Position numbers and translations under genes: made by a program. Positions 1 through 32,000 of a stretch of DNA of 32,000 nt are shown here, piece after piece. Numbering within the stretch: the stretch's first letter is position 1; every line of letters begins with the position of its first letter. The stretch covers positions 570,681-602,680 of the forward strand of contig NZ_CP021324.1 in the NCBI RefSeq assembly GCF_002156965.1, written 5' to 3'. This stretch comes from Candidatus Nitrosomarinus catalinensis. GTDB lineage: Archaea > Thermoproteota > Nitrososphaeria > Nitrososphaerales > Nitrosopumilaceae. The notes beneath the pieces are model-generated. The model saw nothing but the letters and a program-made list of their open reading frames with translations. It was not told the origin of the DNA and did not search any database.

Positions 1-2000
1 AAGAAAGAGGAATTACAATTTATCAGGCTAATGTTACTTTACTTTATTCTCAAAATGATAATGATTATGTGATTAACATGATTGATACTCCTGGACACGT
101 TGATTTTAGTGGAAGGGTTATTCGAAGTCTTAGAGCCATTGACGGTGCAGTTGTTGTATGTGATGCAGTTGAAGGTATTATGACTCAAACTGAAACTGTA
201 ACAAGAATGGCACTTGAAGAAAGAGTTAGACCTGTTTTGTTTATCAATAAAGTAGATAGATTAATCAAAGAATTGAGATTAACTCCAGAAAAAATGCAAG
301 CACAACTTGCAGAAGTTGTTTCTACCTTTAATCAATTAGTTGATACTTATGCCGAACCTGAATACAAGGAAAAATGGAAAGTATCTATTCAGGATGCAAG
401 TGTAACATTTGGTTCTGCAAAAGATAGATGGGCAATTAACACTGATTTAATGAAAGAGAGAGGAATAACATTCAAAGATGTAATTGATGCTTACACTGAA
501 GAAAAACTTCCTGCACTTGTAGAAAAAGCACCTTTAGCAGATGCAGTACTTGGAATGGTTGTAAAACATCATCCAGCACCAAAAGACGCTATCAAATACA
601 GAATTCCTCAAATTTGGAAAGGCGATTTAGAATCTGATGTCGGAAAGGCATTGCTTGCTGGTGAAGATGATGGACCAACAATTATGATGGTGGTAAATAT
701 GGTATTAGATCCTGCAGCAGGTCCTGTTGCAATTGGACGATTATTTTCTGGAACTATCAAAGATGGACAAACACTTCACATTATTGATGAGAAAAGAGAT
801 GGTAGAGTTCAATCTGTTAATTTCTTTATGGGCAATCAAAGAGAACAAGTTGGTGAATTAGGAGCTGGAAATATTCCTGCTTTATTGGGTTTAACTGAAT
901 GCCGTGCTGGTAACACATTATCATCTGTTAAGGATATTCCAATGTTTGAAGGTGTGAAATATGTTTCAGAACCTGTTGTTCAAATTGCAATTGAACCAAA
1001 ACATCCTAAAGATTTACCTAAACTTGTAGAAATTTTGAGACAACTAACTATTGAGGATCCAAACTTGATTGTAAAAATTGATGAAGAAAGTGGTGAGACT
1101 ATTGTTGCTGGAATGGGTGTATTGCACTTGGATGTTGCAACACATAGAATTCAAGATGCAAAATGTGAAATCATTACATCTGAACCTTTGATTAACTATA
1201 GAGAAACTGTTAAAGCTGCTTGTGAACCAATCATGGCAAAATCTCCAAACAGACACAACAAAATTTTCATGAAAGTAGAGCCATTGGAGCCTGAAATTGC
1301 TCATATGCTAAGAACTGGTGAAATCAGTGATATGAAAGATAAGAAAGTAGTTGCTGATTTATTGAAAGGTGCTGGTTGGGATACTGATACCATTAAAAGA
1401 GTAATGAGATTTGATTCTCGTGGAAATGTTTTGATTAATGGAACAAAAGGTGTTCAATTTGTTCAGGAATCTACTGATTCAATTAATTCTGGATTCGATG
1501 AAGTGATGAAAGAAGGCCCACTTTGTAAAGAACAAATGAGAGATTGTAAATTCATTTTTACTCACTTTGTACCTCACGAAGATACAGCTCACAGAGGTCT
1601 ATCTCAACTAGGTCCTGCATCACGTAGAGCATGTATGGGTTCATTGTTGACTGCAGGTACTGCTGTTTTAGAACCAACTCTTGCAATTGAAGTTCGTGTA
1701 CCAACTGATTTGGTAGGAAACGTTGCAACTATACTTTCTGGTAAACGTGGTAAAGTTTTAGACATGCAACAAAAAGGTGCATCAAGTATCGTCATTGGCG
1801 AATTACCTGCTTCTGAAACTTTTACTTTATCTGAAGCTATGAGAGGTCAAACTGCAGGACGTGCAACATGGAATACTTCCTTTAAAGAATGGACTGAAGT
1901 TCCAAAATCTATGCTAAAAACAGCTGTAGAAGATATTAGAAAGAGAAAAGGATTAGCTCCTGAACCACCAGGTGTTAACGAGTTTATTGATAAAGAATAA
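1..2000 (+). CDS. fusA: Translation elongation factor 2 (aEF-2); the 5' end lies outside the window and the frame is open from nt 3
   Basis: The frame of the listed ORF has no stop back to the window edge (ERGITIYQANVTLLYSQNDNDYVINMIDTPGHVDF). It carries the GTPase motifs DTPGHVDF and NKVDR and the diphthamide-loop string HEDTAHRG. Length and order match archaeal EF-2. Confidence 0.97.
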   Translation, partial: ERGITIYQANVTLLYSQNDNDYVINMIDTPGHVDFSGRVIRSLRAIDGAVVVCDAVEGIMTQTETVTRMALEERVRPVLFINKVDRLIKELRLTPEKMQAQLAEVVSTFNQLVDTYAEPEYKEKWKVSIQDASVTFGSAKDRWAINTDLMKERGITFKDVIDAYTEEKLPALVEKAPLADAVLGMVVKHHPAPKDAIKYRIPQIWKGDLESDVGKALLAGEDDGPTIMMVVNMVLDPAAGPVAIGRLFSGTIKDGQTLHIIDEKRDGRVQSVNFFMGNQREQVGELGAGNIPALLGLTECRAGNTLSSVKDIPMFEGVKYVSEPVVQIAIEPKHPKDLPKLVEILRQLTIEDPNLIVKIDEESGETIVAGMGVLHLDVATHRIQDAKCEIITSEPLINYRETVKAACEPIMAKSPNRHNKIFMKVEPLEPEIAHMLRTGEISDMKDKKVVADLLKGAGWDTDTIKRVMRFDSRGNVLINGTKGVQFVQESTDSINSGFDEVMKEGPLCKEQMRDCKFIFTHFVPHEDTAHRGLSQLGPASRRACMGSLLTAGTAVLEPTLAIEVRVPTDLVGNVATILSGKRGKVLDMQQKGASSIVIGELPASETFTLSEAMRGQTAGRATWNTSFKEWTEVPKSMLKTAVEDIRKRKGLAPEPPGVNEFIDKE

Positions 2001-2025
2001 TATCATTAGTTTTTAATTTCTCTAT

Positions 2026-2172
2026 ATGGTTCGAGTAGATAATCATAGATATGATGAATTATTGAAAAAGAAAAAGGATTTGGAAGATAATCGACCTCAT
2101 GATATCGATAAAATGAGACGTTGGAAACATGATATGGGTAAAATTCTAGAAGAGTTAGAATTATTCCGTTAA
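2026..2172 (+). CDS. Small hypothetical protein (48 aa), below the ORF-track cutoff
   Basis: ATG..TAA ORF translated by eye: MVRVDNHRYDELLKKKKDLEDNRPHDIDKMRRWKHDMGKILEELELFR. It fills the otherwise empty gap after EF-2, and an AT-rich box (AATAATATCA) lies about 26 nt upstream of the ATG. Confidence 0.3.
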   Translation: MVRVDNHRYDELLKKKKDLEDNRPHDIDKMRRWKHDMGKILEELELFR

Positions 2173-2234
2173 TTTTTTAAAATTTTAATGAAAAACCTTA
2201 ATAGATGACTCATCTAATATAGGTCGACCTAAAT

Positions 2235-2810
2235 ATGATGAGTCAATTGAAGCCTAACATAAAGATCTATGAGCGTGAAAGAATTATTTTGCAATCAATA
2301 AAAAATAATCCTGATTTACATCATAACGGATTGATAAAACTCATTGTCCCTCAATTTATGGCTAAAACCACTTTTGAAAATGCACGCAATTCATTAATTG
2401 AAAAAAAAATCATCTTTGTGAAAAAGAAAGGAAATATGAAATTTTATATTCCTACACCAAATTATAAGGAAAAATCTCAACAACGATTGGAACAAAATAC
2501 AAACAAAGCATTTCATGATATCAAATTGCAAATAAAAAATTTGGATGTATCATTTCCCCATAAGGATATTGATGAAAAAATTCTAATTGGAACTATGTTT
2601 TTGAAAATCTTACTTCAGACTGATACTGGATTTACTATTCTGGATTCTATCAAAAATCCCAAAAAGACATTGTACCGTGATGAACATTTGATGATCCAAC
2701 AATTGATTTCACAACTTTTTAAAATTATTAAAAATGATGTTGATTACGAACTAATCTTTCCAACCATTGTTAGTTACCATCAGGTAAATGTTACCCAATA
2801 TGACTCTTAA
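2235..2810 (+). CDS. Hypothetical protein with a putative N-terminal winged-helix and a helical C-terminal domain
   Basis: 191-aa ORF. The N-terminal ~70 aa (ILQSIKNNPDLHHNGLIKLI...ARNSLIEKKIIFVKKKGNMKFY) looks like a wHTH. It has the same size and layout as 7897-8475 and 18514-19077. Confidence 0.6.
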   Translation: MMSQLKPNIKIYERERIILQSIKNNPDLHHNGLIKLIVPQFMAKTTFENARNSLIEKKIIFVKKKGNMKFYIPTPNYKEKSQQRLEQNTNKAFHDIKLQIKNLDVSFPHKDIDEKILIGTMFLKILLQTDTGFTILDSIKNPKKTLYRDEHLMIQQLISQLFKIIKNDVDYELIFPTIVSYHQVNVTQYDS

Positions 2811-2856
2811 AATTGATTTTATCTAGTTTTTATTCAGGTAGTTTTTAACCTATTTC

Positions 2857-3096
2857 ATGGGATTACTATATACAAAATTCTATATGGATTTTGATGATGA
2901 GGAATGGAATCAAATTTCTAATAATCCTATAGTTTTTCAAACAAAGAAAGATAATGTTTCATTAGAGATTGAAGATACTTCTCATAAAAGCTATAAACTA
3001 ATTTTCAAGGACGGTGGTAAAATCAATATGTTTCGAGTAACTGGAAAATTTAGATTAACTTGGGATGATGAAGATTTGTTTAAATTATCTAAATAA
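2857..3096 (+). CDS. Hypothetical small protein (79 aa)
   Basis: ORF co-directional with and tightly spaced behind 2235-2810. No motif recognised. Confidence 0.5.
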   Translation: MGLLYTKFYMDFDDEEWNQISNNPIVFQTKKDNVSLEIEDTSHKSYKLIFKDGGKINMFRVTGKFRLTWDDEDLFKLSK

Positions 3097-3111
3097 AAAC
3101 AATGAATTGTT

Positions 3112-3342
3112 ATGTCCTTAGAGATTAAAGTACGAAATATTGTAAGTAATTTTGAAGGTACTTCATCTGATGAATTTTTAGAAATTTTGGAACAAATCAT
3201 GCTTGAATTCAAGAGTGATTTGACTGTTGAATACCTTAAAGGCAAGGTCAAAAAAATTATTGAACTTTCATCTGAATCAGAAAAGAAAAAACAATGTAAA
3301 TTGCTTTTACCTTACTATGATTGGTATTTGCAAGGGTTGTAG
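3112..3342 (+). CDS. Hypothetical small protein (76 aa)
   Basis: ORF 15 nt after the previous gene on the same strand. The antisense ORF 2991-3251 is judged a shadow. Confidence 0.5.
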   Translation: MSLEIKVRNIVSNFEGTSSDEFLEILEQIMLEFKSDLTVEYLKGKVKKIIELSSESEKKKQCKLLLPYYDWYLQGL

Positions 3343-3344
3343 AA

Positions 3345-3770
3345 TTATTCAGTGTATGCCTTTATTTTTAACAATGCATTATCTATGTCTGGTATATCTT
3401 TTTTAGATTCTTCAACATCTTTTATCAATTTTATAAAATAGTCCTCAGATGTACTTTCTGCCTTCTCAATATCTGATTTTCTACATTCTAATGCTTTTTC
3501 CATAATCTCTAAATTTTGTTCTAATGATTCTGTTGATTTTGGATCAAGTAAAAATTTTTCAATATTTTCTTTAGTGCTTTCTATCATTGGAATTCTTTTT
3601 TTAGCTTGTGATTGCAATACCGGAGCAAACATTGCAGCTGCTTGTTTTACTTCTGGACTGGCATGGATTGTTTGCAATCTTTTTTTATAATGAATTAAAG
3701 ATTTTAAAATTATTTTATATCCTCCCTCTTCTCTAAGATAAATTCCTCCTAACCATATTTTTTCAGACAT
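3345..3770 (-). CDS. Hypothetical protein (141 aa), helical and charged
   Basis: Clean ORF that fills the interval. No motif recognised. Confidence 0.6.
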   Translation of the reverse strand: MSEKIWLGGIYLREEGGYKIILKSLIHYKKRLQTIHASPEVKQAAAMFAPVLQSQAKKRIPMIESTKENIEKFLLDPKSTESLEQNLEIMEKALECRKSDIEKAESTSEDYFIKLIKDVEESKKDIPDIDNALLKIKAYTE

Positions 3771-3850
3771 TTACCAGATTCTTTTTATTGTACTATTATA
3801 GTTTATTTTTTACAATGGTGTTCTCTTTTAAAATTAGTAAACTGTAGAAA

Positions 3851-4075
3851 TTATTTTGTATCGTAATTTTCATTAATTGGTTGAGGATTTCTGTTGATTA
3901 AAAATAGCAAAATTCCTGCAACTGCTACTCCTATACCTGTTAGACCTACAAATGTCCCGATATTTTTTATGGTTTCTAAATTTACATTATCTTCAGAACT
4001 AATTGAATAAAACAAAATTAATCCTAAAATGAACATGCTTCCACCTATGATCATCCATGGCGTCCCTGTTCTCAT
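3851..4075 (-). CDS. Small membrane protein (74 aa, two hydrophobic helices)
   Basis: Two ~20-aa hydrophobic stretches: WMIIGGSMFILGLILFYSI and IGTFVGLTGIGVAVAGILLFLI. Confidence 0.6.
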   Translation of the reverse strand: MRTGTPWMIIGGSMFILGLILFYSISSEDNVNLETIKNIGTFVGLTGIGVAVAGILLFLINRNPQPINENYDTK

Positions 4076-4169
4076 AATTTTGGGTTAAATTTACAATTAA
4101 TAAATACGCATTTGCTAGGCATTATTTTTAATTTTAAGGGCTTATATTTGACAAATCCTATGTGAATTT

Positions 4170-4550
4170 GTGGCCATTAAAAAGAAAATTGATCTTCTTG
4201 AACTAGTTGAAGAAATAGTTGGTTTAAACTCTAAAATGAGATTTGCAGCAATAATTGATTCTAAAGGAAATATTCGAGAGGGTATAATGAAAAAAGGTCA
4301 AACCAGTCTAAATTCTCAAAAAGAAGAAGAGCATTTTTGTCAACAAGTGGCACAAAGACGTGCCATGAGAAAAGAATTTGATCGTTCTTTAGGCAAAGTT
4401 ACATACATTCACGTAGAAAGAGAAAAAGTTTCACAACTTGTCATTTACACAAAACGAAATATTGTGTTTTTCACAATGGAACCTGAAACCCCAATGAGTA
4501 CAAAAATAAAATTAATTACTAAAATTAAAAAAATTACTTCAGATATCTAA
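4170..4550 (+). CDS. Hypothetical protein, possibly with a Roadblock/LC7-like fold
   Basis: GTG start. The string RFAAIIDSKGNIREG resembles the Roadblock/LC7 N-terminal strand pattern. This is a weak call from memory. Confidence 0.55.
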   Translation: MAIKKKIDLLELVEEIVGLNSKMRFAAIIDSKGNIREGIMKKGQTSLNSQKEEEHFCQQVAQRRAMRKEFDRSLGKVTYIHVEREKVSQLVIYTKRNIVFFTMEPETPMSTKIKLITKIKKITSDI

Positions 4551-4581
4551 TTCTTAATTCCAATTAAAATTATTAGAAGTC

Positions 4582-4935
4582 ATGACTTTTCATAAATATC
4601 TTGCAGATTCTAAAATGTTTGAATATGATAAACATTACAGAGAATGCCAACAACAAAACAAACCGTTCATAAAATCTAAAATTAATCCATTGCATGGAAA
4701 TTATTCTGTAAATGTAGATTTGATGACATGCGATTATGTTTTCTCAAAACTTGAATTAAATGAAATAATAAAATTAATTCATGATGAAAAAAAATTTGTA
4801 AATTTAAATTTTAAAAATATATTATATGACTTTAGTATTGATGAAGAAGTAATTTGGATTGACGGTATTTCAATTGAACATATGGATATTATTTGTAATT
4901 CTATTTATGATTTAACACAAAAATATCATGATTAA
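4582..4935 (+). CDS. Hypothetical protein (117 aa)
   Basis: ORF only. Its stop shares a TTAA with the convergent gene 4932-5138. Confidence 0.5.
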   Translation: MTFHKYLADSKMFEYDKHYRECQQQNKPFIKSKINPLHGNYSVNVDLMTCDYVFSKLELNEIIKLIHDEKKFVNLNFKNILYDFSIDEEVIWIDGISIEHMDIICNSIYDLTQKYHD

Positions 4936-5138
4936 AATCTGATCATATTTTTTAAAATTTTATCAATCACTTGAATCTCTTTTTTTCTATCTTTTATGGT
5001 AATTTCATTCCATTTTTTTAAAAACTCTGAATTTTTATCCATTTTTTCTAATTCTTGAACCTGTTTTATTAGATATATTTTGTAATCATGTAGTAAATCT
5101 AGATGTTTATTATGATTTTTTTCAGTCGGTGTTGGCAT
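4932..5138 (-). CDS. Hypothetical coiled-coil protein (68 aa)
   Basis: ORF that overlaps the upstream gene 5122-5361 by 17 nt. It shares a KDRK-containing helix pattern with that gene. Confidence 0.5.
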   Translation of the reverse strand: MPTPTEKNHNKHLDLLHDYKIYLIKQVQELEKMDKNSEFLKKWNEITIKDRKKEIQVIDKILKNMIRF

Positions 5139-5361
5139 TGTCCCATTCTTCCTTTGTCATATCTGGAAATAACTCTCTAATTCTCTTTCTATCTTTTTCA
5201 ATTGCGTCAATTCTACTTTTGAGATGCTCTTTAACTGCAGGTTCCCCTTCATTGTTTATTTCTTGTTCCATATTTGCAATAATTTTTGTCAATGATTTGT
5301 AGTAAATTATATGATTTTGTCTTGACTCTTCTGATTTATCTTCTTTTTTTTCGTCCATCAA
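5122..5361 (-). CDS. Hypothetical coiled-coil protein (79 aa)
   Basis: ORF, first part of a minus-strand run of small genes. It carries an IEKDRKRI motif similar to the downstream neighbour. Confidence 0.5.
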   Translation of the reverse strand: MMDEKKEDKSEESRQNHIIYYKSLTKIIANMEQEINNEGEPAVKEHLKSRIDAIEKDRKRIRELFPDMTKEEWDNANTD

Positions 5362-5421
5362 TTTTTGTTATGTTTCTAGAAATAAGTACTTGATCATTTT
5401 ATTTTTGAACTAGTTTATTCA

Positions 5422-5691
5422 TTATTTTTCATCTTCTACCAATTTTATTCCTAATGGTGTCAATCTGCTAATCCATGGAAAAGATTCGTTTTCACCTTGA
5501 TCAATTCCTCCTCTTACTAAATTTTCATTAATCAGGTATTTGATATTTTCAAAAATTCTTTCATTATTGATCTCTTTCAATTCTGGAAAATTATACATGT
5601 GAAGTTTTGGATTTTCCGATTTAACTTTAGATCTTTTATAAAATTCTTTTAATATGATATTTCTAATTCCTTCATCCGTTAAATTCTTCAT
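5422..5691 (-). CDS. Hypothetical small protein, possible winged helix
   Basis: The string IKYLINENLVRGG...RLTPLGIKLVE resembles the recognition-helix/wing part of small wHTH proteins. Confidence 0.55.
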   Translation of the reverse strand: MKNLTDEGIRNIILKEFYKRSKVKSENPKLHMYNFPELKEINNERIFENIKYLINENLVRGGIDQGENESFPWISRLTPLGIKLVEDEK

Positions 5692-5745
5692 TACTTGGTA
5701 AAAAAAATTTCTTTAATTAAATTTTTAATCTTAAAAAAAATAAAA

Positions 5746-5979
5746 CTAGCAGATTTTTTCACATTCGCATTGTCTACTTACAAACAAATTTTTGAATGAT
5801 TCAAATCGGGATTGAGAAATTTTTGGTTTATTTCTGCCCACTATTCTGAATAGTGAAATTCCGGTTTCTGAACTAGTTCCTTTTAATGCCCATGAACCAT
5901 TTTTCATTAGATATGGTTTTGGATTGTTCATGGTTACTTTTTTTCTTGCTTTGATGTCGTATGCTTCTATTTTTGACAT
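5746..5979 (-). CDS. DUF5679-like small basic protein with the zinc-ribbon cysteines replaced
   Basis: AYDIKARKKVTMNNPKPYLMKNGSWALKGTSSETGISLFRIVG aligns, from memory, to the archaeal DUF5679 pattern (C-x2-C...KNG..ALKG.C-x2-CGT.VFRI). D, A, S and T stand in the four Cys positions. Confidence 0.6.
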   Translation of the reverse strand: MSKIEAYDIKARKKVTMNNPKPYLMKNGSWALKGTSSETGISLFRIVGRNKPKISQSRFESFKNLFVSRQCECEKIC

Positions 5980-6204
5980 TAACTCAATTTAAAAAATTAC
6001 TATTACATATCCATTGTAAAAATTTTCTCATGGTTTAGCTCAAAAAAAAATCTTTTTTTAATTTATTTTGTAATTTTTTAAAATTGTGCGTATTACACTA
6101 ACAAAACAACCATCGATTGTCTTTTTTTGTAAAAACATACGATAGACAAATGGAAGCATGGATGTGTAGGGGATAAGTACTATCAAGAGGCATTCAAATT
6201 ACAG

Positions 6205-6381
6205 ATGAGTACATTAGGTAAAGTTGTAGCAGTAGTCGTTCTTCTATTTGGAGCTTGGTTTGCAATTGTTGGTATTATCATGCCTGAAGTAAGATTTGAT
6301 TATGTTAGGATTGCAACTGTTGTTTTGATAGGTTTTGGAATTGCTATTGCTATGTTGGATAGAAAATTTAATAGAAAATAA
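6205..6381 (+). CDS. Micro membrane protein (58 aa), not in the ORF track
   Basis: Translated by eye: MSTLGKVVAVVVLLFGAWFAIVGIIMPEVRFDYVRIATVVLIGFGIAIAMLDRKFNRK. It has two clear TM helices. A hairpin (TCAAAC-7nt-GTTTGA) lies just downstream. Confidence 0.4.
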   Translation: MSTLGKVVAVVVLLFGAWFAIVGIIMPEVRFDYVRIATVVLIGFGIAIAMLDRKFNRK

Positions 6382-6481
6382 ATCTCAAACGTTTAGAGTT
6401 TGATAAATTAATTTCTGATTTTTAAAAAAGGATGTTTTCTTTCAATACGCCGGTATATATGAGTAAAAATCATGGGTTGGT

Positions 6482-6595
6482 ATGTTCAAAAAAACAATTA
6501 AAAAATTAAAGTTTGTTTCTGGTAAAACCAAAGTAGCAAATGATGTAAACGCATTCAAAAAATCTGAAACACAAAAGATAGGTAAATGTGAATAA
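6482..6595 (+). CDS. Micro-ORF 1 (37 aa, basic)
   Basis: MFKKTIKKLKFVSGKTKVANDVNAFKKSETQKIGKCE. A TATATAT box at 6454-6460 is centred about 26 nt upstream of the ATG. Its stop lies 1 nt before the next ATG. Confidence 0.3.
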   Translation: MFKKTIKKLKFVSGKTKVANDVNAFKKSETQKIGKCE

Positions 6596-6596
6596 A

Positions 6597-6704
6597 ATGA
6601 ATTACAAATGTCGTAATTGTAGTTTCAAATGGAGTGGATATTCTGATACTTTCGAAAAAGTCATAATTCATGAAAGAACTCATACAAAAGGAGATTTGGA
6701 TTAG
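6597..6704 (+). CDS. Micro-ORF 2 (35 aa), C2H2-like zinc-finger mini-protein
   Basis: MNYKCRNCSFKWSGYSDTFEKVIIHERTHTKGDLD has a C-x2-C-x16-H-x3-H pattern. It is separated by 1 nt from both neighbouring micro-ORFs. Confidence 0.35.
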   Translation: MNYKCRNCSFKWSGYSDTFEKVIIHERTHTKGDLD

Positions 6705-6705
6705 T

Positions 6706-6801
6706 ATGGTTATCTGCACTAAATGCTCTGATACACATCATGAACAGTGTATGGGTAAAGCTGGAATGTTTGACTGTACTTGTGTCTGTTTAAAGAAATA
6801 A
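6706..6801 (+). CDS. Micro-ORF 3 (31 aa), Cys/His-rich
   Basis: MVICTKCSDTHHEQCMGKAGMFDCTCVCLKK has 6 Cys and 2 His in 31 aa. Confidence 0.3.
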   Translation: MVICTKCSDTHHEQCMGKAGMFDCTCVCLKK

Positions 6802-6864
6802 TTTAGTTTGTTCTTAAAAAGACTTGTTTTCTAAGATCTACAACATTACGACGTAGTGTCTTTT

Positions 6865-6875
6865 TTATTTTAAAA
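6865..6875 (+). promoter_or_regulatory. Putative archaeal TATA box for the cupredoxin gene (leaderless-type spacing)
   Basis: TTATTTTAAAA is centred about 27 nt upstream of the ATG at 6897. Confidence 0.35.
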
Positions 6876-6896
6876 CTTCTTTGATTAAGTGATAAC

Positions 6897-7505
6897 ATGA
6901 AATTATTGTATGCAGTATTGGTATTGGTCATTACTGGTAGTGCTACTACAACTATTTACTTTACTTACTATACTACTACTTTCTATACTGCCGATGTTTC
7001 CCAATTAGAAAATAAAGTTGCAAGTCTAGAGTCTGAAATTTTAAATTTAAAAAGTTCAATTGACTCTAATTTGAAAAATGCTTATGATGATGGATATTCC
7101 GCAGGAATTGCAGAACAATCCTCTTCAAGTGATGCATTCTCTAGTAATCTCTCATCAAGTAATACTGATGCCGTTTCAACTATTACTAGAACCATAGGCA
7201 CAGTAGAAGAATCTGGATATTCCACGGACTGTGCAGTCTCAATGGGTGGAGATGGATGTTACACACCAGTTACTCTTTCAGCAAATGTTGGTGACAAAAT
7301 TATAATGACTAATACTGATTCAACCGGAGTTCACTCATTTACATCAGGAACTGTTAATGGATTCACTTTATCTTCTGACGGTACATTTGATACAGGTATA
7401 CTGATGTCTGGAGATTCATTTGAATGGACTCCAACTGTTTCTGGCGAGTATCCATACTATTGTATGCTACATGCTTGGCAGGTTGGAACTATTATTGTGA
7501 ATTAA
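6897..7505 (+). CDS. Membrane-anchored blue copper protein (cupredoxin, amicyanin/plastocyanin-like) with Gln at the axial-ligand position
   Basis: It has an N-terminal TM helix, a short coiled coil, a Ser-rich linker and then a cupredoxin domain. The ligand pattern is H146 (TGVHSF) ... C189-x2-H192-x2-Q195 (YYCMLHAWQVGTIIV). Confidence 0.85.
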   Translation: MKLLYAVLVLVITGSATTTIYFTYYTTTFYTADVSQLENKVASLESEILNLKSSIDSNLKNAYDDGYSAGIAEQSSSSDAFSSNLSSSNTDAVSTITRTIGTVEESGYSTDCAVSMGGDGCYTPVTLSANVGDKIIMTNTDSTGVHSFTSGTVNGFTLSSDGTFDTGILMSGDSFEWTPTVSGEYPYYCMLHAWQVGTIIVN

Positions 7506-7627
7506 TTTAATTCTGATCATATTCACACTGGCCATATTTTTACAAATTGTTTAGTTAGAGAGAAAAGAATTACTGTAGTTGAATGGAATTAGAATTGCTT
7601 AATATTGTAAAATAATTTTATAATTGT

Positions 7628-7900
7628 ATGAAAATTCTAATTGATGAAATGGATGATGGCTGGGATGAGAAACTTAAGGAATTGGGATTTGATGCTTATA
7701 GTGTTAAAAAATTACGCATGGATGGCCATAAATTAAGAACAGACTATTCGGTGATAAATTACGCTAAAGAAAATAATATGATTTTGGTTACTCGTGATAC
7801 TGAAAGTGGTCAGGCATGTGAGGAAAATGATTTGCCTTACGTGCTCTTAGATAATGCCTCAATTTTTAACATTGTTTTGAATAAATTAAAAAATTATTAA
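7628..7900 (+). CDS. PIN-like / Mut7-C-like small protein (DUF5615-like)
   Basis: MKILIDEMDDGW...ELGFDAYSV...INYAKENNMILVTRDTE follows the pattern I recall for DUF5615/Mut7-C PIN-like proteins (M.fLiDEnl...L...Gh.a......d.ei...A...g.ilvT.D.dF). Confidence 0.65.
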   Translation: MKILIDEMDDGWDEKLKELGFDAYSVKKLRMDGHKLRTDYSVINYAKENNMILVTRDTESGQACEENDLPYVLLDNASIFNIVLNKLKNY

Positions 7901-8475
7901 TTTATGTGATTTTGATTTTTTCTTCCAATTTGTAAATTATTAATTATTTCATTCAAAAAATCCTCTTCAGGTTGATGTATTATGCTATTCATTATCCTTT
8001 CCCAACAATCACTGATTCTTCTTTTAATTTGTGAAAACATCTGATCTTTTTTGAATGTGGGATAATATGATAGTAATTTCATAATGCTGTCTGCTGATTG
8101 TATTGCATGTATTAGATCAATTGTATTTCTTAAACGTTCAAGTTTCAAAAAATTTTTCTCCTTACTAATTTCTTCAAATTTTTCTATTTCTTCAAAAATT
8201 AAGTTTACTTCACTATACAAATTCTTTAATTGATTATTAACAGATTCATACAAATTAATTAATTCATATTCTATATGTGACCTACTATGTATGGTCCGTG
8301 CAATTTCCCCTGATTCTACTAATTGACCTATTTCTCTATAGACTGTTTTTTCATTACCTACTTTTTTGATAACTCTTTTTGCTAGTTCATTACTTCGAAT
8401 TTTTCCACTTTCGTTTAAAATTCTGATAACTTCTGTTCTGATAATTTCTGAATTTTTATCCATGATTTCTCTCAT
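7897..8475 (-). CDS. Putative winged-helix regulator with a helical C-terminal domain (192 aa)
   Basis: The string VIRILNESGKIRSNELAKRV...VYREIGQLVESGEIART is a typical wHTH. It has the same architecture as 2235-2810 and 18514-19077. Confidence 0.65.
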   Translation of the reverse strand: MREIMDKNSEIIRTEVIRILNESGKIRSNELAKRVIKKVGNEKTVYREIGQLVESGEIARTIHSRSHIEYELINLYESVNNQLKNLYSEVNLIFEEIEKFEEISKEKNFLKLERLRNTIDLIHAIQSADSIMKLLSYYPTFKKDQMFSQIKRRISDCWERIMNSIIHQPEEDFLNEIINNLQIGRKNQNHIN

Positions 8476-8710
8476 CTGATGTTTGATATTTGCTTAACAC
8501 TTTTGGTTCTCCATTTTCGGAAATTTCTTTAATTATTGACTCCAAAATATTGATGCCTTGTTCAATTGGCTCTTTTTCGTTTATTTTATTTTTCAATTTT
8601 TGCTTTAGTGTCATTTTTTCATTATTGATAAATCGTAACAAACTTACCTCATTTCCCATGTTCAAATTGATAAAAAATTCGACATATTCTTGAGCAGAAC
8701 TAATTACCAT
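8456..8710 (-). CDS. Hypothetical protein (84 aa)
   Basis: ORF upstream of the wHTH gene, overlapping it by 20 nt. The antisense ORF 8490-8693 is judged a shadow. Confidence 0.5.
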   Translation of the reverse strand: MVISSAQEYVEFFINLNMGNEVSLLRFINNEKMTLKQKLKNKINEKEPIEQGINILESIIKEISENGEPKVLSKYQTSDERNHG

Positions 8711-8788
8711 TCCTTATTTTGCTCATTCCTTGTATTTGTTACAATCTTTCCAAATTAGGTTTATTTACTATTTTTAGAAATTTTAACT

Positions 8789-9049
8789 ATGGATTCATGT
8801 GACCGTCGTATTCGTGCCTACAAAAACGGAAAAACAATGGAAGAGTGCAAATCTATTGCCGAATCACTAATTCCTCAATTTAAAGAAAATATCAAAAATA
8901 ATCAGAAAATTCTATGGAGTGAGATTATGGATGTAGTTGATCATGATGAATTAATTTACAAATTATCTTTGAAATACCTTCGACGAGATGGATATGATAT
9001 CGGGAATTATAAAATTCCTGAAGTCAAGGCATTCATCTCTCAAAATTAA
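8789..9049 (+). CDS. Hypothetical protein (86 aa)
   Basis: ORF only. Its 3' end overlaps the convergent membrane-protein gene by 17 nt. Confidence 0.5.
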   Translation: MDSCDRRIRAYKNGKTMEECKSIAESLIPQFKENIKNNQKILWSEIMDVVDHDELIYKLSLKYLRRDGYDIGNYKIPEVKAFISQN

Positions 9050-9857
9050 TTTTACAACTTCCATCAGAATTTCTTAATTTTTTTGCCATTAGATACGGTG
9101 TTACAATTAAAATGGGAATTGAGACCCCAATCAAAAATGTCTGCATTTGTGAAAGCGCTACAGACAACGCAATTCCACTTGCAGTTCCTATGAAAATTGA
9201 TAAAAATGTTCCAGCACATGTTGGACATGCGATAAATAATCCTGTTGCTGCACCAATAGTACTAATCCCTCCCCCTTTCTTTGATATTGAATATGCTGTC
9301 ACTGCGATTGAAACGTTAAGGCCAACTAAATATGAAACAATGATTTGCAGTACCAGATTAATTGGAATAATTTGTAAGCCGATATGTTCTGTTATGTACA
9401 CTATTATTTTTGGCATATATCCTGGCTCATCACAACATGGTGCAATAAATCCTGATGGGACTACTGCCCCATAATGTGTCACAAAATTAATTTCTGGTTG
9501 ATACACTAATGTCCCTGAAATTAACGCAAAAAATATTCCGTATCCAACAAATGTTGATAAAAAGATCTTTCTTGATTTTGAGCTCCAAGTTACCAATGCG
9601 ATAATTGTTGAAAGATCTTTCCCTTTTGTCTCAACTTTTCCTTTATGATATCTAGCAATTCCAATAGCAATTGCACCAAATGCTGCTACCAGTGTAATGT
9701 AAAATCCGAATGCAATTCTTTGTATTGAATCAATTGCACTAGGTGTCATGAGTTCTGGATCCTGGTATCTTCCATACAACACAAACAAGACTCCGATTAT
9801 GACAAATCCTAAAATTATCATTTTTTTACCTTTTTTAATCAGGCTTGACTGTTCCAT
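9033..9857 (-). CDS. Polytopic membrane protein with vicinal CC and an intramembrane CPTC motif
   Basis: It has about 7 hydrophobic segments, with APCCDEPGY (C141, C142) and LFIACPTCAGTFL (C211, C214). The family is not recognised. Confidence 0.75.
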   Translation of the reverse strand: MEQSSLIKKGKKMIILGFVIIGVLFVLYGRYQDPELMTPSAIDSIQRIAFGFYITLVAAFGAIAIGIARYHKGKVETKGKDLSTIIALVTWSSKSRKIFLSTFVGYGIFFALISGTLVYQPEINFVTHYGAVVPSGFIAPCCDEPGYMPKIIVYITEHIGLQIIPINLVLQIIVSYLVGLNVSIAVTAYSISKKGGGISTIGAATGLFIACPTCAGTFLSIFIGTASGIALSVALSQMQTFLIGVSIPILIVTPYLMAKKLRNSDGSCKINFER

Positions 9858-9892
9858 GATGTTTTGATTCTCCTGTGAAATTAAATTCTATC

Positions 9893-11707
9893 TTAACTGA
9901 GTCTGGGGACGAAAATATAGATAATTGCTATAATTTCTAATCTTCCAAAAATCATTAAAAATCCTAATACTATCATTGTAGCTGGATCCGTATCTTTATC
10001 GATTACTCCTGCAGACAATCCACCTGTGGTGATAATTCCAGCTGCTTCAAAAAATGCGTCTTGAAATGGAACATTTTCAATTGCTGAAAGATGTGCTCCT
10101 GTAATGGCTGAAATTGTTGGAAACAATGCTAGAATAATTAATGTGGAAATTATTTCTTTTTTACTTTGATCACTTAGTTTGGATCTTCCAACTTTAGAAA
10201 TAAATGATTTGATATCTTTAAGATGAAATAGTCTGAAAATCTTTAAGCCTCCAGCAGTTGAAAATCCACATCCTCCAATAAACATCAAAATTATTAGAAT
10301 TGAATGAGCTCCTCCACTTAGACCTGCTAAACTTTCCATTTGAAGTCCAGCAGTTGAACTAGCTGATACTGAATAAAATGCACTTTGCATTGGATCTAAT
10401 CCGCTAACTGATGCAAATACTAGTGTAGCACCACCTAAAATTGCAAAATATGCCAGCACTTCTTTTCCTAATTTAGGTGACAAGAATTTTTTTCTAACAA
10501 ATGCATAGTGGAATGTAAATGGTAAAGCTCCTAGTATCATTGCCCCCATCAGTACAATATGTTCTTGCCACAATAGTCCATCCAGAATTGTCGATGTGGG
10601 TGTAAATCCTCCGGTAGACAACGTACTCATCGCCAGAGAAAAATTATCAATGATGTTTCTTTCTCCAAATAAATACAACAAGAATGCAACAATTACGATA
10701 TAAATTGCAAAAATGACTGTAATCGTAAGGAAAAGTTCTTTCATGTGAAGCGTCTTGCCAGAAATAAAACCACGCATAGCTTGTAATTTTGATTCTGGAT
10801 AAAATGCAGTAATTACTAAGTAAATGAAACTCATTCCTCCAACTAATTGTGTATAACTTCTAAAAAATGTGAAACTTTGAGTTAACTTTTCAGGTTCATC
10901 AAATAGTGAAATACCTCCAGTTGTAAATCCTGCTGCACTGGAAAAGAACGCATCTGCAAATACCTGAGTACTTGTTTCTTCAGTTTGAAATACGTACAGA
11001 TACGGTATTGTTCCAAATAATGACAGTAAGAATAAACTTGAAAACACCAGTATTGACGCCTGTTGTAAATTGAGACTTGATTTTTCACCATATGAATTCA
11101 AGAAAAATCCTGTAACAAGCAATAACACTGTAGTTAAGTAAATTCCTGAAGCTGTAACCGTATCTTCAAGTAATGTGGCAACAACTGCTGGAACAAGCAG
11201 CAATACTCCTGCAAATTGTAATACGAATCCCAAGTTTCCTAAAACTGCTTTTACTGGTGGACTCAAAAGTCGAGGTGTAGTTGCTGTTGCATTTCGGATA
11301 ATATTTGCTATGGTAGATTGAAGAATCATTCCAAGAACTTGATTCTTTTTTGAAACAACTGGAAGTTTTCTAACATTGTTGTCTCTCATTATGTGCAATG
11401 CATCTTGTAATGTTGATTTTTCATTAATTGTGATAAGTGGTTTGCTCATTATTTGCTCTAGTGTGGTGGATTCTGCATACACTGTTGCATCACTAACTTT
11501 ACTTAGAATGTCTTCATCTGTAACAATTCCTACTGGAAATTTTTCAGCATTTATTACAACAATGTCATCTGTTTCATAACTACGTAACATGGTAGCTGCT
11601 TCTCTTGTTAGTGTTTTTAGATCCAACATCAAAACATCTTTGTCCATGTATTCTGTCACATTTTTACTTAGGACGTAAGCAACTGCTTTTTCTGGGTTTG
11701 TAGACAT
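9893..11707 (-). CDS. trkH: TrkH/KtrB-family cation (K+) transporter with a fused N-terminal CBS-domain pair
   Basis: The N-terminal ~140 aa show two CBS repeats (PVGIVTDEDILSKV; VLGMILQSTIANIIR). The remainder carries the repeated TrkH selectivity-loop-like strings GFTTGGISL, LSTGGFTP, SSTAGLQ, FSTAGGLK and ITTGGLS. Confidence 0.9.
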   Translation of the reverse strand: MSTNPEKAVAYVLSKNVTEYMDKDVLMLDLKTLTREAATMLRSYETDDIVVINAEKFPVGIVTDEDILSKVSDATVYAESTTLEQIMSKPLITINEKSTLQDALHIMRDNNVRKLPVVSKKNQVLGMILQSTIANIIRNATATTPRLLSPPVKAVLGNLGFVLQFAGVLLLVPAVVATLLEDTVTASGIYLTTVLLLVTGFFLNSYGEKSSLNLQQASILVFSSLFLLSLFGTIPYLYVFQTEETSTQVFADAFFSSAAGFTTGGISLFDEPEKLTQSFTFFRSYTQLVGGMSFIYLVITAFYPESKLQAMRGFISGKTLHMKELFLTITVIFAIYIVIVAFLLYLFGERNIIDNFSLAMSTLSTGGFTPTSTILDGLLWQEHIVLMGAMILGALPFTFHYAFVRKKFLSPKLGKEVLAYFAILGGATLVFASVSGLDPMQSAFYSVSASSTAGLQMESLAGLSGGAHSILIILMFIGGCGFSTAGGLKIFRLFHLKDIKSFISKVGRSKLSDQSKKEIISTLIILALFPTISAITGAHLSAIENVPFQDAFFEAAGIITTGGLSAGVIDKDTDPATMIVLGFLMIFGRLEIIAIIYIFVPRLS

Positions 11708-11802
11708 TAAGCTTCCTTATATCGGGATTTTAAATAATTTGGGGTCGCGTCTAATTAACTAATAATTTGTGATCTATTTTTTGATCCATATTTTTTGCTA
11801 TC

Positions 11803-11812
11803 TTTATAAATA
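11803..11812 (+). promoter_or_regulatory. Putative TATA box for 11840-12265
   Basis: TTTATAAATA lies about 30 nt upstream of the ATG. Confidence 0.35.
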
Positions 11813-11839
11813 ATATCTGCCAACTTTAAGGGTAATACC

Positions 11840-12265
11840 ATGGAAATTGATCAAGCTCCTGATCCTGATTATGATTCTGTAAAAATTAATTATGTGGGCT
11901 TTGTGGATCCTTATGCTTTAGAGGGAATGGTTGTTCTAAAAGCAGACAATGGTAAAGAATTTCACATGCGTGCATTTTCTGGTGAAGTTGCAAAACATAT
12001 CTCAAGTTTTGATGAACCTGAAGGTGAACAATCTCCATCAATATATCGAATGATTGAGGAAATTTGTGAACAAAATGAAATTTCTCTTGTAAAAGTCAAA
12101 ATTTATGAAAGTGGTGATGTTTTACGAGCAAATCTATACTTTACTGGTAAGAAGGATTTAGTTTTGAAAAACCATAGGGCTTCTGATGCAATGGCTTTGG
12201 GTGCATATTATAAAATTCCAATCCTGGTAAGAAAAAAATTATTGAAAGAACAAATGGAAGCATAA
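11840..12265 (+). CDS. Bifunctional-nuclease-domain (DUF151/BFN-like) protein
   Basis: The string NHRASDAMALGAYYKIPILV matches the remembered DUF151 signature (.aRPSDAiALAlr...PI.V). Size and layout fit. Confidence 0.75.
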   Translation: MEIDQAPDPDYDSVKINYVGFVDPYALEGMVVLKADNGKEFHMRAFSGEVAKHISSFDEPEGEQSPSIYRMIEEICEQNEISLVKVKIYESGDVLRANLYFTGKKDLVLKNHRASDAMALGAYYKIPILVRKKLLKEQMEA

Positions 12266-12267
12266 TT

Positions 12268-12286
12268 CCATTCGAATGGTTTTTTT
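12268..12286 (+). terminator. Palindrome plus T7 tract immediately after the stop codon
   Basis: The perfect 12-nt palindrome CCATTCGAATGG (12268-12279) is followed by TTTTTTT (12280-12286). Oligo-T is the archaeal termination signal. Confidence 0.45.
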
Positions 12287-12308
12287 CTTAGTGTTTTGCT
12301 GATAGATT

Positions 12309-12521
12309 ATGAATCAACAAGAAGAATTGATGGATAGTATATTGAATACTGATCTTGAAATAATTGAAACAGTTCGTTCATTACAGAAAGAAAACTGGAA
12401 TGATGAAAGCTTGAAAAACCAGGTAACGGATTTGCTAAAAATCCATGATGAAACAATTACCAAACTAAGATCTCTTCAAAGTGATGATCATGGTTGTGAT
12501 TGTGGTCATGACCACTCTTAA
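12309..12521 (+). CDS. Hypothetical protein (70 aa) with a Cys/His/Asp-rich C-terminal tail
   Basis: ORF. The C-terminus DDHGCDCGHDHS looks like a metal-binding tail. Confidence 0.55.
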   Translation: MNQQEELMDSILNTDLEIIETVRSLQKENWNDESLKNQVTDLLKIHDETITKLRSLQSDDHGCDCGHDHS

Positions 12522-12684
12522 TTATTTTTAAAAACGCTTCATAATTCGGCAATGCTCATCATTTTATCAGTATAGCTTAGAGAGTTTGATTAATCATCAG
12601 CATCCATGATAGACTAATGTGATGTATATTGCTATTGAATGAATAAACAGAAGCTTTTTGAAATGAAATAATTCCTATTATGAT

Positions 12685-12933
12685 ATGACAAATTTTGAAA
12701 AAATTTATGCTAAAGTGGCATTAAAAATAATCAAGCGTTGTCATGGTGCTATTAAAATTACAAAACATGGTAAAATTGTTGAAGTTTATGATGTAAAACG
12801 TCATATCTGGAGTGACGGACTTGCAGGTTTGATAATTAAAGAAGAATGTCGTCTGGCAAATTTGAAGGAATGGGAGTTTGCAAATGTCCGAGGTTATGTG
12901 ATCAAGGAATTACTGTCAAAATCTGACAATTGA
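12685..12933 (+). CDS. Hypothetical protein (82 aa)
   Basis: ORF only. Confidence 0.5.
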   Translation: MTNFEKIYAKVALKIIKRCHGAIKITKHGKIVEVYDVKRHIWSDGLAGLIIKEECRLANLKEWEFANVRGYVIKELLSKSDN

Positions 12934-12938
12934 TTTCA

Positions 12939-13235
12939 TCACCCATTTTTTACTTTAAACAATTCCCATTCTTGATTGATTTTTGTTGAATGTTCTTTAA
13001 CAAATCTTTTTCCTTCGTCTTTCAAAATTATTGAAGGGTTTGTATTTCTTGTAAACCAATTATCACTTTTATCTATTGTAATCAAATTGACATCTTCTAA
13101 TTTATTTACATGATCTCTGAATTTTGCAGCGTTTGTTTTTTTGCAGTTTTTGAAAATGCTGGTATATTTTGTTACACCTTGTGTAATTGATGCCAAAATT
13201 AAGTAGTCAACTGAATCAAACGAATTTGAATCCAT
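12939..13235 (-). CDS. Small putative winged-helix protein (98 aa)
   Basis: The string YLILASITQGVTKYTSIF...FRDHVNKLEDVNLITID has a wHTH-like pattern. It is the second gene of a two-gene minus-strand operon. Confidence 0.6.
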   Translation of the reverse strand: MDSNSFDSVDYLILASITQGVTKYTSIFKNCKKTNAAKFRDHVNKLEDVNLITIDKSDNWFTRNTNPSIILKDEGKRFVKEHSTKINQEWELFKVKNG

Positions 13236-13247
13236 CCAAATTTAATT

Positions 13248-13523
13248 TCACATAAGATGATTAAAAGTTGATACTTGTCGGATTAGGTGTGGTTCTTTTA
13301 GCAAAATTGTATCGTCTTTAGTTGATGATAATTCTGGTTTGATTATTTTGTCTGTTGTAATCACAATCAATGCTTCACATCTTGTACATAGTATTGTTCT
13401 TCCTGATGATCTGTCCTCTCTGATCAGACCTGACTCTAATCTATCGGGTTTTTCACATGTTGGACATAATCTTGGTTCTTTTTCTATGCTGATAATCTCT
13501 TTAATGAATATCATTTTCGACAT
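13248..13523 (-). CDS. Small zinc-ribbon protein (91 aa)
   Basis: CPTC...(20 aa)...CTRC forms a four-Cys ribbon. It is the first gene of the operon divergent from the giant gene. Confidence 0.6.
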   Translation of the reverse strand: MSKMIFIKEIISIEKEPRLCPTCEKPDRLESGLIREDRSSGRTILCTRCEALIVITTDKIIKPELSSTKDDTILLKEPHLIRQVSTFNHLM

Positions 13524-13583
13524 ATCTTTTCCTCATTTTGTGTACAGAATAATGTTTGTAATGTTAATTGGTATCAGCAATCC

Positions 13584-13618
13584 ATTTCAGATGTCAAACC
13601 GTTTTAATCATCTGAAAT
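13584..13618. promoter_or_regulatory. Perfect 10-bp inverted repeat in the divergent control region (candidate operator)
   Basis: ATTTCAGATG (13584-13593) and CATCTGAAAT (13609-13618) are separated by a 15-nt spacer. They lie between the divergent starts at 13523 and 13859. Confidence 0.35.
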
Positions 13619-13858
13619 TAGAATGAAAGGTATTCAACATATTCCCCTATCTAACCAATTAACTAGGAGTATCTTTTCCGTTCTAACATAAGATGTTATC
13701 CCTATCATTGACTTTTTGTGCCTAGAATCACTAATAATAATTTCTTATTTTCATAATTCACTGTTAGATTGGAAATGGAGTTCCATGTTATGAGGATTAG
13801 AATGGTTGTTAATTCCTGCTCTAAATCCTTATGTAAATTAAATTCATGAGATTCTGTT

Positions 13859-16800
13859 ATGGGTTTGTTTGGAAGGAAAAAGACAGATAAAGAAAAAGAA
13901 GAGGACCAAAAAATGAAGATTAAGAAAAGACCATTCAAAGAGGCTAGAGAGTTTGTTCACAAATTAAAATTAAAAAATAGTTTAGAATGGAGAGAATATG
14001 CTAAATCAGGAGAAAAACCTGATGACATTCCATCAGACCCTCGTTCTTACAAAACAGAATGGAAGGGAATGGGAGATTGGTTGGGAAATGGGAATATCCA
14101 TCCAAAGTACTGGTATTCTGAAGACCACTACATGCAATTCAAAGAAGCCAGGGAATTAGTTAGCAAAAAGAAATTCAAATCAAACAAAGAATACAGAAAA
14201 TGGGTAAGAAGTGGTAAAGCACCCAAAGGACTACCAATAAATCCAGATAGTGAAAGACAATGGAAAGAGAATTGGACAAATTGGCCTGATTTTTTAGGAA
14301 AGGGATATGTGTCATACCAAGAAGCAAAAAAACTCGTCAAACAACTAAATTGTGAAACTGAAGCAGATTGGGAACGAATTTCTAAAGATTTTAAAATCAA
14401 AAACAAACTACCGATTAGCACAAGAACATATTATACAAAATTGGGAATGTGGACAAATTGGCCTGATTTTTTAGGGAAAGAAACCAAAAAAAATACTCCA
14501 AAAACTGCAACATTCAAAGAATGTCAAGATTTTGCTATACAAAACGGAATTGGTGATTTAACCCAATGGCATAATTGGTATAAAAATGGAAAATTACCTT
14601 TGAATTTTCCTAGTAATTTAGATCAATATTTCAGAAAGACGAAACAATGGAAAAATGCTGATCATTTCTTTAATAGAAAACCAAAAAAATTTCTTCCTTT
14701 TGAACAACAATTAGTAATTGCACAAAAATATTGTAAAAAAAATCACATTACAAAAAAAGAAGAATGGTTTGAACATTTTCAAACAAATCCATTGCCTGAA
14801 GGACTACATAAGGCACCTAATCGAATAAAATTATCAAAAAATCAGAAATTTAGGTGGCATGTTTGGTTAGGAATAGATGAAAACGATCCATTAATGAGAA
14901 ACAGTAAATCAATTTATGCATCATACAAACAACATCAAAAATTCGCCATACAAAATAACATAACAACAGGGGGACAATGGCACAAATTCATGGAAAAAAA
15001 TAAAGATAAAATTCCATTAAATATTTCACTACATCCAGATTCATATTTTATTAAAAAGGGATTATGGCCAAAAAATGGCTGGTATGGATTCCTAAATCAA
15101 GAAGAAAACCCATGGTGTACTTATGAAGATGCAAAAAAATATCTCAAACCATTTAATCTTGTTTCAAAACGAGATTACAAAAAATGGTTATCACAAAACA
15201 AAACTATCAAAATAAATGGCAAAAAATTACCTAATGCACCTGAATCTGTTTATTCAAAACAAAGTGTTTGGATAGATTGGTTTGATTTTCTAGGTAGAGA
15301 AGATCTACGAATGACATTAGAAAATACAAAAAAACTTGTCAAGGCACTCATAGACAGTAAAATTATTCATCAAGCAAATCCAGAGGATCAAGTAGTTTTT
15401 GCAAAATTATTAATGATCAATGAAATTTATGGTCGTAACAATACAAAAAGTAGTAAATTTCTAAAACAACTACAAAGTGCTTCTCTATCCCCATCAGGTT
15501 TAAAAAAAATAATACGTTACGCAGAATCTGATTCATTAGAATTACCTGACATTTCAAAAGATGTAACGATTGATCCTGAACAATTATCTGAAGAGAGAAA
15601 AATTGTAAACAAAAATCAAAGTGTTTCAGAAAAAGATGATGGTCTATTAACGGATTATTCTCCTCAACCTACAAAAGATATTCTTAAATTTACAGATATT
15701 GAAAAATCTTTACTAATTTCTATTGACGAAGAATCAATGAAATTTTTTGTAACATTTCTTGTTCACAAGTTATGGAATAGAGCATTTCTAAAAGAAGAAG
15801 AGACAGTATCGGATGTAAAAGGAGAAGGTAAAACTGGTAATGATTTTCATGATAAAGTAATTACAACATTTCTCGATGAATACAAGGGAACAAAGGAATT
15901 AAAAATTCCTAAAGGATATGCATTTCCACATGAACCATACCTTATGCAACGATATGTTGCATACAAGGCTACAAGTGTAAAATCTCGATACTTTGCAAAT
16001 ACATCTGAGCCTGGAGCAGGAAAAACACTTTCTGCAATACTGGCTTCAAGAGTAATGAATGCAAAAACAACACTAGTCCTATGTCCAAAGAATGTGATTG
16101 AACAATGGGGAGATAAAATAAAAGAAATTTTTCCCGATTCTGAAGTAATTATACGGAATAAAGTATTTTCAATTTCAAAATCTGCAAAAAATCCTAGATA
16201 TTTGATTATAAATTATGATATATTCAATCAACAAACATCAGGCAAAAAAATTTCCATATTTAAAAAAATAAAAATTGATTTTGTCATTATGGATGAAATT
16301 CAATTTGCAAAGGCTCCATTAAAAAAGAATATTGATGAAGAGACATCTCGATCAAGACGATTACATTTGGAAAATTCGTTAAAATACATTAAAGAAAATA
16401 ATCCTAAATCAAGAAGACTGGGACTTTCTGCAACTCCAATAATTAATACCTTGAAAGAAGGACGCTCACTTTTAGAATTACTATCAGGTAGAAACCACAA
16501 TCATGTAAAAACAGATGATAGGTTTTTCTTTAACGGAGTAGGAATGTATGAACAGTTAACCAATATATCCATACGTCAAAGAAATGGTCAAAATTTTAAA
16601 ATTGAAAAACATCCTTCAGTAATTGTAGATGCTCCAATCTCATCACCATTTTCAGAATTAGAACAAAATCCACTACTCATAGAACTTGAATTGACAGATG
16701 CAAGAATTTCTGAAATAATTAAAAAAATTGAAGGTCAAACCATCATCTATACAGAATATGTTGGTAAGGGAAAAATAGATTCCAATATTGTGAAAAAACT

Positions 16801-17920
16801 AACAACCGCATTAGATGATAAGCAAATCACGTGGGGGCTGTATACTGGAACAAGAAAATATGAACTGGAAGACTTTTCACCTAAAAATAAATTTCAAGTT
16901 TTAATCTGCTCCAGTCCAATTTCAGTAGGTGTTGACGGACTACAACTGTCATGTAATCGAATAATTTTCAACTCACTTCCATGGACACATGCTCAATATG
17001 AGCAAATTATAGGCAGAATTGCACGAAAAGGACAGACAAAACCGATAGATGTTTTTCATATTAATGCCAGAATTCCAGTAACCAAGAAGGGAAGAACACA
17101 TTATATCGAATATGATCAAGGAAAATTAAATCTAATTAAAAGAAAACAGACTCTAGCAGATTGTGCTGTTGATGGAATTCTACCTCGAGATAATAAAATA
17201 ATTACAAAAACAAGAGCAATGAAAGAAGTTGTAAAATGGTATAAGAGATTAGAAAACGAAGATTATTCTTTTGTATTTGTTGAAGAGCTTGATGTTCCAG
17301 AAATTGTTGAAAGAGAGCCAACTGTAAGAAAACTGGGCAGATTAGAAGAGATGCATAAGCAGGTGTTTCATGTACATTCCAAAAAAGTTCATGAAATGCT
17401 AAAAGAAGATCCGCAATGGGTAATAGAGTATCACAATGAATATCGTAAATCTCGACAAACGTGGGATGTTATTCCTTATGAGTACTACATTAAGAAATTG
17501 AATGAAATGTCTCCTAGGTTAAAGATAGGAGATTTTGGATGTGGTGAAGCAAAAATCCGAGAGTCACTTGGAGACGATAGGGTCAAAAGCATTGATCATG
17601 TTGCAATAGAATATCAAGACATTGCAAAAACAAAAAACATCATCTCGTGTGATATGGTAGATGTATCCGAATACATCAAAGATGGCGCATTGGATGTTGC
17701 AGTATTTTCACTTTCTATGTGGGGCAATAATTGGAAGTCTTACTTTAAAGAGGCAAACAGATGTTTGGCTAAAAATGGCTTCTTGTTTGTATGTGAAACA
17801 ACTGCCAAAATGAATTCGTGGTTAAAGGGATTGGATGATACTCTCAAAGAAGAGGGTTTTGATGTACACTCCAAAATAAAAATTGAACAGTTCACTTTCA
17901 TTGAAGCACGTAAAATCTAA
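13859..17920 (+). CDS. Giant multidomain protein: 7 Trp-rich tandem repeats + SNF2-family ATPase + Rrp8-like SAM-dependent methyltransferase
   Basis: This is an uninterrupted 1353-codon ORF. SNF2 motifs present: EPGAGKT, LVLCPKNVIEQW, VIMDEIQ, LGLSATPIINTLKEGRSLLELL, IIFNSLPWTHAQYEQIIGRIARKGQ. Methyltransferase motifs present: IGDFGCGEAKI and LDVAVFSLSMWGNNW..EANRCLAKNGFLFVCE. The exact start is uncertain, because Met19 at 13913 is an alternative. Confidence 0.9.
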   Translation: MGLFGRKKTDKEKEEDQKMKIKKRPFKEAREFVHKLKLKNSLEWREYAKSGEKPDDIPSDPRSYKTEWKGMGDWLGNGNIHPKYWYSEDHYMQFKEARELVSKKKFKSNKEYRKWVRSGKAPKGLPINPDSERQWKENWTNWPDFLGKGYVSYQEAKKLVKQLNCETEADWERISKDFKIKNKLPISTRTYYTKLGMWTNWPDFLGKETKKNTPKTATFKECQDFAIQNGIGDLTQWHNWYKNGKLPLNFPSNLDQYFRKTKQWKNADHFFNRKPKKFLPFEQQLVIAQKYCKKNHITKKEEWFEHFQTNPLPEGLHKAPNRIKLSKNQKFRWHVWLGIDENDPLMRNSKSIYASYKQHQKFAIQNNITTGGQWHKFMEKNKDKIPLNISLHPDSYFIKKGLWPKNGWYGFLNQEENPWCTYEDAKKYLKPFNLVSKRDYKKWLSQNKTIKINGKKLPNAPESVYSKQSVWIDWFDFLGREDLRMTLENTKKLVKALIDSKIIHQANPEDQVVFAKLLMINEIYGRNNTKSSKFLKQLQSASLSPSGLKKIIRYAESDSLELPDISKDVTIDPEQLSEERKIVNKNQSVSEKDDGLLTDYSPQPTKDILKFTDIEKSLLISIDEESMKFFVTFLVHKLWNRAFLKEEETVSDVKGEGKTGNDFHDKVITTFLDEYKGTKELKIPKGYAFPHEPYLMQRYVAYKATSVKSRYFANTSEPGAGKTLSAILASRVMNAKTTLVLCPKNVIEQWGDKIKEIFPDSEVIIRNKVFSISKSAKNPRYLIINYDIFNQQTSGKKISIFKKIKIDFVIMDEIQFAKAPLKKNIDEETSRSRRLHLENSLKYIKENNPKSRRLGLSATPIINTLKEGRSLLELLSGRNHNHVKTDDRFFFNGVGMYEQLTNISIRQRNGQNFKIEKHPSVIVDAPISSPFSELEQNPLLIELELTDARISEIIKKIEGQTIIYTEYVGKGKIDSNIVKKLTTALDDKQITWGLYTGTRKYELEDFSPKNKFQVLICSSPISVGVDGLQLSCNRIIFNSLPWTHAQYEQIIGRIARKGQTKPIDVFHINARIPVTKKGRTHYIEYDQGKLNLIKRKQTLADCAVDGILPRDNKIITKTRAMKEVVKWYKRLENEDYSFVFVEELDVPEIVEREPTVRKLGRLEEMHKQVFHVHSKKVHEMLKEDPQWVIEYHNEYRKSRQTWDVIPYEYYIKKLNEMSPRLKIGDFGCGEAKIRESLGDDRVKSIDHVAIEYQDIAKTKNIISCDMVDVSEYIKDGALDVAVFSLSMWGNNWKSYFKEANRCLAKNGFLFVCETTAKMNSWLKGLDDTLKEEGFDVHSKIKIEQFTFIEARKI
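13928..15298 (+). repeat. Seven tandem coding repeats (~58-70 aa each) ending in a W-x-x-W-x-D-F-L-G type motif
   Basis: Units start near aa 24, 91, 150, 217, 278, 353 and 419. An identical 26-nt DNA block, TGGACAAATTGGCCTGATTTTTTAGG, occurs at 14273-14298 and 14450-14475, which is 177 nt apart. Confidence 0.8.
15926..17158 (+). other. SNF2/Swi2-type SF2 ATPase core (domain of the giant ORF)
   Basis: Walker A is at 16007-16027 and DEIQ at 16292-16303. LSATP lies within aa 855-859 (nt 16421-16435), and the Q..GR..R.GQ motif is at 17003-17035. Confidence 0.8.
17411..17917 (+). other. Rrp8-like (Methyltransf_8-like) class I SAM methyltransferase domain of the giant ORF
   Basis: Motif I, IGDFGCGEA, is at 17525-17551. 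The pre-motif YHNEYRKSRQTWDVIPYEYYIKKL and post-motif DVAVFSLSMWGNN / EANRCLAKNGFLFVCE match remembered Rrp8 strings. Confidence 0.65.
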
Positions 17921-18339
17921 AAAAACTCACTCTGCCCTAGAGTCCTTATGAAATGGGGAATGCTCATGTTTAAAACCAGAAATAATTCTCAAAAAACAGC
18001 TTGATCAATTGGTAAATATCAGAAATACACAACATAATGTATGAAAATGACTGATAGTCTATCGGTTAGCAGTCAGATTAAGAAAAAAATTTGCTTTACT
18101 GTGATCATATTTTAAATTGTTAAATTATTTTTTAGAACAGGAATAAGATCTTAAACTCACCAATTAACAATTTGTTGTATTTTTTATTGAAAATATATTT
18201 TTCTTAATATTATTTTATTTGATATAGTTATAATTTTGAATATTTAGAAAATATATTGAAATTATTACATAAAAATCTTAAATACTTATACATTGTATGA
18301 AATATGATGTCGTTAGTTCTAAAAACTAATGAATAAAGT

Positions 18340-18432
18340 GCGTAGCCCCGCAGAACGAAAAAGGCACTCAGGCGTTTGACGCTTGACCACAAGAGGAAAT
18401 CTCTTATTGTTCTGCAATTAAGCGGGCTTCGC
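18340..18432 (+). ncRNA. Candidate structured RNA of unknown class (three-way junction)
   Basis: This is a GC-rich island in very AT-rich spacer. The closing stem pairs 18340-18356 with 18409-18432. Hairpin A is TCAGGCG-TTTGA-CGCTTGA (18368-18386), with one G-U that is only valid on the + strand. Hairpin B is AAGAG-GAAAT-CTCTT (18391-18405). Confidence 0.4.
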
Positions 18433-18513
18433 CATTTAATTTCCTATTTGATCTGTTCATGCAAATTTTTTACCTAAACATATTAGAAATCCAATACCAT
18501 CCATGTTAGTACG

Positions 18514-19077
18514 ATGGTAATGATTCATGATGATTACATTTTATTTTGTACTTCTCAGTGGGTTGAACTAAAAGACATAATTGAAAGATGTGGTGGTAAT
18601 GAATCTGAAGTAGTTGAATCTATTCAAAGACTAGCCTATATGGGATTTCTTGAATCTAGAACTTTAAAAAATAATTTATTTTATAAAAAACTTGATACGC
18701 CTCAAACTCATGATCAATTTTCATCAATGATGGATAATTTCTTAGAATACCAAAAATTTGAAATTGACCTGATAAAAAAGATTCCAACTATAATGTTCAG
18801 TGATGGTGGTCGATTTGGTTTTAGTAAAGATGGATTAAAATTGCTTGAACATATTCAAGAAGAAATTAATAGAATAACTATGGTAATTTCTAAAATTGAT
18901 CATTTTGATAAAATTAGACTTTTGCAGCATCCAATAGCACAACAAAGAATCAAACGATTACAAAATCACATTAATCGAATAATGGACACAATGTTGGATT
19001 CTTACAAGGATGTTCGTTCTAATGTTGCACTTCAAGAATATTTTAAAACACATACAGGAAAATTAAACACTGTTTGA
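18514..19077 (+). CDS. Putative winged-helix protein with a helical C-terminal domain (187 aa)
   Basis: The string VELKDIIERCGGNESEVVESIQRLAYMGFLESR is wHTH-like. It is the third member of the ~190-aa architecture seen at 2235 and 7897. Confidence 0.65.
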   Translation: MVMIHDDYILFCTSQWVELKDIIERCGGNESEVVESIQRLAYMGFLESRTLKNNLFYKKLDTPQTHDQFSSMMDNFLEYQKFEIDLIKKIPTIMFSDGGRFGFSKDGLKLLEHIQEEINRITMVISKIDHFDKIRLLQHPIAQQRIKRLQNHINRIMDTMLDSYKDVRSNVALQEYFKTHTGKLNTV

Positions 19078-19081
19078 ATAG

Positions 19082-20194
19082 TTATGTAACTATCTCATCA
19101 AGACGATCTTCTTCTTGAGCTCTTTTAATTTCCATTGCAATTCTTCGTCCGACTCCAAATGTTTGACCATACTGGTATTTTGTATATGGGCTAGTTGTTG
19201 CAACTATGGGGTTTCCTGGAACTCTTAATGAAACATCATAAACAATTAATTCTAAATCTTTAGTAATGACACTTTGAAGTGAAAATGGACCAATTATGCC
19301 TGGAGCATATTCTTTTTTTACTGCTGAGACAAACTTGTCTCCCATTTTTAGAACTTTTTCAAGCAAAGATTCTCTAATACTTGCTGGAGTATGGCCTACC
19401 TCAATATTTTGTAAATCAATATCCATCTCCAATTGCTCTTTTGCTGGTAATGCATTATAGTCATGAATGTTTGTTTGAAGTCTTCTTTCGATTCCAATGA
19501 AGTCAACTTGATTTGAAATAGGTGTGTGAAAGAAATTAAAATTCATGTAAGTTCCAATTGCTAATTCTTCTATACTTGCTTTTTCTAAATCCTTTTTTGC
19601 AATAACTCCTTGTTTGATTTTCTGTTCTGATTTTTCTTTGTAATCTTTGTATGATGATACCGTAAAAAATGCTCTTTCTAAAGGTCTATTTTTTTCTTGA
19701 ACCTTTACTATGGATGGTTTGTTGATTCTTTTTGGGTCTTTGAATAATTTTGGATATTTGATTCTGGCTTTTTCTAAAAGATAGTATTGTCCTTTTTTAG
19801 CAGTTCTTTCTTCAGCTTGAAATAATTTCCTATTTCCAAAAATTGGAACTTTGAATTTATCTTCAATTGTTTTGTAACCCAGATAAACTGTGAGAGACCT
19901 GTGTGGAACAACAATTGTGTTTGAATCTCTTAACATTTTTTGATTTTTAGCTGATGCCATGTCTTTGAATTTATCTAATACTACTATTTGGTCTGCAATT
20001 CTGTTGAATCTTTGATAAGGTCCTTCTCTACCTTTTTGGCAAAAAACAGTTGTTTCAAAATTTTCATCCTTTGCTCCGTCCATTACTTCTAAAGCAGAAT
20101 GACTTCCTAGTACTCCTATTTTTACATCTGAATAATCATTAACTATTTTCTTGATCTCAGAACTTTTGATCATATTATGCCTAAATATTGGCAT
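19082..20194 (-). CDS. purP: 5-formaminoimidazole-4-carboxamide ribonucleotide (FAICAR) synthetase, archaeal PurP (ATP-grasp)
   Basis: The N-terminus IGVLGSHSALEVMDGAKDENFETTVFCQKGRE..YQRF matches the remembered PurP signature. The ~370-aa length fits. Confidence 0.92.
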   Translation of the reverse strand: MPIFRHNMIKSSEIKKIVNDYSDVKIGVLGSHSALEVMDGAKDENFETTVFCQKGREGPYQRFNRIADQIVVLDKFKDMASAKNQKMLRDSNTIVVPHRSLTVYLGYKTIEDKFKVPIFGNRKLFQAEERTAKKGQYYLLEKARIKYPKLFKDPKRINKPSIVKVQEKNRPLERAFFTVSSYKDYKEKSEQKIKQGVIAKKDLEKASIEELAIGTYMNFNFFHTPISNQVDFIGIERRLQTNIHDYNALPAKEQLEMDIDLQNIEVGHTPASIRESLLEKVLKMGDKFVSAVKKEYAPGIIGPFSLQSVITKDLELIVYDVSLRVPGNPIVATTSPYTKYQYGQTFGVGRRIAMEIKRAQEEDRLDEIVT

Positions 20195-20272
20195 CTAATA
20201 TATGTAAAATTACAATATATCAGATCGGAATATACCAAAATGTTTTTTTTAAATGCCAGTTTAAAAAAAACT

Positions 20273-20434
20273 ATGTTTTATTCATTTGAACTTCAAATGG
20301 CAGGTGTAATTTTACTAACTGCAATGGCTGTTTGTGGTGTTTCATTATGGATTAAACGAAGAAAATTAGAAAAGGAATCTGTTGAACAAGAATCTGCTGA
20401 ATCCATTGAACAAGATATATCTGAAAACAAGTGA
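20273..20434 (+). CDS. Small single-pass membrane protein with an acidic tail; start uncertain
   Basis: The listed ORF start (20177) would overlap the purP start codon region. The hydrophobic helix AGVILLTAMAVCGVSLWI follows Met codons at 20273 and 20297. A hairpin lies downstream at 20458-20474. Confidence 0.4.
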   Translation: MFYSFELQMAGVILLTAMAVCGVSLWIKRRKLEKESVEQESAESIEQDISENK

Positions 20435-20718
20435 TATGATTTAAAAATTATTTTTGAAAGAAGCTAGGCTTCTTCTTGTTTACAATTAATACACATCTTT
20501 TTTGATAAAATTTCAAACCATGCGAAATTATGGACATAACCTTTCTTACAACTCATAGGAATAATCTCTATGAAGAAAATATTCAAGGTAAAGGGTCAAA
20601 TCTAATATCGATCTAAGCCAAATCATAATTTGTTTTATGTATTATTTACTTTCAATTTGCACACCTTGTCAAAGAATTCCTATTTGCAATTCTATTTTTT
20701 AGAATTTATTGCATAGTA

Positions 20719-20728
20719 TTTTAAATAA
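20719..20728 (+). promoter_or_regulatory. Putative TATA box for the PQQ-type dehydrogenase gene
   Basis: TTTTAAATAA is centred about 24 nt upstream of the GTG start at 20747. Confidence 0.35.
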
Positions 20729-20746
20729 AAAAACTTTCATGTAATT

Positions 20747-21922
20747 GTGAGATTTTTATTTTTACTTTTTTCTATTTGCATTTTTTCAATGATGTTGCCT
20801 GCATTTGGCGATTTGAATTCTGACGTAATAGTGGATGGACTCAATAATCCTTGGGAAATAGTATTTGGACCTAATGGAGATATTTACTTTACAGAAAGAG
20901 ATGGTCGTATCTGGAAAATGAGTGAATCTGGAGTTGCAAAAGTTATCCAAACCTTCCCCAAGAGTGGTTCTGTTGAGGGTGGCACATTGGGTCTTGCATT
21001 ACATCCTGACTTTGAAGAAAATAACAAAATTTACGTATATCAAACAAATTTAGAGCTTGAATTTTATCAAAACAAAGTTTTTAGTTTTGAAGTTGATGAT
21101 GACACTCTTTCTAACAAACAGTTGATTCTTGATGGTATACCTGGTGCCCCATGGCATGATGGTGGGAGAATAAAGTTTGGTCCAGATGAAAAATTGTATA
21201 TTTCAACTGGTGATGCAATTAATCCTGGCTGGTCCCAAGATTTATCTTCTCTTGCTGGAAAAATTTTGAGAATTAATTCTGATGGAACTATTCCTGATGA
21301 TAACCCATTTGATTCAAGTCCTATCTTCTCTTATGGTCATCGCAATCCCCAAGGACTAGCGTGGTCTGCAGACGGACTTTTTCTTTCATCCGAACATGGT
21401 CCTTCAGGAGAACTTGGTTATGGGCATGATGAGATAAATCTGATTTTAAAAGGTAAAAATTATGGGTGGCCAAATATAGTTGGAAATTCGCCGGATGATT
21501 CTTTTGTTAATCCTATAATTCACAGTGGTGAGTCCACTTGGGCTCCTAGTGGAATGGTTTTTTTTGATTCTGAAAAAATTTCTGATTTTACTGGAAAATT
21601 TTTAGTTGGAACACTTCGAGGTGAGCATCTAATGGTGATGGATATTGCAAACGATGGTTCTATAATTAGTTCAGAAAAAATGTTTGATGGAGAATTTGGT
21701 AGAATTAGAACTGCTCAAATGAGTCCTGATGGAAATTTGTATCTTCTTACTGCCAATGGAAATAATGATAAGATAATTCGTATCTCAGAAACCCCTCTTG
21801 AGGATGTAAAAAAATTCACATCAAAAGAATCCGCTGATGATTTTGCAACATTGTATGTTGTAATTGGTATTGTGGGTATTGGGATAATTTTGGGCTTAGT
21901 AATAGTTAAGCGTAAATCCTGA
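20747..21922 (+). CDS. PQQ-dependent sugar (glucose/sorbosone) dehydrogenase-like beta-propeller with a signal peptide and C-terminal TM anchor
   Basis: It has the GHRNPQGLAW signature, HDGGRI.FGPD, GDA..P, and the NYGWP string. The hydrophobic N-terminus and the C-terminal LYVVIGIVGIGIILGLVIV are also present. Confidence 0.9.
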   Translation: MRFLFLLFSICIFSMMLPAFGDLNSDVIVDGLNNPWEIVFGPNGDIYFTERDGRIWKMSESGVAKVIQTFPKSGSVEGGTLGLALHPDFEENNKIYVYQTNLELEFYQNKVFSFEVDDDTLSNKQLILDGIPGAPWHDGGRIKFGPDEKLYISTGDAINPGWSQDLSSLAGKILRINSDGTIPDDNPFDSSPIFSYGHRNPQGLAWSADGLFLSSEHGPSGELGYGHDEINLILKGKNYGWPNIVGNSPDDSFVNPIIHSGESTWAPSGMVFFDSEKISDFTGKFLVGTLRGEHLMVMDIANDGSIISSEKMFDGEFGRIRTAQMSPDGNLYLLTANGNNDKIIRISETPLEDVKKFTSKESADDFATLYVVIGIVGIGIILGLVIVKRKS

Positions 21923-22059
21923 TTTCAAACAAAAATCATGCTTTTTATCTGATAATTATTCCTTTTAGGTTGGAGGCAACGGAAAATGCAACAAACCATC
22001 TTCATAACAAATCCCCTTGATGAGTCTATTCTAAATACTACTATTTTCCATATTGATTC

Positions 22060-22617
22060 ATGAAATTAATAATTGGAATTACTGGTAGCACTGGAGTAAT
22101 CTACGGAATTAGAATGCTTGAAGTTTTAAAAAAATTAAATGTTGAAACACATCTGGTTATGTCTGAGTGGGGGGAAAAATGCATCTCAATGGAAACTGAA
22201 TATACTCCTGAATATGTAAAATCTCTTGCTGCCAGCGATTCAGATGAGAAAAATATGGCTGCAAGTGTATCTAGTGGAACTCATAGAATTAATGGCATGA
22301 TAGTTGCTCCTTGTAGTATGAAGACATTAGCAGCAATTGCTAATGGTTATGATGATACATTAGTTGCAAGAGCTGCTGGTGTGACAATTAAAGAAGATAG
22401 AAAATTAATTTTAATGGTTAGAGAAACTCCAATGTCTGCAATTCATTTAGAAAACATGCTAAAATTATCCAGACTGGGTGTAATAATTTTGCCACCTGTA
22501 ACTGAATTTTATACTAAACCAAAAACCATTGATGATATTGTAAACCATGGAGTAGGAAAATGTCTTGATCAGTTTGACATTGATCATGATTTATACCCTC
22601 GATGGGGAAGTTTCTAA
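22060..22617 (+). CDS. ubiX: Flavin prenyltransferase UbiX
   Basis: Matching strings are MKLIIGITGSTG.IYGIRMLEVL, APCSMKTLAAIANGY.D.L..RAA and L.L..RETP....HLENM. Confidence 0.93.
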   Translation: MKLIIGITGSTGVIYGIRMLEVLKKLNVETHLVMSEWGEKCISMETEYTPEYVKSLAASDSDEKNMAASVSSGTHRINGMIVAPCSMKTLAAIANGYDDTLVARAAGVTIKEDRKLILMVRETPMSAIHLENMLKLSRLGVIILPPVTEFYTKPKTIDDIVNHGVGKCLDQFDIDHDLYPRWGSF

Positions 22618-23059
22618 AATACTGTTGACCACATTTTCTTTAGAAAAAATTATTCATGCTAAACGAAAAAATGTTTTTGAGATTTTCTCCAATTATGAAC
22701 AATATGAAAAATTAATCCCTGCATATTTTCCATCTATCCGTATTCGTTCAGTACGTGGAGAGACTGCAGTTGTTGAGGAACATTTCACATTAGGTGACAT
22801 TGAATTTCTTTTAATGTCCAAACATGTCTCAAAACCGTTTGTTTTACATGAAGTTTTTGTTATTGGTGGAAAATCTAAAGGTAGTTACATTCGACAGGAG
22901 TTTATTGAAATTCCTGACGGAACTAAAATTTTAGTTGATGTGGATTTAAAATTGATGGGAGCAATGAAAATTCCAAAATTATTGGATAAATCGAAACTAA
23001 TTGCCAATTATTCAAAATTACTAGATGATATGACTATTTTATGTGAAAAATCAGTCTGA
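22586..23059 (+). CDS. SRPBCC/START-like (COQ10/polyketide-cyclase-type) protein; start uncertain
   Basis: The pattern ...VFEIFSNYEQYEKLIPAYFPSIRIRSVRGETAVVEEHF... is typical of SRPBCC N-termini. The listed ATG 22565 and ATG 22586 both overlap ubiX. TTG 22625 is an alternative start. Confidence 0.6.
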   Translation: MIYTLDGEVSKILLTTFSLEKIIHAKRKNVFEIFSNYEQYEKLIPAYFPSIRIRSVRGETAVVEEHFTLGDIEFLLMSKHVSKPFVLHEVFVIGGKSKGSYIRQEFIEIPDGTKILVDVDLKLMGAMKIPKLLDKSKLIANYSKLLDDMTILCEKSV

Positions 23060-23257
23060 TTTTACTTCTTTATCTTTAGGAGATTCGTCAATTTTTCCTT
23101 TGAAATCTTCTAGTTCCTTATCTCCTTCAATTTTTCCTTTTTCAAATTCGCCTTTGGCCTTACCAAATGTTTTAGCAAGTTCTGGGATTTTTTTAGCACC
23201 AAAAATTAGTACGCCTATTACCACAACTAAAACTATGATTTCGGTACTTCCAAGCAT
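23051..23257 (-). CDS. tatA: Twin-arginine translocase subunit TatA/E
   Basis: MLGSTEIIVLVVVIGVLIFGAKKIPELAKTFGKAKGEFEKG is the canonical TatA TM plus amphipathic helix. Confidence 0.9.
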   Translation of the reverse strand: MLGSTEIIVLVVVIGVLIFGAKKIPELAKTFGKAKGEFEKGKIEGDKELEDFKGKIDESPKDKEVKSD

Positions 23258-23284
23258 TATAACCCTACTTCTTAGATTTCAGAT

Positions 23285-24076
23285 TTAAGTGTTCAACTTT
23301 TCTCTTTGTTTACGCTCAATGAACAACATGCCTGCAAAATATAATCCAATCATTGGCCCTGCAACAAACATCATTGTAACACCTGTTCCATCAGGAGTAA
23401 TGATTGCACCAAAAATTATGATGATCACAATTGCATACCTTGCATTTTTTCTCCAAAAATCTTTGTCTACCATACCTGACATTGAAATTGCATACATGAT
23501 TAATGGAAGTTGAAAAGAAAATCCAAATGCCAATAAAAATTGTAATACAAAAGTTACAAATTCCATTACGTTTAGGAATGTAACTAGTCCAGCTGAATCC
23601 CCGTATCGATATAAAAATTCTAAAATATATGGAATTACAAAATTATATGAAAATACACATCCTGCAATAAACAATCCTAATGCAGGTAGTGAGATATTTC
23701 TACTAACGTTAATTTCATTTTCTTTCAAAGCTGGTTTGATAAATCCAACAAATTCTCTGATAATTACTGGCATTCCAATTACCATTCCTACTAATGCTGA
23801 AACATACATTTGAGCAAAGAAAGCTTGTCCTGGTGCAGTTTGAATTAATTGTACATCTGTAGGAACTAAATTCTCTCTCATATGGTTTGTAATTTGAGCT
23901 GCAATATTGTTTTGAGGATCCGGTGATGGATAGTACAGTGTAACTTCTCCAATGTTAATTGGTTCTGCATGAAATGTCAAAACAACAACTGTGATGATTC
24001 CAATTACTATTACTATTCTTAGAAGTCTTTTTCTTAATTCCTCAAGATGTGTGTTGATACTTTCTAAATTTGACAT
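23285..24076 (-). CDS. tatC: Twin-arginine translocase subunit TatC
   Basis: It has the HLEELRKRLL N-terminus, six TM segments and ~260 aa. It lies immediately upstream of tatA on the same strand. Confidence 0.93.
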   Translation of the reverse strand: MSNLESINTHLEELRKRLLRIVIVIGIITVVVLTFHAEPINIGEVTLYYPSPDPQNNIAAQITNHMRENLVPTDVQLIQTAPGQAFFAQMYVSALVGMVIGMPVIIREFVGFIKPALKENEINVSRNISLPALGLFIAGCVFSYNFVIPYILEFLYRYGDSAGLVTFLNVMEFVTFVLQFLLAFGFSFQLPLIMYAISMSGMVDKDFWRKNARYAIVIIIIFGAIITPDGTGVTMMFVAGPMIGLYFAGMLFIERKQREKLNT

Positions 24077-24129
24077 CCAATTTCATTTTGTGCTATGATG
24101 TATGAAAATGTATATTTTTTAAAAAAGAC

Positions 24130-24600
24130 CTATTTTGGAATTGGCAATAGTTTTGCTTCTGGCATGCCTGATTCTTTTAATGCTTCAGCAGTTATGTCTT
24201 CAAATTCTAAAGATATGATTGCTTTAGTGTTGAATTTACTCTCCATTTCTTTTGCTAATTCACCAATATCTTTACTAGAGAAAATTTGATCTGAATCTTT
24301 CAATAGTATTCTATCTCCTTTCTCCATTTCTTTACCATTAAATTTTCCTTGCAAAAATTTTGTAATTTCTGGAAGTTCTTTTCTATCTATATTATTATGA
24401 AAATAACAAACCCCTTTAACTGATTCATAATCATAAGCGGTACCATTTCTATACATGAATACTCCAATAAAGTGTGCTTCTTCCTCTGGTTCTCTAACAC
24501 ATTTAATTTCCCAATTCAATAATTTACTCTCATCGTAATTGAATTCTTTCATTTCATCCGAAGTGATTTTCCAATATCTCATTCTATCCTTTCTTGCCAT
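24130..24600 (-). CDS. Hypothetical protein (156 aa)
   Basis: Clean ORF. The antisense ORF 24095-24289 is judged a shadow. No motif recognised. Confidence 0.6.
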   Translation of the reverse strand: MARKDRMRYWKITSDEMKEFNYDESKLLNWEIKCVREPEEEAHFIGVFMYRNGTAYDYESVKGVCYFHNNIDRKELPEITKFLQGKFNGKEMEKGDRILLKDSDQIFSSKDIGELAKEMESKFNTKAIISLEFEDITAEALKESGMPEAKLLPIPK

Positions 24601-24676
24601 ATATGATATGTTGAAATATTCTGGTATAACTATCTAACCCTAAAATTGCTATCTAGAAATGTAAATTACTAGCCTG

Positions 24677-25852
24677 ATGAAATTATTTGTAATGAATATG
24701 AGGAAATCTATTCGTGAACAATATTTACAATTATTAGATAGGGAGCCTACACTTGATGACTTAGATTTCTATGCCGATGAGATACAAAATAATAAAATAA
24801 ATTTAGAACAACTGTCTTTAATTCTCAAAAATTCTAGCGAATATACTGAATTACAAAAAAAAGAAATTTCTCAAAACAAATCAATCCAAATAGATACTTA
24901 CAACGATGTTAGAATACAGGGACAGACTGTTTCTTTAGGATATAGAGAGTCTGTAGAACGTTATCAAGAAATTTTAAAATTTTGTAAAAAATTCAATCGT
25001 CCAATATCTGTTTTAGATTTGGGTGCAGCTGAAGGTTATTTCACATTTCGATTATCTGAGGATTTTTCTGGTGTTTTTGTTGCTGTGGAGGGTGATTCTA
25101 AACGAAATTTGCTAGATTCTTGTAAAAAAAACAATAATCAGAATATTTTACTCCTCGAAAAACAAATGAATTTGAAACATTTACAGAATCTCAAAGAAGT
25201 TCAGCATTTTGATATTGTATTGGCTTTGAATGTTGTACATCACTTTGATGAGCCTTTTCAAGATGTCCTTGAACTTCTTGTCTCTATGAGTTCATTTTGT
25301 TTTTTTGAACACCCTAATTCCTTAGAAAATACTGCTACAAAAAATTCATCTCGACTTAAAAGTGAAAAATTGAAACTTGAAAAATTTTTACCTCAATTAC
25401 TGAACAAAAATAAATCCGGTTTGGGTGACGCTGTAAATCAAAAACTTGAAAGAAACATGTGGTTGTTAAAAAATACTGAATCTAAAACAATTGATCGTGC
25501 TTGGCGTGGAACTGAAAAATATGATGAGGAATTTGGTCCTGATTCCCATATTGATATTAAATCAAATTTTGATGAAATCCTAATTGATTATGGTTCAAGA
25601 AATGAAAAAAGAAATTGGATTCAAGGAATTGATTTGAGAACATTTCTGGAAAATAATGGTGTCTATCCTACTAATGATCAGGTACTTGATATGATTAATT
25701 CTATGAATACTGATAATGCTCGTGACTTGGGACCTCATAATTTAATTTTAAATGGACATGAACTATTACCTATTGATCAAGACGATAAATTTGATGACGT
25801 AAATACAAAAGAGAAATTAAAATCATTTTTAATACAAAGTGGACTGCTATAA
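24677..25852 (+). CDS. Class I SAM-dependent methyltransferase with an N-terminal DUF4214-like segment and an unassigned C-terminal region
   Basis: Motif I is VLDLGAAEGYFTF. The N-terminal string YLQLLDREPTLDDLDFYADEI...LILKNSSEY resembles DUF4214. The C-terminal string RDLGPHNLILNGHELLPID resembles a kinase catalytic loop (D-x4-N ... ID). Confidence 0.8.
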   Translation: MKLFVMNMRKSIREQYLQLLDREPTLDDLDFYADEIQNNKINLEQLSLILKNSSEYTELQKKEISQNKSIQIDTYNDVRIQGQTVSLGYRESVERYQEILKFCKKFNRPISVLDLGAAEGYFTFRLSEDFSGVFVAVEGDSKRNLLDSCKKNNNQNILLLEKQMNLKHLQNLKEVQHFDIVLALNVVHHFDEPFQDVLELLVSMSSFCFFEHPNSLENTATKNSSRLKSEKLKLEKFLPQLLNKNKSGLGDAVNQKLERNMWLLKNTESKTIDRAWRGTEKYDEEFGPDSHIDIKSNFDEILIDYGSRNEKRNWIQGIDLRTFLENNGVYPTNDQVLDMINSMNTDNARDLGPHNLILNGHELLPIDQDDKFDDVNTKEKLKSFLIQSGLL

Positions 25853-25904
25853 TTTTTGAAATTATTCGGAAGATAGATTAATCAGTATTTTACTACTCGA
25901 TGAT

Positions 25905-26165
25905 ATGACAAGTTATCAGGTTCATGTGACAATAGAAAACAAGCCTGGGATTAGTGATCCTGAAGGAAAAACCATTCTGAATGATTTAGTTTTGAAAGGT
26001 ACCCATCAAAATGTATCTGAAATTAAAACTGCAAAAATGTTAAAATTTTCAATTGATGAAAAAGATAAAGAAACTGCTCAGTCAAAGGTTAAGGAGATTT
26101 GTGATGAACTAAGAATTTACAATCCTATGGTCAGTATTGTCAAAATTGATGTTTTTGACATTTAA
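25905..26165 (+). CDS. purS: Phosphoribosylformylglycinamidine synthase subunit PurS
   Basis: It is 86 aa. VHVTIENKPGISDPEGKTILNDL matches the PurS pattern, and it is adjacent to purQ/purL. Confidence 0.9.
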   Translation: MTSYQVHVTIENKPGISDPEGKTILNDLVLKGTHQNVSEIKTAKMLKFSIDEKDKETAQSKVKEICDELRIYNPMVSIVKIDVFDI

Positions 26166-26578
26166 TTTGTTTCAATATTTTCAACAGTTGCATTAATCAA
26201 AATTTTGCTTCTCAGAAATTCTGTTAAATCTGTTTGAGTGATTACTCCTGCTAAATTCTCATTTTCCAAAACTACTAGGCGTCTAATGTTGTTGTTTAAC
26301 ATTTTTTGAACTGCTGATTCAATTGATGCGTTTGGTTCGACCCATTTGAAATTTTTAGACATAATTGTTTCTAATTGTGTTGCATGTGCATCATTGCTGT
26401 CTGCAACAATTTTTCTTACAATGTCTCTTTCTGAAACAATTCCTATTGGCTTTCCTTCTTTGACCACTACTACAAAACTGATCTCTTTTTCTTTAAGAAT
26501 AATTGCTGCATCATGTGCTTTTTTTATGCTTTCAATTGTAATTACATTCTTTTGCATGATGTCTCTGACTTTTGCCAT
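26162..26578 (-). CDS. Stand-alone CBS-domain-pair protein
   Basis: It has two CBS repeats (VRDIMQKNVITI...PIGIVSERDIVRKI; IMSKNFKWV...LAGVITQTDLTEFL). Confidence 0.9.
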   Translation of the reverse strand: MAKVRDIMQKNVITIESIKKAHDAAIILKEKEISFVVVVKEGKPIGIVSERDIVRKIVADSNDAHATQLETIMSKNFKWVEPNASIESAVQKMLNNNIRRLVVLENENLAGVITQTDLTEFLRSKILINATVENIETN

Positions 26579-26625
26579 AGCGATCCCCTAAATTATTCAC
26601 TTAAAAATTGTATTAGGCTGGGCTC

Positions 26626-26636
26626 AAATTAAATAA
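26626..26636 (+). promoter_or_regulatory. Putative TATA box for purQ-purL-purF
   Basis: AAATTAAATAA is centred 26 nt upstream of the GTG start at 26657. Confidence 0.35.
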
Positions 26637-26656
26637 CTCTGAAACTAAAATCTATT

Positions 26657-27337
26657 GTGAATGTTGGAGTTGTAGTTTTTCCTGGAAGTAATTGCGATCG
26701 TGATATGTTTCATGTATTATCTGATGTTTTTAATCTAAATGCCCAATATTGCTGGCATGACAAGCCTCTTCCTGATAATCTTGATGCTGTCATTCTGCCT
26801 GGTGGGTTCTCATATGGTGATAGGTTACGAGCTGGAGTTATTGCTGCAAATAGTCCAATTATACAAGATGTAAAAAAAATTGCTCAAAAAGGACTTCCAA
26901 TTTTAGGAGTTTGTAATGGATTTCAAATTTTGGTAGAATCTGGATTGTTGCCTGGAGTTTTGCTCAAAAATGATTCTCTTAATTTTATGTGTGAGTGGAC
27001 AAATTTGATTGTTGAAAATAATAAGACTCCATTTACAAATCAATTTGAATTAAACCAGAAAATACCTATACCAATTGCAAATGGTGAAGGACGTTATTAT
27101 GTAGATGATGAGACATTGAACAAACTTGAAGAAAAGAATCAGATTGTTTTCAAATATGATAAAGTTGTGAATGGTTCGTTAAATCAAATTGCTGGTGTTT
27201 GCAATGAAGATGGAAATGTAGTTGGCATGATGCCTCATCCTGAAAGAGCTGTTGAATCCGAAATCAATCCTCAAGATAACAAACCATCTTCATTAATTTT
27301 TGAATCTCTATTGAAAAAGGCAGGAATTGAAAATTGA
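26657..27337 (+). CDS. purQ: Phosphoribosylformylglycinamidine synthase, glutaminase subunit PurQ
   Basis: FPGSNCDRD, the catalytic GVCNGFQ and MMPHPER are present. Confidence 0.95.
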   Translation: MNVGVVVFPGSNCDRDMFHVLSDVFNLNAQYCWHDKPLPDNLDAVILPGGFSYGDRLRAGVIAANSPIIQDVKKIAQKGLPILGVCNGFQILVESGLLPGVLLKNDSLNFMCEWTNLIVENNKTPFTNQFELNQKIPIPIANGEGRYYVDDETLNKLEEKNQIVFKYDKVVNGSLNQIAGVCNEDGNVVGMMPHPERAVESEINPQDNKPSSLIFESLLKKAGIEN

Positions 27338-29499
27338 GTTTAGAGTCACGTGAATTAGAGGAATTAAAAACAAAAATTGGTAGAGACCCAACTCCAACTG
27401 AATTACAAATTGTAGCAGCTGAATGGTCCGAACACTGCTCTTACAAATCTTCTAAAAAACATCTCAAAATGTTACCCATGGATGGGCCATTGGTAATTAA
27501 TGAAAAAGGATATGATTCTGGAGTTTTAGATGTCGGAGATGGATATGTTGTAACTGCCCATATTGAAAGTCATAATCATCCTTCAGCAGTTGAGCCTTAT
27601 GGTGGTGCTGCAACAGGTGTTGGAGGAGTAATTAGAGATATTTTGTCTGCTGGAACTCGTCCCATTGCACTTCTTGATGGATTACGTTTTGGAAATATTG
27701 AAAATGATCAACATGCAAAATGGCTTTTTAAAAATGCAGTAACTGGAATTGCAGATTATGGCAATTGTTTAGGAATTCCTACAGTTGGAGGTGAAGTTGA
27801 ATTTGATGAATGCTACAAAAATTACGCAATGGTTGATGTAGCTGCAATCGGGTTTGGAAAAAAAGATAATTTAATTAAAAATCATGCAAAAAAAGGGGAC
27901 TTGGTAGTTCTATTGGGTGGTGCCACTGGTAGAGATGGTATTGGTGGTTCTCAATTTGCATCTGATTCTTTAGAAACTGAGGATCGTTCAGCTGTTCAAA
28001 TCCCTGATCCTTTTATTGAAAAATTAATCATTGAAGCAATTTTGGAAGCACGTAATGAACAATTAATTCATGCAATGAAAGATCTTGGCGGTGGTGGTTT
28101 GTCATGTGCTGTGTCTGAAACTGCTGATGCATTAGATATTGGAATAGAAATGGATGTGGATAAAGTCCATACTCGTGAGTCTGACATGCATTCTGATGAA
28201 ATAATGATTTCTGAATCTCAAGAAAGAATGTTGATTGTTACTGACAGTGAAAAATTAATTAAATTACAAAAAATTTGTGAGAAATTTAGAATTGAATGCT
28301 CTGTAATTGGACACGTAACATTTGACAATAAAATGCATGTAAAAAAAGGTGAAACTTCAATTGCAAATATTTCTACAGATATTGTTGCAAATGCAACTTT
28401 GCTTGATTTACCTTCAAGAAAACCTGTATATCTTGAAAATCTTGAGATAGCAAAATCTTTCCCACAATTATCTGATTATTCTGAAACCTTGATGAAATTG
28501 CTTGGTTCTCCAAATATTGCAAGTAAGATTTGGGTTTATGGCCAATATGATCATGAGGTTGGAATTAGAACTGTAACAAAACCTGGTCATGATGCATCTG
28601 TTTTGAGGCTAGATAATGGAAAATCTCTTTCAATTAAGATTGATGGTAATCCAAAACAGTGCTACATTAATCCACGTGAAGGTGCAATTGGTTGTTTTGA
28701 AGAAGCGTGTAGAAATGTAGTTTGTACTGGAGCAAAACCAATAGGAATGCTTGACCATCTTCAGTTTGGAAATCCAAATGATCCTGAAATATTTTGGACA
28801 TTTTTAGAATCCCTTAAAGGACTGACTGATTTTGCAAAAGACTTTGAAATTCCATGTGTTGGTGGTAAGGTGAGTTTGTACAATGAAACATCTGATGGTC
28901 CAATCAAACCAACTCCAGTAATTGGTGTAATTGGTTTAATTGAAAAGAAACCTTTGAGGATTCAAAAAATTAATTCTGGAGATTCATTAATTCTGATTGG
29001 TGAAACTAGAGATGAATTGGGAGGTTCAGAATATTCTGAATACATTCACAAATTTGTTGGAGGCAAGTGCCCTGCAGTTGACTTTACAGAATCCAAGAAA
29101 AATATGGATTCTGTATTGGAAATAATTGAAAATGAATTAATCAAATCTGCACATGATTGTTCTAAAGGCGGATTGGCAATTGCAATATCTGAACTTTGCA
29201 TGACAAATCAAATTGGGTGTAACATTTCATTGGAAAAAATACCTGGCGAAAAATTGGATTCTGATAAGATTTTATTTTCAGAAAGTCATTCAAGATATTT
29301 AATTACATTTGAAAAAGAAAATATTCAAAATCTGGAAGAGGTATTGAAAAAACACAATGTATCATATTCAGTAATTGGTGAGTTTGCTGGTGACTCCATT
29401 CAATTTAGTAATGATTCTAAACCAATAATTGATCTAAGCGTTGATAAGGCACAAAAGACTTGGTTTAATTCGTTAAGGGAGATGGTTCTACGTGCCTAA
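27334..29499 (+). CDS. purL: Phosphoribosylformylglycinamidine synthase subunit PurL (FGAM synthase II)
   Basis: EWSEHCSYKSS, ESHNHPSAVEPYGGAATGVGG.IRD and a duplicated AIR-synthase-like fold are present. The TTG start overlaps the purQ TGA (ATTGA). Confidence 0.96.
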   Translation: MSLESRELEELKTKIGRDPTPTELQIVAAEWSEHCSYKSSKKHLKMLPMDGPLVINEKGYDSGVLDVGDGYVVTAHIESHNHPSAVEPYGGAATGVGGVIRDILSAGTRPIALLDGLRFGNIENDQHAKWLFKNAVTGIADYGNCLGIPTVGGEVEFDECYKNYAMVDVAAIGFGKKDNLIKNHAKKGDLVVLLGGATGRDGIGGSQFASDSLETEDRSAVQIPDPFIEKLIIEAILEARNEQLIHAMKDLGGGGLSCAVSETADALDIGIEMDVDKVHTRESDMHSDEIMISESQERMLIVTDSEKLIKLQKICEKFRIECSVIGHVTFDNKMHVKKGETSIANISTDIVANATLLDLPSRKPVYLENLEIAKSFPQLSDYSETLMKLLGSPNIASKIWVYGQYDHEVGIRTVTKPGHDASVLRLDNGKSLSIKIDGNPKQCYINPREGAIGCFEEACRNVVCTGAKPIGMLDHLQFGNPNDPEIFWTFLESLKGLTDFAKDFEIPCVGGKVSLYNETSDGPIKPTPVIGVIGLIEKKPLRIQKINSGDSLILIGETRDELGGSEYSEYIHKFVGGKCPAVDFTESKKNMDSVLEIIENELIKSAHDCSKGGLAIAISELCMTNQIGCNISLEKIPGEKLDSDKILFSESHSRYLITFEKENIQNLEEVLKKHNVSYSVIGEFAGDSIQFSNDSKPIIDLSVDKAQKTWFNSLREMVLRA

Positions 29500-30934
29500 A
29501 GTCAAAGAAAATTGTGGAGTAGTAGGGATTTACAGTTTGTCTGGAAAGAATGTCGTTCCTATGGTTTTTGATGCATTACGTGCTTTACAACACAGAGGAC
29601 AAGAGGCCTGGGGATTTGCAGTACCTAACAAACCACCATTCAAAAAAGTAGGTCTAGTTTCTCACTCATCTTCTGAATTTAAAAAAATTGCACAGGAATA
29701 TGCATCTCCTTGTGTAATTGGGCATGTCAGATATTCTACAATGGGAACAAGCACTTTGGCCAATGCACAACCACTCAAAGTAAAAGATCTTTGTGTTGCA
29801 CATAATGGAACAATTGCCAATGCTCAGGAACTATCTAATTTAGTTGGAGGTTGTTCTTTTACTCCTCAAAATGCAAGTGATACATTAGTTGCTGCAGAAA
29901 GATTGGTTTCATTAATTTCTGAAAATGGGGAAATGGGAAAAGCACTTTCAATTTTAAAAAATGAAATGGTTGGTTCGTATTGTTTTACTTTTATTTCTGA
30001 TGATAATTCTGTTTATGCTGCACGAGATCCTAAAGGATTTCGTCCGATGGTTTTAGGACATAAGGAATCTGATGATACATACATTGTAACTTCTGAATCA
30101 GCAGCTGTAACTGCAGTTGCTGCAACGTTACAACGTGATGTAACTCCTGGTGAATTAATCAAATTAAGTAAAAATGGTTTGGAGACTGAAAAGTTTTCAG
30201 ATGACAAGTCTCGTGCACATTGTTCTTTTGAATTTACTTACTTTGCACATCCATCAAGTATGATGGAAGGCCATAACATTTACGTTTCTAGAAAAAACAT
30301 TGGAAGATTTATGGCAAAAAAATTCCCAATTAAAGATGCAGATTTAGTAATACCTGTTCCAGATTCAGCAAGACCTGCAGCCTTGGGTTACGCACAAGAA
30401 CTTGGAGTATCCTTTGATGAAGGCCTTCTCAAAGATAGATACAGCAAGAAAGGTCCTTTGAGAAGTTTTATTGAACCACATCAAAGTGACAGAGTAGAAA
30501 TTAACAGATGGATTATTCCAATTAGTGAAATAATTAGAGACAGACATGTTGTAGTTATTGATGATAGTTTGGTAAGGGGAACAAGTTCTAAAGCTATTAT
30601 CAAAGCACTCAGAAGAGCAGGGGCTAAAAAAATCAGCATGTTAATAACATATCCTCAAATCAATTATCCTTGTTATGCTGGAATTGATTTCCCATCTCAA
30701 GAGGAACTTGCAACATTCACTAATGGTAAAGAAATGACTACTGAGGAAATAACTGAAATGGTTAGAAAAAGTATCGGTGTTGACTTTTTGGGATACAATG
30801 ATGCTGAGAATTTAGCTGATGCAGTTGGAATGCCAAAGGATTCCATGTGCTTTACATGTTCATCTGGAAATTATGATTCTCTTGGAATAAAACCTGACTT
30901 TACAAAACGTGAACAAGTCAAAGCAAAAATTTAG
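29492..30934 (+). CDS. purF: Amidophosphoribosyltransferase PurF
   Basis: It has the N-terminal nucleophile context ENCGVVGI and the PRPP-binding loop VVVIDDSLVRGTS. The GTG start overlaps the purL end by 8 nt. Confidence 0.96.
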   Translation: MPKVKENCGVVGIYSLSGKNVVPMVFDALRALQHRGQEAWGFAVPNKPPFKKVGLVSHSSSEFKKIAQEYASPCVIGHVRYSTMGTSTLANAQPLKVKDLCVAHNGTIANAQELSNLVGGCSFTPQNASDTLVAAERLVSLISENGEMGKALSILKNEMVGSYCFTFISDDNSVYAARDPKGFRPMVLGHKESDDTYIVTSESAAVTAVAATLQRDVTPGELIKLSKNGLETEKFSDDKSRAHCSFEFTYFAHPSSMMEGHNIYVSRKNIGRFMAKKFPIKDADLVIPVPDSARPAALGYAQELGVSFDEGLLKDRYSKKGPLRSFIEPHQSDRVEINRWIIPISEIIRDRHVVVIDDSLVRGTSSKAIIKALRRAGAKKISMLITYPQINYPCYAGIDFPSQEELATFTNGKEMTTEEITEMVRKSIGVDFLGYNDAENLADAVGMPKDSMCFTCSSGNYDSLGIKPDFTKREQVKAKI

Positions 30935-31023
30935 TTTGATAACAAAGTTTTAGGTAATTTAAATTATAAATTATCCACAAACGATTAAGATTTGATTAAA
31001 TATGGTAATTTTCTAATAATTTC

Positions 31024-31302
31024 ATGAAAGCAATGTGGAACAATGTTGTAATTGCTGAAAGTGACAATACTGAAATTGTTGAAGGAAATCATTATTTCCC
31101 ATTTGATTCGATAAAGTTGGAATTTTTTACAAAAACTGAACTAACTACAGTATGCGGTTGGAAAGGAAAAGCAAATTATTATTCGGTAACTGTAGATGGT
31201 AAAACCAACAAAGATTGTGCATGGTATTATGCCGAACCTAATGATGCAGCAAATAAGATCAAGGGTATGGTTGCATTTTGGAATGGAATAGACATAAAAT
31301 AA
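31024..31302 (+). CDS. DUF427-domain protein
   Basis: The string GNHYFPFDSI......C.WKG.ANYYSV.V.G......AWYY..P......I...VAFW matches the remembered DUF427 pattern. Confidence 0.8.
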   Translation: MKAMWNNVVIAESDNTEIVEGNHYFPFDSIKLEFFTKTELTTVCGWKGKANYYSVTVDGKTNKDCAWYYAEPNDAANKIKGMVAFWNGIDIK

Positions 31303-31361
31303 ATATTATTTTTAATACTTTTTCCTATCAGTTAAATTCTATTAAATTTCAACATAATTAA

Positions 31362-32000
31362 TTGAAGTTTCTAACTAGTGGAAAAGTAAAAGATCTATAT
31401 GAAAAAGATGAATATTCACTACTTTTCAAATTTTCTGATAGGGTATCTGCTTATGATGTAAAATTTAGTCAGGATATTCCAAAAAAAGGCCAAGTTTTGT
31501 GTCATTTTGCTGAATTTTGGTTTGATAAACTAGATGTTCCAAATCATTTCATAAAAAGAGAATCTGAAACTGAAATTTCAGTAAAAAAAATGAAAATGAT
31601 TCCTATGGAATGTGTAGTTCGAGGCTATTTTTATGGTAGTTTAATTGGTCGATGGAAAAATGGTGATGTAGAATTACCAGAGGATACTGATACCCAAATG
31701 GCTGCAAAATTAACTGAACCGTTTTTTGATCCAACTACAAAGTCTGAACATGATATTCCTGTTGACAAAACAAAAGCATTAGAAATGAATCTAGTTTCTG
31801 AAGAACAGTACTCCTGGTTGGAACAAACATCTGTTGATATTTATGCTCAAATGGCAACTATTGCCGATAATGCTGGTTTTATTTTAGCTGATTTAAAATT
31901 AGAATTTGGAATTTTAGATGGTAAAATTGTTTTAGGGGATTCAATTGGACCTGATGAATATAGATTGTGGCCAAAAGAATCCTATGCTATTGGAAAAATT
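31362..32000 (+). CDS. purC: SAICAR synthetase PurC (3' end outside the window); not in the ORF track
   Basis: The frame is open from TTG 31362, directly after an in-frame TAA, to the window end. The translation LKFLTSGKVKDLYEKDEYSLLFKFSDRVSAYDV... matches the PurC N-terminus (GK.KD.Y...SDR.SAFD). Confidence 0.9.
   Translation, partial: MKFLTSGKVKDLYEKDEYSLLFKFSDRVSAYDVKFSQDIPKKGQVLCHFAEFWFDKLDVPNHFIKRESETEISVKKMKMIPMECVVRGYFYGSLIGRWKNGDVELPEDTDTQMAAKLTEPFFDPTTKSEHDIPVDKTKALEMNLVSEEQYSWLEQTSVDIYAQMATIADNAGFILADLKLEFGILDGKIVLGDSIGPDEYRLWPKESYAIGKI

Follow-up and report, generated by a model that had tools for sequence, protein, structure and literature searches.

A strain-variable gene of Candidatus Nitrosomarinus catalinensis joins a tandem-repeat array, a Swi2/Snf2-type ATPase, and an Rrp8-like methyltransferase

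In a stretch of 32,000 nucleotides from the Candidatus Nitrosomarinus catalinensis genome (NZ_CP021324.1, positions 570,681 to 602,680; hereafter the window), we identified a 1353-aa protein composed of a variable binding array of small modules, a family-specific helical domain, a Swi2/Snf2 ATPase, and an Rrp8/NML-type SAM methyltransferase. It belongs to a widespread, horizontally moving, and so far uncharacterized family, and its gene is accessory and mobile. The domain identities, the intact catalytic motifs, and purifying selection are established for this protein. With a probability of roughly 50%, it is a mobile methyltransferase that works by itself, tracks along DNA, and serves in conflicts between mobile elements and their hosts; we infer DNA as the track, the methylation substrate, and the role in conflict. 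The features of the locus are listed below in window coordinates.

13654..13663 (no strand), left 10-bp direct repeat ACCAATTAAC, read from the sequence
13664..18158 (no strand), strain-specific insertion of 4,495 bp with the 1353-aa ORF as its sole gene, from flank alignment to relatives
13671..13686 (+), left arm of an imperfect terminal inverted repeat, ATCTTTTCCGTTCTAA, from end-to-end comparison
13859..17920 (+), the 1353-aa ORF, which encodes the array, the Snf2 ATPase, and the Rrp8-like methyltransferase
13934..15301 (+), seven tandem Trp-rich INT_rpt-type units, aa 26-481, from a search with the family consensus unit
15302..15958 (+), family-specific helical region, aa 482-700, conserved in the family and without a Pfam match
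15959..17158 (+), Swi2/Snf2-type ATPase core, aa 701-1100, from Pfam, alignments, and Foldseek
17159..17338 (+), conserved ATPase-methyltransferase bridge, aa 1101-1160, from invariant residues
17339..17917 (+), Rrp8/NML-type class I SAM methyltransferase, aa 1161-1353, from PF05148, 2ZFU, and fold
18132..18149 (-), right arm of the imperfect terminal inverted repeat, reverse complement ATCTTATTCCTGTTCTAA, from end-to-end comparison
18159..18168 (no strand), right 10-bp direct repeat ACCAATTAAC, read from the sequence

Domain architecture

As the first-pass annotation had stated, the ORF runs uninterrupted over 1353 codons and exceeds all others in the window. The next in length has 721 aa. 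The closest homologue (P0001), from an independent assembly, shares 83% identity along its full length and begins at the position of M19, and M19 (13913) may be the true start. No record of the exact protein was found anywhere.

The seven tandem Trp-rich units described in that annotation were recovered with the family consensus at aa 26-78, 94-149, 153-208, 219-271, 286-340, 356-413, and 422-481 (domain E-values from 2e-24 to 0.047, unit 6 being borderline). The Trp content is 5.0% in aa 1-481 and 1.15% in the remaining protein. No tandem repetition was found at the DNA level within the array, which marks the units as old and divergent. The array stands as first described, but its nature had to be corrected. 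A Pfam search with the window protein itself gave no match in this region; array homologues of 35-40% identity match INT_rpt (PF14882) at E 8e-24, and, judged by sequence, the window repeats are divergent members of this known Pfam repeat (PF14882-type). In most bacterial members of the family, three to nine DUF4379 zinc fingers replace INT_rpt as the N-terminal array. The AF2 model shows all-helical beads (pLDDT 81), without a PDB relative by sequence or by fold. Compared with L173, the array (66% aa identity, dN 0.25, omega 0.40) changes faster than the other parts of the protein, and the enzyme parts are under purifying selection (omega 0.08-0.26, with 0.10-0.15 in Snf2 and methyltransferase). 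We presume that the array is a nucleic-acid-binding or specificity module. DUF4379 proteins have been reported in kinetoplastid mitoribosome assembly complexes and intermediates, so the arrays could bind RNA.

The helical region begins with a weakly predicted part, followed by a disordered stretch and then a helical extension that is predicted well and packs ahead of ATPase lobe 1 (residues 125-225 of the AF2 model, pLDDT 78-95). Aa 585-875 are matched by phrog_62, a "DNA helicase" family (E 3e-36). The SNF2-type ATPase was correctly recognized in the first pass, and the motif strings quoted there are all present in the translation. Pfam assigns aa 717-882 to SNF2-rel_dom (38-41 bits, cutoff 24.9) and aa 950-1058 to Helicase_C, with ResIII matching too. 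The motifs GAGKT (719-723), DEIQ (812-815), SATP (857-860), and Q1049/R1053/R1056 are invariant in alignments of 27 and 44 sequences. In Foldseek searches with the AF2 model, the best 43 PDB matches were all Swi2/Snf2 remodelers (E 1e-16 to 1e-13), and Snf2 helicases of phages and giant viruses were matched in BFVD. Motors with the Snf2 fold translocate on dsDNA. The top PDB profile match of the N-lobe was vaccinia NPH-I, a transcription-coupled ATPase, and RapA was among the NCBIfam matches. The bridge that follows carries the invariant residues D1105, G1106, P1109, W1127, and R1130 and is modeled as helices and then a low-confidence linker.

The C-terminal domain is specifically of the Rrp8/NML type, as had been proposed from its motifs. 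Aa 1161-1352 match Methyltransf_8 (PF05148) at E 7e-32, and the domain scored alone gives 116 bits for PF05148, while the second-ranked methyltransferase family reaches 21 bits. Its sole PDB match is nucleomethylin, 2ZFU (E 3e-17 with the single sequence, 2.5e-47 with the profile); by fold, the AF2 model superposes on 2ZFU with TM 0.80 and rmsd 1.8-2.0 A (Foldseek). The domain is 32-37% identical to animal Rrp8 and shares with it the family-specific N-terminal YH..YR..W..P extension and all motifs: DFGCG (1225-1229), D1246, CDM (1264-1266), and FSLSMWG (1283-1289). Both active sites, ATPase and methyltransferase, are intact, and they do not vary among 27-44 homologues. The strict conservation of the methyltransferase motifs, together with strong purifying selection in very distant members, argues for real catalysis. 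No (D/N/S)PP(Y/F/W), PCQ, or ENV motif occurs in the window protein, in line with the earlier remark that N6-adenine and C5 DNA-methylase motifs are absent. Methyltransf_8 is also found fused to other SF2 helicases. To our knowledge, the only characterized Rrp8-type methyltransferases methylate N1 of adenine in rRNA, and we know of no DNA methyltransferase of this type and of no protein-methyltransferase precedent in PF05148.

A mobile locus and a widespread family

The gene is variable among close relatives. Window positions 1-13663 and 18156-26213 align to adjacent positions of a related contig (L169) at 99.6-99.7% identity, and four others (L166, L170, L171, and L172) have the same junction. 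The insertion is missing from five contigs that are ~99.3-99.7% identical to the window flanks, where the synteny (PurP / 187 aa / 91 aa / 98 aa / ... / BFN / TrkH) is kept and the gene is absent. The empty site reads ...CTATCTAACCAATTAACAATTTG... and holds one copy of the 10-bp repeat ACCAATTAAC, which coincides with the 13-nt BLAST overlap of the two flank alignments. This repeat is either a target-site duplication or an att core, and an insertion here is formally indistinguishable from a deletion between the 10-bp repeats in the relatives. The arms of the terminal inverted repeat match at 16/18 positions with two 1-nt gaps and score 24, where 32-mer pairs drawn at random from the window score 11.2 +/- 2.6 (empirical p ~0.001); a looser test on the 120-nt ends was not significant, and the motif had no other occurrence in ~175 loci. 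No integrase or transposase is encoded near the gene in the window.

The first reading had treated the fusion as one without a described counterpart. Although we too found no published description of a repeat-array/Snf2/Rrp8-like family, it is far from a one-off. The Snf2 and Rrp8-like core is present in >380 protein clusters and >200 genome loci, spread patchily over at least 15 phyla under generic annotation only; it occurs in Nitrososphaeria, Cyanobacteria, Chlamydiae, Planctomycetes, Myxococcota, plasmids, and large viral contigs (~35 in IMG/VR). In Nitrososphaeria, only a handful of species representatives have a homologue, in differing contexts. No cultured phage was found with the gene.

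The family has no conserved partner genes and probably functions as a stand-alone unit: no neighbor family was conserved across 117 loci or among 149 immediate neighbors. Homologues are often found in islands bounded by Phage_integrase or amid Mrr, PIN, Csa3-like, UvrD-PDDEXK, and N6_N4_Mtase genes (defense-like islands); there are also homologues on Crinalium and Rhodococcus plasmids, in pSID adjoining FtsK/SpoIIIE, and near SSB. Two further fusions occur in the family, one with a complete MmeI-like R-M module and one with Sigma70_r4. The candidate role in mobile elements or defense suggested in the first pass fits these contexts and the strain-specific 4.5-kb insertion.

Possible functions

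In the DNA-tracking reading, the fast-evolving N-terminal array would bind nucleic acid, most likely dsDNA, and set the site or target of the enzyme. The Snf2 motor would draw on ATP to move along duplex DNA or to distort it, and the tethered methyltransferase would modify a target exposed by the motor, most likely a nucleobase. Working without a partner gene in conflicts of mobile elements and hosts, the protein might protectively mark its own carrier DNA or mark or disable foreign DNA. The Snf2 fold, the swapping of INT_rpt and DUF4379 arrays, and the arrays on Mrr-type nuclease-helicases all point to DNA, as do the Marseilleviridae restriction-endonuclease fusion (PMC5513546) and the MmeI-like and Sigma70_r4 fusions. 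The mobile status, the island, plasmid, and viral homologues, the patchy spread, and the stand-alone gene speak for conflict, for which the DarB-type methylase-Snf2 dyad (PMC5512222) offers, by analogy, a precedent. Against this reading count the Rrp8 type of the domain, whose characterized relatives are all rRNA m1A enzymes, and the lack of an evident discrimination mechanism or partner nuclease. Because N1-methyladenine is normally a DNA lesion, that chemistry would make an odd protective mark. The absence of the gene from cultured phages and of an integrase or transposase from the vicinity of the gene in the window, and the weak PADLOC and NCBIfam matches, also count against it.

A less probable but still serious alternative is that the Rrp8-type domain keeps its ancestral m1A chemistry and acts on rRNA or nascent RNA, with the Snf2 motor or the array holding it on transcribed DNA or on RNA polymerase (as RapA, NPH-I, or CSB) or remodeling an RNP. 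Such ribosome or transcript modification would favor the carrier element, for example by making ribosomes resistant to toxins that target them or by taking over translation. The identity to bona fide animal Rrp8 and the shared extension and motifs agree with this, as do the NPH-I and RapA matches, the DUF4379 proteins of mitoribosome assembly intermediates, and the Methyltransf_8 fusions with other SF2 helicases. However, Snf2-fold motors translocate on dsDNA and the top Foldseek matches are remodelers only, the arrays and the fusions with an Mrr nuclease, the MmeI module, and Sigma70_r4 point to DNA, and rRNA modification is more often fixed than strain-variable.

It is unlikely that the protein is instead a remodeler that removes or shifts proteins bound to DNA, such as nucleoid proteins, restriction complexes, or RNA polymerase, with a methyltransferase that methylates such a protein or serves mainly as a SAM sensor. 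NML in eNoSC has reportedly been proposed to be a SAM-binding sensor, and the Snf2 fold, the structural match to NML, the absent DNA-methylase motifs, and single-gene autonomy would suit such a role. The strictly conserved SAM-binding and presumed catalytic motifs, under strong purifying selection, and the lack of a protein-methyltransferase precedent in PF05148 speak against it.

The role in archaeal chromatin, rDNA, or rRNA regulation also considered in the first pass, in which remodeling is coupled to methylation as a host housekeeping function, is largely refuted. It draws on the analogy with eukaryotic Snf2 remodelers and Rrp8/NML and on a base composition indistinguishable from the host (GC 0.315 vs 0.313, with similar GC3); yet the absence of the gene from near-identical, otherwise syntenic contigs makes such a role unlikely, and the exact protein lacks a record elsewhere, the few Nitrososphaeria homologues differ in context, and the family is scattered across domains, including plasmids and viral contigs. 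Finally, an assembly chimera or a decaying, functionless pseudogene is most improbable: although the window is known from assembled sequence, the full-length P0001 and the same Snf2-methyltransferase join in >100 independent contigs (~30 with the N-terminal INT_rpt array) show that the ORF is no chimera, the junctions are clean with direct repeats, and the ORF is uninterrupted with complete catalytic motifs and omega well below 1.

Comparison with known systems

The ATPase has weak, partial similarity (E 1e-8 to 1e-5 in PADLOC and NCBIfam), mostly in the C-lobe, to the helicases of DISARM (DrmD), BREX (BrxHI/HII), Zorya (ZorD), Hma (HmaA), and Dpd (DpdE). Scores are far under the family cutoffs (36 bits vs 610 for DrmD), and the partner genes that define these systems are absent here; the first-pass view that no R-M or defense partners are nearby holds, known defense families matching only at the generic helicase C-lobe. 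The core matches in predicted fold the Swi2/Snf2 ATPases (Ino80, ISWI, Chd1, Mot1, CSB, and Rad54, as well as SSO1653, bacterial RapA, and phage Snf2 helicases), with both Pfam domains above cutoff, a remodeler fold at E 1e-16, and GxGKT, DExx, and (S/T)ATPxxN in common. However, it is only 13-18% identical to them, has no chromatin-reader domains, and is flanked by a helical domain specific to the family on its N-terminal side and by the methyltransferase on its C-terminal side.

The methyltransferase is clearly homologous to eukaryotic Rrp8/NML (PF05148, 2ZFU), a type known from ribosome biogenesis in eukaryotes, sharing YH..YR, DFGCG, CDM, and LSLMG, but the motif II context is consistently SFDH in the window family and SFDL in Rrp8. 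In addition, the window methyltransferase follows a repeat array and a Snf2 ATPase in one fused polypeptide, and the family is prokaryotic, plasmid-borne, and found on viral contigs, accessory and mobile where Rrp8/NML is a universal nucleolar protein.

Tandem arrays of both kinds are also attached to other nucleic-acid enzymes. Bacterial Mrr_cat_2 and SF2 helicase proteins bear INT_rpt arrays, and in Marseilleviridae a DUF4379 array is fused to a restriction-endonuclease domain (PMC5513546). The effector there is a nuclease, whereas in the window family it is a methyltransferase; the helicase of the Mrr_cat_2 proteins is not homologous to the window Snf2 core, and the array region alone aligns (34% coverage).

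Phages, plasmids, and conjugative elements encode dyads of a DarB-type DNA adenine methylase and Swi2/Snf2 among their polyvalent proteins (PMC5512222), in a survey that does not mention Rrp8 or include the array-Snf2-Rrp8 architecture. Unlike in those dyads, the window methylase is Rrp8-type, non-homologous, and not an N6-adenine DNA methyltransferase (no DPPY), the domain order is reversed with the methyltransferase C-terminal, and INT_rpt or DUF4379 arrays are present at the N terminus. Both nevertheless combine a methyltransferase and a Snf2 motor in one polypeptide, borne by mobile elements and independent of a nuclease partner.

Architecture of the array-Snf2-methyltransferase protein

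The largest ORF in the window is a single uninterrupted frame of 4062 nt (the runner-up encodes 721 aa), as the first-pass annotation had reported, and every motif string quoted there was found in its translation. The features of the ORF and its product are as follows.

13859..17920, + strand: ORF encoding array, Snf2 ATPase, and methyltransferase, 1353 codons, uninterrupted (translation)
aa 26-78, 94-149, 153-208, 219-271, 286-340, 356-413, 422-481: repeat units 1-7 (search with the family consensus unit)
aa 717-882: SNF2-rel_dom (Pfam, 38-41 bits, cutoff 24.9)
aa 717-861: ResIII (Pfam, above cutoff)
aa 950-1058: Helicase_C (Pfam, 37-40 bits, cutoff 23.5)
aa 1161-1352: Methyltransf_8, PF05148 (Pfam, E 7e-32; 111-116 bits, 116 when scored alone, cutoff 27)

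The first residue of the closest homologue (P0001, encoded at locus L173) aligns with M19 of the ORF (MKIKKRPF...), so the true start codon may be 13913 rather than 13859. The proposed Trp-rich array of seven units was recovered with the family consensus unit, six units being significant and one borderline; Trp accounts for 5.0% of residues 1-481 and for 1.15% of the remainder. No tandem repeats were found at the DNA level in the array region, and the units are therefore old and divergent. The window protein does not match PF14882 (INT_rpt, ‘integrase repeat unit’) even at E <= 1, and its array reaches no Pfam model. Homologues that are 35-40% identical and align unit for unit with the array match PF14882 at E 8e-24, and NCBI labels some of them ‘integrase repeat-containing protein’. 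In the predicted structure, small helical modules follow one another along the array (pLDDT 81); Foldseek found nothing significant for this model in the PDB (best E 0.27), and the family profile (A1) matched no PDB sequence over the array.

The motor firmly belongs to the Swi2/Snf2 class, as proposed from the sequence: the Pfam matches are above threshold, an AlphaFold2 prediction for aa 481-1353 (pLDDT 78) shows a two-lobe RecA-like core with helical insertions of the Snf2 type, and the best PDB matches of this core in Foldseek are all Swi2/Snf2 remodelers (43/43; E 1e-16 to 1e-13), among them Ino80, Chd1, ISWI, SMARCAD1, Mot1, CSB, and Rad54. By sequence alone, the ATPase gave only weak matches in the PDB (SSO1653, vaccinia NPH-I, XPB, and Fft3), and a BFVD fold search returned only generic Snf2 helicases of phages and giant viruses. 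The region before the motor (aa 482-700) is conserved in the family, predicted to be helical, and without a match in Pfam; phrog_62, ‘DNA helicase’, matches aa 585-875 (E 3e-36). Alignments of 27 and 44 sequences show no variation at the catalytic residues of either the ATPase or the methyltransferase. The ATPase motifs are intact, and the motor may have a dsDNA-stimulated ATPase or translocase activity.

The C-terminal domain is firmly a member of PF05148, in agreement with the Rrp8 likeness first noticed, and not a generic methyltransferase. Methyltransf_11, the runner-up family, reaches 18-21 bits on the same protein, and the only related sequence in the PDB is that of human nucleomethylin/RRP8 (2ZFU; E 3e-17 with the single sequence, 2.5e-47 with the family profile), on which the modeled methyltransferase superposes with a TM of 0.80 and an rmsd of 1.8-2.0 A. 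Searching 1.84 billion representatives exhaustively with HMMER yielded 1,839 relatives of this domain. Among the best 150 are animal and holozoan proteins, 32-37% identical to it and named at the source ribosomal RNA-processing protein 8 or 25S rRNA (adenine645-N1)-methyltransferase-like. Alignment with eight animal/holozoan Rrp8 sequences showed conservation of YH, W, P, D.GCG, D (motif II), CD, L.LMG, and E..R, and the Rrp8-specific N-terminal extension and the SAM-binding motifs are common to both groups. As also stated in the first-pass annotation, the window protein has no N6-adenine or C5 DNA-methylase motif, (D/N/S)PP(Y/F/W), PCQ, and ENV all being missing, and its Pfam scan gave no nuclease match.

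Between the window protein and P0001, the Snf2 and methyltransferase parts are 92-93% identical (dN 0.03-0.04, omega 0.10-0.15) and the array 66% identical (dN 0.25, omega 0.40). This pattern marks the gene as functional and the array as its fast-evolving part. In the polypeptide, a tandem array that evolves fast is joined to a Snf2 motor and an Rrp8-type SAM methyltransferase, both of them intact.

A probable single-gene insertion in the window

The surroundings of the gene are ordinary archaeal chromosome genes (aEF-2, TrkH/CBS, PurP, GSDH, TatC, PurQ/L/F). Five independent contigs encode an identical TrkH and/or PurP and keep the gene order PurP / 187 aa / 91 aa / 98 aa / 82 aa / 70 aa / BFN / TrkH without the big ORF, at ~99.3-99.7% identity to the window flanks. 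GCA_040261365.1 is one of the relatives with the empty site. The gene is therefore variable rather than core, a point that the first-pass annotation had raised. On one of these contigs, L169, adjoining positions match window 1-13663 and 18156-26213 at 99.6-99.7% (BLASTN), which sets the limits of the insert:

13664-18158: insert of 4,495 bp with the 1353-aa ORF as its sole gene (BLASTN against L169)

The clean BLASTN junctions against L169 and the existence of homologues with the same join led us to reject an assembly chimera.

The 10-bp direct repeat ACCAATTAAC lies on both sides of the insert and occurs as a single copy at the empty site. The insert ends form an imperfect inverted repeat, ATCTT(-/A)TTCC(-/T)GTTCTAA (16/18 nt; p ~0.001 on the terminal 32 nt, not significant in a looser comparison of 120-nt ends), which is probably a real feature of the insert. 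The motif was found nowhere else in ~175 loci, and JGI metagenome scans with the protein and with the left insert end found no second copy of the element. The direct repeat is clear. The insert contains no recombinase domain or gene and encodes no transposase or integrase of its own, as a transposon or IS would. The base composition of the gene equals that of the host, and the donor was therefore probably a related archaeon. We favor insertion in the window over a deletion between the 10-bp repeats in the relatives because the gene is rare and its homologues behave as mobile.

Three further observations concern the surrounding DNA. On L166, another contig with the empty site, identity to the window is 99.4% left of the insertion site and 94.1% right of it (18156-20622), falling to 80% at 21934-22508, so that the site coincides with a population recombination or divergence breakpoint. 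Window 2000-9000 has a low GC content (0.26-0.29) and is full of short ORFs that match nothing in Pfam; despite this island-like look, it is 99.7% conserved in the relatives and thus not strain-specific. A 391-aa generic class I methyltransferase (24677-25852; weak Methyltransf_11/12/25), located between TatC and PurS, is kept in the relatives and has no relation to the array-Snf2-methyltransferase gene.

Distribution and variation of the family

Exact look-up of the window protein gave no record. A search with the full protein gave 275 matches, and one with the core (the Snf2 and methyltransferase part, aa 481-1353) gave 381 clusters at E <= 1e-10. The best 120 core matches in metagenomes are 41-45% identical, with one at 93%, and many are labeled Nitrosopumilus, Nitrosarchaeum, or Nitrosotenuis. 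In species-representative genomes, at least 206 loci have a relative. The fusion is therefore not unique. In line with the first-pass annotation, which named no described example, searches of the literature on PF14882/INT_rpt, DUF4379, PF05148/Methyltransf_8, and Rrp8 with helicase/Snf2 gave no functional description of the architecture, a survey of the thaumarchaeal mobilome does not mention it, and database labels are limited to helicase, integrase-repeat protein, or zinc-ribbon protein. Carriers include Nitrososphaeria and Thermoplasmata in the archaea, and Cyanobacteria, Chlamydiae, Dependentiae, Planctomycetes, Verrucomicrobia, Myxococcota, Chloroflexi, Acidobacteriota, Gemmatimonadota, and others in the bacteria. 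The core is also found on ~35 IMG/VR contigs, many of 100-400 kb, and on three plasmids (one from Crinalium, two from Rhodococcus), where it is annotated ‘zinc-ribbon domain-containing protein’; cultured-phage records have none.

The Snf2 and methyltransferase domains are the constant part, and the N-terminus varies. Among the metagenome matches there are two forms, core only (~880 aa) and INT_rpt plus core (~1,100-1,350 aa). The suggestion that the modules might occur as separate adjacent genes holds for the array, which is a separate ORF immediately upstream of the core at L005, L007, L160, and L161. At L002 (Nitrosopumilus sp. AH-558-J19), ~4 kb of consecutive INT_rpt-coding ORFs (9207-13424), probably one giant or frameshifted array, precede an 874-aa core, and an additional INT_rpt ORF follows it (16960-18516). 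In most bacterial and many viral members, three to nine DUF4379 treble-clef zinc fingers take the place of INT_rpt. One 2179-aa ORF in a Myxococcales MAG (L073, 5217-11756) consists of MmeI_N, MmeI_hel, MmeI_Mtase, 3 x DUF4379, Snf2, and Methyltransf_8, that is, a type IIL R-M module and an Rrp8-like module within one chain, and one further member has an added Sigma70_r4. Both kinds of array have other carriers: INT_rpt arrays occur on Mrr_cat_2 nuclease and helicase proteins, and DUF4379 arrays on putative restriction endonucleases of Marseilleviridae (PMC5513546). Methyltransf_8 is likewise found C-terminal to unrelated SF2 helicases, to a helicase with three HA domains, and to Trp-rich arrays without a helicase (P0285, P0304, P0336, P0392, P0265, P0271, and P0297).

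The genomic contexts differ from locus to locus. All-against-all ORF clustering across 117 loci revealed no recurrent neighbor family beyond one group of related viral contigs, which argues for solitary action, and in a Pfam scan of 149 immediate neighbors, transposases, integrases, restriction genes, and additional zinc-finger arrays turned up here and there, with no recurring partner. The protein is autonomous and mobile. In Nitrosarchaeum, the island order is eRF1/HIT, Phage_integrase ... gene ... DUF5131, SHOCT, then IlvD; another thaumarchaeal homologue lies in an ORFan island that ends with an integrase beside TruB. In Nitrosopumilus bin_6a (L160, 3773-22652), an 883-aa core follows two INT_rpt-only ORFs, and the neighbors (Mrr_cat, a Csa3-like protein, PIN, UvrD+PDDEXK, SWI2_SNF2, AAA_23, and N6_N4_Mtase) look like a defence island. 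P0001, which shares 83% identity with the window protein overall and 93% over the core, is encoded in other surroundings, and the two DNAs cease to be similar 67 nt past the stop codon. At that locus, the last 4 nt of an upstream INT_rpt ORF of 204 aa overlap the start of the gene, and a 224-aa ORF and a weak-HNH ORF lie downstream (4903-5978). A group of closely related large IMG/VR contigs (L098-L114; 26-350 kb, mostly 160-350 kb) carries a gene combining DUF4379/DUF723, Snf2, and methyltransferase, whose synteny with thymidylate synthase and a primase is conserved. PHROG scans of large viral contig flanks gave few matches, limited to thymidylate synthase, primase, and endonuclease VII.

Rrp8/NML methyltransferases are usually regarded as a eukaryotic family of rRNA and rDNA chromatin. 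They also form a large prokaryotic, plasmid, and viral radiation, almost always joined to SF2/Snf2 motors and tandem arrays. Such a radiation suggests that a nucleic-acid modification activity, so far unrecognized, takes part in conflicts of mobile elements with their hosts, and it has a bearing on where the eukaryotic nucleolar enzyme came from. In a rough NJ tree, eukaryotic Rrp8 is a single clade nested among Snf2-fused sequences, which is only a hint about origins.

Possible mode of action and relation to known systems

We propose that the array would bind nucleic acid and determine engagement, that the motor would track along or distort dsDNA, and that the tethered methyltransferase would modify whatever the motor exposes. 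Several features suggest that the substrate is DNA: the Snf2 fold, the methylase-Snf2 dyads already described, P1 DarB among them (PMC5512222), the fusion partners in relatives (Mrr/restriction nucleases, the MmeI module, and Sigma70_r4), and carriage on plasmids, including pSID, where the gene adjoins FtsK/SpoIIIE with SSB nearby. Given the Snf2 and array context, the target of the window methyltransferase may differ from the rRNA adenine of Rrp8.

The main weakness of the DNA reading is the methylase type. Characterized Rrp8 enzymes act on rRNA, writing m1A at N1 of a specific adenine of the large-subunit rRNA; this speaks for an RNA-directed role of the window protein, as does the report of DUF4379 proteins in mitoribosome assembly complexes. 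Although less likely than the DNA reading, such a role is a serious rival to it. A housekeeping role in chromatin or at rDNA, one of the candidates of the first-pass annotation, is essentially excluded by the presence/absence polymorphism among near-identical relatives.

One could also imagine that array-Snf2-Rrp8 proteins form a class of their own, single-chain and programmable enzymes of nucleic-acid modification, with target specificity set by the diversifying array and a non-canonical base methylation put on DNA by the motor-coupled Rrp8-type domain, and that they are the pool from which eukaryotic Rrp8/NML arose. We regard this combined proposal as a long shot. If it were true, the mark and the mechanism would be unlike those of any known R-M, BREX, or DISARM methylase, and a eukaryotic enzyme linked to rDNA chromatin would have been drawn from this prokaryotic and viral radiation. 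The fast-evolving, swappable arrays may serve as modular specificity domains, and engineering could perhaps make use of them. The window and its relatives are a natural pair that differs locally by a single-gene insertion, so that methylomes, RNA modification maps, and susceptibility to viruses and plasmids can be compared directly.

Known systems account for the window protein only in part. Rrp8 is a stand-alone, lineage-universal nucleolar protein with a basic N-terminal region, whereas the window domain shares one chain with Snf2 and an array, and its gene is strain-variable; the whole protein was therefore rejected as an Rrp8 orthologue. Assignment to DISARM, BREX, Zorya, Hma, or Dpd was rejected, as PADLOC/NCBIfam matches were partial, no better than E 1e-8, and well short of the cutoffs. 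In line with the earlier remark that no R-M or defence partners are nearby, the window neighbors are core genes or ORFans, with no partner genes of these five systems. Type I, III, or IIL R-M was rejected for want of N6/N4/C5 methyltransferase motifs and of any nuclease Pfam match; the MmeI module is an addition in the distant Myxococcales member and is missing from the window protein. A DarB-type dyad contains an N6-adenine DNA methyltransferase with (D/N)PP(Y/F/W), whereas the window protein has PF05148 without that motif, and the domain order is reversed; identity with such dyads was rejected on both counts. Both are carried by mobile elements (PMC5512222), as seen here in plasmids, IMG/VR contigs, integrase-bounded islands, and the window insertion. 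By analogy, the window protein may work most like a methylase-Snf2 dyad borne by a mobile element.

Follow-up and report, generated by a model that had tools for sequence, protein, structure and literature searches.

The 32,000-nucleotide stretch of the Candidatus Nitrosomarinus catalinensis genome analysed here (the window) harbors a single open reading frame in which INT_rpt repeats, a SNF2-fold ATPase and an Rrp8-type methyltransferase are combined in one polypeptide. On balance, we favor the view that this gene encodes a horizontally mobile helicase-methyltransferase, a DarB-like dyad in which an Rrp8-type enzyme takes the place of the N6-adenine methyltransferase, and, as part of the same explanation, that it was left stranded, or became domesticated, as a lone gene inserted into a variable intergenic hotspot. 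The gene, its three modules and the limits of the 4.5-kb insertion in which it resides are positioned in the window as follows:

13654..13663, forward strand: left-hand one of the two 10-bp direct repeats, ACCAATTAAC, marking where synteny with congeners breaks off on this side
13664..13858, forward strand: non-coding DNA on the 5′ side of the insert, presumed to contain the promoter and occurring once in the genome
13859..17920, forward strand: three-module open reading frame of 1,353 amino acids (ORF translation, Pfam, more than 400 collinear homologues)
13928..15298, forward strand: N-terminal INT_rpt-type repeat array of ~60 amino acid Trp-rich units (aa ~24-480; BLASTP)
15926..17173, forward strand: SNF2-fold ATPase core (aa ~690-1105; Pfam, AlphaFold2, Foldseek)
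17339..17914, forward strand: Rrp8/Methyltransf_8-type SAM-dependent methyltransferase domain (aa 1161-1352; Pfam, phmmer, AlphaFold2)
17921..18158, forward strand: non-coding DNA on the 3′ side of the insert, likewise occurring once in the genome
18159..18168, forward strand: right copy of the 10-bp direct repeat ACCAATTAAC, where synteny with congeners resumes

All 23 columns that are invariant across 63 homologues are kept in the window protein, including Walker A and B, motif VI and the DxGxG SAM loop. The initial annotation placed an Rrp8-type methyltransferase signature at 17411-17917, and the four motifs it quoted are all present in the translation of 13859-17920 and inside that interval, namely the pre-motif Y-H-N-E-Y-R-K-S-R-Q-T-W-D-V-I-P (Y1191, H1192 to P1206), the motif I variant IGDFGCGEA (D1225-A1231) and the blocks DVAVFSLSMWGNN and EANRCLAKNGFLFVCE. 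The identity of the domain stands, but its start does not, the Pfam boundary lying ~25 residues earlier (aa 1161, nt 17339). The isolated domain matches Methyltransf_8 (PF05148; Bitscore: 117; cut-off: 27 bits; e-value: 1.6e-33), with Methyltransf_11 as the runner-up Pfam family (Bitscore: 22; e-value: 3e-4). When compared with all PDB chains by phmmer, the sole match at an e-value below 0.01 is human RRP8/nucleomethylin (2ZFU; e-value: 1.9e-17), the other match being noise (e-value: 0.29). The same structure is the top fold match to an AlphaFold2 model of the domain (pLDDT: 91.6; TM: 0.82-0.84; rmsd: 1.8-2.0 Å; 192 columns), the match extending to the N-terminal helical extension before the Rossmann core, while the second-best PDB fold match has a TM of 0.56. 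Close Rrp8-like structures were absent among the viral proteins of BFVD (best TM: 0.61). The reciprocal HMM comparison likewise bears out the assignment, as the fused-family HMM gives eukaryotic Rrp8 159-189 bits, versus 37-40 bits for generic Nitrosopumilaceae methyltransferases. On the Pfam scores and the 2ZFU match the domain is Rrp8-type rather than UbiE/Methyltransf_11-type, and thus neither of the outcomes named in advance as speaking against the initial annotation, comparable matches to unrelated methyltransferase families or placement in a common bacterial clade with no affinity to Rrp8, was observed.

Rrp8 is commonly treated as a eukaryote-specific nucleolar protein which installs m1A at a conserved helix 25.1 adenine of the large-subunit rRNA, and the eukaryotic Rrp8/nucleomethylin binds chromatin besides methylating rRNA. 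About 25 columns reach at least 85% conservation in eukaryotic Rrp8 as well as in the fused family; of 30 columns conserved at this level within each group, 28 carry the same residue in both, and the window protein likewise keeps 28 of the 30 (exceptions: N to H and L to M). The common columns include Y-H, W, P, DxGCG, the motif II D, C, L.L.G.N, E.A.R.L...G, E and GF, several of which are missing in generic methyltransferase outgroups. The Y-H...W...P pre-motif helices, DFGCG SAM loop and motif II Asp of Rrp8 (2ZFU, PF05148) are shared with the window protein, as are the CD(M) and (D)VAVF(S/C)LSLMG(T/N)N blocks and EA.R.L..GG.L. Two positions differ from eukaryotic Rrp8 in a group-specific manner, namely residue 1199 (Arg against Val) and the residue following the motif II Asp (His against Leu). 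The proteins further differ in that Rrp8 has a disordered basic N-terminus, whereas the window protein has a SNF2 motor and INT_rpt repeats.

The initial annotation also proposed fusion to a chromatin-type ATPase. A SNF2-fold ATPase is indeed present, with Pfam matches to SNF2-rel_dom (e-value: 9.8e-10), Helicase_C (3e-9) and ResIII (6e-9), and all of the top 50 Foldseek PDB matches to its AlphaFold2 model (pLDDT: 90.1) are Snf2 remodelers. The core has the two RecA-like lobes and Snf2-type helical inserts of the SWI2/SNF2 superfamily, and motifs I, II, III and VI are intact: Walker A (G719/G721/K722/T723), DE (812-813) and motif VI (Q1049/R1053/R1056) can be assigned, and the GxGKT, DE, SAT and QxxGRxxR motifs invariant in the family are all present. 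It is followed by a family-specific linker, TLADCAVDG. The two-lobe core fold is held in common with the eukaryotic remodelers Chd1, ISWI, Ino80, CSB, Mot1 and Rad54 (Foldseek e-value: 1e-19 to 1e-15; TM by target up to 0.71), but sequence identity to these is only 12-17%, the SNF2-rel_dom match is no stronger than the value given above, and their chromo, HAND-SANT-SLIDE and HSA accessory domains are lacking.

Pfam INT_rpt gives no match to the window protein itself at an e-value of 0.1 or below, and homology of its N-terminal array was therefore established through related proteins. The array aligns with the repeat region of a homologue on a 378-kb viral contig (L017; BLASTP e-value: 2e-45), which in turn matches PF14882 (3.5e-8), and with separate INT_rpt proteins of another locus (L002; 5e-38). 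Homologous ~60 amino acid Trp-rich units occur in the INT_rpt (PF14882) 'integrase repeat-containing' proteins of Nitrososphaeria and phages. Elsewhere these repeats are encoded by separate genes located just upstream of an 880 amino acid helicase-methyltransferase, whereas in the window protein they are fused into one polypeptide.

The archaeal host recognized in the initial annotation is confirmed by neighboring genes including those for aEF-2, PurP and TatC, and its housekeeping proteins group with those of Nitrosopumilus sp. at identities of at least 90%. Within this background the gene sits alone on a 4.5-kb insertion bounded on either side by a 10-bp direct repeat. Homology to three congeners (G161, G156 and G159) stops exactly at the left ACCAATTAAC copy, and window positions 13664-18168 have no counterpart in the TrkH-PurP gap of these three genomes by blastn. 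In six congeners this gap spans 2.5-3.0 kb, compared with 7.4 kb in the host. A single ACCAATTAAC copy is present at the empty sites, and the filled site has one on each flank. The repeat occurs four times in the 32 kb, against 0.1 expected, although in AT-rich DNA such a 10-bp repeat may reflect microhomology. No integrase or transposase is encoded within the insert. A multi-copy transposon can be ruled out, as neither end of the insert recurs elsewhere in the 1.36-Mb genome, and putative terminal inverted repeats, for which two alternative imperfect end alignments (~15/19 positions) exist in this AT-rich DNA, are not regarded as established. No Rfam match at an e-value of 0.1 or below was found within 11-21 kb, and no tRNA genes occur in the window. 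In the congener G159, a restriction-modification pair sits in a neighboring hotspot.

Strong matches (above 100 bits in the genome survey) are present in two of 151 Nitrosopumilaceae species genomes and 5/301 Nitrososphaeria genomes, and no Asgard or other archaeal lineage beyond Nitrososphaeria is represented among the loci found. Relatives are instead carried by phages, plasmids and integrated elements. The same three-module architecture is encoded on the 378-kb viral contig, while a tailed-phage contig (L018) carries the helicase-methyltransferase module with portal, head protease and holin genes. Another homologue is located in an integrase-bearing island (L015), that of L002 lies in an island with Mrr, PIN, UvrD/PDDEXK, SWI2_SNF2 and N6_N4 methyltransferase genes, and a 92%-identical homologue adjoins an HNH gene. 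Plasmid carriers include a MOBP plasmid of Crinalium and Rhodococcus plasmids, one copy being situated beside FtsK/SpoIIIE and SSB genes, and the module also occurs in Babeliales, Nocardia and Bacteroides. An ESM Atlas cluster with the architecture of the window protein has 1498 members, with Bacteria (56%) and, as the commonest phylum, Uroviricota, these shares being derived from 122 annotated members only; the clusters nearest to it comprise bacterial and phage SNF2+N6_Mtase proteins. The representative search returned 1840 clusters at 50% identity (e-value of 0.001 or below), and 88 of the best 150 are helicase-fused. A profile-driven locus search found relatives in IMG/VR with narrower alignment, and GenBank phages yielded only weak helicase-fragment matches, in Pseudomonas phages. 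Furthermore, the same methyltransferase clade is also found joined to another helicase, an unrelated one of ResIII/DEAD type, indicating that coupling of helicase and methyltransferase recurs. All-against-all ORF clustering across 34 loci recovered no recurrent neighbor gene other than the gene itself, INT_rpt ORFs and antisense artefacts, which argues that the protein acts alone. A candidate conserved downstream partner was rejected, as the ~180 amino acid ORFs that come after the gene in three genomes lack homology to one another (14-19% identity).

This combination recalls the methylase-helicase dyad of phages and conjugative elements, in which a SWI2/SNF2 ATPase is joined to an N6-adenine DNA methylase, with P1 DarB as precedent (PMC5512222). 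Both the dyad and the window protein covalently couple a SNF2-type motor to a SAM methyltransferase, both families are carried by phages, plasmids and integrated elements, and neither has a dedicated nuclease partner. They differ in the methyltransferase, which is N6_Mtase/MTS-type in the dyad and Rrp8-type (PF05148) here, in the domain order, helicase then methyltransferase in the window protein, and in the N-terminal INT_rpt or zinc-ribbon modules. No N6_Mtase or MTS match was obtained for the window protein with Pfam, and its motif IV region reads DVAVFSLSMWG; the (D/N/S)PP(Y/F/W) motif of amino-methylating DNA methylases is absent from the Rrp8 fold, and by these features the protein falls outside the N6-adenine DNA methylases. 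In the mechanism we propose, the INT_rpt repeats would bind either a partner protein or nucleic acid, the SNF2-fold motor would translocate on double-stranded nucleic acid driven by ATP, and the Rrp8-type Rossmann domain would methylate the polymer being tracked, probably DNA rather than RNA, with SAM as the donor. Following the logic of P1 DarB, the mark may then protect or label the element's own DNA against host restriction. As m1A in duplex DNA is normally a lesion, a DNA target would require methylation of a different atom or an unusual role.

To our knowledge, all characterised relatives of the domain are rRNA m1A methyltransferases, and together with the shared columns and the fold match through the N-terminal helical extension this could point to a functional equivalent of Rrp8, introducing m1A or another base methylation in large-subunit rRNA or tRNA, with the SNF2-like module as an RNP/RNA remodeler and the repeats docking on the ribosome. 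We nevertheless consider this quite unlikely, since the scarcity of strong matches and the insertion in a hotspot are unlike a core ribosome-modification enzyme, the motor has the fold of Snf2 dsDNA translocases, and the family is found on phages and plasmids. A gene of this kind could also serve host defence instead of counter-defence, as a modification or sensing module consisting of one protein or of loosely associated ones, for which the SNF2-like DrmD of DISARM and the helicase-methylase components found in BREX and type ISP systems are the comparators. The best NCBIfam matches of the helicase part are indeed DrmD, a PLD-type anti-phage protein and DpdE, the L002 copy lies amid the Mrr, PIN, UvrD/PDDEXK, SWI2_SNF2 and N6_N4 methyltransferase genes listed above, and the restriction-modification pair of G159 occupies a nearby hotspot. 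However, these matches reach 25-36 bits against cut-offs of 500-1100 bits, no nuclease or effector is fused to the protein or recurs beside its gene, and phages themselves encode members, so that a host-protective role appears rather doubtful.

As to its origin, the initial annotation offered acquisition from a eukaryote or virus, or an archaeal precursor of a eukaryotic ribosome-biogenesis and chromatin factor. In the methyltransferase tree the window protein falls in a Nitrososphaeria clade (support: 99/94), outside eukaryotic Rrp8, which forms a monophyletic clade (100/100) on a long stem with no prokaryotic or viral sequence inside. Recent transfer from a eukaryote, which the standing of Rrp8 as a eukaryotic nucleolar protein and the ~32% identity to animal and protist Rrp8 might suggest, is contradicted by this separation and by the many hundreds of 50%-identity clusters in the family, and is exceedingly improbable. 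Vertical inheritance from an archaeal precursor of eukaryotic Rrp8 and SNF2 chromatin factors fares little better and is highly improbable: the 4.5-kb insertion is missing at the congeners' site, the distribution is sporadic, with no Asgard carrier, and the eukaryotes group with bacterial-type fused clades (95/87), apart from the archaeal clade. In its favor, a tree in which the Nitrososphaeria clade is joined to eukaryotes is not rejected by the AU test (p 0.66). When generic Nitrosopumilaceae methyltransferases serve as the outgroup, rooting involves a 3.5-substitution branch, and the constrained topologies uniting eukaryotes with the archaeal clade or with the outgroup are both unrejected (p 0.66 and 0.62) and slightly higher in likelihood than the free search. 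Given these alternative rootings, eukaryotic Rrp8 may or may not descend from the mobile family. While Rrp8 is near-universal in eukaryotes and methylates 25S/28S rRNA, the gene described here is rare and mobile, and a presence limited to two of 151 genomes of the family and five of 301 of the class, by insertion, is not that of an Rrp8 ortholog. Its occurrence as a rare horizontal insertion, also found on phages and plasmids, suggests that it is probably neither a ribosome-biogenesis enzyme nor a vertical archaeal ancestor of Rrp8. Of the proposed sources, the viral one survives in modified form, given the same architecture in tailed phages, the 378-kb viral contig and plasmids.

Our literature search retrieved no paper describing a fusion of an Rrp8-type methyltransferase with a helicase, and none joining Rrp8 with Thaumarchaeota. 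A query for Rrp8, SNF2 and phage returned unrelated papers, one for Rrp8, archaea, methyltransferase and helicase gave general reviews unrelated by titles and abstracts, and nothing was found on Methyltransf_8 or 'integrase repeat'; Rrp8 has no occurrences in the dyad paper (PMC5512222). The closest relatives of Rrp8 form a large, diverse family, almost always helicase-fused (88 of the best 150 clusters), whose carriers are phages, plasmids and integrated elements in bacteria and ammonia-oxidising archaea. This family is a concrete candidate source of Rrp8, and one that is open to testing. It would extend the helicase-methylase dyad to a chemistry probably other than standard m6A. More tentatively, SNF2-coupled Rrp8-type enzymes may constitute an undescribed class of mobile-element proteins placing a non-canonical DNA mark during translocation, with eukaryotic Rrp8 perhaps descending from a phage or plasmid form whose helicase was lost no later than the emergence of eukaryotes, although we regard this as doubtful. 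For annotation, the gene should be read not as evidence for eukaryote-like ribosome biogenesis or chromatin in Thaumarchaeota but as accessory, horizontally acquired cargo.

The largest open reading frame of the window encodes P0001, a protein combining INT_rpt repeats, a SNF2-fold ATPase and an Rrp8-type methyltransferase:

13859-17920, + strand: P0001 open reading frame, 1353 aa, with the Rrp8-type domain at its 3′ end
Residues ~24-480: N-terminal repeats, about seven Trp-rich units of ~60 aa
Residues ~690-1105: helicase (Pfam: SNF2-rel_dom, ResIII and Helicase_C, all ~1e-9)

The motifs from which the initial annotation recognised an Rrp8-type signature (Y-H-x-x-Y-R-x5-W-x3-P, IGDFGCGEA, DVAVFSLSMWGNN and EANRCLAKNGFLFVCE) are all found in P0001. 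Residues 1161-1352 match Methyltransf_8 in Pfam (PF05148; e-value: 7e-32 in the whole protein), with the isolated domain reaching 1.6e-33 (117 bits), whereas Methyltransf_11 attains only 3e-4; the best NCBIfam match is BioC (5e-4). Among all PDB sequences the sole real match (e-value: 1.9e-17) is human RRP8/nucleomethylin, represented by its methyltransferase domain (2ZFU), to which the AlphaFold2 domain model (pLDDT 91.6) aligns with a TM-score of 0.82-0.84 (rmsd ~2 Å; next solved structure: 0.56). Reciprocally, an HMM of the fused family, comprising the related helicase-methyltransferase proteins, scores eukaryotic Rrp8 at 159-189 bits, well above the ~37-40 bits of generic Nitrosopumilaceae methyltransferases. 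Furthermore, P0001 retains 28 of the 30 columns that reach at least 85% conservation in eukaryotic Rrp8 as well as in the fused family, several of which (Y-H, W, Cys after motif II, L.L.G.N and GF) are missing from the generic outgroup. As these Pfam, PDB sequence, fold, HMM and conserved-column tests concur, the Rrp8 signature is confirmed as genuine and specific, and neither of the outcomes that the initial annotation named as refuting it was observed.

The proposed fusion to a chromatin-type ATPase is likewise borne out: for a 714-residue model of the helicase and methyltransferase (pLDDT 90.1), built on 63 homologues, all of the best 50 PDB matches are Snf2-family remodelers (Chd1, ISW1, Ino80, CSB, Mot1, Rad54 and others). 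P0001 conforms in all 23 columns that do not vary among these 63 proteins, among them GxGKT, DE, the SAM loop DxGxG and the arginines of QxxGRxxR, and on this basis both catalytic modules look intact. The repeats receive no INT_rpt call from Pfam. They can be aligned with the repeats of a viral homologue (e-value: 2e-45), a protein that itself matches INT_rpt (PF14882; 3.5e-8), and with INT_rpt proteins encoded on their own in another Nitrosopumilus (e-value: 5e-38). An unfused version of P0001 occurs at two marine Nitrosopumilus loci (L002, 7620-9931; L003, 241-1401), where one or two separate ~385-aa INT_rpt genes lie directly upstream of an 883-aa helicase-methyltransferase, and a downstream 174-aa ORF ends in one further INT_rpt unit.

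The genome carrying the window is a single 1.36 Mb contig, and the housekeeping products of the window (aEF-2, PurP, TatC and PurL/Q/F/C) cluster at ≥90% identity with Nitrosopumilus sp. proteins. The TrkH-to-PurP interval spans 7.4 kb here; six congeners have 2.5-3.0 kb at this position, and a seventh has 34.6 kb. In alignments to three congeners homology ends at 13663 and restarts at ~18153-18206, the P0001 gene being the sole gene in the intervening 4.5 kb, and a 10-bp repeat marks both junctions:

13654-13663: ACCAATTAAC, insert junction
18159-18168: ACCAATTAAC, insert junction

The empty sites of two congeners (G159 and G161) each hold a single copy of ACCAATTAAC, for which chance predicts 0.1 occurrences per 32 kb. 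Both non-coding insert ends are single-copy in the genome, and no integrase or transposase is encoded within the 4.5-kb insert. Candidate terminal inverted repeats were too weak to claim. An inverted copy of the repeat lies in the native intergenic region at 13563-13572, 90 bp upstream of the 13654-13663 copy, suggesting that the insertion target may have been one arm of a palindromic pair resembling an operator; the minus strand carries a fourth copy (23954-23963). Congeners also conserve the small ORFs flanking the insert (12685-12933 and 13248-13523), which are native genes outside any accessory block.

The non-coding stretch 18206-18445 (GC-rich core ~18330-18432) shares 73-76% identity with G161, G156 and G159, has no Rfam match at E ≤0.1 and is not a tRNA; its position between two variable spots would fit a small RNA gene used as an integration target. 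A second strain-specific insertion (18446-19082) holds a 187-aa ORF (18514-19077) for which neither DNA nor tblastn comparison gives a match in four congeners; there, the ncRNA-like element lies ~60 bp from PurP. The equivalent spot in G159 (L013/L014) is occupied by ~30 kb encoding a DDE transposase, a D12 N6A methylase together with a HaeIII-type endonuclease, and a MAM-domain protein of 1255 aa. Window positions 2001-9000, with a GC content of 26-29% versus 34-35% in flanking core genes and short ORFs lacking Pfam matches, may constitute a further variable or accessory region.

Strong PF05148 matches (>100 bits) occur in 2/151 species-representative genomes of the host's family, a tally including three unpublished genomes (G077, G092 and G093; 0/3); the remaining matches are generic (<35 bits), comparable to those that this search yields in the control genomes, E. 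coli included. The fused-family profile (E ≤1e-20) detects 5/301 genomes of the class and 2/67 of the genus. The family abounds in metagenomes, which contribute more than 400 collinear helicase-methyltransferase proteins of 744-2368 aa, the named sources among the best 120 listed all being Nitrosopumilales. An exhaustive representative search returned 1840 clusters at E ≤0.001, with a P0001-type helicase in 88 of the best 150. In a second architecture, an unrelated N-terminal ResIII/DEAD helicase is joined to the P0001-type methyltransferase, so the coupling arose, or was shuffled, more than once. Its metagenomic members (P0159, P0175, P0181, P0242, P0265 and P0269) have a ~500-aa middle region between the two, with HA helicase-associated repeats in P0269. 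In helicase homologues from Chlamydiia, Planctomycetales, Arthrobacter, Armatimonadetes and Terriglobia (L037-L041, L043, L045 and L046), the match ends at ~residue 493 of the 714-residue module, and a different C-terminal domain presumably replaces the methyltransferase.

A 92%-identical homologue adjoins an INT_rpt and an HNH gene, another archaeal copy belongs to an island that borders core genes and encodes a phage-type integrase, and a third, its repeats encoded by two separate upstream genes, is found amid Mrr, PIN, UvrD/PDDEXK, SWI2_SNF2 and N6_N4 methylase genes. The Nitrosotenuis aquarius copy has yet other neighbours, and no other gene was found to adjoin the fused gene repeatedly. 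In IMG/VR the full module is carried by a tailed-phage contig of 34 kb that also encodes a portal, a head protease and a holin, and a 378-kb viral contig encodes the same three modules as P0001 (INT_rpt, helicase and Methyltransf_8; 7e-44). PLSDB places the module on a MOBP plasmid of Crinalium and two Rhodococcus plasmids, one plasmid copy adjoining FtsK/SpoIIIE and SSB genes, and species genomes with the module include Nitrosocosmicus, Nitrososphaeraceae, Babeliales, Rhodococcus, Nocardia and Bacteroides. In the ESM Atlas, the cluster of this architecture comprises 1498 members (56% Bacteria; Uroviricota is the commonest phylum), and the closest other clusters are SNF2+N6_Mtase proteins. The P0001 gene is a rare, horizontally inserted family member, and the suggestion of a eukaryote-like ribosome or chromatin factor in an archaeon is not supported.

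SNF2 motors track double-stranded nucleic acid, and characterised Rrp8 enzymes act on rRNA, yielding m1A. Because of the latter activity, two rivals are retained: an RNA target, which we regard as quite improbable, and a role in host defence, which appears unlikely. We somewhat favor a mobile-element origin for P0001 and a function as a methyltransferase that translocates by means of ATP, the INT_rpt array being its putative binding module; both the substrate and the modified atom we infer. This proposal draws on the carriers, self-sufficiency and motor-plus-methylase layout shared with the 'methylase-helicase dyad' (archetype P1 DarB) of phages, plasmids and conjugative elements, in which SNF2 motors often occur as fusions to, or neighbours of, adenine DNA methylases and which is thought to methylate incoming element DNA, shielding it from restriction (PMC5512222). 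The fused family differs in its Rrp8-type methyltransferase; the dyad paper makes no mention of Rrp8, and a literature search found no paper describing such a helicase fusion. The family is large and represents a known kind of mobile-element enzyme in an apparently undescribed variant form.

In a methyltransferase-domain tree (IQ-TREE; 65 rows, 208 columns, LG+C20+F+G4 PMSF), P0001 groups in one clade (99/94) with sequences from Nitrososphaeria and metagenomes, and eukaryotic Rrp8 is monophyletic (100/100) on a long stem, comprising animals, fungi, ichthyosporeans, Capsaspora, one haptophyte, one chrysophyte and metagenomic sequences. A 97-row quick tree recovers the same P0001 clade and eukaryotic monophyly, and neither tree places a prokaryotic or viral sequence among the eukaryotes, which excludes recent transfer from a eukaryote, one of the origins initially proposed. 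When rooted on the outgroup, the former tree groups eukaryotes with bacterial-type fused clades (95/87) rather than the archaeal clade. Trees constrained to unite eukaryotes with the archaeal clade (p-AU 0.66), or with the outgroup, rendering the fused family monophyletic (p-AU 0.62), are not rejected, and both have likelihoods slightly above the free search. Given an outgroup branch of 3.5 substitutions per site, Rrp8 as sister of the mobile family and Rrp8 as derived within it both fit the data.
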